A stretch of 64,000 bases of DNA, from the NCBI GenBank assembly GCA_965153355.1, contig OZ231126.1, forward strand, positions 23,250,001 to 23,314,000. Direction: 5' to 3'. Positions 1 to 64,000 of the stretch are shown here, piece by piece. The notes beneath the pieces were generated by a model that made no database searches, was not told where the DNA came from, and saw only the letters and a program-made list of their open reading frames with translations. A program made the translations under genes and the position numbers. This stretch comes from Flaccisagitta enflata (lineage: Eukaryota). Each line of letters opens with the position of its first letter. Position 1 is the first letter of the stretch.

Positions 1-1445
1 CCTCAAACCCTAAATTACCCAGTTTCAGACCCTAAATTAGCTCTCAAGACGCTGAATCATCCCTCTCAGACCCCGTATCAGCCCTCTCAGACCCCATGTC
101 AGCCCTCTCAGATCCCATATCAACCATCTATGACCCCTTCAAGGCTTCAAACCGGCCCTCTCAATCCCATATCAACATTTAGCTCTCTCAGGCTTCAAGC
201 CCTTTCAGATCACATATTAGCCATAACAGACCCTAAATCAGCCCTCTCAGATTCCATATAAACCATCAATGACCCCTACAAACCAACCCTCTCAACCCAA
301 ATTATCATTTGGCTCTCTCAGGTTTCAAGCCCTTTCAGACCATATATTACCCATCACAGACCCTCTTAGATTCCATATCAACCTTCCAGATCCTGAATTA
401 GCCAGCTTCAGAACCTGAATCCGCCCCTTCAGACTCCAAATAATTCCTCTCAGATCCCAAATCATCTATCAACGACACCCTATATCCGCCCAATCACACC
501 CAAATCAGCCTTATCAGACCCATATCAGCCCTTTAGACGCTATATTAGCAGCTTGAGACCGCCTAACCTCGAATCAGTCCTCTCAGGCCTCATTTAGCCC
601 TCTCTGGCCTCAATCAACCCTCCTAAACTTCAAATAAGCCCTCCCAGGCCTCAAATCAGGTCTCTCAGGCATCATATCAGCCCTCCCAGGCCTCAAACCA
701 GTTCTCTATTGTCTCAAGCTTCAAATCAAGCTAGTATGGCCTCATATTAGCACTCACAAGCTCAAAATCATTCCTCAAGGGCCTCAATACAGTACTAGGC
801 CTCAAATAACTCCCCTAAGGCCTCCCCTAAGGCCTCAACCCTTTCAAGCTTCTAAGGTCTCAAATCAGTCCTGTCAAGGGCCTCATATCAGCCCTCATAA
901 GCCTATATTAGGCATTGAATTTGCTTTCAAAATTGCTTATTCATGCCTCAAAACCCTTGTGTTCTATGGGACTTTGTCCCCTTTGGGGCCCGCCCAACCT
1001 CAAATCAGTCCTCTTAGGCCTCTTTTAGCCCTCTTAGGCCTCAATCAAGCCTCTTAAACATTAAACAAACCCTCTTAGACCTCTATTTAGCCCTCTCAGA
1101 CATCAAATCATCCCTCCTAGGCCTGAAGTCAGCCCTCAATTGCTTTAAGCTTCAAATCAATCCTATATAGCCTCAGATTACTCCTCACAAGGGCATCATA
1201 TCAGCCCTCATAGGCCTATGTCAGTCCTATCTCAGCCATTACATTAGCCTACATAGGCCTAAAATCTACCCTCTTCAAATTTCATGTCAGCTCAGCCAAC
1301 TTCCTCAGGCCTTGAATCAGCCCTAATTGAGCCTTCAAAAAACCTTTTCATGTTTCAGAGCCCCTGTAATCTACAAGAGTTTAATCTCTTTGGGACCTGC
1401 CCAACCTAAAATGAGCCCTCCAAGATTTGAAATTGAGCTTCTCAG
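1..1445. repeat. Degenerate ~20-21-bp tandem array (GGCCTCAAATCAGCCCTCTCA-like)
   Basis: Recurring CAAATCAGCCCTCTCAG(A/G)C motif, resembling arrays at 16320-17160, 33085-33990 and 50290-50730. Confidence 0.7.
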
Positions 1446-1467
1446 GCTTCTTAGGCATGATTCAAGA

Positions 1468-1660
1468 TTCACCGGGCCAATGAGAAATGTGTCCACACTT
1501 TGTGACATCAGTATTTCACTGATTCATTGACAAAAATCTATCCATGGGTTTTAAGTACTTTTTTTTTCAGTTTATCCGCCAGTTATAAAAATCCCTATAT
1601 GTAAGTGTAAACTCAGTGTGACAGGGTGTGGACATATTTCTTATAGTTGTCCAGGCGAAA
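1468..1660. mobile_element. Degenerate small inverted-repeat element
   Basis: GAGAAATGTGTCCACACTTTGT pairs with ACAGGGTGTGGACATATTTCTT. Confidence 0.4.
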
Positions 1661-1979
1661 CTAAAATCTTTCCCTTAGCAGCCTTCCCACAGTAAAATCA
1701 AGCTCTCTAGCACGCGTTAATAACATTATTCCTAACACAGCCACAACCTCATAATATCTCTCAATGAAGAAAAATAAGAATCACTGACTACTAACTAGTT
1801 ATTGATAGGAAACTCAATGTTAGACAACAACTCTTTAATCATAGAAAGAAAAGATTTGTTTCATGGCAACAAATTGAAAATCAGAAAAAAAAATTGAGAG
1901 ATATCATTCATCAAAGTAGTCTATAGCGTCCTTTCACCAATGTGTCTTTCTGTGAGTATTTTGTCTTTTCTTCAAGGCT

Positions 1980-2555
1980 TTTTTGCCAGCCACTGGTCTC
2001 CTCTAGCCAGCCACTGCATGTCTTATTGCCAGCAACTGCGTCTCCAATCGCCAGCAACTGCGTCTCCTCTTGCCAGTGACTGCGTCTCCTCTTGCCAGCA
2101 ATCGGGTTCTTTATTGCCAGCAACTGCGTCTCCTCTAGCCAATGACTGTTTCTCCTTTTGCCAGCGACTGCATCTCCTCATGCCAGCAACTGCGTCTCCT
2201 CTTTGCAGCAACTGCATATCCTCTTGGCAGCAACTGCGTCTTCCCTTGCCAGCAACTGCGTCTTCTCTTGCCAGCAACTGCGTCTCCTCTTGCCAGCAAC
2301 TGTGTCTCCTCTTGCAAGCGACTGCATCACCTCTTGCCAGCGACTGCATCACCTCTTGCCAGCAACTGCATCTCCTCTTGCCAGCAACTGCATCTCCTCT
2401 TGCCAGCGACTGCGCCTCCTCTTGCCAGCAACTGCGTCTCCTCTTGCTAGCAACTGCGTCTCCTCTTGCAGCAACTGCGTCTCTTCTTGCAGCAACTGCG
2501 TCTCTTCTTGCAGCAACTGCGTCTCCTCTTGCCAGCAACTGCATCTCCTCTTGCT
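1980..2555. repeat. 22-bp minisatellite TGCCAGCAACTGCGTCTCCTCT
   Basis: About 25 units, including some 21-bp variants. Confidence 0.9.
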
Positions 2556-2708
2556 TGTATTTCCTCCTTCTGATGTATCTTCATAACACATGCACAATGA
2601 TACCTCAGTAACACATTTAGTCACAATTGCAGACATTTCATCTTCTAAGGCCTAATCTGCAAATCCAAGATCATAAGAAGTTTATTATTCAGATATTTAA
2701 CCATACTA

Positions 2709-2865
2709 GGGTGTGTCTGCATTGATCAGCTTATTCGGATATTTCATTTGGATATTAATAACCGGATATTTCATGTAGTAAATCTTGTAAATTCACTATG
2801 TAGAATATCCGGATATTTATATCCAGATAGAATATCCAAATAAGATGGTGAATGCAGACGCACCC
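2709..2865. mobile_element. 157-bp PIF/Harbinger (Tourist-like) MITE
   Basis: TIRs GGGTGTGTCTGCATT / AATGCAGACGCACCC (1 mismatch), 3-bp direct flank CTA, palindromic interior. Confidence 0.7.
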
Positions 2866-3910
2866 CTAGTCTCATCGGTAAGGAGAATGAGGGTATGACA
2901 AACTCATACCCTCATTGTCCCGCGCCAGGACCACCCACTTGGCGGCCCCTCACTTACTACCAATACATTGAAAAGAGACTCTGTTAATTCTCATGACATT
3001 CAAAGTCTGCAGACCAAACAGTATAAGCAATAAATGAGGGGGAGACTTTTAGGTCCCTCCTACCTACCTCAACTAAATCTTGAATTTGAGTTAAGCCCTC
3101 ATTCAAGATATCTAAAAATGATTTCTATACCTCCCTGAAAAAAAACTCTAGGATATGACATCCACCAAGATCAGAATGATAGAATATTTTAAACAAAAGT
3201 AAGTCTCCAAACAAATAAATGGCTGTAACACAATTTCTTACAACACTTATCCCAGGTCACTAATCTACTTCTGTTAAGGAATATGCACATGACACAATAG
3301 TTTTGAAAATAAAGCAACAGCATTTTCATGTGCAGAGGATAATAAATATCATCAAAATTGTATTGGCATCAATGGTTGTTATGATCTGTTACTGCTAGTT
3401 ACAGTTTTGTAAGATGTGAAAGTGATTTCAGCAGTGACAACAAAGTCATGATCATTAACCATTTTTGCAATTAGTATTGAGAAGTTTCTCTCATTGCAGT
3501 GGTAGAAGCAATCAATTTGATAAAAATGAGGTCTCATCATCCTAAACAAATTTCTCCATAAGTTCCATTTTCAAAGGCGTTTGGGCAAACCATGTTGTAA
3601 ACCTCTTTCACACAAAATTCATATGAGGGCATGCATTGTTTTTCAAATTTTGCCCTGTCTGTGTCATCACATGAATATAACACAGTAGCCAATTGAAATT
3701 GTGCCAATTTTGAGATGGGTTTTGGTACAACATTCATGATTAACGCTTTCAATTGTTTTGATACTAGCAAGCTACAGTTATCCAGACCTCCAACCTTCGC
3801 CAGAGTTTCCAGTAACTGAATCTTGAGCCACGTCTGCGAGGCAAATGCTTCAACCTTGGTTAAAGAACCTGCCATGCGCAGGACTCACACCCACCACCCA
3901 GAGGGCCAAA

Positions 3911-4930
3911 GCCATTTTATGTCAAAAAATATGTAAAAGACACAGCTTCAGTGAATACCAAAATAACTTAAACAAGAAAAATTTGGCTCATTTTACATCT
4001 GCAACTTAAAAATATATTGCAGGGATTAAAGTGCTGTATCCTCTTATATCACACAAAGTTGTGCGACAATTATAGAAATGAAAATATGCATCTAGTTTTG
4101 TCAAGGAATTGCACATGACACACATGATCATGACACATGACAAAATTAGTGCCTCAAACAGCCATTTTTGTTGTTAAAAAGTATGTGAAAGACACAGCTT
4201 CAGTGAATACCAAAATAACTTAAACAGGACAAATTTGGCTCATTTTACATCTGAAACTTATGAATATATTGCTGGGATTAAAGTGTTGTATCCTCTTATA
4301 TTACACAAAGTTGTGAGACAATTATAGAAATGAAAAAATGCATCTAGTTTTGTCAAGGAATTGCACATGACACACATGACACATGACAAAATTAGCGCCT
4401 CAAACAGCCATTTTTTGTTGTTAAAAATACTTCATAAAATTATAATTATTGAATGATAATTAATAATCAATAATTAATAATCAATAATTAGTAGCTGATT
4501 GATAATAGTTAATGATTAATAATTAACAATCAATAATTAATAATTAATAATTGATGATTTATAATCAATAATTGATAATTAATAATTGATAATTAATAAT
4601 TAATAATGAATGATTAATAATTAAGGCTGAATAATTATTAATTAATAATGATAATAATTCATAATTAATGATTGATAGTTAATAATTGATAATCCATAAT
4701 TGATATTAAACAATGAACAAACATTAATAATAATCAATAATGATTAACAATTGCTGATTAATAAAAATTTATTGCTGGGATTAAATTGTTTTATCCTCTT
4801 ATATTACACGAAGTTGTGCGACAATTATGAAAATGAAAATATGCATCTAGTTTTGTCAAGGAATTGCACATGACACACATGACACATGACAAAACTAGCG
4901 CATCAAACAGCCATTTTTTGTTGCTAAAAA
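3911..4930. repeat. ~250-bp direct repeat (2 full copies plus 1 partial) with an AT-only (TAAT) tract at 4430-4770
   Basis: ATGCATCTAGTTTTGTCAAGGAATTGCACATGACACACATGA occurs three times (~4086, ~4338, ~4842). Confidence 0.85.
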
Positions 4931-5069
4931 TAATTTTGATATGAAATGTGGATATAAGTAAAAATATTGATAATGATAATTGCATAAAAATGATCAAGAT
5001 AATCTTGGCAAAGGTCATAAGATCAACAGCGCATGCATCATTTTTTTTCAGAAAGAGTTTGACACACAA

Positions 5070-5956
5070 CTTTGAGATGGACCAACGGACCAACCAACTG
5101 ACCAACTGAAAAGTGGCTTATAGAGTTGCGTAGCACACAACTAAACAAGGCAGGTGGTCAGACACTATATTTGATACTGGACATTTATTCCGATAATAAA
5201 AAACGTAAAAATGAGTAAAGTGTTCTGGGGCGATGGACCAACGAGTGACGGACAAACGGACCAACGGACCAACAGACCAACCGCACTGTGCTTTCAAAAA
5301 AGATCTGAGTGGAAAATCACATAACTGTGAGTTTCTTTGCATTTTTGTGTAGTGTTAGGGTGTGATAACATGTAACTAGCCAAAATAAAATCATTCACCG
5401 AGCGCTTTTTGAAAAATCTTCAAAATTAAAAAACATTAAACCCATTTTCAATGAAGATTCTACTGAGTTGTACTAACTTATTTTTTTTACTTTATAGTTC
5501 TAATCTATGCAAAATTCCCTTTCATATGATAGGTCACACTATATGGTTTGGTTTTAAAACAAAGTTTTCATTTTGTGAGCCACCGTTACTTTTTTGTAAT
5601 GGTGACTCAAAAAATGAAAATTGTAATTCTTTGCAAAAGTATGGAGTACGACCTATCAAATGAAAGAGAATTTTGCATAGATAAACAATATGGAGTCAAA
5701 AAATAGGTCAATATAACTCTGTAGAATTTTCATTGAAAATGAATCTAATTTTTTTCCATTTTGAAGATTACTCCAAAAGTGCTTGGTGAATGATTTTATT
5801 TTGGCTAATTACATGTTATCACACCCCAACACTACACAAAAATGCAGAGAAACTCACAGTTATGTGATTTTTCACTCAGATTCTTTTTGAAAGCACAGTG
5901 ACCGACCGATTGATGGACTAAGCAGGGTGTAGAGTCGCGTTGGTCGTGACTAAAAA
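5070..5956 (-). mobile_element. Tandem degenerate HINE-type elements interrupted by a fold-back MITE
   Basis: TGTAGAGTCGCGTTGGTCGTGACTAAAAA (5928-5956) and TATAGAGTTGCGTAGCACACAACTAAACAAGGC (5119-5151), with GACC/GGAC repeats. Confidence 0.6.
5284..5900. mobile_element. 617-bp fold-back MITE with CACTGTG...CACAGTG termini (CMC: Chapaev/Transib-like)
   Basis: Arms are reverse-complementary almost to the centre (~5590). Both flanks read ACCG, a candidate 4-bp TSD. Confidence 0.8.
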
Positions 5957-5961
5957 TTCTA

Positions 5962-6024
5962 TCATTTAATATCAATCACAACCGTATACCAGTGTGATCC
6001 AACACAGACATTTGACTGAACATT
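5962..6024 (-). pseudogene. Relic C-terminal 20 codons plus stop of a sister Helentron protease domain
   Basis: Translates NVQSNVCVGSHWYTVVIDIK*, compared with NVKSNVCVGSHWYTVVFEFE* at the end of the main ORF. Differences are mostly synonymous and the stop is at the same position. Confidence 0.8.
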
Positions 6025-6026
6025 TT

Positions 6027-6111
<85 letters not shown>

Positions 6112-6244
6112 AGATAACATCCATCACATCCAAATGTTAGTAACCAGCCAAAATAGAGAGAAAACCAGAACCAACCACAGAAGGACTAGTCGGACACCCT
6201 CTCATAAAGATGTAAATCCAAATCAATGAAAAAATGTTCACATG

Positions 6245-9200
6245 TTACTCAAATTCGAAGACCACCGTATACCAATGTGAACCCACGCAAACATTTGACT
6301 TAACGTTTGCTTTTCTCTGTTCATCATTTAAGACAGCATCATTGATACAAAAGACTGCATATTTCCTCTGACCGTTTTTAGGGAATGAAACATCCTTAAA
6401 ATCAGATGCCACTAATGATTTAAATAAGTTGACATCTTGTACAAAAAACCACTCTAAATTGTAGTCACCAGTCAAACTAGTGACTAAGTTCAATATTTGC
6501 ACAGAGTCTAGCAGTTGCGCATCACTGTGATCAATGTTGAGTAGATAATTGTATGCCACTATATCTGGATGATAGCTTGGATGATCATACTTACCAAGTG
6601 ATATCCAACTATCATGTTGCGATTGATAGATAAAACTTGCAATACACGCGCTTATGTACCCACAACTATTACCAATTTGTGTCGTACTATTGCAGTTAGT
6701 AGTAAGAAAACCATGGTTGTTCAGGTATTGAATGACATCATTTGATGACCGCGTGTTTAGTCTATCAATTACATAGGCTACTTTTTTTGCGGGTAATTGT
6801 TTTAAAGTGGGAAACTGTCCATCTGTTTCAGCACAATTACTTTGAATTATATCAGTCTCTGTAGAGCAATCCATGTCATCTGATTTTGAACAGTCATCAG
6901 AAAATGTGTCCATTGTTGAAACGTCTCCGTCATCCACAACATCCCTGTTATCGTCATGTATAGATTTTAATCCAAAATATGTCGGATGGTGATCACTGTA
7001 GTAACATGGATTACAACCAAAAATATATTCCCTATTTGTCTTGATATACATTTGGTCAATGCTAGTGCCAAACCTTGTAGTCTCATCAAGGGGAAGTCGG
7101 GAAAAACCATTTTCCAAAAGAATGTCAATACTTTTGCCGCAATTGAAATCACCACCAATAAGAATATCACACTCATAACCAACTGTTTCTTTCAATGCCA
7201 TTTCAAGACACTGGATTTTATGTTTCATTAAACTCTTTGGACTGAAGTAAAGACCAACAATTACAAAATCTCCCATGGAGCAAATGATTAACTGACAGTA
7301 ATATGAATTATCTTGGATGTTTATATCTTTCATCAAGCGGACATTCTGATTTAACTTGGCATACAAACATATCCCCCCTGGTACACGTTTATCATTATTC
7401 ATGCATAAACCGGCAACAAAATTATATCCTGGTAAACTAAGAATTTCATTTTTTTTCAGTCTTGTGTCTATGAAAAAGATTAGGTCTGATGCTAAAAGAC
7501 TGAAATCATTTCTTACATCATCAATGTGACAATACAATGAATTTACATTAAAAAAGGATATAATTTTGTTACAATTGGTAATGCTATACAGGGGAGTCCA
7601 AGTTAACCGAATTCTTTTTGCCAACAAGTTAGCATAACCTTCCCGTACTTCATCCTCTCTTGTCCTGCCTCCAGACTTCTTCCTTGCTTCTTCCTCTCTA
7701 TACCATGGATCCTCAAAAGTTCCAATAATTGTCAAATTGTCAATTGTGTCTGTCCGTGAGAAAGCAACGTACAACTGGCGCCGAGGAATTTTCCTTCTTG
7801 CATTTAGATGGACAATAGTTTGAATTCCTATGTGGTTATTTCCTTGTGCTTTGCAAATGGTAAAACCATATGCATAGTACAAGGGAAAACACACAACTCG
7901 TCCCGTCAAACGTTTTCTGCAAGTTGGAAAATTTTTGGCAACTTTCCATATTGGTGTTAGGCCATTTTGGACATGTTGCTTGTATCGCTGATTGTTCATC
8001 AATAACTGTCGGCGGTTTTTACCAACTTCTTCATGGTCAAACTTAACCCAGAGGGTGATAGGTTTACCTTGGCTATCGATATCAACATGTCGCAAAGTGC
8101 CTATTGCACCATTGACAAGTCCATCAGTCAGGTCCACATTAACGGGGATAAAATACCGCCCGTCAACTTTGTAATCAACATGAAGCCTAAGTCCAACTGT
8201 CTCGGTATGGTCATGTCTGTCTCGTATGGCCTGCTTTACTTTGTCTTTTACTGCCTTAGTTTCATCACCCATGATTGACAACTCTGATTCAACCAAATGT
8301 GATTCCCCTTTAACCGCAGCAATTAGCTGATCATTATGAGCATTAACATCTGCATTAAATGCAAATAGGTCAATTCTCATGTTAGGTTCAATTTTCAAAT
8401 CCTCTTCGTTCTTCACTCGGCTCTTGAAAAGGGCAACATTTTGAGCAGACATAGGAGCGGACGCATCCGACAAATCACAAAGGGCATCTTGTAAGCTTTT
8501 GTCTGCTTGTCTCATAATTTCTGTCAGTTGGAAGCTACAAAAACTTTCAAAAAGTACTCCCTCTGAAATAATGCCGTATGGGTCTTTGGCATCATGTTCA
8601 AAAATGTGCCTGTCTCCCACTGGTCCCAGTTGACAAGGATCACCATACAAAACAATATTTAGACCACCAAAATCATCATGAGGATTTGATTTGATAAGTT
8701 TGAGATGTCGATTAATTTTGGAAAGCATGGAACTTCCTATGTAGGTAAATTCATCACCTGACAGGTGAGTAATATTGGCAAAAACACCCATGAGATGATG
8801 TAAAGTTTTGTCAGCAATCATTCCACTGGCATTATCATATCCTTTCATTGCTCGAATTCCAAGAGCAGAATGAAAGGTATGGCCAGAAGCATTAAATGCA
8901 GCATTACCTGTATATGCACAGATAATGCTGTAAGAAACATTTGGATCATTTCCTCTCATGGTTGAGTAAAAATGATCAATCCATGTATTGATTGCTTTCA
9001 AAACCTTAGATTTTCCAGTTCCTGCTTTCCCAATTACAACAAAATGATATGGTAATCCCTTAGTTTCACGACTCACAATCTCAAGAAAAATTTCTTTCTG
9101 TTTAAGATTGAGAGCGCGAAACATCAGGTGCATATCATTTTGATCTATCTTTTTCTTTTTAACCGACAACTCATCCTCCTTCAGGTAATCAAATCCTAAT

Positions 9201-12200
9201 TCATTTGATATGTCAGTGGGAATCAAATCAAATGAATTAACCATTTTATTTTGGTGCTCATTGACTTTTTTTGCAAGGCTTTCTTCCTCGTCAACAACTG
9301 GGACCAAATTGTGGTCATGCTCATACTCATTCATGGCGTCATCAAGCACTTTCTTTTTCATTTTGTGGTAGAATGAGCGAGCTTCTTCAATCTGTTTTTC
9401 CATGGAGATATATCTGTCTCCGTAAGTTTCAAAGTCACCAGTGATTTCTGCTTCTTTACGCCATGAAGTAAAAAGTAGAAGTTGAACACGAGCAAAGTCG
9501 TCAAATTGAGTTTTTGGATCATACTGATAATACAAAATTACTTTTGTCTTTTTATCTGTCAGCCTCCCAGAAACATAATCGATAAGATTAACATTTTCAA
9601 AAACTTTATCTCTTACTGCATAGCGCTGAAAGCAGTCTGTGAGAAAAATATCTTCACTATCAGGAGATAGGGATGCTAATGCCTTCGATGATTTTAACAT
9701 CTTCACACGTTCAGCAGTTGGATAAGTATTTATCCGAACTTTTGTGCGAGTAGAGGAGACCAAAGGCATTTGCAAAAGATTATATCCAACCTCCTGACTG
9801 GAAATCTCACTGGCACCTTGAAACTCACGGACAAACTTGAAAAACTGTTCTCTCAAACAGTTATTCTTCTTTTTACACTCGCTTGTGACTTTTTGAAGAA
9901 GCTTGCTCATACCACGATAAGATTTGCCAATGTAAGAAACTATGTAGTGACAAACGGAATATGGATCCAGTATATACTGAATATCCATATTCCCACCCCA
10001 AACCTTTAGAAGAGTATCATTATAATTATTAGTTCTGATGGACTTAACATTCCTCCTCAAAAAAACTGTAGGTTTTTTTATTTCAAATGAAAGTGCCATC
10101 AGATACTCAGTTTCATTCATTTCTAAGTTATTCAGAAACTGTTCAAAAGTCATGTTGAATACATCAGCATTGGAAATATCAAGGGAGGAAAGATAATCAT
10201 TGATGATTTTGATGTTACCATTTAATATTTTCTTCATATCTTTCTTCCTTTCAACAAATTCCTCAGCTGATAATTCAACATCACCATTGCTTGTTTTTAT
10301 ATAATGATCCAAATCTAAAGGCTCTAAAATGATAGTCATAGGTAATGGTTTTCTTGGAAAACCAAACCTACACTTGTATCGTTTACCATTAACTTTAGCA
10401 CTCTTTTTATCCAAATTTTCATTGATGTTTTCCTTATTGTCCGGGGTTTTCTTTTTTTGCGCACCCCTGACAGTTTTCCTACATGTCAATTTATGACGAT
10501 GGACTTGGCACTTGAGATGAAAAGGAATGTCAAGCAGCTCATTTCCAGGTAGATCAACTGAAATGAACTTGTCAATGTAGTTGCATATTGATTGTTTGTC
10601 ATGAACGCCATATTTTGGAGCAGATTCAATCCAAACAACCATATGTACATGCGGACTGCCCCTATTTTGGAACTCAATCCGCATGAAATAGTCATCAGTA
10701 TCATCATTGTATCCAAGGGTTGGCTTCACAACCATGTTGAAGAACATTCGAAACCGATGATCAAAATGTCTGGATGTCAAAATGGGATTTTCACGAATCA
10801 AAGTCACTTTGTCAATCCATGACATTTTGGCCACCTCATCCAAAGTCAATGTTTTGCCATGTTTTTCAAAATATAGACTTTGAATGACTTCTGGCCATAT
10901 AGTCTCAGCGGCAGAAAAGGTGAGAAAGAAAGATGGCATACCCAATTGGCGTATCATCCCTTTTAATTCACCTTGAATTTTTTGCCAATAGGCCGGTGAC
11001 GACCTATCAGACATGAGTACTTTATACCCACTATTGTGCTGGATAAGACTATTGCCAGAGGTTCCCAGAATGTCCTTGGCAGTGATATTTGAACCATCTA
11101 GACATTTGTTCTTTTTCAGGTTCACAAACACTGAATTTTTCAGTGCAAATGTTTGTGAAACACGATACAGAGCAAATGGAAATTGATAGTGTAAACGAAA
11201 CCTTGGATCATGATGCTCCATATACAGCTTCGCAACATCCGCAATAGAGAGTGGTATCAAACTTTCTTTGGGTAATTGACCTGCAAAGAGAGTAGGATAC
11301 GCAGCCCTAAGCGCATGTTGATCTAGAGTCAGGGGGAGAGGTACTTGCCCCTCCCCCGGCGCGATACTGAATGATTTCAAAGCCATCGAAATATTGCTAA
11401 TGTCTTCGATCTCATTCAGTATCATTGTGTCAGAATTACCTACATTTTGACATTCCTTTTCTACTTTTTCAGTCCATCCATCGTCATCTTCATCATCAAC
11501 AGCTTCATTGTTCTCAGGACCATTTTCACAATCTTTAACATCATTGCCATTATCATTTGCCATGTCATGATCATCAACTGTATTTTCATTCATCCCACTT
11601 GACATAGTGTCACAATCAATCATAGCAACGTCAGGATCATCATCATTTTCTTGTATATCATCAAGACATGGAGGGACAATGATTGAATTGTTTATGTTGT
11701 TTCTCAAAAGTGAGATATTACCCTCACTTAAGGTAATGTCCAACTTTTTGTACAGCTCTGTATTGATGAGATAATTCAATGCCGAGCAAACATTTTCCAA
11801 ACTAATATTCATGGTGAGGTATGAATGGTCATACTTCATTTTTCGTTTGAAATTCAGAGTAACAACATTATCAGCAGAGGTTAATGGCAGCTGAGAGACC
11901 ATTTTTTCCATTGGTATTGGTACATTCACAGCATTACTGACAATGCCGCGTTGAGCACCGATTCCAAGGCTTTTTACTCTAACAAAGAAGGTACGTGGTG
12001 CCACTAACCTCTCCTCTCCATCATTCAAAGTCCTAATGAAATCAGGAACATGAGGTAATTCATTGTTGTTAGCTACAGCTAACTTAGGAAGATTACCTTG
12101 TGTAATGTGATTTTGGCATGTCTTGCAGATATACAAGCAGTTATCAATACTAGGGATATCCTTTAACCAGTCAATGTTGATGTTGTTATGAGTGACTTTT

Positions 12201-14824
12201 TTGTCCCTCATAACTTTTGACAGCTTAACCACCTGTTCACGGAACATACTCCGAGCACATGATACACAATAAAAATGAGGTCCATCAGCAATGGCTTTGA
12301 AAAAAGTCTGAAATTCAGATTCAATCTCCTTTCTGTCTACCTGGTATGATTCGTCATGAGATTGAATCTGAATCTTTTTCATTGTTTGGATCAGCTTTTT
12401 TGTAGCTTCATCACTGAAAACTTCAGAGCTCTTTTGCCTATTCTTTGCTTGTCGCACTTTCTGCATTCTAACCTTCGCTTCTTCTCTTGATTCCGCCTTT
12501 TCCTTCTCTTCTTGTGCTTCCCTTAAATTCTGCATTCTAACCTTCGCTTCTTCTCTTGATTCCGCCTTTTCCTTCTCTTCTTGTGCCTCCCTCAAATTCT
12601 TCATTCTATTTTTCATTTCTTCTCTAAATTCTTTCTTTTCTTCCTCATCTTGTTCTTCCCTCAGTTGCTGTTTTCTTTTTCTGTCCCTGCTTTTCTCATC
12701 TTCTTTTTGTTCCTCATTTTGCTCTTCCCTCAAGGTCTTCATTCTATTCTTTGCTTCTTCCCTCAATTCATCTTTTTCTTCTTCTGCCTGCTCTTCCCTC
12801 AAATTCTTCATTCTATTTTTCATTTCTTCTCTAAATTCTTTCTTTTCTTCCTCATCTTGTTCTTCCCTCAGTTGCTGTTTTCTTTTTCTGTCCCTGCTTT
12901 TCTCATCTTCTTTTTGTTCCTCATTTTGCTCTTCCCTCGTGTTCTTCATTCTATTCTTTGCTTCTTCTCTCAGTTTTTCTTTTTTCTTCTCATCTTGTTT
13001 AGCTCTTTGTTTTCTTTTTCTATCTCTCTCTTCACTGGCCGTTCTCTTCTTGCCACCTCCGCTGAGGTTCATATTGTTATAGATGGTATTGCATGAACCA
13101 TTAGATTCAACATGTTCTACCATTATACCATTCCGTGTATGAAAAGTCACACGGATTTTTTCTATACCTTGGTGAGTAGAATTTGGCTCTGCAGCTGCGC
13201 AATTAAAAAACTTTTTCAACTTTTTGATGACTTTTTGACGTTTTTTCCTCCCGAGATTTACATGGTTGCTAGTTCTGTCATTGGTATATGATGATTCAGA
13301 TGTATGAGCATTGTTATGTAACTCTACCTTCTGGCTTCCATCACCATTAAAAATCATTTGATCAGTTTGGGCTGCTGCGCGCTTCTGTTGAAAGGACAGA
13401 ATTTTCTGCCTTAATCGCATCTCAGCACTAGCTCTGTCTGTCTCAATTTTTGGACCAACGGATAGACCAGCAGATAAGGTATTGGAGGGATCAACAGATG
13501 GACCAAAAAATGGATCAACAGGTGAAGGAACAGGCAGATCAACAGATGGATTAATAGAGGGATAAACAGGAGGTTCCAAAGAAAGATCGTCACATGGACC
13601 AACGGACAAACCTTCAGATGAACCAAATACTCGATCAGCGGATGGACTCGTGTATTGATCAGCAGATGGGCAAATGGTTTGGTCAGCAGATGAACCTACA
13701 GATGGTAAAACCCTCTTAGAGTGATGAAATGGAGATGAGCAAACAACTTTGACCGAACGTTTTCTTAAGATGTTTTTTGCCAGTCGGTCAACTTGTCTCT
13801 CTTCTCCACTTTTTTGTTTTTTCAAATGACTTTTTTGAATAAAAGCATCAACTGGTGAGCTATCAAATGACCTTTGAAGTTCTTCTACCTTCGCTCTACG
13901 TCTCTTCTTTTCTGCTTTCTTTTTGGGAGCAACTTTGTTTGATACATCAATGAATTTTTGCGTATTTCTTTTCTTGCTCAAAGGAGAACATTCAAAATGC
14001 ATCTCCTTTTCCAAAGATAAATTGCTTTCTTTAAGAAGCCTTCCAAACCGTGCATCAATCAAAGTTGCATCTTCCCTTTTCTTTTTCTCAGCTCTTTTCA
14101 TAACTTCAAAGTTTGCCAAACGCATGTCAATTGATTTCAAAGGAGATGCTTTTATTTTTGGATGTTGCAAAGGGGGAAATTCATCGTTGGAAAATTTCTT
14201 TTGCTCACAGACTTGTAAAACCGACCATGCATATTTGCTCTTGCCATCTGGTGCCAAATGAATTCCGTCCTTTGCAACATGCTTCTCCATTTTATGTGTT
14301 GGCAAAGGTGGAATATGACGCAACTTCGAATGAAAATTTATATTTAACTGGTTGACATCATGAACACACCTATTTGCCATCAAAATCCAATTGTTATCCC
14401 CATATTTGGGAAACCTGCCGCGCAAATCATTATTACAAATGCGACGAGGTGTGAGGGGATAGACAAACAGACGTCGGACAAATGGATGATCCATCACAAT
14501 TTTCAATTCTGTATTTCGTCTTGTTATAAAATCTTCAAGATCGAAATGCAGTGATTTGGAAATGGATTCAGAAAGATCAACTGCTCCAGAGATCAAAAAC
14601 ACATCGACCAGGATGTCGCAATCGTTTCTGTTGACAAATTCTGCCATTTGCCAAGGGAAAACTTTCTTGACAAGAAAATTTGTGGTTTTCCCTGGTCTAA
14701 AATCTGTTGTCACGACATCCAAATCGAAATGTGTTTTCATCTTGGAGCAGAGGAGAGCGTCATTAGGAAAATATCCATGGAGAATACTGTCTCCAAGGAT
14801 AAGCCCAATTTTCAACTGCATCAT
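6245..14824 (-). CDS. Helentron (Helitron2-type) RepHel-endonuclease polyprotein, 2859 aa, with extra N-terminal SGNH hydrolase and C-terminal papain-like Cys/His domain
   Basis: Uninterrupted ORF. Rep motifs FFLTFSAAE, EFQNRGSPHVH (HUH) and YSVCHYIVSYIGK. PIF1 motifs GKAGTGKS, GDEF, GDPCQLGPV, LTEIMRQ, TICKAQG, QLYVAFSR. EEP/AP endonuclease motifs FFNVNSL, GGDFN, SIDQMY, YYSDH. N-terminal ILGDS...KDGIHL; C-terminal QIGNSCG...SHWY. Confidence 0.95.
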   Translation of the reverse strand: MMQLKIGLILGDSILHGYFPNDALLCSKMKTHFDLDVVTTDFRPGKTTNFLVKKVFPWQMAEFVNRNDCDILVDVFLISGAVDLSESISKSLHFDLEDFITRRNTELKIVMDHPFVRRLFVYPLTPRRICNNDLRGRFPKYGDNNWILMANRCVHDVNQLNINFHSKLRHIPPLPTHKMEKHVAKDGIHLAPDGKSKYAWSVLQVCEQKKFSNDEFPPLQHPKIKASPLKSIDMRLANFEVMKRAEKKKREDATLIDARFGRLLKESNLSLEKEMHFECSPLSKKRNTQKFIDVSNKVAPKKKAEKKRRRAKVEELQRSFDSSPVDAFIQKSHLKKQKSGEERQVDRLAKNILRKRSVKVVCSSPFHHSKRVLPSVGSSADQTICPSADQYTSPSADRVFGSSEGLSVGPCDDLSLEPPVYPSINPSVDLPVPSPVDPFFGPSVDPSNTLSAGLSVGPKIETDRASAEMRLRQKILSFQQKRAAAQTDQMIFNGDGSQKVELHNNAHTSESSYTNDRTSNHVNLGRKKRQKVIKKLKKFFNCAAAEPNSTHQGIEKIRVTFHTRNGIMVEHVESNGSCNTIYNNMNLSGGGKKRTASEERDRKRKQRAKQDEKKKEKLREEAKNRMKNTREEQNEEQKEDEKSRDRKRKQQLREEQDEEEKKEFREEMKNRMKNLREEQAEEEKDELREEAKNRMKTLREEQNEEQKEDEKSRDRKRKQQLREEQDEEEKKEFREEMKNRMKNLREAQEEKEKAESREEAKVRMQNLREAQEEKEKAESREEAKVRMQKVRQAKNRQKSSEVFSDEATKKLIQTMKKIQIQSHDESYQVDRKEIESEFQTFFKAIADGPHFYCVSCARSMFREQVVKLSKVMRDKKVTHNNINIDWLKDIPSIDNCLYICKTCQNHITQGNLPKLAVANNNELPHVPDFIRTLNDGEERLVAPRTFFVRVKSLGIGAQRGIVSNAVNVPIPMEKMVSQLPLTSADNVVTLNFKRKMKYDHSYLTMNISLENVCSALNYLINTELYKKLDITLSEGNISLLRNNINNSIIVPPCLDDIQENDDDPDVAMIDCDTMSSGMNENTVDDHDMANDNGNDVKDCENGPENNEAVDDEDDDGWTEKVEKECQNVGNSDTMILNEIEDISNISMALKSFSIAPGEGQVPLPLTLDQHALRAAYPTLFAGQLPKESLIPLSIADVAKLYMEHHDPRFRLHYQFPFALYRVSQTFALKNSVFVNLKKNKCLDGSNITAKDILGTSGNSLIQHNSGYKVLMSDRSSPAYWQKIQGELKGMIRQLGMPSFFLTFSAAETIWPEVIQSLYFEKHGKTLTLDEVAKMSWIDKVTLIRENPILTSRHFDHRFRMFFNMVVKPTLGYNDDTDDYFMRIEFQNRGSPHVHMVVWIESAPKYGVHDKQSICNYIDKFISVDLPGNELLDIPFHLKCQVHRHKLTCRKTVRGAQKKKTPDNKENINENLDKKSAKVNGKRYKCRFGFPRKPLPMTIILEPLDLDHYIKTSNGDVELSAEEFVERKKDMKKILNGNIKIINDYLSSLDISNADVFNMTFEQFLNNLEMNETEYLMALSFEIKKPTVFLRRNVKSIRTNNYNDTLLKVWGGNMDIQYILDPYSVCHYIVSYIGKSYRGMSKLLQKVTSECKKKNNCLREQFFKFVREFQGASEISSQEVGYNLLQMPLVSSTRTKVRINTYPTAERVKMLKSSKALASLSPDSEDIFLTDCFQRYAVRDKVFENVNLIDYVSGRLTDKKTKVILYYQYDPKTQFDDFARVQLLLFTSWRKEAEITGDFETYGDRYISMEKQIEEARSFYHKMKKKVLDDAMNEYEHDHNLVPVVDEEESLAKKVNEHQNKMVNSFDLIPTDISNELGFDYLKEDELSVKKKKIDQNDMHLMFRALNLKQKEIFLEIVSRETKGLPYHFVVIGKAGTGKSKVLKAINTWIDHFYSTMRGNDPNVSYSIICAYTGNAAFNASGHTFHSALGIRAMKGYDNASGMIADKTLHHLMGVFANITHLSGDEFTYIGSSMLSKINRHLKLIKSNPHDDFGGLNIVLYGDPCQLGPVGDRHIFEHDAKDPYGIISEGVLFESFCSFQLTEIMRQADKSLQDALCDLSDASAPMSAQNVALFKSRVKNEEDLKIEPNMRIDLFAFNADVNAHNDQLIAAVKGESHLVESELSIMGDETKAVKDKVKQAIRDRHDHTETVGLRLHVDYKVDGRYFIPVNVDLTDGLVNGAIGTLRHVDIDSQGKPITLWVKFDHEEVGKNRRQLLMNNQRYKQHVQNGLTPIWKVAKNFPTCRKRLTGRVVCFPLYYAYGFTICKAQGNNHIGIQTIVHLNARRKIPRRQLYVAFSRTDTIDNLTIIGTFEDPWYREEEARKKSGGRTREDEVREGYANLLAKRIRLTWTPLYSITNCNKIISFFNVNSLYCHIDDVRNDFSLLASDLIFFIDTRLKKNEILSLPGYNFVAGLCMNNDKRVPGGICLYAKLNQNVRLMKDINIQDNSYYCQLIICSMGDFVIVGLYFSPKSLMKHKIQCLEMALKETVGYECDILIGGDFNCGKSIDILLENGFSRLPLDETTRFGTSIDQMYIKTNREYIFGCNPCYYSDHHPTYFGLKSIHDDNRDVVDDGDVSTMDTFSDDCSKSDDMDCSTETDIIQSNCAETDGQFPTLKQLPAKKVAYVIDRLNTRSSNDVIQYLNNHGFLTTNCNSTTQIGNSCGYISACIASFIYQSQHDSWISLGKYDHPSYHPDIVAYNYLLNIDHSDAQLLDSVQILNLVTSLTGDYNLEWFFVQDVNLFKSLVASDFKDVSFPKNGQRKYAVFCINDAVLNDEQRKANVKSNVCVGSHWYTVVFEFE
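6248..6790 (-). other. Putative papain-fold cysteine protease domain (DUB/Josephin-like motif spacing)
   Basis: Q-x4-C motif TTQIGNSCGYISACIA followed by a predicted helix, and a terminal GSHWYTVV strand. It is separated from the endonuclease by an acidic D/S-rich linker. Confidence 0.6.
6970..7565 (-). other. AP-like (EEP fold) endonuclease domain
   Basis: NVNSL, IFFIDT (canonical ET appears as DT), GGICLY, GLYFSP, GGDFN, SIDQMY, SDHHP. Confidence 0.88.
7740..9115 (-). other. PIF1-family SF1B helicase domain
   Basis: LNLKQ, Walker A GKAGTGKS (~9008-9031), GHTFHSALG, GDEF, FGGLNIVLYGDPCQL, GLVNGAIG, YVAFSR. Confidence 0.92.
9900..11000 (-). other. HUH Rep (rolling-circle initiator) core of RepHel
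   Basis: Motif I FFLTFS (~10915-10932), motif II PHVH (~10643-10654), motif III HYIVSYIGK (~9923-9950). Confidence 0.92.
12450..13010 (-). repeat. Eight 23-aa (69-bp) charged coding repeats, STPR-like, with a 3-unit higher-order duplication
   Basis: Units REEQNEEQKEDEKSRDRKRKQQL, REEQDEEEKKEFREEMKNRMKNL, REEQAEEEKDELREEAKNRMKTL and REAQEEKEKAESREEAKVRMQNL are each 23 aa. The second copy is at about 29140-29700. Confidence 0.8.
14210..14812 (-). other. SGNH/GDSL hydrolase domain at the RepHel N-terminus (about aa 5-205)
   Basis: Block I ILGDS (Ser13), block II FRPGKT, block III ISGAVDL (GxND-like, N replaced by V) and block V KDGIHL, in the right order and spacing. Confidence 0.8.
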
Positions 14825-15063
14825 TTTGATGAAAAAGGGACAAATACAGTAAAGGATGGGGGAATCAATGGAACTATTGCTAAAAAACTGTCGCGGACGC
14901 GGAAGAGGGGAAGGGGCAGGGACGCAAATTCACTTTTATGAAGTCTTTGATCATTGATCTATGGACTTACAGACGGACCAACAGACAGGCAAACAAAGCC
15001 TCTTTTAAAGTCGCGAGTCCGCAAATAAATGTAAAAAATTACCAATCTATTTTACACATACTA

Positions 15064-15137
<74 letters not shown>

Positions 15138-17545
15138 AACACGCTCTTTACCTCGCTCACCCGCTTGCTTACTCACTCACTCACTCGCTCACTCGCTCAT
15201 TCGCTCACTCTCTCGCTCACTCACTTGCTCTCTCGTTCTTGTGCGCGCGCTAATCTAAACTTACTGTGAATTAAACAAACTTGACTTCACCTCTTGAGCA
15301 GAAAATGAAAATGATCCAATAGAAATTTGCAATCATTTTTAAAATATTTCCTAAAAATTCCTTACATGTGTCTTTACTAACTATCCATTAATTTTATAAG
15401 GGTTTGCTAGTCAGTAAGTTTCAGTGAAACAGAATTGAATCAGACTGATGATGAAGACATGCTTAACTGATGGAATACATGAATGAGGATTTAGAATATG
15501 CAGAACATAAAGGATGCAGCTTAAGTAAAGAATGACATAAAACGATGACTACGATGACATTGACGATACTGACGATGACAATGACCACCAATAAAGGCGA
15601 CTATCACTGACCGGAAAAAAGTAGTAAATGGGTTGTTTTTTTTCAGTGCATTTTGTTTTATGTGTACATCTCATGCTGTTTGGTTCAGTACCTGTCTGTT
15701 TTCAGTTGCATGCACGTGACTCTGCACCCCGCTTTGTCTGTCTGTCTATCTGTCTGTTGGTCGGTCGATTGGTCAGGCGGTTGGTTGGTTGGTCAGTCGC
15801 TCAGTCAGTTGAAAATTGTTTTTCAATCTGTGTCCCTTTCTAGGTGCAGACACGCGACTCTACAAGCGACTACACTCGGTTTATCCAACCGTCAGTCGGT
15901 CCGACACATTTTTGAATTCAATGTTGAGATATTTAAAAACATATATCTTAAATATATCACTATATGCCAGAAAAATGAACAAAAAAACAACTAAACGAAT
16001 AAATAAACAAAAGCCCCCAGTGTTCTACAGGACTTCGTCCCCTTCGGGGCCGCTGCCCTGCTCCCTCTCACTCCAATTCACAATCATGCAAGCAAGGCAA
16101 TGGGTATCGTTGACTACATATTGCCCTTGACCTGTTTTCCTTTCTTTCTTCTTTCTTTTCTTTCTTCTTTCTTCTTTTTTTCTTTCTTTCTTTTCTTTCT
16201 TTAATTCCTTTTTCTTTCTTCCCTTTTTTCTGTCTCAAGGGGCCGATGACCTATGCTTTCTGCCACAGGAGAAAATTCTCCTCCTTCTTCTCCTCCTCCT
16301 CTTTCTCCTCGTCCACCCTCAACCAGCCTTGAAGCCCAAAATCTAGCCTCAAGGCTCAATATTAGCCTTGAAGCTCAAATTCCAGCCTTGAGGCTCAAAT
16401 CCCAGCTTTGAGGCTCAAATTCCAGCTACTAGCCTCAAATTTCAGCCTCACAGCTTAAAATCTAACCTCAAGTCTCAAATTGAGCCTCAAAGCCCAGAAT
16501 CCAGCCTCTCCAGCCTCTTCACTTCTCCTCCCTCTTCTCCTCCTTCTCTGTCCACCCCTCAACCCTAGAATATAGACTTTAAGCCAAAATCCTGCCTCGA
16601 GGCTCAAATTCCAACCTGAAGGCTTATATTCCAGCTTAAAGCCTCAGATTCCAGCTTCAAAGCCTCAAATCCACCCTCAAGGCTTAGAATCGAGCCTCAA
16701 AGCCCAGAATCCAGCCACATGGCCCCAATATCAGTCCAATGGCTCAAATTGCAGCCTCCAGCTCAAGTCCTAACATAAAGCCTCTAAAATAACTATAGGT
16801 CATTACCCTTCGGGGCCTGCCCCTCTCACCATCACACACCCACATACTTACAGGGCACGGTACCGCTGACCATCTAACGCTTTTTGACTATTCTTCTTAA
16901 GGCGGAAATAAGATGACCTATCCACATACATTTTCCTCTTCTTCGCCCCTTAAATCCCAGTCTTGAGGCCCAAATTCCAGTCTCGAGGCCCAAATCCCAG
17001 TCTGAGGCCATTTCAGCCAAGGCCCAAATTTAGCCTGAGGCCTATAACCCAGCCTTGCAACCCAAATCTCAGCCTCCAGACTAGGATTTGGGCCTTGAGG
17101 CTGGGATATGGCCCAAGACTGGGATTTGGGCCTTGAGACTGGAATTTGGGCCTCGAGACTGGATTTGAGGGGAGGACGGAGAAGGAGGAGGAGGAGAAGG
17201 AGATCCCATATGTGTGAAAGCATAGGTCATCGACCTTCGGGGCTGCCAGCCCCTCAACTTCAACCACAACCTAATTAGGCAGGGCACGGGTACCTGACCA
17301 TCTAACGCTTTTGCGACTATTCTTTCTTTCTTCCTTTTCTTTCTTCCTTTTTTCTTTCTTTCTTTTCTTTTCTTTCTTTCTTTCTTTCTATCTTTCTTTC
17401 TTTCTTTCTTTAATTTTTTCTTTCTTTCTTTCAAAAGTTTCTTTCTCTCTGACGTTCTGTCTTCCTTTCTTCCTTTCTATCTTTCTGCTTTTTTCTTTAT
17501 TTCTTTCTTTCTTTCTTTCCGTCCGTCTTTCTCTCTGCTGTTCCC

Positions 17546-17608
<63 letters not shown>

Positions 17609-17881
17609 GTCTACACGTATCTCTCTTTCTCTCTTTTTTTTCTTTTTTTTCTTTTTTTTCTTTCTTTCTGTCTTACTTTCTCCTTTGAATCCTAGTTACC
17701 TCCTCCTTCTTCTTCTTCTTCTTCTTCTTCTTTCGATTCTCGATTTCTCAATTGTCATTTGTCATTCATTTACCGAGAGGATGAAAAGACTCCTGGTATG
17801 AGACGCGCCCTTTAATTTTCAACCTTAAACGTAAAACAAATGAACAACATCGGAAGTCATAGCAAATGGCCAGGATGCTCT

Positions 17882-17935
<54 letters not shown>

Positions 17936-19536
17936 GTTACCTTCTTACAAAATGAAATGCGTATTGTATCTCTCGGTTAATTGCATCTTAAAATAAGCGA
18001 ATAGCGTCGGAATCAAGATCGCGATTTTTTTTTCTTGAAAAGGGTTGACGGAAAACTCTTATTTTGCATAGAAAATGAGAAATTCAAAAATCGAAGAACA
18101 TCACCCTCTTCTAAATTCATTTCTCCACAAAGTGATGTTTTCAGAAATGCAAAATTCAATCGCGTTTGGCAGATTAAGAGTTTTCCGTGAGACTAAAAGT
18201 TTTTTCTACCATCTCGTCAGCAAGATTTTTCCCTCAGTTTAGACTTGTAAATCGCGTTGAAACTGATTCAGGTGACCACGGGTGACGAATCAATGTTAAA
18301 TCAACTCATATCAACCAGACCCATACCTCAGAGAGCCATACAGGCCATATACAATCATGAATTTTGACAATTTCTTCTCATTTTCATAAAAGAGCGAATT
18401 GACTTTATCACTTAACCAATCACCCTATTTATTTTCTTCCAGCCCACATATGAGGGGGTTATCCCTTTTCTTGGCCGGGGTACGTGAAATATGACTATAA
18501 TCTCCTAATTTAACAAAAAAACAAGGAATATAAGACAACCTCCTTGCGAAGATAAAGATATGAATGTCAAGAGCAATCTCAAATTATCACCTAAGTTTTT
18601 TATTTTATTTGCTGTTTTATCTCACTTTTTTTTTCTTAAACTCACTTCTATAGTTCTTTAAAAGATTTTGAACAGTTCCCACATCTTAGGACTATATCCA
18701 TTGTTAGTACACAAGTGTTGGACACAATACTTTATCATTTTTTTGACTTGGTAAAGGTAAAAAGTAAGTGGCAAAGAAATCCCGTGCTCAAAAGAACCGC
18801 GTCTTATTCAATAATAGCGAAAAGTTAATAATCGTCATCATCATCATCATCAACATCATTATCTACATCAACATCAACAACGACGACACAACAACAACAA
18901 CAAATCAACATCACAACCACGACGACAACAACAACAACAATAACAACAACAATAACAAATACAACAACAACAACAACGACAATATCATCGACATAACAGT
19001 GTAAGGGTTAGTATATTCGGCGACGTTATGTGACCAAACAATGCTGGGAGAAAATGGAAGGTATTTCGGGGTCATATAAAATTCTCAATGGTAGTAAGCG
19101 AAGACGAGACAGTGAAGCGTAGGACCGTAGGTTGAACAGCGATGACGGTGATGCCGGTAAAAAGCGGAACCTCTATGAGGGTGGAGGACCTTTCGTTCGT
19201 GGTACGCTCTCACGTTTGTTCGAATAACGCGTTCTTGAAATCATTACGACGGCAGTATGGCTGAGGAGTTGCCGGCGGCATGGCCCAAGAATTGTCGGCA
19301 GAATGGCCTGTCGCTGCTGATGCCGGCTTTAACGGCAGAGGCAAGGAATTCAACCCACGATAATAACCCAATTTTGTCCCGCGCCTCACGGCAAAACTCA
19401 ATGTTAGTTGGTCCGTTAGTATATGCTTGAGCTTAAAATTTTGTTTTCGCACTTTTTTTGCATCACTGCTCCAAAATGTAAAATGACTCATTTTTGCTAC
19501 GTTGTCCTCGCAAAGTTTGTTTGTTTGTTCGTTTTT

Positions 19537-19627
<91 letters not shown>

Positions 19628-19773
19628 GTGTGTACGTGGCTGTGTGTGTACGTGGCTGTGTGTACGTGTTTGGGCCTATGCGTGTGTCCAAGACAATGTC
19701 TGTCTTTTTACAGCAATTAAACTGCCCGTACGTCTGAATGTCCTCTTGACTGCATTCCTGTCTTTCTTTCTGC

Positions 19774-19818
<45 letters not shown>

Positions 19819-21507
19819 TTGCCACCACCGCGACCACAACCAAGGCCACCACAACTACGACCACCACCACCACCACCACCACCACCACCACCACCACCAC
19901 CACCGCCGCCTCGTCTGCCGCTTCCGTCGCTGCCGCCTTCGGCACGCCCCATTGAAAAACGCCATTTTGCGATCCCAATGGCCACATGAAATTTCTTAAT
20001 GCGATCAATAAAACTAACTAAGGATATTACTGACCGACAGTAATTGCCGCCATAAAACTTGCATTCGCCGCCGACGCTTCGCTCATAAAACGACGACGAT
20101 GACGACGACGTTAACGACGATGACGACGACGACAACGACGATAACGACGACAGATGGTGCAAAGTGGATGCTGGCGGCGATCCAGAAAGCAATAACAGAG
20201 CAACATTGCGAAAGAGAGAAATGTTTGCTCTCGAGATCTTTATAAGTTTTGCGACTTTCTCCGCGTTGTTGCGTCAAAAAAAAAAAACTTGCTAGTAAGT
20301 TTTTTTTTTTCTACCTAATTTTAACATTTTTTGCAAGTAAAAACGGAATTTAACTATTTTTTGCCTTATTTTCTTTATTTTTCCTTAAAACCAGCTCTTG
20401 CGCTTCCGGGACCCAAATTCGGGCAATTTCTATACATAAACGGCTGTCGTTATAACGTCTGCGCCGGGTTATTCCATCCAAAGCGGCGCCTCCTCGTTAC
20501 TTTAACGGCGTTGTAATCCGGCGTCGCCCGGAGTCATTCTCCGAACGGCGGAACAGCGGCGGCGTCGTCGACTCAGTGGTGTAAGGCAACCTAAAATCGA
20601 AGGGACGCCCGACTCTCATCTATGTTTTATTAACAGCAAATTTTGATTGAGCCAAAAAAAAAACGAAAAAAAAAAAACGCTATCATTACTTGTTTTCTAA
20701 ACTTAGTGTATATTTCCTATTGAGGGGAAGGGAATGAAATGAACAAAATATGCACACTTCTTATTTTCTTTTTTTTTTCTTTTTTCTTTCTTCCACTAAT
20801 TTTCATAGAAACAGTCTCAGAGAGTGAGCCCTGTCTGACATCGAGGGCGTTAGCTGACGTCCCTTCTCGTTATCATCCAATTTACCAGCGGCGTTGTCGT
20901 CGCTGTAAATCGGCGTGACGCCGCCAAGCGGCGCGGCGTGGCGTAGTCATAGCGGCGCTTTCATTGCGTGGCGAATGTTCTTCCAGAAGCGGCGTTTGAA
21001 CGTCGCCTCCTCGCGTTAGAAACCATAAATGGAAGCAGCTGCCTGGAAATGGGTTCAAAAGCGCCCGTTATCCACATTATATATCCCCCTTATCCACGTA
21101 GTAAATGCCCGTCGGCACTACCAAACTCGAAACCCAAATTTCTTGAAATTTGATTTTTTGTATTTTCTATAAGAATTTGATAATCAACAAAATATATTTT
21201 TTTTTCATGATTTCATTTTTTGAAAAGTAATTTTTTTTTTTTGAGTATAGACAACAATATTTTTTTCTTAGTTTGTCCAATAATCTAAGAATGCAAAAGT
21301 TTATACTATTTTCATTTTTTACTGTTGATATTGAGATATAGCAAGCAATGTTTACAGATAGAAATGAAACTGTTATCAAAATAGAAATCAGAACTAGATA
21401 ACTGGTATGAGTTTAAAGGAAATTAAATGAACAAAAAACAGATAAAACAATAATAGATAAATGAATAAACAGCACACTTTTAAATCTGTTTAATAAAAAC
21501 CTCAATA

Positions 21508-21668
21508 CATCAGGACCCCGCCGCATTGGTCCCATTGGGACTGAAGATTATTCACCTTCATCTTAGGTTCACCTTAAAAAAAAGTGAAATCTCATTAAAA
21601 ACTATCATTTCGGATCTTTATTTTTGGGGAACCTTTAAAAGCAGGTCTGTTATTGCGGGGTTCCACTG
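21508..21668. mobile_element. pogo/Tigger-like MITE (family copies at 38428-38588 and 46704-46880; relative at 45241-45420)
   Basis: Consensus TA|CAGTGG(A/G)ACCCCGC...GCGGGGTTCCACTG|TA termini, with shared interiors between copies. Confidence 0.7.
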
Positions 21669-22049
21669 TATTAACAAAAGAAAATACATTAGGAATCTGG
21701 ATTTCTGCTTTGGTGTTTTAGATCGGTGGTGCCGAAGAAACATCCTGTTCTCTTCTCAAGAGTCGTTCCACTCGGATTCTAGCTTCATTGGACTAACTTC
21801 ATCTTTCTCAAGATGCAAAAAGATGCTAAAAGAAAAAAAATCTTTGCTCATTAAAACTCTATCTATGATTACTATAAAAAAATGTATAAAACTTCTTTAT
21901 TGTCTGATTTTTTTCCGAATTTCCCCCTTTTTTCGTGATCTTTTTTTTTCTCTTCTTGTCCTTCATAGCGTTTCCTTGTCATATATGATAAGCACACTCA
22001 AGTACAGATACTCGATCTGAAATCGACAAATAACACATACATATGAATA

Positions 22050-22251
22050 ACAAGTGACACTGGGTCAAAATATCGCTGCGGACGGGTGGTCCAACCACCA
22101 TCCACACCTCAACCCCCACACCCACTCAAACAAATGCAAAAATTATTCAAAAACACTCGTTTTCCCACTTTTAGACTCGTGCTGGCAGATGGACGGACGG
22201 AGGGACCGACGTGCAAAGCCTCTTATGGAGTTACGTGTCCACGACTAAAAA
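22050..22251 (-). mobile_element. HINE-type element (duplicate at ~38970-39171; further ends at 15699-15910, 56640-56725, 61990-62044, 62423-62580)
   Basis: GGACGGACGG...AAAGCCTCTTATGGAGTTACGTGTCCACGACTAAAAA, the family 5' end in reverse orientation. Confidence 0.6.
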
Positions 22252-22618
22252 GCAACATACACAAACCAAAAACACTCAACCAATTCCTCTGCATCTGACC
22301 AGTGCTATGATGTACAGACAAATAGACTCAAAGAGATGCGTGGGCGAAACTTGAAAGGCACCGCTAACCGTTAACTGCGGGTGGAAACTCTCAAGGCACG
22401 TGAAGTAAAACTGGCCACTGCGCTGACCAGTCGATTACGATGACGACGACGATGACGATGACGGTGACGATGACGATGGCGACGACGACGACGACAACCA
22501 TGTTTGAAACCACTTCGCTCTTTTAGTTTCCACTTTCACACGATAAAATCGGAGATTCGATTACATGAAACGTTGGTTTTGAATCCGTGTGTCTCATGTC
22601 GCTCAACAACAACAACAA

Positions 22619-22666
<48 letters not shown>

Positions 22667-22899
22667 AAAACAACAATAACAATAACAACAATAACAATAA
22701 CAACAAAATAACAACAACAACAATATCGACGTTGATGATTTAACCATCTACTTTTAGGTGCGACAAAGCACCTCTATAACTCGTATAATTCGTTCGACGA
22801 TCCACATGTCGCACCTTATCGGCCTACTTGGCCTTGTTCTCATGTTATCTTACGGATTTCTTGTTCATGCTGATGTCACTCCACCTCTGTCCGGGTTTG

Positions 22900-22961
<62 letters not shown>

Positions 22962-23294
22962 GTTCTCAGTTTCGTTCAGTTCCGAGCAACAAAAGGAATG
23001 AGACGAGTTTGCACCTGGTTCTCACGATCACGTGTGTCTGAGTCAATGTTTTGGCGGGTTGGGATGGTGGTCAATAATCGAACAGTCAGAATTTTGGATT
23101 TGGAGGGAAAGAAGACCAAACTGAATACTTTCCAACTTAGCGGGGAAACAGAAGGAAAGAAATCGGTAAATCTTGATGTCTGATGACGATAAAATCCTGT
23201 TTTTCTTCATCACCATCCAAAAAAAAGAACTGTTCTGCTTTTTTGAAATGCTCGAATCCTCAATTTTCAATATTATGTCTTTCACAAAACAAAA

Positions 23295-25889
23295 ATGAGC
23301 CAAAACAAAGCGAATTTTTCTGCTCGTGGATCCTCTCAATATGGTTGCATTTTTTGTTCTTTAAAACTCGCCGATCAAATCTCTCTGAAACACCACGTGG
23401 AAGACGTCCACAAAGGCCGCACATTCCTTTGTAGCAATTGTGGAGCGCAATTACGATTTCACACAAATTTGTCGAAACACAAACACGTGACGTGTTTAAA
23501 TACCAGATTCATCGTGTGCTATTTCCCGGAGAAGGCGCGTATTCCCAAGGCTAGCCCCGACACGAAATGTCCAACTTGTTTTCTTATATTTCCCAATTCC
23601 GTTCTAAACCGTCATCATTTCGAAGAATTCCACTGCCAACGAAGATTTCATTGCAACTTTTGCCATCAAGTTGTCGTTTCCCATCGCGATCTTCTCGCGC
23701 ACGTTTATCAACACGATGGCAACAACGTGACATTCGAAGCGAAATACGGCAAACGCCCACAGCATGTAAAATCAATACCCTTACACAAATGCCCCGACTG
23801 CGGGGGAATATTTTCGCATGCTGATAATTTAATCCGGCACAAAAGAATTGTTCATAGTCACACAGGCAAACCTATCTCGCCCAAACTCTCCAATACTCTT
23901 ATGGGTAGTCGTCGGTTTATGTGCATGGACTGTGGTAAACGGGTCAATGATAAAGTAGCTCACAAACGAAGTCATCATCCAAATGAGAGTATTACATTTG
24001 TCACTTCGTGGGGACCAGAACGTAACAAAAAGAAGATATTCTCGACATTGTCTGTAAATTCTTTAAGGAAAGACATTCCACAAGCCGGTAAAAGTAGTGA
24101 AGCCACTGACAATAAGAACACCGGCGACGTCATACTAATCACTGATAACGAGAAGGCCATTGATAACAATGAAACTACTAACACAACAGAGGTTACTGGT
24201 GAAGGTCAAAAGAACCAAGAAATCAACGATATCAATCTAATCAATGATGGCATTAACGCCACTGATAAAGGACAGACAAACAAAAAAACTTATGACATCA
24301 TCCATGCTTCTGATAGCGATGTGGTCTTTGACGATGAGAAAACTGACGACATTGTTCTCATCATCACTGACAGTGTTGCGGCCACTGATAAGGGCCAGAC
24401 CAACAGTTGCATTCAAGACACTGAATACGGTGAGGCCTCTAATGATGAGGAGACTAATGAAATAACTCATATCTCTGAAGACAATGAGGCCACTGGTAAA
24501 GAAGTAACCGAAGACAACATTGTAGTTTCTCATTGCAATGAAGTCACTGACAGAGGAGAAAATAATGACATCATCCAGAATACTAACAGCAGTCAAACCA
24601 CCAAAAATAACGAGTCTAATGACAAGAATGAGACAAATGATGACATCATAGCTTCAGATGGAATTGAGGCCAGTAATAACAGGAATGGTAGTAATGAAAA
24701 GAATGAAATAAAGATGATAAGAATAAGAAAGATGATAAGAAAATTGATAAGAAAGAATAAAACCGCCGACAGCACTGAGGCCAGCGATAAGGATGAAATG
24801 AGCATCAGCAAAGATACCATCGAGGCTGATGACTGCAACGCTGATGTCATAGTGATAAGTGATGGTGAAGAGACTAACATCCTCGACAAACGCGCCGTCG
24901 AGGCCAAAGACAACGACTGTAAAGGCGACAAGGAATATTGCGACGTCGATGACGACAACGACGATGCCGCCGATGTAGCCGATGTCATTGACCTCACAGA
25001 TGATGGAGGAACAGCTTTCATTTCCAGCAAGAATGTGGCACCGGATTATCCTGGAGGGGCGCATTATCGCAGCTTCAACTTTAATGGCGTTGTAATCCGG
25101 CGCTGTCGAGTTTCTCTCCGACGGCTTGATCAAGACGAGGAATGTGACTCTGAGTGGGCAAGGCCGAGAGGAACGGGATCTTCAAAGAAGCGAAAAATTG
25201 ACACAAGGGCGAATGCTAGATATTTCGTCTGTAACCATTGTAGCGAGATATTCCGTCATGTGGCTGATCACAAAATCCATGTGGAAGACGTGCACAAAGG
25301 GCGTGTTTACACATGCATTTGCAGAATCGAGTTGCGCGGATATTACGCTATGCATAAGCATAAACGAACATGCCGTAAAAGCAGTTTCTGTTCATTTACC
25401 GTCTCTTATGATCCACCTTTTGATCAGGAAGCGACTTCTACTACCAGAAACAAATGTAGAGTGAATATACCAACTTTAACAAGAACTTCTGCAAGATCAG
25501 TGACAAATAGGATCAGTAAAAGATACACTTCATTAGCGGTCAATGAAGTACAAGAAGAAATTCTAGATGAAGTTCAAGATGACTCTACTATTACTCATAC
25601 CAATAATCATGATTCAAATGATAAACGTTCAACGCATCCTGAAAGTGATACTGCGGATGGTTGTCATGATCAGATTCCACCCACAAGGGTGGATGCCGGG
25701 CTTGGAGCGAGTGGATCCGTTATCTCAACTAATGTTATAGCGAGTTGGCAGAAAGAAAATACCGCATCAACCAAAAAGACCCAACCGCTTCCATCTAGTG
25801 ACATCGTGAATGAAAATTTGTCGCCTTCTGTGATCTATCTTTTTCTTTTTAACCGACAACTCATCCTCCTTCAGGTAATCAAATCCTAA
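23295..25889 (+). pseudogene. 3'-truncated duplicate of the C2H2 zinc-finger gene (864 aa; last ~18 aa come from antisense Helentron sequence)
   Basis: Translation matches 40244-42781 up to ...ENLSPSV, then diverges at the duplication junction. Confidence 0.85.
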
Positions 25890-28800
25890 TTCATTTGATA
25901 TGTCAGTGGGAATCAAATCAAATGAATTAACCATTTTATTTTGGTGCTCATTGACTTTTTTTGCAAGGCTTTCTTCCTCGTCAACAACTGGGACCAAATT
26001 GTGGTCATGCTCATACTCATTCATGGCGTCATCAAGCACTTTCTTTTTCATTTTGTGGTAGAATGAGCGAGCTTCTTCAATCTGTTTTTCCATGGAGATA
26101 TATCTGTCTCCGTAAGTTTCAAAGTCACCAGTGATTTCTGCTTCTTTACGCCATGAAGTAAAAAGTAGAAGTTGAACACGAGCAAAGTCGTCAAATTGAG
26201 TTTTTGGATCATACTGATAATACAAAATTACTTTTGTCTTTTTATCTGTCAGCCTCCCAGAAACATAATCGATAAGATTAACATTTTCAAAAACTTTATC
26301 TCTTACTGCATAGCGCTGAAAGCAGTCTGTGAGAAAAATATCTTCACTATCAGGAGATAGGGATGCTAATGCCTTCGATGATTTTAACATCTTCACACGT
26401 TCAGCAGTTGGATAAGTATTTATCCGAACTTTTGTGCGAGTAGAGGAGACCAAAGGCATTTGCAAAAGATTATATCCAACCTCCTGACTGGAAATCTCAC
26501 TGGCACCTTGAAACTCACGGACAAACTTGAAAAACTGTTCTCTCAAACAGTTATTCTTCTTTTTACACTCGCTTGTGACTTTTTGAAGAAGCTTGCTCAT
26601 ACCACGATAAGATTTGCCAATGTAAGAAACTATGTAGTGACAAACGGAATATGGATCCAGTATATACTGAATATCCATATTCCCACCCCAAACCTTTAGA
26701 AGAGTATCATTATAATTATTAGTTCTGATGGACTTAACATTCCTCCTCAAAAAAACCGTAGGCTTTTTTATTTCAAATGAAAGCGCCATCAGATACTCAG
26801 TTTCATTCATTTCTAAGTTATTCAGAAACTGTTCAAAAGTCATGTTGAATACATCAGCATTGGAAATATCAAGGGAGGAAAGATAATCATTGATGTTTTT
26901 GATGTTACCATTTAATATTTTCTTCATATCTTTCTTCCTTTCAACAAATTCCTCAGCTGATAATTCAACATCACCATTGCTTGTTTTTATGTAATGATCC
27001 AAATCTAAAGGCTCTAAAATGATAGTCATAGGTAATGGTTTTCTTGGAAAACCAAACCTACATTTGTATCGTTTACCATTAACTTTAGTACTCTTTTTAT
27101 CCAAATTTTCATTGATGTTTTCCTTATTGTCCGGGGTTTTCTTTTTTTGCGCACCCCTGACAGTTTTCCTACATGTCAATTTATGACGATGGACTTGGCA
27201 CTTGAGATGAAAAGGAATGTCAAGCAGCTCATTTCCAGGTAGATCAACTGAAATGAACTTGTCAATGTAGTTGCATATTGATTGTTTGTCATGAACGCCA
27301 TATTTTGGAGCAGATTCAATCCAAACGACCATATGTACATGCGGACTGCCCCTATTTTGAAACTCAATCCGCATGAAATAGTCATCAGTATCATCATTGT
27401 ATCCAAGAGTTGGCTTCACAACCATGTTGAAGAACATTCGAAACCGATGATCAAAATGTCTGGATGTCAAAATGGGATTTTCACGAATCAAAGTCACTTT
27501 GTCAATCCATGACATTTTGGCCACCTCATCCAAAGTCAATGTTTTGCCATGTTTTTCAAAATATAGACTTTGAATGACTTCTGGCCATATAGTCTCAGCG
27601 GCAGAAAAGGTGAGAAAGAAAGATGGCATACCCAATTGGCGTATCATCCCTTTTAATTCACCTTGAATTTTTTGCCAATAGGCCGGTGACGACCTATCAG
27701 ACATGAGTACTTTATACCCACTATTGTGCTGGATAAGACTATTGCCAGAGGTTCCCAGAATGTCCTTGGCAGTGATATTTGAACCATCTAGACATTTGTT
27801 CTTTTTCAGGTTCACAAACACTGAATTTTTCAGTGCAAATGTTTGTGAAACACGATACAGAGCAAATGGAAATTGATAGTGTAAACGAAACCTTGGATCA
27901 TGATGCTCCATATACAGCTTCGCAACATCCGCAATAGAGAGTGGTATCAAACTTTCTTTGGGTAATTGACCTGCAAAGAGAGTAGGATACGCAGCCCTAA
28001 GCGCATGTTGATCTAGAGTCAGGGGGAGAGGTACTTGCCCCTCCCCCGGCGCGATACTGAATGATTTCAAAGCCATCGAAATATTGCTAATGTCTTCGAT
28101 CTCATTCAGTATCATTGTGTCAGAATTACCTACATTTTGACATTCCTTTTCTACTTTTTCAGTCCATCCATCGTCATCTTCATCATCAACAGCTTCATTG
28201 TTCTCAGGACCATTTTCACAATCTTTAACATCATTGCCATTATCATTTGCCATGTCATGATCATCAACTGTATTTTCATTCATCCCACTTGACATAGTGT
28301 CACAATCAATCATAGCAACGTCAGGATCATCATCATTTTCTTGTATATCATCAAGACATGGAGGGACAATGATTGAATTGTTTATGTTGTTTCTCAAAAG
28401 TGAGATATTACCCTCACTTAAGGTAATGTCCAACTTTTTGTACAGCTCTGTATTGATGAGATAATTCAATGCCGAGCAAACATTTTCCAAACTAATATTC
28501 ATGGTGAGGTATGAATGGTCATACTTCATTTTTCGTTTGAAATTCAGAGTAACAACATTATCAGCAGAGGTTAATGGCAGCTGAGAGACCATTTTTTCCA
28601 TTGGTATTGGTACATTCACAGCATTACTGACAATGCCGCGTTGAGCACCGATTCCAAGGCTTTTTACTCTAACAAAGAAGGTACGTGGTGCCACTAACCT
28701 CTCCTCTCCATCATTCAAAGTCCTAATGAAATCAGGAACATGAGGTAATTCATTGTTGTTAGCTACAGCTAACTTAGGAAGATTACCTTGTGTAATGTGA

Positions 28801-31514
28801 TTTTGGCATGTCTTGCAGATATACAAGCAGTTATCAATACTAGGGATATCCTTTAACCAGTCAATGTTGATGTTGTTATGAGTGACTTTTTTGTCCCTCA
28901 TAACTTTTGACAGCTTAACCACCTGTTCACGGAACATACTCCGAGCACATGATACACAATAAAAATGAGGTCCATCAGCAATGGCTTTGAAAAAAGTCTG
29001 AAATTCAGATTCAATCTCCTTTCTGTCTACCTGGTATGATTCGTCATGAGATTGAATCTGAATCTTTTTCATTGTTTGGATCAGCTTTTTTGTAGCTTCA
29101 TCACTGAAAACTTCAGAGCTCTTTTGCCTATTCTTTGCTTGTCGCACTTTCTGCATTCTAACCTTCGCTTCTTCTCTTGATTCCGCCTTTTCCTTCTCTT
29201 CTTGTGCTTCCCTTAAATTCTGCATTCTAACCTTCGCTTCTTCTCTTGATTCCGCCTTTTCCTTCTCTTCTTGTGCCTCCCTCAAATTCTTCATTCTATT
29301 TTTCATTTCTTCTCTAAATTCTTTCTTTTCTTCCTCATCTTGTTCTTCCCTCAGTTGCTGTTTTCTTTTTCTGTCCCTGCTTTTCTCATCTTCTTTTTGT
29401 TCCTCATTTTGCTCTTCCCTCAAGGTCTTCATTCTATTCTTTGCTTCTTCCCTCAATTCATCTTTTTCTTCTTCTGCCTGCTCTTCCCTCAAATTCTTCA
29501 TTCTATTTTTCATTTCTTCTCTAAATTCTTTCTTTTCTTCCTCATCTTGTTCTTCCCTCAGTTGCTGTTTTCTTTTTCTGTCCCTGCTTTTCTCATCTTC
29601 TTTTTGTTCCTCATTTTGCTCTTCCCTCTGGTTCTTCATTCTATTCTTTGCTTCTTCTCTCAGTTTTTCTTTTTTCTTCTCATCTTGTTTTGCTCTTTGT
29701 TTTCTTTTTCTATCTCTCTCTTCACTGGCCGTTCTCTTCTTGCCACCTCCGCTGAGGTTCATATTGTTATAGATGGTATTGCATGAACCATTAGATTCAA
29801 CATGTTCTACCATTATACCATTCCGTGTATGATAAGTCACGCGGATTTTTTCTATACCTTGGTGAGTAGAATTTGGCTCTGCAGCTGCGCAATTAAAAAA
29901 CTTTTTCAACTTTTTGATGACTTTTTGACGTTTTTTCCTCCTGAGATTTACATGGTTGCTAGTTCTGTCATTGGTATATGATGATTCAGATGTATGAGCA
30001 TTGTTATGTAACTCTACCTTCTGGCTTCCATCACCATAAAAAATCATTTGATCAGTTTGGGCTGCTGTGCGCTTCTGTTGAAAGGACAGAATTTTCTGCT
30101 TTAATCGCATCTCAGCACTAGCTCTGTCTGTCTCAATTTTTGGACCAACGGATAGACCAGCAGATAAGGTATTGGAGGGATCAACAGATGGACCAAAAAA
30201 TGGATCAACAGGTGAAGGAACAGGCAGATCAACAGATGGATAAATAGAGGGATAATCAGGAGGTTCCAAAGAGAGATCGTCACATGGGCCAATGGACAAA
30301 CCTTCAGATGAACCAAATACTCGATCAGCGGATGGACTCTTGTATTGATCAGCAGATGGGCAAATGGTTTGGTCAGCAGATGAACCTACAGATGGACAAA
30401 CCCTCTTACAGTGATGAAATGGAGACGAGCAAACAACTTTGACCGAACGTTTTCTTAAAATATTTTTTGCCAGTCGGTCAACTTGTCTCTCTTCTCCACT
30501 TTTTTGTTTTTTCAAATGACTTTTTTGAATAAAAGCATCAACTGGTGAGCTATCAAATGACCTTTGAAGTTCTTCTACCTTCGCTCTACGTCTCTTCTTT
30601 TCTGCTTTCTTTTTGGGAGCAACTTTGTTTGATACATCAATGAATTTTTGCGTATTTCTTTTCTTGCTCAAAGGAGAACATTCAAAATGCATCTCCTTTT
30701 CCAAAGATAAATTGCTTTCTTTAAGAAGCCTTCCAAACCGTGCATCAATCAAAGTTGCATCTTCCCTTTTCTTTTTCTCAGCTCTTTTCATAACTTCAAA
30801 GTTTGCCAAACGCATGTCAATTGATTTCAAAGGAGATGCTTTTATTTTTGGATGTTGCAAAGGGGGAAATTCATCGTTGGAAAATTTCTTTTGCTCACAG
30901 ACTTGTAAAACCGACCATGCATATTTGCTCTTGCCATCTGGTGCCAAATGAATTCCGTCCTTTGCAACATGCTTCTCCATTTTATGTGTTGGCAAAGGTG
31001 GAATATGACGCAACTTCGAATGAAAATTTATATTTAACTGGTTGACATCATGAACACACCTATTTGCCATCAAAATCCAATTGTTATCCCCATATTTGGG
31101 AAACCTGCCGCGCAAATCATTATTACAAATGCGACGAGGTGTGAGGGGATAGACAAACAGACGTCGGACAAATGGATGATCCATCACAATTTTCAATTCT
31201 GTATTTCGTCTTGTTATAAAATCTTCAAGATCGAAATGCAGTGATTTGGAAATGGATTCAGAAAGATCAACTGCTCCAGAGATCAAAAACACATCGACCA
31301 GGATGTCGCAATCATTTCTGTTGACAAATTCTGCCATTTGCCAAGGGAAAACCTTCTTGACAAGAAAATTTGTAGTTTTCCCTGGTCTAAAATCTGTTGT
31401 CACGACATCCAAATTGAAATGTGTTTTCATCTTGGAGCAGAGGAGAGCGTCATTAGGAAAATATCCATGGAGAATACTGTCTCCAAGGATAAGCCCAATT
31501 TTCAACTGCATCAT
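25767..31514 (-). pseudogene. Second, 3'-truncated Helentron RepHel copy (1915-aa open frame): SGNH, STPR repeats and Rep present; helicase, endonuclease and protease absent
   Basis: Near-identical to 9141-14824, about 15 aa differences by eye. It breaks at 25831, just before the helicase, and runs ~20 codons into antisense zinc-finger sequence. Confidence 0.9.
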
Positions 31515-31754
31515 TTTGATGAAAAAAGGACAAATACAGTAAAGGACGGGGGAATTAATGAAACTATTGCTAAAAAACTGCCGCGGACGTGGAAGAGGGG
31601 AAGGGGCAGGGACGCAATATCCCCTTTTATGATCAGTGATCTATGGACTTACAGACGGACCTACAGACAGGCAAACAAAGCCTCTTTTAAAGTCGGACCA
31701 ACAGACAGGCAAACAAAGCTTCTTTTAAAGTCGCGAGTCCGCAAATAAAATTAC

Positions 31755-31820
<66 letters not shown>

Positions 31821-32734
31821 TTGCTCACTCACTCGCTCACTCTCTTGCAAGCTCAAAAACACGCTCTTTACCTCGCTCACCCGCTTGCTTACTCACTCAC
31901 TTTCTCACTCACTCGCTCACTCGCTCACTCTCTCGCTCACTCACTTGCTCTCTCGTTCTCGTGCGCACTATTCTAAACTTACTGTGAATTAAACAAACTT
32001 GACTTCACCTCTTGAGCAGAAAATGAAAATGATCCAATAGAAATTTGCAATCATTTTTAAAATATTTCCTAAAAATTCCTTATGTGTGTCTTAACTAGCT
32101 ATCCATTCGTTTTATAAGGGTTTGCTAGTCAGTTAGTTTCAGTGAAACAGAATTGAATCAGACTGATGATGAAGACATGGTTAAATGATAGAATACATGA
32201 ATGAGGATTTAGATCATGCAGAACATAAAGAATGCTGCTTAAGCAAAGAATGACATAAGACGATGACTACGATGACATTGACGATACTGACGATGACAAT
32301 GACCACCAATAAAGGCGACTATCACTGACCGGAAAAAAGTAGTAAATGGGTTGTTTTTTTTCAGTGCATTTTGTTTTATGTGTACATCTCATGCTGTTTG
32401 GTTCAGTACCTGTCTGTTTTCAGTTGCATGCACGTGACTCTGCACCCCGCTTTGTCTGTCTGTCTATCTGTCTGTTGGTCGGTCGATTGGTCAGGCGGTT
32501 GGTTGGTTGGTCAGTCGCTCAGTCAGTTGAAAATTGTTTTTCAATCTGTGTCCCTTTCTAGGTGCAGACACGCGACTCTACAAGCGACTACACTCGGTTT
32601 ATCCAACCGTCAGTCGGTCCGACACATTTTTGAATTCAATGTTGAGATATTTAAAAACATATATCTTAAATATATCACTATATGCCAGAAAAATGAACAA
32701 AAAAACAACTAAACGAATAAATAAACAAAAGCCC

Positions 32735-34170
32735 CCAGTGTTCTACAGGACTTCGTCCCCTTCGGGGCCGCTGCCCTGCTCCCTCTCACTCCAATTCACA
32801 ATCATGCAAAGCAGGGCAACGGGTATCGCTGACCACATATTGCCCTTGGGCGACCTGTTTCCTTTCTTCCTTTCTCTCTTTCTCTCTTTCTCTCTTTCTC
32901 TCTTTCTTTCTTTCTTTCTCTTTTTCTTTCTTTTTTTCTTTCTTTCTTTCTTTCTTTCAATTCCCTTTTTCTTTCTTCCCTTTTTGGGCAGCGGCCCCGA
33001 AGGGGCCGATGACCTATGCTTTCACACAGGAGAAAATTCTCCTCCTTCTTCTTCTCCTCCTCCTTCTTCTCCGTCCACCCCCTCAACCAGCCTTGAAGCC
33101 CAAAATCTAGCCTCAAGGCTCAATTATTAGCCTTGAAGCTCAAATTCCAGCCTTGAGGCTCAAATTCCAGCTTTGAGGCTCAAATTCCAGCTACTAGCCT
33201 CAAATTTCAGCCTCACAGCTTAAAATCTAACCTCAAGTCTCAAATTGAGCCTCAAAGCCCAGAATCCAGCCTCTCCAGCCTCTTCACTTCTCCTCCCTCT
33301 TCTCCTCCTTCTCTGTCCACCCCCTCAACCCTAGAATATAGATTTTAAGCCAAAAATCCTGCCTCGAGGCTCAAATTCCAACCTGAAGGCTTATATTCCA
33401 GCTTAAAGCCTCAGATTCCAGCTTCAAAGCCTCAAATCCACCCTCAAGGCTTAGAATCGAGCCTCAAAGCCCAGAATCCAGCCACATGGCCCCAATTTCA
33501 GCCTCCAAGCTCAAATTGCAGCCTCCAGGCTCAAGTCCCAACATAAAGCCTCTAAAATAACTAAGCATAGGTCATCGGCCCCTTCGGGGCCGCTGCCCCT
33601 CTCACCATCACACACCCACACATACTTACAGGGGCAACGGGTACCGCTGACCATCTAACGCTTTTGCGACTATTCTTTCTTCCTTTTTGGAAGGGGTCGA
33701 TGACCTATGCTTTCACACATATGGGGATTTTCTCCTCCTCCTCCTTCTTCGTCCCCCCCCCCTTAAATCCCAGTCTTGAGGCCCAAATTCCAGTCTCGAG
33801 GCCCAAATCCCAGTCTTGAGGGCCATTTCCCAGCCTCAAGGCCCAAATCCTAGCCTGGAGGCCCATAACCCAGCCTTGCAACCCAAATCTCAGCCTCCAG
33901 GCTAGGATTTGGGCCTTGAGGCTGGGATATGGCCCCCAAGACTGGGATTTGGGCCTTGAGACTGGAATTTGGGCCTCGAGACTGGGATTTGAGGGGGGAG
34001 GGACGGAGAAGGAGGAGGAGGAGAAGGAGAAAATCCCCCATATGTGTGAAAGCATAGGTCATCGACCCCTTCGGGGCCGCTGCCCTGCTCCCCCCTCAAC
34101 TTCAACCACAACCTAATTAGGCAGGGCACGGGTACCGCTGACCATCTAACGCTTTTGCGACTATTCTCTT
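32735..34170 (+). mobile_element. Tandem copies of a second non-autonomous family with asymmetric 35-bp inverted repeats and an internal ~20-bp satellite (degraded duplicate at 16015-17320)
   Basis: GGGCAGCGGCCCCGAAGGGGCCGATGACCTATGCT (32986-33020) is the reverse complement of 33564-33598. Conserved tail GGGCAACGGGTACCGCTGACCAT; internal GAGGCTCAAATTCCAGCCTT repeats. Related ends occur at ~960-995, 49880-49980 and 57642-57690. Confidence 0.65.
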
Positions 34171-34201
34171 TCTTTCTTCCCTTTTTCTTTCTTCCTTTTT
34201 C

Positions 34202-34236
<35 letters not shown>

Positions 34237-34427
34237 ATCTTTCTTTCTCTCTTTCTTTCTTAATTTTTTTTCTTTCTCTCTTTCTTTCTTCAAAAGTTTC
34301 TTTCTCTCTGACGTTCTGTCTTCCTTTCTTCCTTTCTATCTTTCTGCTTTTTTCTTTATTTCTTTCTTTCTTTCTTTCCGTCCGTCTTTCTCTCTGCTGT
34401 TCCCTCTTTCTTTCTTTTTTTTCTATC

Positions 34428-34494
<67 letters not shown>

Positions 34495-34782
34495 GTCTAC
34501 ACGTATCTCTCTTTCTCTCTTTTTTTTCTTTTTTTTCTTTTTTTTCTTTCTTTCTGTCTTACTTTCTCCTTTGAATCCTAGTTACCTCCTCCTTCTTCTT
34601 CTTCTTCTTCTTCTTCTTTCGATTCTCGATTTCTCAATTGTCATTTGTCATTCATTTACCGAGAGGATGAAAAGACTCCTGGTATGAGACGCGCCCTTTA
34701 ATTTTCAACCTTAAACGTAAAACAAATGAACAACATCGGAAGTCATAGCAAATGGCCAGGATGCTCTCCTTCCCACCCACCC

Positions 34783-34832
<50 letters not shown>

Positions 34833-35784
34833 CCCTGTTACCTTCTTACAAGATGAAATGCGTATTGTATCTCTTGGTTAATTGCATCTTAAAATAAGCG
34901 AATTATGTCGGAATCAAGATCGCGATTTTTTTTTCTTGAAAAGGGTTGACGGAAAACTTATTTTGCATAGAAAATGAGAAATTCAAAAATCGAAGAACAT
35001 CACCCTCTTCTAAATTCATTTCTCCACAAAGTGATGTTTTCAGAAATGCAAAATTCAATCGCGTTTGGCAGATTAAGAGTTTTCCGTGAGACTAAAAGTT
35101 TTTTCTACCATCTCGTCAGCAAGATTTTTCCCTCAGTTTAGACTTGTAAATCGCGTTGAAACTGATTCAGGTGACCACGGGTGACGAATCAATGTTAAAT
35201 CAACTCATATCAACCAGACCCATACCTCAGAGAGCCATACAGGCCATATACAATCATGAATTTTGACAATTTCTTCTCATTTTCATAAAAGAGCGAATTG
35301 ACTTTATCACTTAACCAATCACCCTATTTATTTTCTTCCAGCCCACATATGAGGGGGTTATCCCTTTTCTTGGCCGGGGTACGTGAAATATGACTATAAT
35401 CTCCTAATTTAACAAAAAAACAAGGAATATAAGACATCCTCCTTGCGAAGATAAAGATATGAATGTCAAGAGCAATCTCAAATTATCACCTAAGTTTTTT
35501 ATTTCTTTGCTGTTTTATCTCACTTTTTTTTTCTTAAACTCACTTCCATAGTTCTTTAAAAGATTTTGAACAGTTCCCACATCTTAGGACTATATCCATT
35601 GTTAGTACACAAGTGTTGGACACAATACTTTATCATTTTTTTGACTTGGTAAAGGTAAAAAGTAAGTGGCAAAGAAATCCCGTGCTCAAAAGAACCGCGT
35701 CTTATTCAATAATAGCGAAAAGTTAATAATCGTCATCATCATCATCATCAACATCATTATCTACATCAACATCAACAACGACGA

Positions 35785-35822
<38 letters not shown>

Positions 35823-35825
35823 ACG

Positions 35826-35862
<37 letters not shown>

Positions 35863-36440
35863 ATACAACAACAACAACAACGACAATATCATCGACATAA
35901 CAGTGTAAGGGTTAGTATATTCGGCGACGTTATGTGACCAAACAATGCTGGGAGAAAATGGAAGGTATTTCGGGGTCATATAAAATTCTCAATGGTAGTA
36001 AGCGAAGACGAGACAGTGAAGCGTAGGACCGTAGGTTGAACAGCGATGACGGTGATGCCGGTAAAAAGCGGAACCTCTATGAGGGTGGAGGACCTTTCGT
36101 TCGTGGTACGCTCTCACGTTTGTTCGAATAACGCGTTCTTGAAATCATTACGACGGCAGTATGGCTGAGGAGTTGCCGGCGGCATGGCCCAAGAATTGTC
36201 GGCAGAATGGCCTGTCGCTGCTGATGCCGGCTTTAACGGCAGAGGCAAGGAATTCAACCCACGATAATAACCCAATTTTGTCCCGCGCCTCACGGCAAAA
36301 CTCAATGTTAGTTGGTCCGTTAGTATATGCTTGAGCTTAAAATTTTGTTTTCGCACTTTTTTTGCATCACTGCTCCAAAATGTAAAATGACTCATTTTTG
36401 CTACGTTGTCCTCGCAAAGTTTGTTTGTTTGTTCGTTTTT

Positions 36441-36526
<86 letters not shown>

Positions 36527-36708
36527 GCGTGTGTAAGTGGCTGTGTGTGTACGTGGCTGTGTGTGTACGTGGCTGTGTGTACGTGTTTGGGCCTATGCGT
36601 GTGTCCAAGACAATGTCTGTCTTTTTACAGCAATTAAACTGCCCGTACGTCTGAATGTCCTCTTGACTGCATTCCTGTCTTTCTTTCTGCGTGTCTCTCT
36701 GTCCACTT

Positions 36709-36764
<56 letters not shown>

Positions 36765-39538
36765 AAGGCCACCACAACTACGACCACCACCACCACCACC
36801 ACCACCACCACCACCACCACCACCACCGCCGCCTCGTCTGCCGCTTCCGTCGCTGCCGCCTTCGGCACGCCCCATTGAAAAACGCCATTTTGCGATCCCA
36901 ATGGCCACATGAAATTTCTTAATGCGATCAATAAAACTAACTAAGGATATTACTGACCGACAGTAATTGCCGCCATAAAACTTGCATTCGCCGCCGACGC
37001 TTCGCTCATAAAACGACGACGATGACGACGACGTTAACGACGATGACGACGACGACAACGACGATAACGACGACAGATGGTGCAAAGTGGATGCTGGCGG
37101 CGATCCAGAAAGCAATAACAGAGCAACATTGCGAAAGAGAGAAATGTTTGCTCTCGAGATCTTTATAAGTTTTGCGACTTTCTCCGCGTTGTTGCGTCAA
37201 AAAAAAAAACTTGCTAGTAAGTTTTTTTTTTCTACCTAATTTTAACATTTTTTGCAAGTAAAAACGGAATTTAACTATTTTTTGCCTTATTTTCTTTATT
37301 TTTCCTTAAAACCAGCTCTTGCGCTTCCGGGACCCAAATTCGGGCAATTTCTATACATAAACGGCTGTCGTTATAACGTCTGCGCCGGGTTATTCCATCC
37401 AAAGCGGCGCCTCCTCGTTACTTTAACGGCGTTGTAATCCGGCGTCGCCCGGAGTCATTCTCCGAACGGCGGAACAGCGGCGGCGTCGTCGACTCAGTGG
37501 TGTAAGGCAACCTAAAATCGAAGGGACGCCCGACTCTCATCTATGTTTTATTAACAGCAAATTTTGATTGAGCCAAAAAAAAAACGAAAAAAAAAAACGC
37601 TATCATTACTTGTTTTCTAAACTTAGTGTATATTTCCTATTGAGGGGAAGGGAATGAAATGAACAAAATATGCACACTTCTTATTTTCTTTTTTTTTTCT
37701 TTTTTCTTTCTTCCACTAATTTTCATAGAAACAGTCTCAGAGAGTGAGCCCTGTCTGACATCGAGGGCGTTAGCTGACGTCCCTTCTCGTTATCATCCAA
37801 TTTACCAGCGGCGTTGTCGTCGCTGTAAATCGGCGTGACGCCGCCAAGCGGCGCGGCGTGGCGTAGTCATAGCGGCGCTTTCATTGCGTGGCGAATGTTC
37901 TTCCAGAAGCGGCGTTTGAACGTCGCCTCCTCGCGTTAGAAACCATAAATGGAAGCAGCTGCCTGGAAATGGGTTCAAAAGCGCCCGTTATCCACATTAT
38001 ATATCCCCCTTATCCACGTAGTAAATGCCCGTCGGCACTACCAAACTCGAAACCCAAATTTCTTGAAATTTGATTTTTTGTATTTTCTATAAGAATTTGA
38101 TAATCAACAAAATATATTTTTTTTTCATGATTTCATTTTTTGAAAAGTAATTTTTTTTTTTTGAGTATAGACAACAATATTTTTTTCTTAGTTTGTCCAA
38201 TAATCTAAGAATGCAAAAGTTTATACTATTTTCATTTTTTACTGTTGATATTGAGATATAGCAAGCAATGTTTACAGATAGAAATGAAACTGTTATCAAA
38301 ATAGAAATCAGAACTAGATAACTGGTATGAGTTTAAAGGAAATTAAATGAACAAAAAACAGATAAAACAATAATAGATAAATGAATAAACAGCACACTTT
38401 TAAATCTGTTTAATAAAAACCTCAATACATCAGGACCCCGCCGCATTGGTCCCATTGGGACTGAAGATTATTCACCTTCATCTTAGGTTCACCTTAAAAA
38501 AAAGTGAAATCTCATTAAAAACTATCATTTCGGATCTTTATTTTTGGGGAACCTTTAAAAGCAGGTCTGTTATTGCGGGGTTCCACTGTATTAACAAAAG
38601 AAAATACATTAGGAATCTGGATTTCTGCTTTGGTGTTTTAGATCGGTGGTGCCGAAGAAACATCCTGTTCTCTTCTCAAGAGTCGTTCCACTCGGATTCT
38701 AGCTTCATTGGACTAACTTCATCTTTCTCAAGATGCAAAAAGATGCTAAAAGAAAAAAAATCTTTGCTCATTAAAACTCTATCTATGATTACTATAAAAA
38801 AATGTATAAAACTTCTTTATTGTCTGATTTTTTTCCGAATTTCCCCCTTTTTTCGTGATCTTTTTTTTTCTCTTCTTGTCCTTCATAGCGTTTCCTTGTC
38901 ATATATGATAAGCACACTCAAGTACAGATACTCGATCTGAAATCGACAAATAACACATACATATGAATAACAAGTGACACTGGGTCAAAATATCGCTGCG
39001 GACGGGTGGTCCAACCACCATCCACACCTCAACCCCCACACCCACTCAAACAAATGCAAAAATTATTCAAAAACACTCGTTTTCCCACTTTTAGACTCGT
39101 GCTGGCAGATGGACGGACGGAGGGACCGACGTGCAAAGCCTCTTATGGAGTTACGTGTCCACGACTAAAAAGCAACATACACAAACCAAAAACACTCAAC
39201 CAATTCCTCTGCATCTGACCAGTGCTATGATGTACAGACAAATAGACTCAAAGAGATGCGTGGGCGAAACTTGAAAGGCACCGCTAACCGTTAACTGCGG
39301 GTGGAAACTCTCAAGGCACGTGAAGTAAAACTGGCCACTGCGCTGACCAGTCGATTACGATGACGACGACGATGACGATGACGGTGACGATGACGATGGC
39401 GACGACGACGACGACAACCATGTTTGAAACCACTTCGCTCTTTTAGTTTCCACTTTCACACGATAAAATCGGAGATTCGATTACATGAAACGTTGGTTTT
39501 GAATCCGTGTGTCTCATGTCGCTCAACAACAACAACAA

Positions 39539-39624
<86 letters not shown>

Positions 39625-39626
39625 GC

Positions 39627-39657
<31 letters not shown>

Positions 39658-40243
39658 TCGACGTTGATGATTTAACCATCATTTCTCACTTTTTAGGTGC
39701 GACAAAGCACCTCTATAACTCGTATAATTCGTTCGACGATCCACATGTCGCACCTTATCGGCCTACTTGGCCTTGTTCTCATGTTATCTTACGGATTTCT
39801 TGTTCATGCTGATGTCACTCCACCTCTGTCCGGGTTTGAGCTCTCTCTCTGTCTATGTCTCTGTCTCTATCTCTGTCTGTGTGTCTGTCTGTCTTTCTCT
39901 CTCCCTCCTCGTTCTCAGTTTCGTTCAGTTCCGAGCAACAAAAGGAATGAGACGAGTTTGCACCTGGTTCTCACGATCACGTGTGTCTGAGTCAATGTTT
40001 TGGCGGGTTGGGATGGTGGTCAATAATCGAACAGTCAGAATTTTGGATTTGGAGGGAAAGAAGACCAAACTGAATACTTTCCAACTTAGCGGGGAAACAG
40101 AAGGAAAGAAATCGGTAAATCTTGATGTCTGATGACGATAAAATCCTGTTTTTCTTCATCACCATCCAAAAAAAAGAACTGTTCTGCTTTTTTGAAATGC
40201 TCGAATCCTCAATTTTCAATATTATGTCTTTCACAAAACAAAA

Positions 40244-45221
<4,978 letters not shown>

Positions 45222-46986
45222 ATATGGATTAATGGATATACAGATGAACCCCGCAATAACGGATGTCAATGGTCCTAAAAATGTCATCCGTCATAAATGG
45301 AATTCTGCTAATGCCAATGTACAGGCAAAAAAAAAAGTTATTAAGAGACTAAGATTTGATGTTTGTTACAGGCGCATTTCCGTTACTCTTGGGTCCCGTA
45401 TGCAGTAGTGGGGTGTACTGTATACATACACTTTTCAAATGATCATGGCCCTTTACTTTTCGTTTCAGTCACTTTGTTTAATGCATTTTCCAATTATGAT
45501 TCAACCAATCTGCTCTCATTTTCTTATTCCTTGAAAGAAATCAAATTCATGAGTGTATCTTGTCTCTCTTTTTTTTTTTTTTTTTTTTTTTTGACGAAAA
45601 GCGTATTCTGCTAAGAACAGAAGAGTAGATTCTTCCTCGAAAGCTAGATGTGAATTTTTGAACGGACAGTTGATGGACAGATCAACGGATCAACGGAAGG
45701 AGCTCAACAGAAAGGTGTCAGTGCTTACCAAATAATCTGTGTATTTGATGTGGTAACACTCCTCAGTAATTCTTAACACTTAGTCGGGGGGGGGGGGAAT
45801 GGGTTCTCTGGTGAAAGACCGTTTAACCAGACGATTGACTAACAGAGTACAGGCCAAAGTGCATGAGCCCAATATGGTGCCCGGCCGTATAGCTTTTCGT
45901 ACATCTCCCTTCCGGTATGGAATTCAGTTCACGCAACGGAAGCATTCCTTTTTAACAACAGTGCACAATAGTGTTTCAAGACCAAAAAGGCGATTTGCCA
46001 ATCATCGTTTACATCACTTTTAACATCTTTACCTGACAGTTCAGTTGCACCAATAGGCAACAATATCTGGGTGGTAGGCACAAGTATTACTAGTCGATTA
46101 CCCTTCGAACAAAGCCTACAATTAATCACATATATTCCAAATGTTTAAGGACAATCTTTTATTCACTCTTTGATAATGAAGGCAAAGATCATTTGATCAA
46201 TGTACCTGAATATGAAATCCTGCTTCAGGGTGTATTTCTTACAGAACTTGGCAGGGAGCGAATGGAAGGCTTAAATGAGTCCTCAAAACTTCAAACGAAA
46301 TTTCTTTTAGCGGTATTTCTTTCAAGTTTTCTAATTACCTCTTCAATAATACGATTTATGTCCCTTGACTTCTTCTCTAAGTGAAAATAGAAACCAAATC
46401 CTTCGAGGAGGTTCAATCTTTATTTTCTCAAAAAAATGGTTTTTTCTAAGAAGCGTTTACAGGTATTTTTTACGCTATGCCTGCCCAAATATAATAAAAT
46501 ATATTATCTTTTTCCTCACTGCCCCTGCCAATCCGCAGGTGACCTGTGTATCCGGTGTGTCCGGTGTATCTGTGAACTGTGTATTTTCTGTAAACAGTTG
46601 CAAACCAGTCAAACAATCAAACTGCCTTTCTGCCTCTCTGTCTCTCTTTCTGTCTTTCTGTCTGTCTGTCAGTCTTTCTCCCTCAAGAAGCAATTCTATC
46701 ATACAGTGGGACCCCGCCTCATCGGTTCCATTGGGACTGAAGATTTTTCACCTTTACCTCAGGTTTACCTTTATAGAGAGGTGAAATCACATGCAAAACT
46801 ATTATTTGGGACCTCAAAATATTGACCTTTATTGATGGGGAACCTTTAAAAGCGGGCCTGTTATTGCGGGGTTCCACAAGTATTTCTTTAATTCTGATTT
46901 GTTTGTTTGATCTTCCTTTTGGTTTCTCCGTTTGATGTTTGGTTGTATCTTTCTTTCTGTCTTTCTTACGCTTTTTATTCTGTCTT

Positions 46987-47030
<44 letters not shown>

Positions 47031-47741
47031 CATCTTCTTTTTTTGATTATTTTCTTTTGCTCATTTACTTTCATTTCGCTCATGTAAGTCAGCAGCCCTG
47101 GAACATGACTCTTCTCGCCTTGTCGGCCATTTTCTCATTCTCTCTCTAAATTTTCGTATTTTGTTCAATTTGGTTCCTCTCAGAGTCTGCAAATGGAATT
47201 GATGGGATCTTTTTACACCGTTGACATCATCGGCGGCGTCAGCAGCGGCTCTTACAGCAGCGTCAGTCACCATTCGTCGCTTCAGCGCCGCGGTTTCGTC
47301 TTCCTCTCTCTCTTTAATTTCCTTCTTTTCCTCGTGCTCAGCTGCCATGTCTGAGAGAAAATGAAGAAGACGAAAAAGATGAAAACTACCGCCGAATGAA
47401 AAAGCTTCGCCGTAGACCAAAAAAAATCCACGAGTAAGAGATATTACTTGTATTTAAAAACAGAAAAGATAAAACAGCTGAAAAGTCAAATTATTTCAAT
47501 TGTTAACCCAATTTATTTGTCCACGTCTACCGGGGGAAATTATTTTGAATGGCTGGATGGATGTCGTACTGGACTAAATGTATCTATTTGACCAATCGCG
47601 CTGGCCTGAGTCAAGGTCATCACGTAGTATCAGAGTAAGTGCCGCTCAAGTCGGTTCATCCATCGTTCCGTCGATTAGCCTCACTAGGCTTTATTTGTAT
47701 TCACTGCCCCTGCCTGATTGTTTTGTTTGTTTGTTTTTTTT

Positions 47742-47802
<61 letters not shown>

Positions 47803-48202
47803 GGTGTGTATGTGTTGGTGTGTTGTTCATTTGTTCATTTGTTTGTTTGTTAGTTTATTTCTTTGTTAATTTGATTGTCAGAAGGCATCAGGGCAATGCA
47901 TTCCGCATTCCAGTGAAGTGTTTCTATCTCAATAGATTGAGACATTCATTGTAAAAATGTTGATGGTCTAACTTTAAAATGTCTAACTTATGTCGACCTA
48001 AACCGTAAAAACCGATTAAATACTATCCCGCATTTCTGTTTATCTTTCAGGGAAATCTACCGTGAATGACTCTATCAGTAAGTAAAATAAATCATAAGTA
48101 AAGTAAACCATAAGTAAACCATAAGTAAATCATAAGTAAATCATAAATAAAGTAAATCATAAATAAAGTAAATCACAATTTAAGTAAATCATAAGTAAAG
48201 TA

Positions 48203-48906
48203 CACTTTTTTGTTTTTATAAGCACCTCGTTTATAAGCACGCCCAGCCTCAGATATTGGGAAAATCTAAGCACATTGCTAAGTACACTCCAGGTTGAGAT
48301 TTCTGATTTGAAAAAAAAAAATTGGTGAATTTCTAAAGATATGTTTATTTTTAGACTTTTTTGGTTGGAATTTCAAAAAAAAGCAATGGAAACTTTCATA
48401 GAAATCAAAATTATTTATAATATCATTCCATCAATACATTCAAGATCTTGATACTGATATTAATAATTGAACCTGAATAATATTTAGAACATCATTACTA
48501 TTGTTTTTAAAAAATCATTGCTTTAACAAGGATCACAAAAAAAAAAAAAAAAATATCATAATAAAAAAAATACTAAAAATCTAATAAAAGTTTATAGTAA
48601 ATCAAGATACTAATCTCATCCCATGGTTTATATAAATATAGGACAACGTCAGTAAATACTATATTCTTTTACAAAATACACTCATTACTGTATTTTATAC
48701 TATACTTTATCTTATACTATACAATACTTTATGCTGAACTGTTTTCTATACCCTACTGTGTACTTTAATCTATACTGAATAGGATGATTACCTACCGATG
48801 AATGACAAGCACGCCATTAAGCACATTTCAGCCTCGAAAATGAGATTTTACTAAGCACGCTCCTCTTCAGCCAAAAAAAGAGCGTGCTTATAAAAAGAAA
48901 AAAGTG
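48203..48906. mobile_element. TA-flanked MITE (Tc1/mariner-type TSD)
   Basis: 23-bp TIR CACTTTTTTGTTTTTATAAGCAC / GTGCTTATAAAAAGAAAAAAGTG (1 mismatch), TA on both sides, inserted in an AAGTAAATCA repeat. Confidence 0.75.
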
Positions 48907-49018
48907 TAAATCAACGATTTCCTGCAACGCTTAGAAAAAATTCAGTCGGTTATTTTCGTTTTTGTGTCATCTTGGAGAAAGTACAACCGCTTGTGCTATC
49001 TTTCTTTGTCTTTCTCTC

Positions 49019-49345
49019 TTTTTAGTCGCGTGCACGCGACTCTACAACCCGCTCTGTCCGTCAGCGGTTGGTCCGTCCGTCTGTTGGTGGGTCACGCTTA
49101 GCTTTTCAGGCATTTACGGGCGGTTTTGGGGTTACTGCTGCTGCCCAACTGCTTGGTTGGTCAATTTCTACTCCCGCTTTGTCCGTCGGTGGGTCGGTCG
49201 GTCAGTTGGTCTGTCACGTTTTACTTTTTTTATGACTATTTTTTTGACCCACTGCTCCTGCCCAAATGGTCTTGTGACCTTAAATATGGTCCCTGCCTAC
49301 CCACACGCGACTTCAGTAGCCGTGTATCAGGCCTTGTTTTTTTTT
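49019..49345 (+). mobile_element. Complete non-autonomous Helentron-type element (HINE/DINE-1-like)
   Basis: 5' T-run plus hairpin AGTCGCGTGCACGCGACT, GTCY/GGTC microsatellite, 3' subterminal inverted repeat CACGCGACT (49304-49312), stem-loop GCCGTGTATCAGGC and terminal CTTGTTTT. Confidence 0.8.
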
Positions 49346-50069
49346 AAATTCGCGGACTCGTGACTCTTCAGGAGGCCTTCTCCGTTTGTTGGTCCGTCCG
49401 TTGGTCCATTGGTCACTCCGTCTGTCCATAAGCACGAGTCGTAAAGTGGAAAAATGAGCGTTTTGGATGCGTGTGCGTGTTTGGAGGTGGGAGGGGGGGG
49501 GGGGTTGAAAGCCCATGCCCAAACGTCTGTAACAATATTGTAACCCCGCGTTACTTGTTTTTTTGTTTGTTGTTGTTTTTTTGTTTCTTTATTTCTTCGT
49601 TTGTTTCTTCTTTCTTTCCTTCCGTCTTTCTTTTTCTCCTCAGCGGACGAACTGTATTCCTAATATATATAATAAGATATGATATGATATAATATATAAT
49701 ATATGATAATATCTGAATTTCATTCTTGGTTGATTTTTTATGCATCTTGGAGGTTAAAGAAGGCCGGATACACGGCTACCCCAGTCGCGTGCGGGTAGGC
49801 AGGAGCAGTGCTGAAGAAGGTCACAAGAAAATTTGGGCAAGAGCAGTAGGCTCAAAAACGTCGAAAAACTAAAAGTCGCAAAAGGGTTATATGGTCAGCG
49901 GTACCCGTTGCCCCTATGTGAATGTTTGTGGATGTGTGATGGTGAGAGGGGCAGCGGCCCCAAAGGGACCAATGACGGTCATTTTGTAGATGAAGTATCG
50001 CACTTGAGTTTCCCAAAAATTCCGCCAGAGCAAACTTTCAATCGGCGAGTAGATATTAAGCTCTAAAAC

Positions 50070-50168
50070 ACCCCTAACCCTAGCCCTAACCCTAACTCTA
50101 ACCTGATCCCTAAGACTATCCCTGACCTTATCCCTAACCCTAACACTAACCCTACCCCTAACCCTAAC
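50070..50168. repeat. Degenerate (CCCTAA)n telomere-like tract
   Basis: About 16 hexamer units, many of them CCCTAA. Confidence 0.75.
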
Positions 50169-50289
50169 TTGTTACCCGCTTTCGAGTGATTGACCGCTAA
50201 AAACAAAAGACAAAAGGACGATAACTCTCCTACTACGAGACCCCAATGACATATGCTTAGAAAGTTTGGAGGCTCTAGGCTGCCAATTG

Positions 50290-50732
50290 AGCTTGGATTT
50301 GAGCCCTGAGGATTGGATTTGAGCCCTGAGGCTGGAATTTGAGCCTTGAGACTGGGGTTTGAGCCTCAAGGCTGGGATTTAAGCCTCAAGACTGGGATTT
50401 GAGTTTCATGGCTGGGATTTGAGCCTAGAGGCTGGGATTTGAGCCTCATGGCGGGGATTTGAGCCTCAAGGCTAGGATGTGACCCTTGAGGCTGGGGTGT
50501 GAGCCTTGAGGCTGGGATGTTAGCCTTGAGGCTAGGATGTGAGCCTTGAGGCTGAGATGTGAGCCTCGAGGCTGTGATGTGAGCCTTCGGACCTGAGTTT
50601 GGGCGTCTAGGCTGGGATTTAGGCCTTGAGGCTGGAATTTGAGCCTTGAGGCTGGAATATAGGCCTGGAGCTTGGGATATCAGCCTTGGGGTGGGATTTG
50701 AGCCTCGAAACTGAAATTGGAGCCTTGAGACA
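50290..50732. repeat. 20-bp tandem array GAGGCTGGGATTTGAGCCTT
   Basis: About 22 units; reverse complement of the arrays at 16320 and 33085. Confidence 0.85.
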
Positions 50733-51132
50733 GCGGGATTCAATGGGGGGGGGCGTAGAAGAAGGAGAGTGGGGTGTAGACAATTTTTAGTCGCGTGCTA
50801 AGCGACTCTACACTGTAGAGTCGCTTGGCACGCGACTAAAAATTGTCATGGAAGACTATGGTATTTCCACCTGGTGAAGACAATCGTGAGGATGTTTTAG
50901 GTCCTGACGGCCGAGAAGGTCCTCGCTCGCTTATCTTCTGCGACGTCGAAAGACTGGGCAATCGCATCACTCTACTTGTAGTGAACCTTTCCAGGTCTAA
51001 TATACGTCGCGATGAATACTCTTGCCTCTTTCGAAGAATTATGTGTATTAGTCACCGATCCGACTTACTTCGTATTTTACCTTTTTGTTTATCTAAATCG
51101 ACGAAAACTGACACCAGTCTCAGCGTGATGTA

Positions 51133-53593
51133 AAAACAAGGCCAACACCTATAAGTCGCGTGCGAGACATGAAAAACTGAATTGACCTGAATCCTTATTG
51201 TATCTTTTTCATCAACATGACTGAATAGGGAGAAATAAAAGAAATGAATAACATGATTAAGTTGACTAGATTGACTTGAATGAATTGATGAATGAATAAG
51301 CCTAATGAGGTGTATTGGAGGCCGTGGAAACCTACCCAATTACAGGCCGGGACCACTGGAATTAGTGGTGACTTTTGTAATTGAGTCAAATTAATCAACT
51401 CTATCAACCCAATCAATGAAAAATGACTAATCCAGACTTAAACCAGACTTTAACCAGCAGACTTTAACCAGCAGACTTAAACCAGCACACTTAAACCAGC
51501 AGACTTAAACCAGCAGACTTCAACCAGCAGACTTAAACCAGCAGACTTGAACAAGCAGACTTAAATCAGCAGATTTAAACCAGCAGACTTAAAACAGCAG
51601 ACTTAAACCAGCATACTTAAACCAGCAGACTTAAACCAGCAGACTAAAACCAGCAGATTTAAACCAGCAGACTTAAACCAGCAGACTTAAACCAGCAGAC
51701 TTAAACCAGCAGATTTAAACCATCAGACTTAAACCAGCAGACTTAGACCAGCAGACTTAAACCAGCCAACTTAAATCAGCCAACATAAACCAGCTGACTT
51801 AAAGCAGCAGACTTAAATCAGCAGACCTAAACCAGCAGACTTAAACCAGCAGACTAAAACCAGCAGACCTAAACCAGCACACCTAAACCAGCAGACTTAA
51901 AATGACACAAATGACCAAAACATACCAAAAAACATAAATGACCAAAACATACCAAAAACATACATGAACCTGAAACCAAAAAACCAAACAACCAAAAAAA
52001 ACAAAAAACAAAAAACAAAAAACCAAAAAACCAAAAAACCAAAAAACCAAGAAACCAAAAGACCAAAAACCAGAAAACCAAAAACCAAAGACCAAAAAAC
52101 AAAAAACATAAAACCAAAAAAAAACAAAAAAAAACAAAACAAAAAAAAAAAAAACCAAAGAGCCAAAAAACCAAAAAACCAAAAAACCAAAAAACAAAAT
52201 CAAAAACCAAAAACATAAATGACCTAAACATACCAAAAAACCATGTAAAATGACCAAAAACCAAAAAAAAAAAACACAAAAACCAAAAACCAAAAAACCA
52301 AAAACATAAATGATCAAAACATACAAAAAAACCATGTTAAATGACCAAAAATGACCTGAAATGTCCCAAAAAAAAACAAACAAAAATCAAAAAACAGGAG
52401 ACCAAAAACAAAAAAAACAAAAAAAAACAAAAACAAAAACAAAAACAAAAAAAAACAAAAAAACAACCAAAAACCAAAAAATAAAAAACTAAAAAACTAA
52501 AAAACTAAAAAACTAAAAAACTAAAAAACCAAGAAACTAAAAAACTAAAAAACTAAAAAACAAAAAACAAAAAACAAAAAAAAACAAAAAAAAAAACAAA
52601 AACCAAAAACATAAATAACCAAAACATACCAAAATAACCAAAATGACCAAAATGACCAAAATGACCAAAATGACCAAACCCCAAAAAAACAAAAACCAAA
52701 GAAGCAAAAAACCAAAAAACCAAAAACCAAAAAAAACAAACAAAAAATATCACTGACCAAAACATACCAAAAAACAATGTTAAACGACTAGAAATGACCT
52801 AAAATGTCCTAAGAAACAAAATAACAAAAAACAAAAAAACAAAAAAAACAAAAAAACAAAAATATAAAAAACAAAAAACAAAAAGCAAAAAACAAAAAAC
52901 AAAAAACAAAAAACAAAAAACAAAAAACAAAAAACAAAAAACAAAAAACAAAAAATGAAAAATGAAAAACAAAAAACCAAAAAACAGAAAAAAAATCAAA
53001 AACAAAAAACCAAAAACCAAAAACTAAAAACTAAAAACAAAAAACCAAAAAAAAAAATAACAAACATTAATGACCAAAACATACCAAAAAACCATGTCAA
53101 ATGACCAAAAAATGACCTGAAATGTCCCAAAATGACTTGAAATGACTTAAAGCTAATTCAAATGCCCTAAAATGACACAAATGACTTAAATGAACAAAGT
53201 GATGTAAATGATCAAAAATGACCATAAATGACTAAAGGCAACCAAAAATGACTAAAGGCAACCAAGAACAACAAAAAAATGACTCAAAATAACTCCAGAC
53301 GACCCAAAATGACCAAAAACGATGCAAAAAAAGCTAAGTGTTACCGACCAACCAACCGACTGATGGAGCGGGTTGTAGAGTCGCGTGCACGCAACTAAAA
53401 ACAAGGCCAGATACACGGCTACCAATGTCGCGTGCGTGTGGGCAGGGACCATATTTAAGGTCACAAGACCATTTGGGCAGGAGCAGTGGGTCAAAAAAAT
53501 AGTCATAAAAAAAGTAAAACGTAACAGACCAACTGACCGACCGACCCACCGACGGACAAAGCGGGAGTAGAGTTGCGTGCATGCGACTAAAAA
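51133..53593 (-). mobile_element. Head-to-tail HINE pair: a short element (53397-53593) and a 2.3-kb element (51133-53400) filled with tandem arrays
   Basis: 5' hairpins at 53568-53593 and 53375-53400. 3' ends at 53401-53440 (ACAAGGCCAGATACACGGC...GTCGCGTGC) and 51133-51165 (AAAAACAAGGCC...AGTCGCGTGC). Confidence 0.65.
51432..51900. repeat. 14-bp minisatellite AAACCAGCAGACTT
   Basis: More than 30 units, followed by A-rich AAAAAC(C)/AAATGACC low-complexity arrays to ~53320. Confidence 0.9.
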
Positions 53594-53797
53594 TCCTCCA
53601 TATGTACTATCAATTAAAACAAAACGTAAACAGATATGCAGATACCGCCTAAATTCATTTTTCTAAACGGCAAAATTTGTACCTTAAATTAGCCTCAATA
53701 AGCTTCAATAAGCTCCACTCCAAGCATCGTGCTCTGTCGTCACTCTTTTTCGCGTTTGCATCTTTGATTGTTTGTCTAAAGTCTGTGTATGTGGGTG

Positions 53798-53898
<101 letters not shown>

Positions 53899-54739
53899 AC
53901 CGTTCGCGTTATGTTGAAACGCCTTTTGTTTGGAGGTCTTCTAGACAAAATATTTGCTGTTTCAACGCCTGGGCGCAATCGCAATCGCTCGGGCGTCGCG
54001 ACTAATTGCGCCATCTGCTCCATGCATACGTTTCAGGCTCTCTACCTGAAGACTCCGCGTTGGCGATGTCACTTGTATCATATCTGTACCACAAGGCCAC
54101 TTTCGTCTCTGACACTGTAGTCCACAAGCTCTCACTAAGGGGCTATCATTGCCCCCACCATTGCATTGATGCTTTCCTTCCCCCATGTCATCACGTTCAC
54201 CGCCAAGTTGCCTCCTCCGCTACCACAGTGAGCCCCCACATTTCACGATTGGCTACCCTGTCCATCCTTGTATCATTTTATTCCCCATCTAACCTCCTTC
54301 TTCAACCGTCACCTTGTTGTCAACACCACTACCACTTTCCGTCAGTATTTTCTAGCTTTCTTATAAGTTCGCTACCAAACTACCGTCTTCACTGTCACAG
54401 TGTCACTTCCCCTCAGTATCTTCAGACCTATTTTGCCTCCACAACAACTCTTCCCAACTTGGATCCTACCCCTGCCAGAACAAACACCACCACAGCTCTC
54501 ACCGTCGCTTCTTTCACCAACACACCTATCATCTGCACCCTCAACATCTCGGCCGACCTTCGCGACTGCAACTCAGCGTTATCACCAATTCGTTATGGCC
54601 GTAATCGCCGTAATCGTCTTTACTTTCGCCGTCGCCGCGTCCATAATCGCCGTTTTTTGGTCCCTCCTCAATTTAATTAACGGGTTTAACCATGTTTCTC
54701 CCTCGCACTGCCTATCGTTTCTCCCATTCTCTTGACGGC

Positions 54740-54803
<64 letters not shown>

Positions 54804-54847
54804 AAAGACAGAGACAGACAGACAGACAGACAGGCAGACAGACAGGC

Positions 54848-54886
<39 letters not shown>

Positions 54887-55639
54887 GAAATTTAGATTTA
54901 GATTTAGATATATTTAGCCTAAGGAAAACTATTATATTTAGCCAAAGGAAAACTTTGGTCGGAAAAAAGAGATGGAGAGACAGGAACAATAGTGAATAGC
55001 CCAAAAGATAGAGACAGAGACAGAAACTAAGAAAGTCAGAAAAAAGAAGAGAGCTTAATGAGGAAATTTCTTTAATTGCCCGTTTTCGAAGCAGCGCGTT
55101 GCGATCATAGTCGCTTTCATTGCCGTCCATTATCGTTTCTCTTTTTGTCTTCAGGTCTTTGCCTCATGATGACGCCGATGGTGCCGCGCCGAGGATGGCG
55201 TGATTGTCGCAAATATCGTAGATATCCTGAAATTCGTTTAAAAATAAAAGCCGTGGATGGGCTTTTGGTTTTAGCTACGATCAACAGACACCGACTTAGA
55301 AGCAAAACGGACAGAAAAATCAACTTCAACTCGACTAAAAGTACTTTCGACTCTGAATATCTTTTTTTGTTCTTCAACACTCATCTAACTTCGGTAATCT
55401 TTGGATGACAAGATGTGAAGAGTGAGAAAACGCGATTGAAAATCTTTTATTTTCGGAATCGGTATGACTAGTCGCCGTTTGAGCCGCAGCTGGCACGCAT
55501 CCATCGCGAAAAATCGACAACATTGGATGCTAATATGTCGGTGACGAAGAGAACTGCAGCATTAAAGGAATATCGACTGCTTTGTATTTTTGCGCATCTT
55601 TATTCAACTTCACTTTTAGGAAAAGAACAACAACACGCC

Positions 55640-55676
<37 letters not shown>

Positions 55677-57084
55677 GCAGCAATAATAACAACGGCAGGA
55701 TAGTAAATTAAGTAAAAACAACAACAGCATCATGCAACATCGATAAACGACAACAACCAATCGAAAATATCAACAATAACCAAAAAAGAAAGAAAGAAAA
55801 AAGAAAAAAAACTTGCAGCACGACAAAATCATAGTTAATTAGTGAAGTTCTAACTTACGTATCATGACATGGCGGCGCGGTTAGGGCGTGCACCCGGGGT
55901 TCAGCGTGCCACACAGCCGCCAGCCCGTCAAGCCGCTGTTGCGTTCAGCAAAAGTGCATAAGCAAAAGTGCGCCAAGTGATTTTTTTTTCTGCGGCGCAA
56001 CTTGGTACAAGAATAAATCATGAAAAATAAATAACTCGACAAGTTGTTGACTTGCTGTTGCATGAACGAAGGAACTTTTTCCACCTCTGAACGGGCTCAT
56101 CAAAGTCAAACAACAAGTCAAGTGATCTCTACAAAGCTGAAGTTTTGTTGCTTACTTTTGGAACCTCGAACTCTGGACACGGCGTCCAGAGCGTAATCCC
56201 AGGAACAATCATAGAGTGGAAAACGGTTAAAGCTCAATCATGAACTCTTTAACTCTCGTCTGATCAGCTTTTCTGTGAGTTATCATATCTTTTATTGATA
56301 GATCAAAACGGATAACAGCGGGCGATTCGTTTTTAATTAAAATCACAATATGCAAATGAGGTTTCCTTAGATGAACCGATTTCGTTGGCAGATCAATAGG
56401 CCATGTATTGAACAAGCCCAACCGGGCAACAATGCGTCCGAATTGTGTCTTCGCATGTATTAAATATGGCGCTTAACATGTGACATATATGGAGAGACTG
56501 ATGGACTAACAGACAGATGAAACGACAGAGTAGCAAAAGAAGCTTTCAAAACACGTTCGTCTATCATTTGATTCAGTATATGATCTCATCTTGGTCAAAC
56601 CAGCCGACTGCTGACGAGAAACGCGAATTTTGCATGATGGACTTACGGAAGGACCGACCGACCGATTGACCGACCGACGGACAGACCCGCTTATAGAGAT
56701 GCGTTCCTGATGGACGAGTCTAAAAAGCGTTTTGGCATGCACTTCATGAATGACATGATCCAGTAATCAATCGGATATAATACATCTAGGCAAAGTTAAT
56801 TGGGAAAAAAATCGAAAAACGTTTTCGATTTTTGAGTTCAAGTTAGGAATTAATTTTTTCGCTTGAGATATTTTGAAGTTAGGTCACTCAAGCTATTGAG
56901 GCTAGGGTTAAAAGTGGTACAGGGTGAAAGGGCACTACACCTTCTGGAAAAAAGCACTGTGGGACCAATACTTTAGGCTATGAATTTTTAATCTTTTTAT
57001 TTTCACATTTTCCGCCATTTTTCAAAGATCTATATTTTGCATTGATCTCAATTTTTTTCCTACGTCAACAACAAAATGAGTTCA

Positions 57085-57630
57085 GCAGAGGGCATAGGGA
57101 GAGAGGAAAAGGAGGGAGGAGGGAGAGCGTGGGAGGAAGGAGGTAGGAGGGAAGGAGAGAGGGAGGGAGAGGGAGGGAGAAAGAGGAGGAGGGAGGAGGA
57201 GGGAGGGATGGACGAGAGGGAGAGGGAGGAAGAAGGAGGAAAGAGGGAGGAGGGAGGAGGGGAGGGAGAGGGAGGGGGGGAGGGAGGGAGGAGGAAGGAG
57301 GAGGGAGGGAGGGAGAAGGGGGGAGAGAAGGAGAGGAGAGAGGAGAGAGGGAGAGGAGAGGGGAGGGAAGAGGAGGAAAAGTGAGAGGGACGGAGAGGAG
57401 AGGAGAGAGGGAGAGAGGAGAGGGAGGGAGAAGGAGAGGAGGGAGGAGAGGAGGAAAGGAAAGGAGGAGGAAGGGAGAGGGGGAGAGGAGAAGAGGGAGG
57501 GAGAGAGGGAGGGAGAGAGAGAGAGATGGAGAGGAGGAGAGGAAAGGAGGGTGAGGGGATGGAGAGAGAGGAGAGAGGAGGGAGGGGAGGAAAAGGAGGA
57601 GGATGAAGAGAGGGAGAAAAGGGAGAGTTG
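57085..57630. repeat. Polypurine (G/A) tract
   Basis: About 540 bp of almost exclusively G and A on the + strand. Confidence 0.9.
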
Positions 57631-58590
57631 CTAGTTACAACTTTTTGAGCAGCGGCCCTGAAGGGACGATGTCCTGTAAACACAGGGGACTCTCATTGGT
57701 TCGTTTTCTGTTTGTTTGTCCCCCCAAACCATCATCAGTAAAGGCTGGGTAAAGAGAGAGAGAGAGAGAGAGAGACAACTGAGAGAAACGAGAGAGAGAG
57801 ACACAGCGAAACAGACCAGAGCAGGCTGCTTATGCACTGCACACTACACACAGAACAGCCCTTACGATTTTTTTCCGGTCGGCGAGAGCCGCCTTTACTG
57901 GTACTAATGTGAATCAATGTGAATGTCCCTGCACTGTAACCCCCATCCTTCTTCCTCGCATAGATCACATGAAAAACAACCCTTTTGCGTGGCTCTTCTT
58001 TCTGCGTGGCGTATCGAAAAGGACTCCACCGTGTTTTACTCGACGCCGCCGAAACCGGGGCCGTTACAAGTATCACGGAACGGCAACTGGCTTTTCTCCT
58101 CGCCTCCTTGACACACGTTGAACATAACCACATAACCACATAACCACATTCGCGACTCCCGAAAATCAATATTCATACGGTGAGAAGATTTTAACTTTGA
58201 CGATTGGGTATTGGTCATTTACTACGCGAATTTTAAAAAAAGACGCACCTTTTTATTTGCTGATAAAACTGACTTAAGATGCGCTAAAAGATTTTGTTAG
58301 AGGAAACGATTTTTAAGATTTTCCACTCTAGACCAATCCCAGATCTGTATCTTTAACGGTTTAGGAGCTAGAGCTCTCTAAAGTGAAAGACCATTTTGCT
58401 AAAATGCGTCTTTTTCAAAGGGACTGTAAAAGTAAATTTGGCAAAATATTTGAAATAAACTAATGTCATTTCCAAGCGAATAAAGAGAGAGATACCAGAT
58501 TGGCACCAAATGAAAGAGGTTCTCAAGGGCTAAGATTTTACTTAGTTTATTTGAGTTTCAACGGCGAAATAAACCATTCAAAAGTGCGTC

Positions 58591-58925
58591 TTTTTAGTCG
58601 CGGACACGCGACTCTATAAACCACTTTTCGGTCCGTCGGTCCGTCGGTCCGTCGATCCGTCCATAACAACGTCCTTTTTCGAGGTTTTCCGCTCCTGCCC
58701 ACCCGTCCGCGACTAATGCTGCCATGTATACGGCCTTGTTTTTAGTTGTAGACACGCAACTTCATAAGAGGCTTTGTCCGTCCGTCGGCCCGTTGATCCA
58801 TGGTGATTGAAATGAAAAGTGTGATTGTCCGCGTGTGTGAGTGTGTTTGGGATGGGCGAGGGTGAGAATGGGGGTTGAACGTCCCTGCCCACCTATCCAT
58901 AACAATGTTGTGACCCTGCGTCACA
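58591..58925 (+). mobile_element. Head-to-tail pair of HINE-type elements
   Basis: TTTTTAGTCGCGGACACGCGACT...GTCCGCGACT...GCCATGTATACGGCCTTGTTTTT is followed directly by a new 5' end, AGTTGTAGACACGCAACT...GTCCGTCC. Confidence 0.75.
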
Positions 58926-59158
58926 TGTTTAAATTCGTATAGTAGATAGATTCACTTCATTCAATAGTCAAGCTGCAACAAACACTTCTGCTTGGATGAA
59001 CCAATGAACATCAATGCCAGATACACGGCAACCCAAGTCGTTTCTGGTAGGCGGGGGCAGTGGTATGGGATGCAAGTCAGTGCAAAGACGCGAATTTCAC
59101 ACAAGTATACATGAATGGCATCACACCAAAAACCACTATAAATCTAACCAATTCCAAC

Positions 59159-59457
59159 CAGGCCTGTGTATAATTGAGTTCCCCCCCCCCACCAGGAAAG
59201 GGTTTGGAGATGGGGAAGGAAATTAAAGGGGGGGGAAAAGAAAAAAAGAAAATTTAGGGAAAATATAAATTTTGGTAGTACCAAATCATAAAAAACTGAT
59301 TAGTAAAACACTATTTAACACTATCTAAACCTTAACTACACTCTTTTATTGTCTAAAGGGGAAGGAAATCATAGATTTTAAAATGCGGCGCGGGGTAGAA
59401 AATCAAAGGCGGGGGGGGGGGGGGAAATCAAAAGCGACTCAACTATATACGCCCCTG
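59159..59457. mobile_element. hAT-like MITE
   Basis: CAGG...CCTG termini with an imperfect ~21-bp TIR. Flanks ATTCCAAC and ATTCTGAC match at 6/8, a candidate 8-bp TSD. Confidence 0.5.
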
Positions 59458-59798
59458 ATTCTGACAGAAATCATTACTTGAGTGCTTGGTTTCTACGTAT
59501 GAAAAAAAATATTCCTTCACATTGGGAAAATGAAGCATCCACATGGTACCAGCGAAACCGTCAAAAAGCTAACACAATCTCTTCAAGGGTCATTTTACGA
59601 CAAAATCAAACCATAAAGAATGAGTTCAGCTCAAATTCTCAGATTCAGCGTTTGTTGTCGGTGACAGAGAAATTTGTTGCCTGCACATAAATTTGGACCA
59701 ATCAGCGCCATTTCTTCAAGTCACATTCAATCTGCACTTTTTGCCATTGGTTGCCATGCCATGCCGCCGCGTGATGCAGTGCCACGTAACAAAAGATG

Positions 59799-61070
<1,272 letters not shown>

Positions 61071-61324
61071 AGAGAACCGCCAAGTCTGAATGACAAAGAG
61101 AGACAGAAGAAGAGTGAGAAAGCTTTTGGCAGAGAGACAGATAGACTTACAGACCCACAGACTGACTCTTGGGAATTTCGAAGGGGCAAGAAAATCCTTT
61201 TGCTTAAGGTAATAGAATGATACTAATGAGGTTTGTGATATTAATTTTAACAATACCACTGGTGTAGCGCTGGACTACATTTGCAAACCGTTCCGTTTGC
61301 TAGGGCAAACCGTTCCGTTTGCTA

Positions 61325-61835
61325 GGCGGTGTGACAGACATTTGGAGAAAACTGGGCTATGTGACAGACATTCGAAGAAAACTGGGTGGGTGACGGAGAT
61401 TTGGAGAAAACTGGGTGGTGTGACAGACATTTGGAAAAACCTTGTTGGTGTGACAGACATTTGGACAGAACTGGGTGGTGTGACAGACATTGAGAGTAAC
61501 CTGGGTGATGTGACAGACATTTGGAGAAAACTGGGTTGTGACAGACATTTGGAGAAAACTGGGCGGTGTGACAGACATTCAGAGGAAACTGGGTGGTGTA
61601 ACAGACATTTAGATAAAACTGGGTGGTGTGAAAGACATTTGGATAAAACTGGGTGATGTGATAGACATTCAGAGAAAACTCGATGGTTTGACAGACATTT
61701 GGAGAAAACTGGGTTGTGTGACAGACATTCGGAGAAAACTGGGTGGTGTGACAGACATTCAGAGTAAACTGGGTGGTGTGACAGACATTCGGTTAAAACA
61801 GGGTGGTGTGACAGACATTCAGACAAAACTGGGTT
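61325..61835. repeat. 30-bp minisatellite GTGTGACAGACATTTGGAGAAAACTGGGTG
   Basis: About 17 units. Confidence 0.9.
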
Positions 61836-63484
61836 CACTCCTGTGAAAGTTGAATTAGGAAAAGAACAAATTACAATACTATCAAAGGGGTGAGCAGGGG
61901 CAAACAACCCGCCATCCCTCCACAAGCCCCATACCCATAGAGGCATGGCAACGTGCGTTTACACTCTTTGACTCTCCGACTCGTGCGTTACGGAGGGACG
62001 GATGGACAAAGCCTCTTACAGAGTCGCAAGTCCGCGAGTAAAAATTCTACCGGAAATCACTCATTTAGCGCTTACGCATATGTGGGACACGCGCGCGCGC
62101 GCACACACACACACACGCACGTGCGCGCGAACGAACGAGCAATTGTCCGAAGTAGTTGGTTATTCGTACATTCGTATCCGTATTTAACTCGTTATACGAA
62201 AGTTAAAAGAGAGCCATACAGGCCTGAGAGTAAGAGAACTCTAAAGCTGAAATGATTTTGACTGATACTAGATAACAGAGGTAATTGAACGAACGTTTGC
62301 CCCTTTCTGTGGTCGTAAAAGTCAGTCTTAGTTCAAAACAGGCGGACCAAAAGGTACAAAAGTCGCCAAAGTATGATTGAGAAGGCCATAAAAGTCAGCT
62401 TCCTTGCCTCGATCATTGCTCTTTTTAGTCGCGTACACGCATCTCTATAAGCGGCTTTGTCCGTCTGTCCGTCCGTCCGTCCGTCCGTCCGTCCGTCCGT
62501 CCGTCCGTCCGTCCGTCCGTCCGTTGGTCTGTTGATCCGTGGTGATCGAGTCGAAAAGTGGAAAAACGAGCGTTATGTCATAGTGTATAGGATCAGGAAA
62601 TTTTGGTTTCATTTTACTTTTTGCTTGTGATATAGATTTACAATTAGAAAATATCATTGGGATTTTAGTTAAGTATTTTTGACATAAGGTATAAGGTGTT
62701 ATAATGATGTTTTGAAACCCAGAATACTGACTATGGTTTCATAATAATCAGAAGTTAAAATAGAATGTATGAATTCCTTAGAAAAATGGTAAACAAAATT
62801 TTAAAACCTTGTTGAGTGAAATTATATGACGGCCTCAGTAAAAAAAATTTTGCAGTTCTAAGAACATAGCTCTTTTCTTATATGTTTTAAAAAAGAGGCC
62901 ATGTTTTTGAAAATGTAAATTTCTTTATTTCTATGCAATGATATAATCTCACCTAATAAAAGTAATATGACAAAGTATAATTTTCTATAAAAAACCTTCT
63001 TTTTTCTATCTTTTTTCATTATATTATGCACATCAAAATCTGTAATTCAGCAATTATCTATGCAGAAATTCACAGTTCAACACTTAAAAATATTTTTTCA
63101 GAAAAAAAATATACAGAAAACTAATACAAAAAATATCTAAAAAATTGTAGTGACCCATGAAATTTCTTCTTTCCGTACACTGCGTCTTATCGGGAAAAAA
63201 GTTGAAGTCAGTCTTCAACTTTTTGACATATTTGAGAGAAACAGGGTTTTCATTTTCTTATAAGGAAGTTGTGGGTCTCGATCGAGCAATTTGGGCCTCC
63301 AATGAAATTGATAAGGTAAGTAAATTTGATAATTCTCTTTCATTTGGCGTCAAGCAGAATGCTCTCTGACAAATATTTTTCGCGCTATGATTTTTTAAAG
63401 ATTTATTTATGAAAAATTTGAATAAAATTTTTTTTATCTTTTACGATTTTGTGTACGATTTATAAAAGAGTGTATTTATGTTTG

Positions 63485-63900
63485 TTTGAGCATGCAAATA
63501 CAAGAAAACATGTTTATGAGCACAGCTGCTCATCTGTGAAGGCGTTTTTGAGCATTTTAGCTCATTTAGCTCACTTATCTCAGTCTATTCTTTCTGATTT
63601 CAAATATGATAAATGAATAAATATTTTCAAACTTGTTTAAGCAAGGAAATGAAAGAAAACATGTCAGTGAGCAGAGCTGCTCATCTGTGAGGGCGTTTTC
63701 AAGTATTCTAGCTCATTTAGCTTATTTAGCTTGCGTTTTTCTCTGATTTTAAGTAGGATAAATAAATTAATGTTTTGATTTAAGCATGCAAATACAAGAA
63801 AGCATGCCAGTGAGCAAAGCTGGTTCTCCAGTTGAATAATTTTAATTTTTTTAGCTTATCTAGCTCATTTGGCTCAGTCCTATTTTTCTCTGATTTTCAG
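63485..63900. repeat. Three diverged ~145-bp tandem units
   Basis: Recurring AAGAAAACATG...TGAGCA.AGCTG...TAGCTCATTT.GCT...TCTGATTT. Confidence 0.7.
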
Positions 63901-64000
63901 TGCAGTCATTACATACAATTGCTTTTGATTTGATCTAATAAAATTTCAGTGACCAAAGATGGTGAAAAGTGACCAATGCTTACGACTTTTTTCCTCACGG

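What the first reader, a model, noticed from the sequence alone, without database searches (positions are those of the whole stretch)
6245..14824. Intact Helentron polyprotein flanked by two extra enzymes: N-terminal SGNH esterase and C-terminal cysteine-protease-like domain
Seen: one 8.58-kb stop-free frame carrying SGNH motifs (GDS, G, GAVD, DGIH), STPR-like repeats, Rep, PIF1, EEP endonuclease and a Q-x4-C...HW domain. Established: Helentrons encode Rep-PIF1-AP endonuclease, and some carry OTU-type proteases. Transposon SGNH esterases are mainly known from ORF1 of CR1/L2/RTEX-type non-LTR retrotransposons, where lipid or membrane binding has been proposed. Inference: I do not know of an SGNH-RepHel-EN-protease fusion, so this may be an undescribed Helentron lineage whose transposase has a lipid- or membrane-interacting module. 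The intact frame suggests recent activity.
Basis: partly seen in the sequence, partly recalled or inferred. Interest (0 to 1): 0.85.

Follow-up and report, generated by a model that had tools for sequence, protein, structure and literature searches.

The report
Intact Helentron transposase with SGNH esterase
This is an apparently intact rolling-circle transposon (Helentron) gene whose giant protein starts with an esterase-type domain and ends with a conserved domain of unknown kind, a variation on a transposon-esterase link already reported in fish.

Summary
Window 6245-14824 (minus strand) is one 2,859-codon ORF with DUF6570, HUH Rep and PIF1 helicase, an EEP endonuclease (weak here, clearer in relatives), a 23-residue repeat array, an N-terminal domain and a C-terminal domain.

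The N-terminal 215 residues model confidently (pLDDT 90.1). Foldseek matches them to SGNH/GDSL hydrolases (best E 2.7e-7). Ser, Gly and Asp-x-x-His are conserved across relatives, but the block III Asn is Val.

A 2,791-aa relative at 64% identity has the same end-to-end architecture. Its SGNH part is as conserved (77%) as Rep and helicase, against about 35% for linkers.

The C-terminal domain keeps an invariant Q-x-G-x-S-C-G-Y and G-x-H. It matched no protease family or fold in Pfam, PDB or BFVD, so "protease-like" stays unproven.

SGNH genes ("texim") next to fish Helitrons were published in 2014 (PMC4021074). An in-frame fusion was not found in my searches.

Verdict: new variant of a known kind, moderate interest.

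The parts
6245..14824 (-). Complete Helentron ORF, 2,859 aa plus stop (stop codon at 6245-6247, ATG at 14824)
14180..14824 (-). N-terminal SGNH-fold domain, aa 1-215. Ser13 (GDS), Gly45, Gly80-Ala81-Val82-Asp83 (Val where SGNH has Asn), Asp186-x-x-His189. No signal peptide-like extension: strand 1 starts at residue 4.
   Evidence: AF2 pLDDT 90.1, pTM 0.84. Foldseek PDB: 134 matches at E<=0.001; of the 35 rows shown, all but two designed scaffolds are SGNH/GDSL-type esterases or acyltransferases. Column conservation.
13055..14179 (-). Poorly conserved linker, aa 216-590 (Ser/Pro- and Lys-rich)
   Evidence: 35-57% identity to P0002, with gaps
12459..12999 (-). Array of about eight 23-aa charged repeats (69-nt period), of the type xExREEAKNRMKNLREEQxEEEK
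   Evidence: TRF; translation; no Pfam STPR match
11714..12292 (-). CxxC...CxxC zinc-finger-like motif plus DUF6570 (Pfam aa 910-1037)
   Evidence: E 5.7e-14
10634..11230 (-). Rep (HUH) domain, Helitron_like_N aa 1199-1397, with IEFQNRGSPHVH and YIVSY
   Evidence: E 1.1e-27; motif read. The Ser in RG-S-P-HxH is the Helentron-diagnostic residue according to PMC4067079 (passage read).
7625..9112 (-). PIF1-like helicase (Pfam core aa 1905-2113; Walker A GKAGTGKS)
   Evidence: E 3.9e-17
6965..7561 (-). EEP (AP-type) endonuclease domain, aa about 2422-2620, with GGDFN and SDH motifs
   Evidence: Window: Exo_endo_phos_2 E 0.02 only. It aligns to the C-terminal part of P0036, where Pfam places Exo_endo_phos at 27.2 bits against a cut-off of 24.5. 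Relatives P0037, P0035 and P0038 give E 1.6e-4 to 0.014.
6248..6769 (-). Conserved C-terminal domain of unassigned family, aa 2686-2859. Invariant Gln2716, Gly2718, Ser2720, Cys2721, Gly2722, Tyr2723, Asn2828-Asp2829 and Gly2848-x-His2850.
   Evidence: Alignments A3 and A4 of 6 sequences. AF2 domain pLDDT about 76-94 per block. No fold or family match.
25794..31514 (-). Second, 3'-truncated copy of the ORF (aa 1-1919, 98.1% aa identity), created by the 16.7-kb tandem duplication. Includes an intact SGNH domain.
5965..6030 (-). Diverged extra copy of the last 22 codons of the ORF (...NVQSNVCVGSHWYTVVIDIK*), lying behind a (GA)37 tract downstream of the stop

Best explanation
This is an apparently intact autonomous Helentron (HLE2-type rolling-circle transposon) gene. 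Its single 2,859-aa protein carries, in order:
1. An SGNH-fold esterase-type domain.
2. A disordered linker and 23-aa charged repeats.
3. A zinc-finger/DUF6570 module.
4. The HUH Rep nuclease.
5. A PIF1-like helicase.
6. An EEP (AP-type) endonuclease.
7. A roughly 175-aa C-terminal domain with an invariant Gln/Cys/His signature.

Shown: the architecture, the SGNH fold, the presence of the same architecture in a relative at 64% identity, and sequence constraint on both extra domains.

Inferred: Rep-Hel-EN performs rolling-circle transposition as in other Helentrons. The SGNH domain is an integral, selected accessory module of a small Helentron lineage rather than a chance passenger. It is most likely still a hydrolase, because the Ser-His-Asp triad and the Gly of the oxyanion hole are kept even though the Asn is replaced by Val. 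It would act on a small ester or acyl group, or anchor the protein to anionic lipids, as shown for the ORF1p esterase of the zebrafish L2 retrotransposon. The C-terminal domain is most likely a thiol-dependent hydrolase that fills the role OTU, VTD, UCH or Ulp1 domains play in other Helentrons. That step is the weakest.
For: - ORF and core domains. The Helentron-diagnostic RGSPHxH is; the criterion is from PMC4067079.
- EEP.
- SGNH fold: AF2 on a 27-sequence alignment gave pLDDT 90.1 and pTM 0.84. Foldseek PDB gave 134 matches at E<=0.001, best 7trr at E 2.7e-7 and TM about 0.5. The listed rows are SGNH/GDSL esterases or acyltransferases, including PAF-AH 1bwp, apart from two designed scaffolds.
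- Weak sequence echoes from SGNH proteins: PatB and 2hsj at E 0.14-0.22. 3 of 13 relatives hit Lipase_GDSL_2 or DUF459 at E 1.8e-4 to 3.8e-3. Atlas neighbours are GDSL families at 0.92-0.93.
- Catalytic columns in 27 aligned sequences: Ser 19 of 21 covered, Gly 22 of 22, Asp 17 of 18, His 17 of 18.
- Family: 31 hits at E<=0.001 in 1.84 billion representatives. Wherever a hit covers the query's N-terminus, the match starts within the first 12 residues of the protein.
- P0002 (2,791 aa) has SGNH through to the C-terminal domain in one protein. P0007 continues from SGNH into the pre-repeat segment.
- Per-domain identity to P0002: SGNH 76.7%, Rep 80.6%, helicase 78.0%, EEP 62.7%, C-terminal domain 51.7%, linkers 34-38%.
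- The two in-window copies differ at 18 synonymous and 17 non-synonymous sites, dN/dS 0.235. The binomial P against neutrality is 3.6e-5.
- C-terminal domain: 35 invariant columns in 6 sequences of 39-75% identity. In the model the Cys sits at the N-terminus of a helix and the His at the start of the last strand.
- Precedent for ubiquitin-type proteases in Helentrons: PMC9741609 and PMC11417382.
Against: - No Pfam or NCBIfam model recognises the window's SGNH domain.
- The oxyanion Asn of block III is Val or Ile in 18 of 24 covered sequences, and Asn in only 4. Catalysis may therefore be weak, altered or lost.
- TM-scores to solved SGNH structures are only about 0.45-0.52.
- The more distant relatives P0034 and P0035 begin downstream of the SGNH region. 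Whether their elements lack it is unknown.
- For the C-terminal domain, every family or fold test failed: Foldseek PDB best E 0.2, BFVD best E 0.14, Pfam, PHROGs and NCBIfam nothing, and the PDB profile gave only a spurious repeat hit.
- The predicted strand-helix-strand alternation of the C-terminal domain does not look like a classical papain fold (my reading).
- Element termini, target site and copy number were not determined.
- The in-window copies come from one segmental duplication, so they are not independent insertions.
Confidence: 0.7

Rival explanations
1. The SGNH part is a captured host gene (as proposed for fish texim) that happens to be fused to the transposase ORF. It is a passenger with no role in transposition.
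For: - Helitrons and Helentrons capture genes, and texim was interpreted this way (PMC4021074).
- HELIANO regards extra domains as ancient captures that may be non-essential.
- Relatives P0034 and P0035 start downstream of the SGNH region.
Against: - The SGNH domain is as conserved as Rep and helicase between two elements that are only 64% identical overall, while linkers have drifted to about 35%.
- It always sits at the very N-terminus.
- Catalytic Ser, Asp and His are kept.
- A capture event at the origin of the lineage is not excluded. Only a neutral passenger status is disfavoured.
Confidence: 0.15
2. The SGNH-fold domain has lost catalysis and serves as a binding module for nucleic acid, lipid or protein, like the non-catalytic SGNH-like OSK domain of Oskar.
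For: - The block III Asn, one of the four name-giving residues, is Val or Ile in 18 of 24 sequences.
- Pfam GDSL models fail on the window protein.
- In that paper, liposome binding by the L2 esterase did not need the active site.
Against: Ser (19 of 21), Asp (17 of 18), His (17 of 18) and the block II Gly (22 of 22) remain conserved at 35-77% overall identity. That is hard to explain without catalysis.
Confidence: 0.2
3. The C-terminal domain is not a protease or deubiquitinase. It is an alpha/beta domain of another function, such as a different thiol enzyme, a DNA- or protein-binding module, or a regulator of the endonuclease.
For: - No significant match to any peptidase in Pfam, PDB or BFVD.
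- The non-significant top fold rows are TIR and DsbA/thioredoxin-like alpha/beta proteins.
- The VTD hallmark Asp-x-His (PMC9741609) is absent: the sequences have Gly-[Ser/Asn]-His.
Against: - Invariant Gln-x4-Cys and His, with the Cys at a helix N-terminus.
- Language-model neighbours that carry a family name are mostly cysteine peptidases (C39, IpaJ, C78), but at sub-threshold scores of 0.80-0.82.
- Helentrons repeatedly carry ubiquitin-type thiol proteases.
Confidence: 0.45
4. The ORF is a domesticated, single-locus host gene derived from a Helentron rather than a mobile element.
For: - Only one locus, plus its segmental duplicate, is visible in the window.
- No termini were identified.
- Constraint on the sequence would also fit a host gene.
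Against: - All catalytic motifs of Rep, helicase and EEP are retained.
- Several diverged paralog-like relatives at 41-77% identity exist in the databases, many of them fragmentary. That is typical of a transposon family.
- A diverged scrap of another 3' end lies next to the ORF.
Confidence: 0.1

Closest known systems
Helentrons / HLE2 rolling-circle transposons (Rep-Hel-EN)
   Same: - DUF6570, HUH Rep with the diagnostic RGSPHxH, PIF1-like helicase and a C-terminal EEP endonuclease, all in one ORF.
- DUF6570 and EN are reported as almost exclusive to HLE2 (PMC11417382).
   Different: - It carries an N-terminal SGNH-fold domain that is not among the 20 extra domains listed by HELIANO: 0 occurrences of GDSL, SGNH or lipase in its text and supplement.
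- It also carries a domain of unassigned family after the endonuclease.
- Termini and target site were not determined.
texim SGNH hydrolase genes associated with Helitrons in teleost fish (PMC4021074)
   Same: An SGNH hydrolase coding region lies immediately upstream of a Helitron coding region. The authors already raised a possible role in Helitron transposition.
   Different: - texim is described as a separate multi-exon gene (15 exons), with the Helitron in its last intron or 3 kb downstream, and is read as a captured host gene.
- Here the SGNH domain is the first 215 residues of one uninterrupted 2,859-aa transposase ORF.
- Whether the two SGNH domains are homologous at family level could not be tested, because no texim sequence was available to the tools.
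ORF1p esterases of CR1/L2, RTEX and Penelope-type retroelements (ZfL2-1, PDB 4c1b; PMC3905857), and GDSL esterase ORFs of rotifer Terminons and LTR elements (PMC6431247)
   Same: A transposon-encoded SGNH-fold esterase. For ZfL2-1, hydrolytic activity and binding to anionic liposomes are shown. This is the functional analogy used here.
   Different: - Those are separate ORF1 proteins of retroelements with a complete S-G-N-H set (D279, H282, S143, N195, G165 in ZfL2-1).
- Here the domain is fused to a DNA-transposon RepHel protein and lacks the Asn.
- phmmer of the domain found only 31 relatives in 1.84 billion representatives, so the very numerous LINE ORF1 esterases (their abundance is recalled) are not within its reach.
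- 4c1b is not among the 35 Foldseek rows shown out of at least 134 significant matches.
Ubiquitin-type thiol proteases of Helentrons (OTU; VTD/Herpes_teg_N; UCH/USP; Ulp1)
   Same: An accessory domain with a conserved Cys and His inside a Helentron polyprotein.
   Different: - No sequence or fold match to any of them.
- VTDs have an invariable Asp-x-His. This domain has Gly-x-His.
- HELIANO reports OTU upstream of RepHel. This domain lies after the endonuclease, at the extreme C-terminus.
- The IGNSCG stretch resembles the active-site stretch of UCH-L1 as I recall it. That is a lead from memory, not a test.

Membership tests
Helentron (HLE2) | HUH Rep domain with two-Tyr motif | tested here: met
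   Helitron_like_N E 1.1e-27. HVH and YIVSY seen in the translation.
Helentron (HLE2) | PIF1-like 5'-3' helicase fused to Rep | tested here: met
   PIF1 E 3.9e-17, aa 1905-2113
Helentron (HLE2) | AP/EEP endonuclease fused to the C-terminus of Rep/Hel | tested here: met
   GGDFN and SDH motifs. The window alone gives only E 0.02. It aligns to the Exo_endo_phos region of P0036, which scores 27.2 bits against a cut-off of 24.5. 3 close relatives give E 1.6e-4 to 0.014.
Helentron (HLE2) | Diagnostic Ser in (V/I)ExQxRG-S-P-HxH (PMC4067079) | tested here: met
   IEFQNRGSPHVH; criterion read
Helentron (HLE2) | Subterminal inverted repeats, 3' palindrome, insertion between T residues | tested here: inconclusive
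   The inverted-repeat scan gave only low-complexity pairs (for example 5080-5109 with 15773-15802). No independent copy in the window defines the ends.
SGNH/GDSL hydrolase superfamily | SGNH (flavodoxin-like alpha/beta/alpha) fold | tested here: met
   AF2 pLDDT 90.1. Foldseek: 134 matches at E<=0.001, best 2.7e-7, TM about 0.5.
SGNH/GDSL hydrolase superfamily | Block I Ser (GDS), block II Gly, block V Asp-x-x-His | tested here: met
   S13, G45, D186 and H189. Conservation: 19 of 21, 22 of 22, 17 of 18 and 17 of 18.
SGNH/GDSL hydrolase superfamily | Block III Asn (GxND) of the oxyanion hole | tested here: not met
   GAVD in the window. At this column: Val 16, Ile 2, Asn 4, other 2, of 24 covered.
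SGNH/GDSL hydrolase superfamily | Match to curated sequence models (Lipase_GDSL, Lipase_GDSL_2 and similar) | tested here: not met
   0 Pfam families at E<=10 and 0 NCBIfam families at E<=1 for the window domain. 3 of 13 relatives give sub-threshold hits to Lipase_GDSL_2 or DUF459.
SGNH/GDSL hydrolase superfamily | Esterase or acyl-hydrolase activity | not testable with these tools
   Needs a biochemical assay.
Texim (fish Helitron-associated SGNH hydrolases) | Membership of the Texim clade in an SGNH-domain phylogeny | not testable with these tools
   Texim sequences are given only as accession numbers in PMC4021074, and its supplement holds no sequences.
LINE ORF1p esterase | Esterase as part of an ORF1 protein of an RT-encoding non-LTR element | tested here: not met
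   The domain is the N-terminus of a RepHel-EN protein, and Pfam reported no reverse-transcriptase family on that ORF. Of the other ORFs, only the five of 250 aa or more were scanned, and they gave none.
VTD (viral tegument-like DUB) of Helentrons | Invariable Asp-x-His plus catalytic Cys; Herpes_teg_N-type fold | tested here: not met
   Gly-[Ser/Asn]-His in 6 of 6 sequences. No Pfam hit. No VTD or M48 structure among the Foldseek rows shown; best E 0.2.
OTU / UCH / USP / Ulp1 cysteine proteases | Match to the family models or folds | tested here: not met
   No Pfam family of these kinds at E<=10 in 6 of 6 members. Foldseek PDB and BFVD gave no match at E<=0.1.
STPR repeats | 23-aa tandem repeat recognised by the Pfam STPR model | tested here: inconclusive
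   A 69-nt (23-aa) period is present. No Pfam repeat family was reported. The 23-aa period of STPR is recalled, not checked.

The most novel reading that the evidence does not exclude
An SGNH esterase is an integral, selected N-terminal module of a Helentron lineage, not a passenger. The fish "texim" genes, so far read as host genes captured by Helitrons, would then be remnants or spliced derivatives of such Helentron N-termini. In addition, the C-terminal Gln/Cys/His domain would be a previously unrecognised family of thiol hydrolases (possibly ubiquitin-like-protein proteases) with a fold that matched no solved structure in this search. DNA transposons, like CR1/L2, Penelope and LTR retroelements, would then have independently recruited esterases. 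That points to a general lipid- or deacylation-dependent step in transposon propagation.
Probability: 0.25. Interest if true: 0.75.

Novelty: new variant of a known kind. Interest (0 to 1): 0.5.

Why it matters
Esterases of the SGNH fold recur in unrelated retroelements: CR1/L2, RTEX, Penelope/Terminons and rotifer LTR elements. Their role is still unknown, and lipid or membrane binding is the leading idea (PMC3905857, PMC6431247).

A DNA transposon that carries the same fold fused to its transposase, and keeps it under constraint, would show the need is not tied to an RNA intermediate. It would also offer a single-protein system in which to test the idea.

The finding gives a concrete alternative to the "captured host gene" reading of fish texim genes.

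The C-terminal domain is a candidate for a new hydrolase family, in a class of elements already known to have seeded deubiquitinases into herpesviruses and host genomes (PMC9741609).

Tried and rejected
- Pfam on the isolated N- and C-terminal parts at E<=10 gave nothing relevant. One search failed on a frame slip and was corrected.
- phmmer of both parts against PDB sequences gave 0 hits.
- The profile of the SGNH family against PDB gave only marginal SGNH hits, E 0.14-0.22.
- The profile of the C-terminal family against PDB gave a designer PPR protein at E 3.9e-11. I reject this as a repeat artefact: eight copies of a weak PDVVxYN match, each with an individual E above 100.
- Foldseek of the C-terminal model against PDB and BFVD gave no match better than E 0.14. 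Atg4B and ASFV S273R protease appear only at E 0.22-0.71.
- NCBIfam and PHROGs gave nothing.
- The scan of bacterial and archaeal genomes with the C-terminal alignment gave 1 of 56 pattern matches confirmed (L001, Phyllobacterium). It lies antisense to an ABC-transporter ATPase gene and is a chance match.
- Rfam found 0 families in the window, so it gave no clue to the taxon.
- The inverted-repeat search for Helentron termini was inconclusive.
- The listing of cluster members, tried to get source names for the relatives, was switched off. The organisms of the relatives and of the window remain unknown.
- The supplement of the texim paper contains no sequences.
- One literature query was rejected for syntax and not repeated.
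Whether this architecture is already catalogued there stayed unchecked.
Full report
**1. Observation**

The window holds one very long open frame on the minus strand. Stop to stop it runs 6245..14929 (2,894 codons), far longer than any other ORF in the window. The first ATG is at 14824, which gives 2,859 aa plus a stop, or 8,580 nt, exactly the reported coordinates.

Pfam finds three domains:
- DUF6570, aa 910-1037, E 5.7e-14.
- Helitron_like_N, aa 1199-1397, E 1.1e-27.
- PIF1, aa 1905-2113, E 3.9e-17.

The translation shows the catalytic signatures directly:
- IEFQNRGSPHVH (HUH) and YIVSY in Rep.
- GKAGTGKS in the helicase.
- GGDFN and SDH in the endonuclease region.

The Ser in RG-S-P-HxH is the residue that Thomas et al. 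use to tell Helentrons from Helitrons (PMC4067079, passage read).

The EEP endonuclease is weak in the window protein itself (Exo_endo_phos_2, E 0.02). The region aligns to the C-terminal part of a Haematobia irritans Helentron-like protein, P0036. There Pfam places Exo_endo_phos above its cut-off (27.2 against 24.5 bits). Three closer relatives give E 1.6e-4 to 0.014.

A 69-nt (23-aa) repeat array lies at 12459-12999. No Pfam repeat family matches it. "STPR-like" therefore rests only on the period and the charge pattern.

**2. The N-terminal domain**

Pfam and PDB sequence searches of aa 1-260 found nothing.

An exhaustive phmmer of aa 1-230 against 1.84 billion representative proteins found only 31 proteins at E<=0.001, of which 14 are at E<=1e-30. 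One of them, P0032, is an unrelated bacterial repeat protein and I left it out of the alignments. Wherever a hit covers the query's N-terminus, the match begins within the first 12 residues of the protein.

AlphaFold2 on a 27-sequence alignment gave pLDDT 90.1 and pTM 0.84. That alignment holds the window plus 26 of the 31 hits. The five left out were P0032 and four short fragments (P0021, P0028, P0030, P0031).

Foldseek against the PDB returned 134 matches at E<=0.001:
- The best was PatB 7trr, E 2.7e-7.
- Apart from two designed scaffolds, the rows shown are SGNH/GDSL esterases or acyltransferases, including PAF-acetylhydrolase 1bwp.
- TM-scores are only about 0.45-0.52 and identities 12-20%.

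Weaker signals agree:
- The family profile touches PatB and 2hsj at E 0.14-0.22.
- 3 of 13 relatives hit Lipase_GDSL_2 or DUF459 below threshold.
- The language-model neighbours are GDSL families at 0.92-0.93.

In the alignment, the catalytic columns are conserved as follows:

| Position | Conservation among covered sequences |
|---|---|
| Nucleophile Ser | 19 of 21 |
| Block II Gly | 22 of 22 |
| Asp of DxxH | 17 of 18 |
| His of DxxH | 17 of 18 |
| Block III Asn position | Val 16, Ile 2, Asn 4, other 2, of 24 |

The fold and three of the four name-giving residues are present. The oxyanion Asn is not.

**3. Is the fusion real and constrained?**

P0002 is a 2,791-aa protein from an unnamed 8,915-nt ENA contig. 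It is 64% identical overall and has the same architecture from the first SGNH strand to the last C-terminal motif.

Identity to P0002 by domain:

| Region | Identity |
|---|---|
| SGNH | 76.7% |
| Rep | 80.6% |
| Helicase | 78.0% |
| EEP | 62.7% |
| C-terminal domain | 51.7% |
| Linkers and repeat array | 34-38% |

Partial gene models (P0003, P0006, P0007, P0010) run from the SGNH domain into the same linker. P0007 reaches the segment just before the repeats.

Two more distant relatives, P0034 and P0035, begin downstream of the SGNH region. Their contigs could not be fetched, so I cannot tell whether their elements lack it.

The window also contains a 16.7-kb tandem duplication: 9141-25832 against 25831-42781, 97.2% identical. 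It creates a second, 3'-truncated copy of the ORF covering aa 1-1919. The two copies differ at 18 synonymous and 17 non-synonymous sites, giving dN/dS 0.235. The binomial P against neutrality is 3.6e-5. The SGNH part alone has 3 synonymous and 1 non-synonymous difference, too few to stand on their own.

This result is odd for an in-situ duplicate. The co-duplicated zinc-finger ORF has 0 differences in 2,586 nt, the Helentron ORF has 35 in 5,684, and the non-coding DNA has 199 in 8,378. Gene conversion from other family members or assembly mosaicism may be involved. I leave this unexplained.

**4. The C-terminal domain**

Residues 2686-2859 are conserved in six sequences at 39-75% identity, always at the extreme C-terminus behind the endonuclease. 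There are 35 invariant columns. They include Q-x-G-x-S-C-G-Y (Gln2716, Cys2721), N-D-A (Asp2829) and G-x-H (His2850).

AlphaFold2 with these six sequences gives block means of about 76-94 pLDDT for most of the domain. One loop dips to 54. The mean is 75.7 including the disordered leader. In the model the Cys sits at the N-terminus of a long helix and the His at the start of the last strand.

No test assigned it to a family:
- Pfam: none.
- PDB sequences: none.
- PDB profile: only a repeat artefact.
- Foldseek PDB: best E 0.2.
- Foldseek BFVD: best E 0.14.
- NCBIfam and PHROGs: none.
- Bacterial genomes: one chance antisense match.

The language-model search gave only sub-threshold neighbours, 0.80-0.86. 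Those carrying a family name are mostly cysteine peptidases: C39, IpaJ and C78.

Helentron VTD deubiquitinases have an invariable Asp-x-His (PMC9741609). This domain has Gly-[Ser/Asn]-His in 6 of 6 sequences. The alternating strand-helix pattern of the model looks more like a parallel alpha/beta domain than a papain fold. That is my reading, and I could not inspect coordinates.

"Cysteine-protease-like" is therefore a reasonable hypothesis from the motif and from precedent, not a result.

**5. What is known**

- Helentrons are defined by an AP-type endonuclease fused behind Rep/Hel, and some carry OTU or RPA (PMC4067079; PMC6431247).
- The HELIANO survey of 404 genomes lists 20 stably included extra domains. 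The ones named in the passages I read are RPA, OTU, EN, STPRs, UCH, Peptidase_C48, Herpes_teg_N and DUF6570. Neither its text nor its supplement contains GDSL, SGNH, lipase or esterase. Its screen used Pfam at E 1e-3, which would miss this domain.
- Tomaszkiewicz et al. 2014 (PMC4021074; abstract, results and discussion read) described texim. These are SGNH hydrolase genes lying directly upstream of Helitron coding regions in platyfish, medaka, pufferfish and sea bass. The authors interpreted them as a captured gene and noted a possible role in transposition, by analogy with CR1 esterases.
- My literature searches found no report of an in-frame SGNH-RepHel fusion.
- The ZfL2-1 ORF1p esterase (PDB 4c1b) is catalytically active and binds anionic liposomes (PMC3905857, passages read).
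- GDSL esterases also occur in rotifer Terminons (PMC6431247). For rotifer LTR elements I saw only that review's citation of Rodriguez et al. 2017 and the search listing of PMC5408684.

**6. Verdict**

The element is a real, apparently intact Helentron gene with two accessory domains. The SGNH assignment is sound at fold level, and the fusion is conserved and constrained. The lipid or membrane function is analogy only.

The link between SGNH and Helitrons is already in print, so the novelty lies in three things:
- The single-ORF architecture.
- The Asn-less active site.
- The unassigned C-terminal domain.

I could not test the relationship to texim, the termini, the copy number, the host taxon, or Repbase/Dfam.

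Noticed in passing
window 9141-25832 and 25831-42781: A perfect head-to-tail tandem duplication of 16.7 kb (97.2% identity including gaps). Its junction cuts both the Helentron ORF and a zinc-finger ORF. Divergence is very uneven: 0 of 2,586 nt in the zinc-finger ORF, 35 of 5,684 in the Helentron ORF and 199 of 8,378 in non-coding DNA. That is hard to reconcile with a single duplication date.
   Followed up: partly
window 40196-45221 (+), partial copy at 23247-25889 (+): A large ORF pair (1,250 aa plus 488 aa in another frame) encodes C2H2 zinc fingers separated by acidic and Asn/Gln-rich low-complexity stretches, with very long poly-Q and poly-N runs. It is probably a host gene or pseudogene. 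Only zf-C2H2 is found by Pfam.
   Followed up: partly
window 5965-6030 (-): A second, 81%-identical copy of the last 58 nt of the Helentron ORF, extending to 22 codons in the protein search. It encodes nearly the same peptide and its own stop, and lies behind a (GA)37 A8 tract about 215 nt downstream of the real stop. The differences are mostly synonymous, so it seems to come from another family member.
   Followed up: partly
window 6031-6105 and 15067-15134: Perfect (TC)37 and (TC)34 microsatellites in the same orientation flank the ORF, about 140 nt past the stop and 240 nt before the ATG. Whether they mark the limits of the element is unknown.
   Followed up: no
window 5284-5900: A foldback, MITE-like structure with 203-nt arms that are 89% complementary and a 211-nt loop, just downstream of the Helentron ORF. 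GGTCCGTT-type low-complexity motifs recur on both sides of the ORF.
   Followed up: no
window 1983-2554: A tandem array of a 22-nt unit, 26 copies at 84% match. There are further 20-21-nt satellite-like arrays at 56-1137 and 16323-17167.
   Followed up: no
protein P0029 (664 aa): A distant member of the SGNH family (29% identity, with canonical GAND in block III) carries C2H2-like zinc-finger motifs near its C-terminus. The domain family may therefore also occur in another protein context, or in a more divergent Helentron N-terminus.
   Followed up: no
L001 3001-3183: The only 'relative' of the C-terminal domain found in bacterial genomes is an antisense chance match (FAIFCINDA) inside an ABC-transporter ATPase gene of Phyllobacterium salinisoli.
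   Followed up: yes
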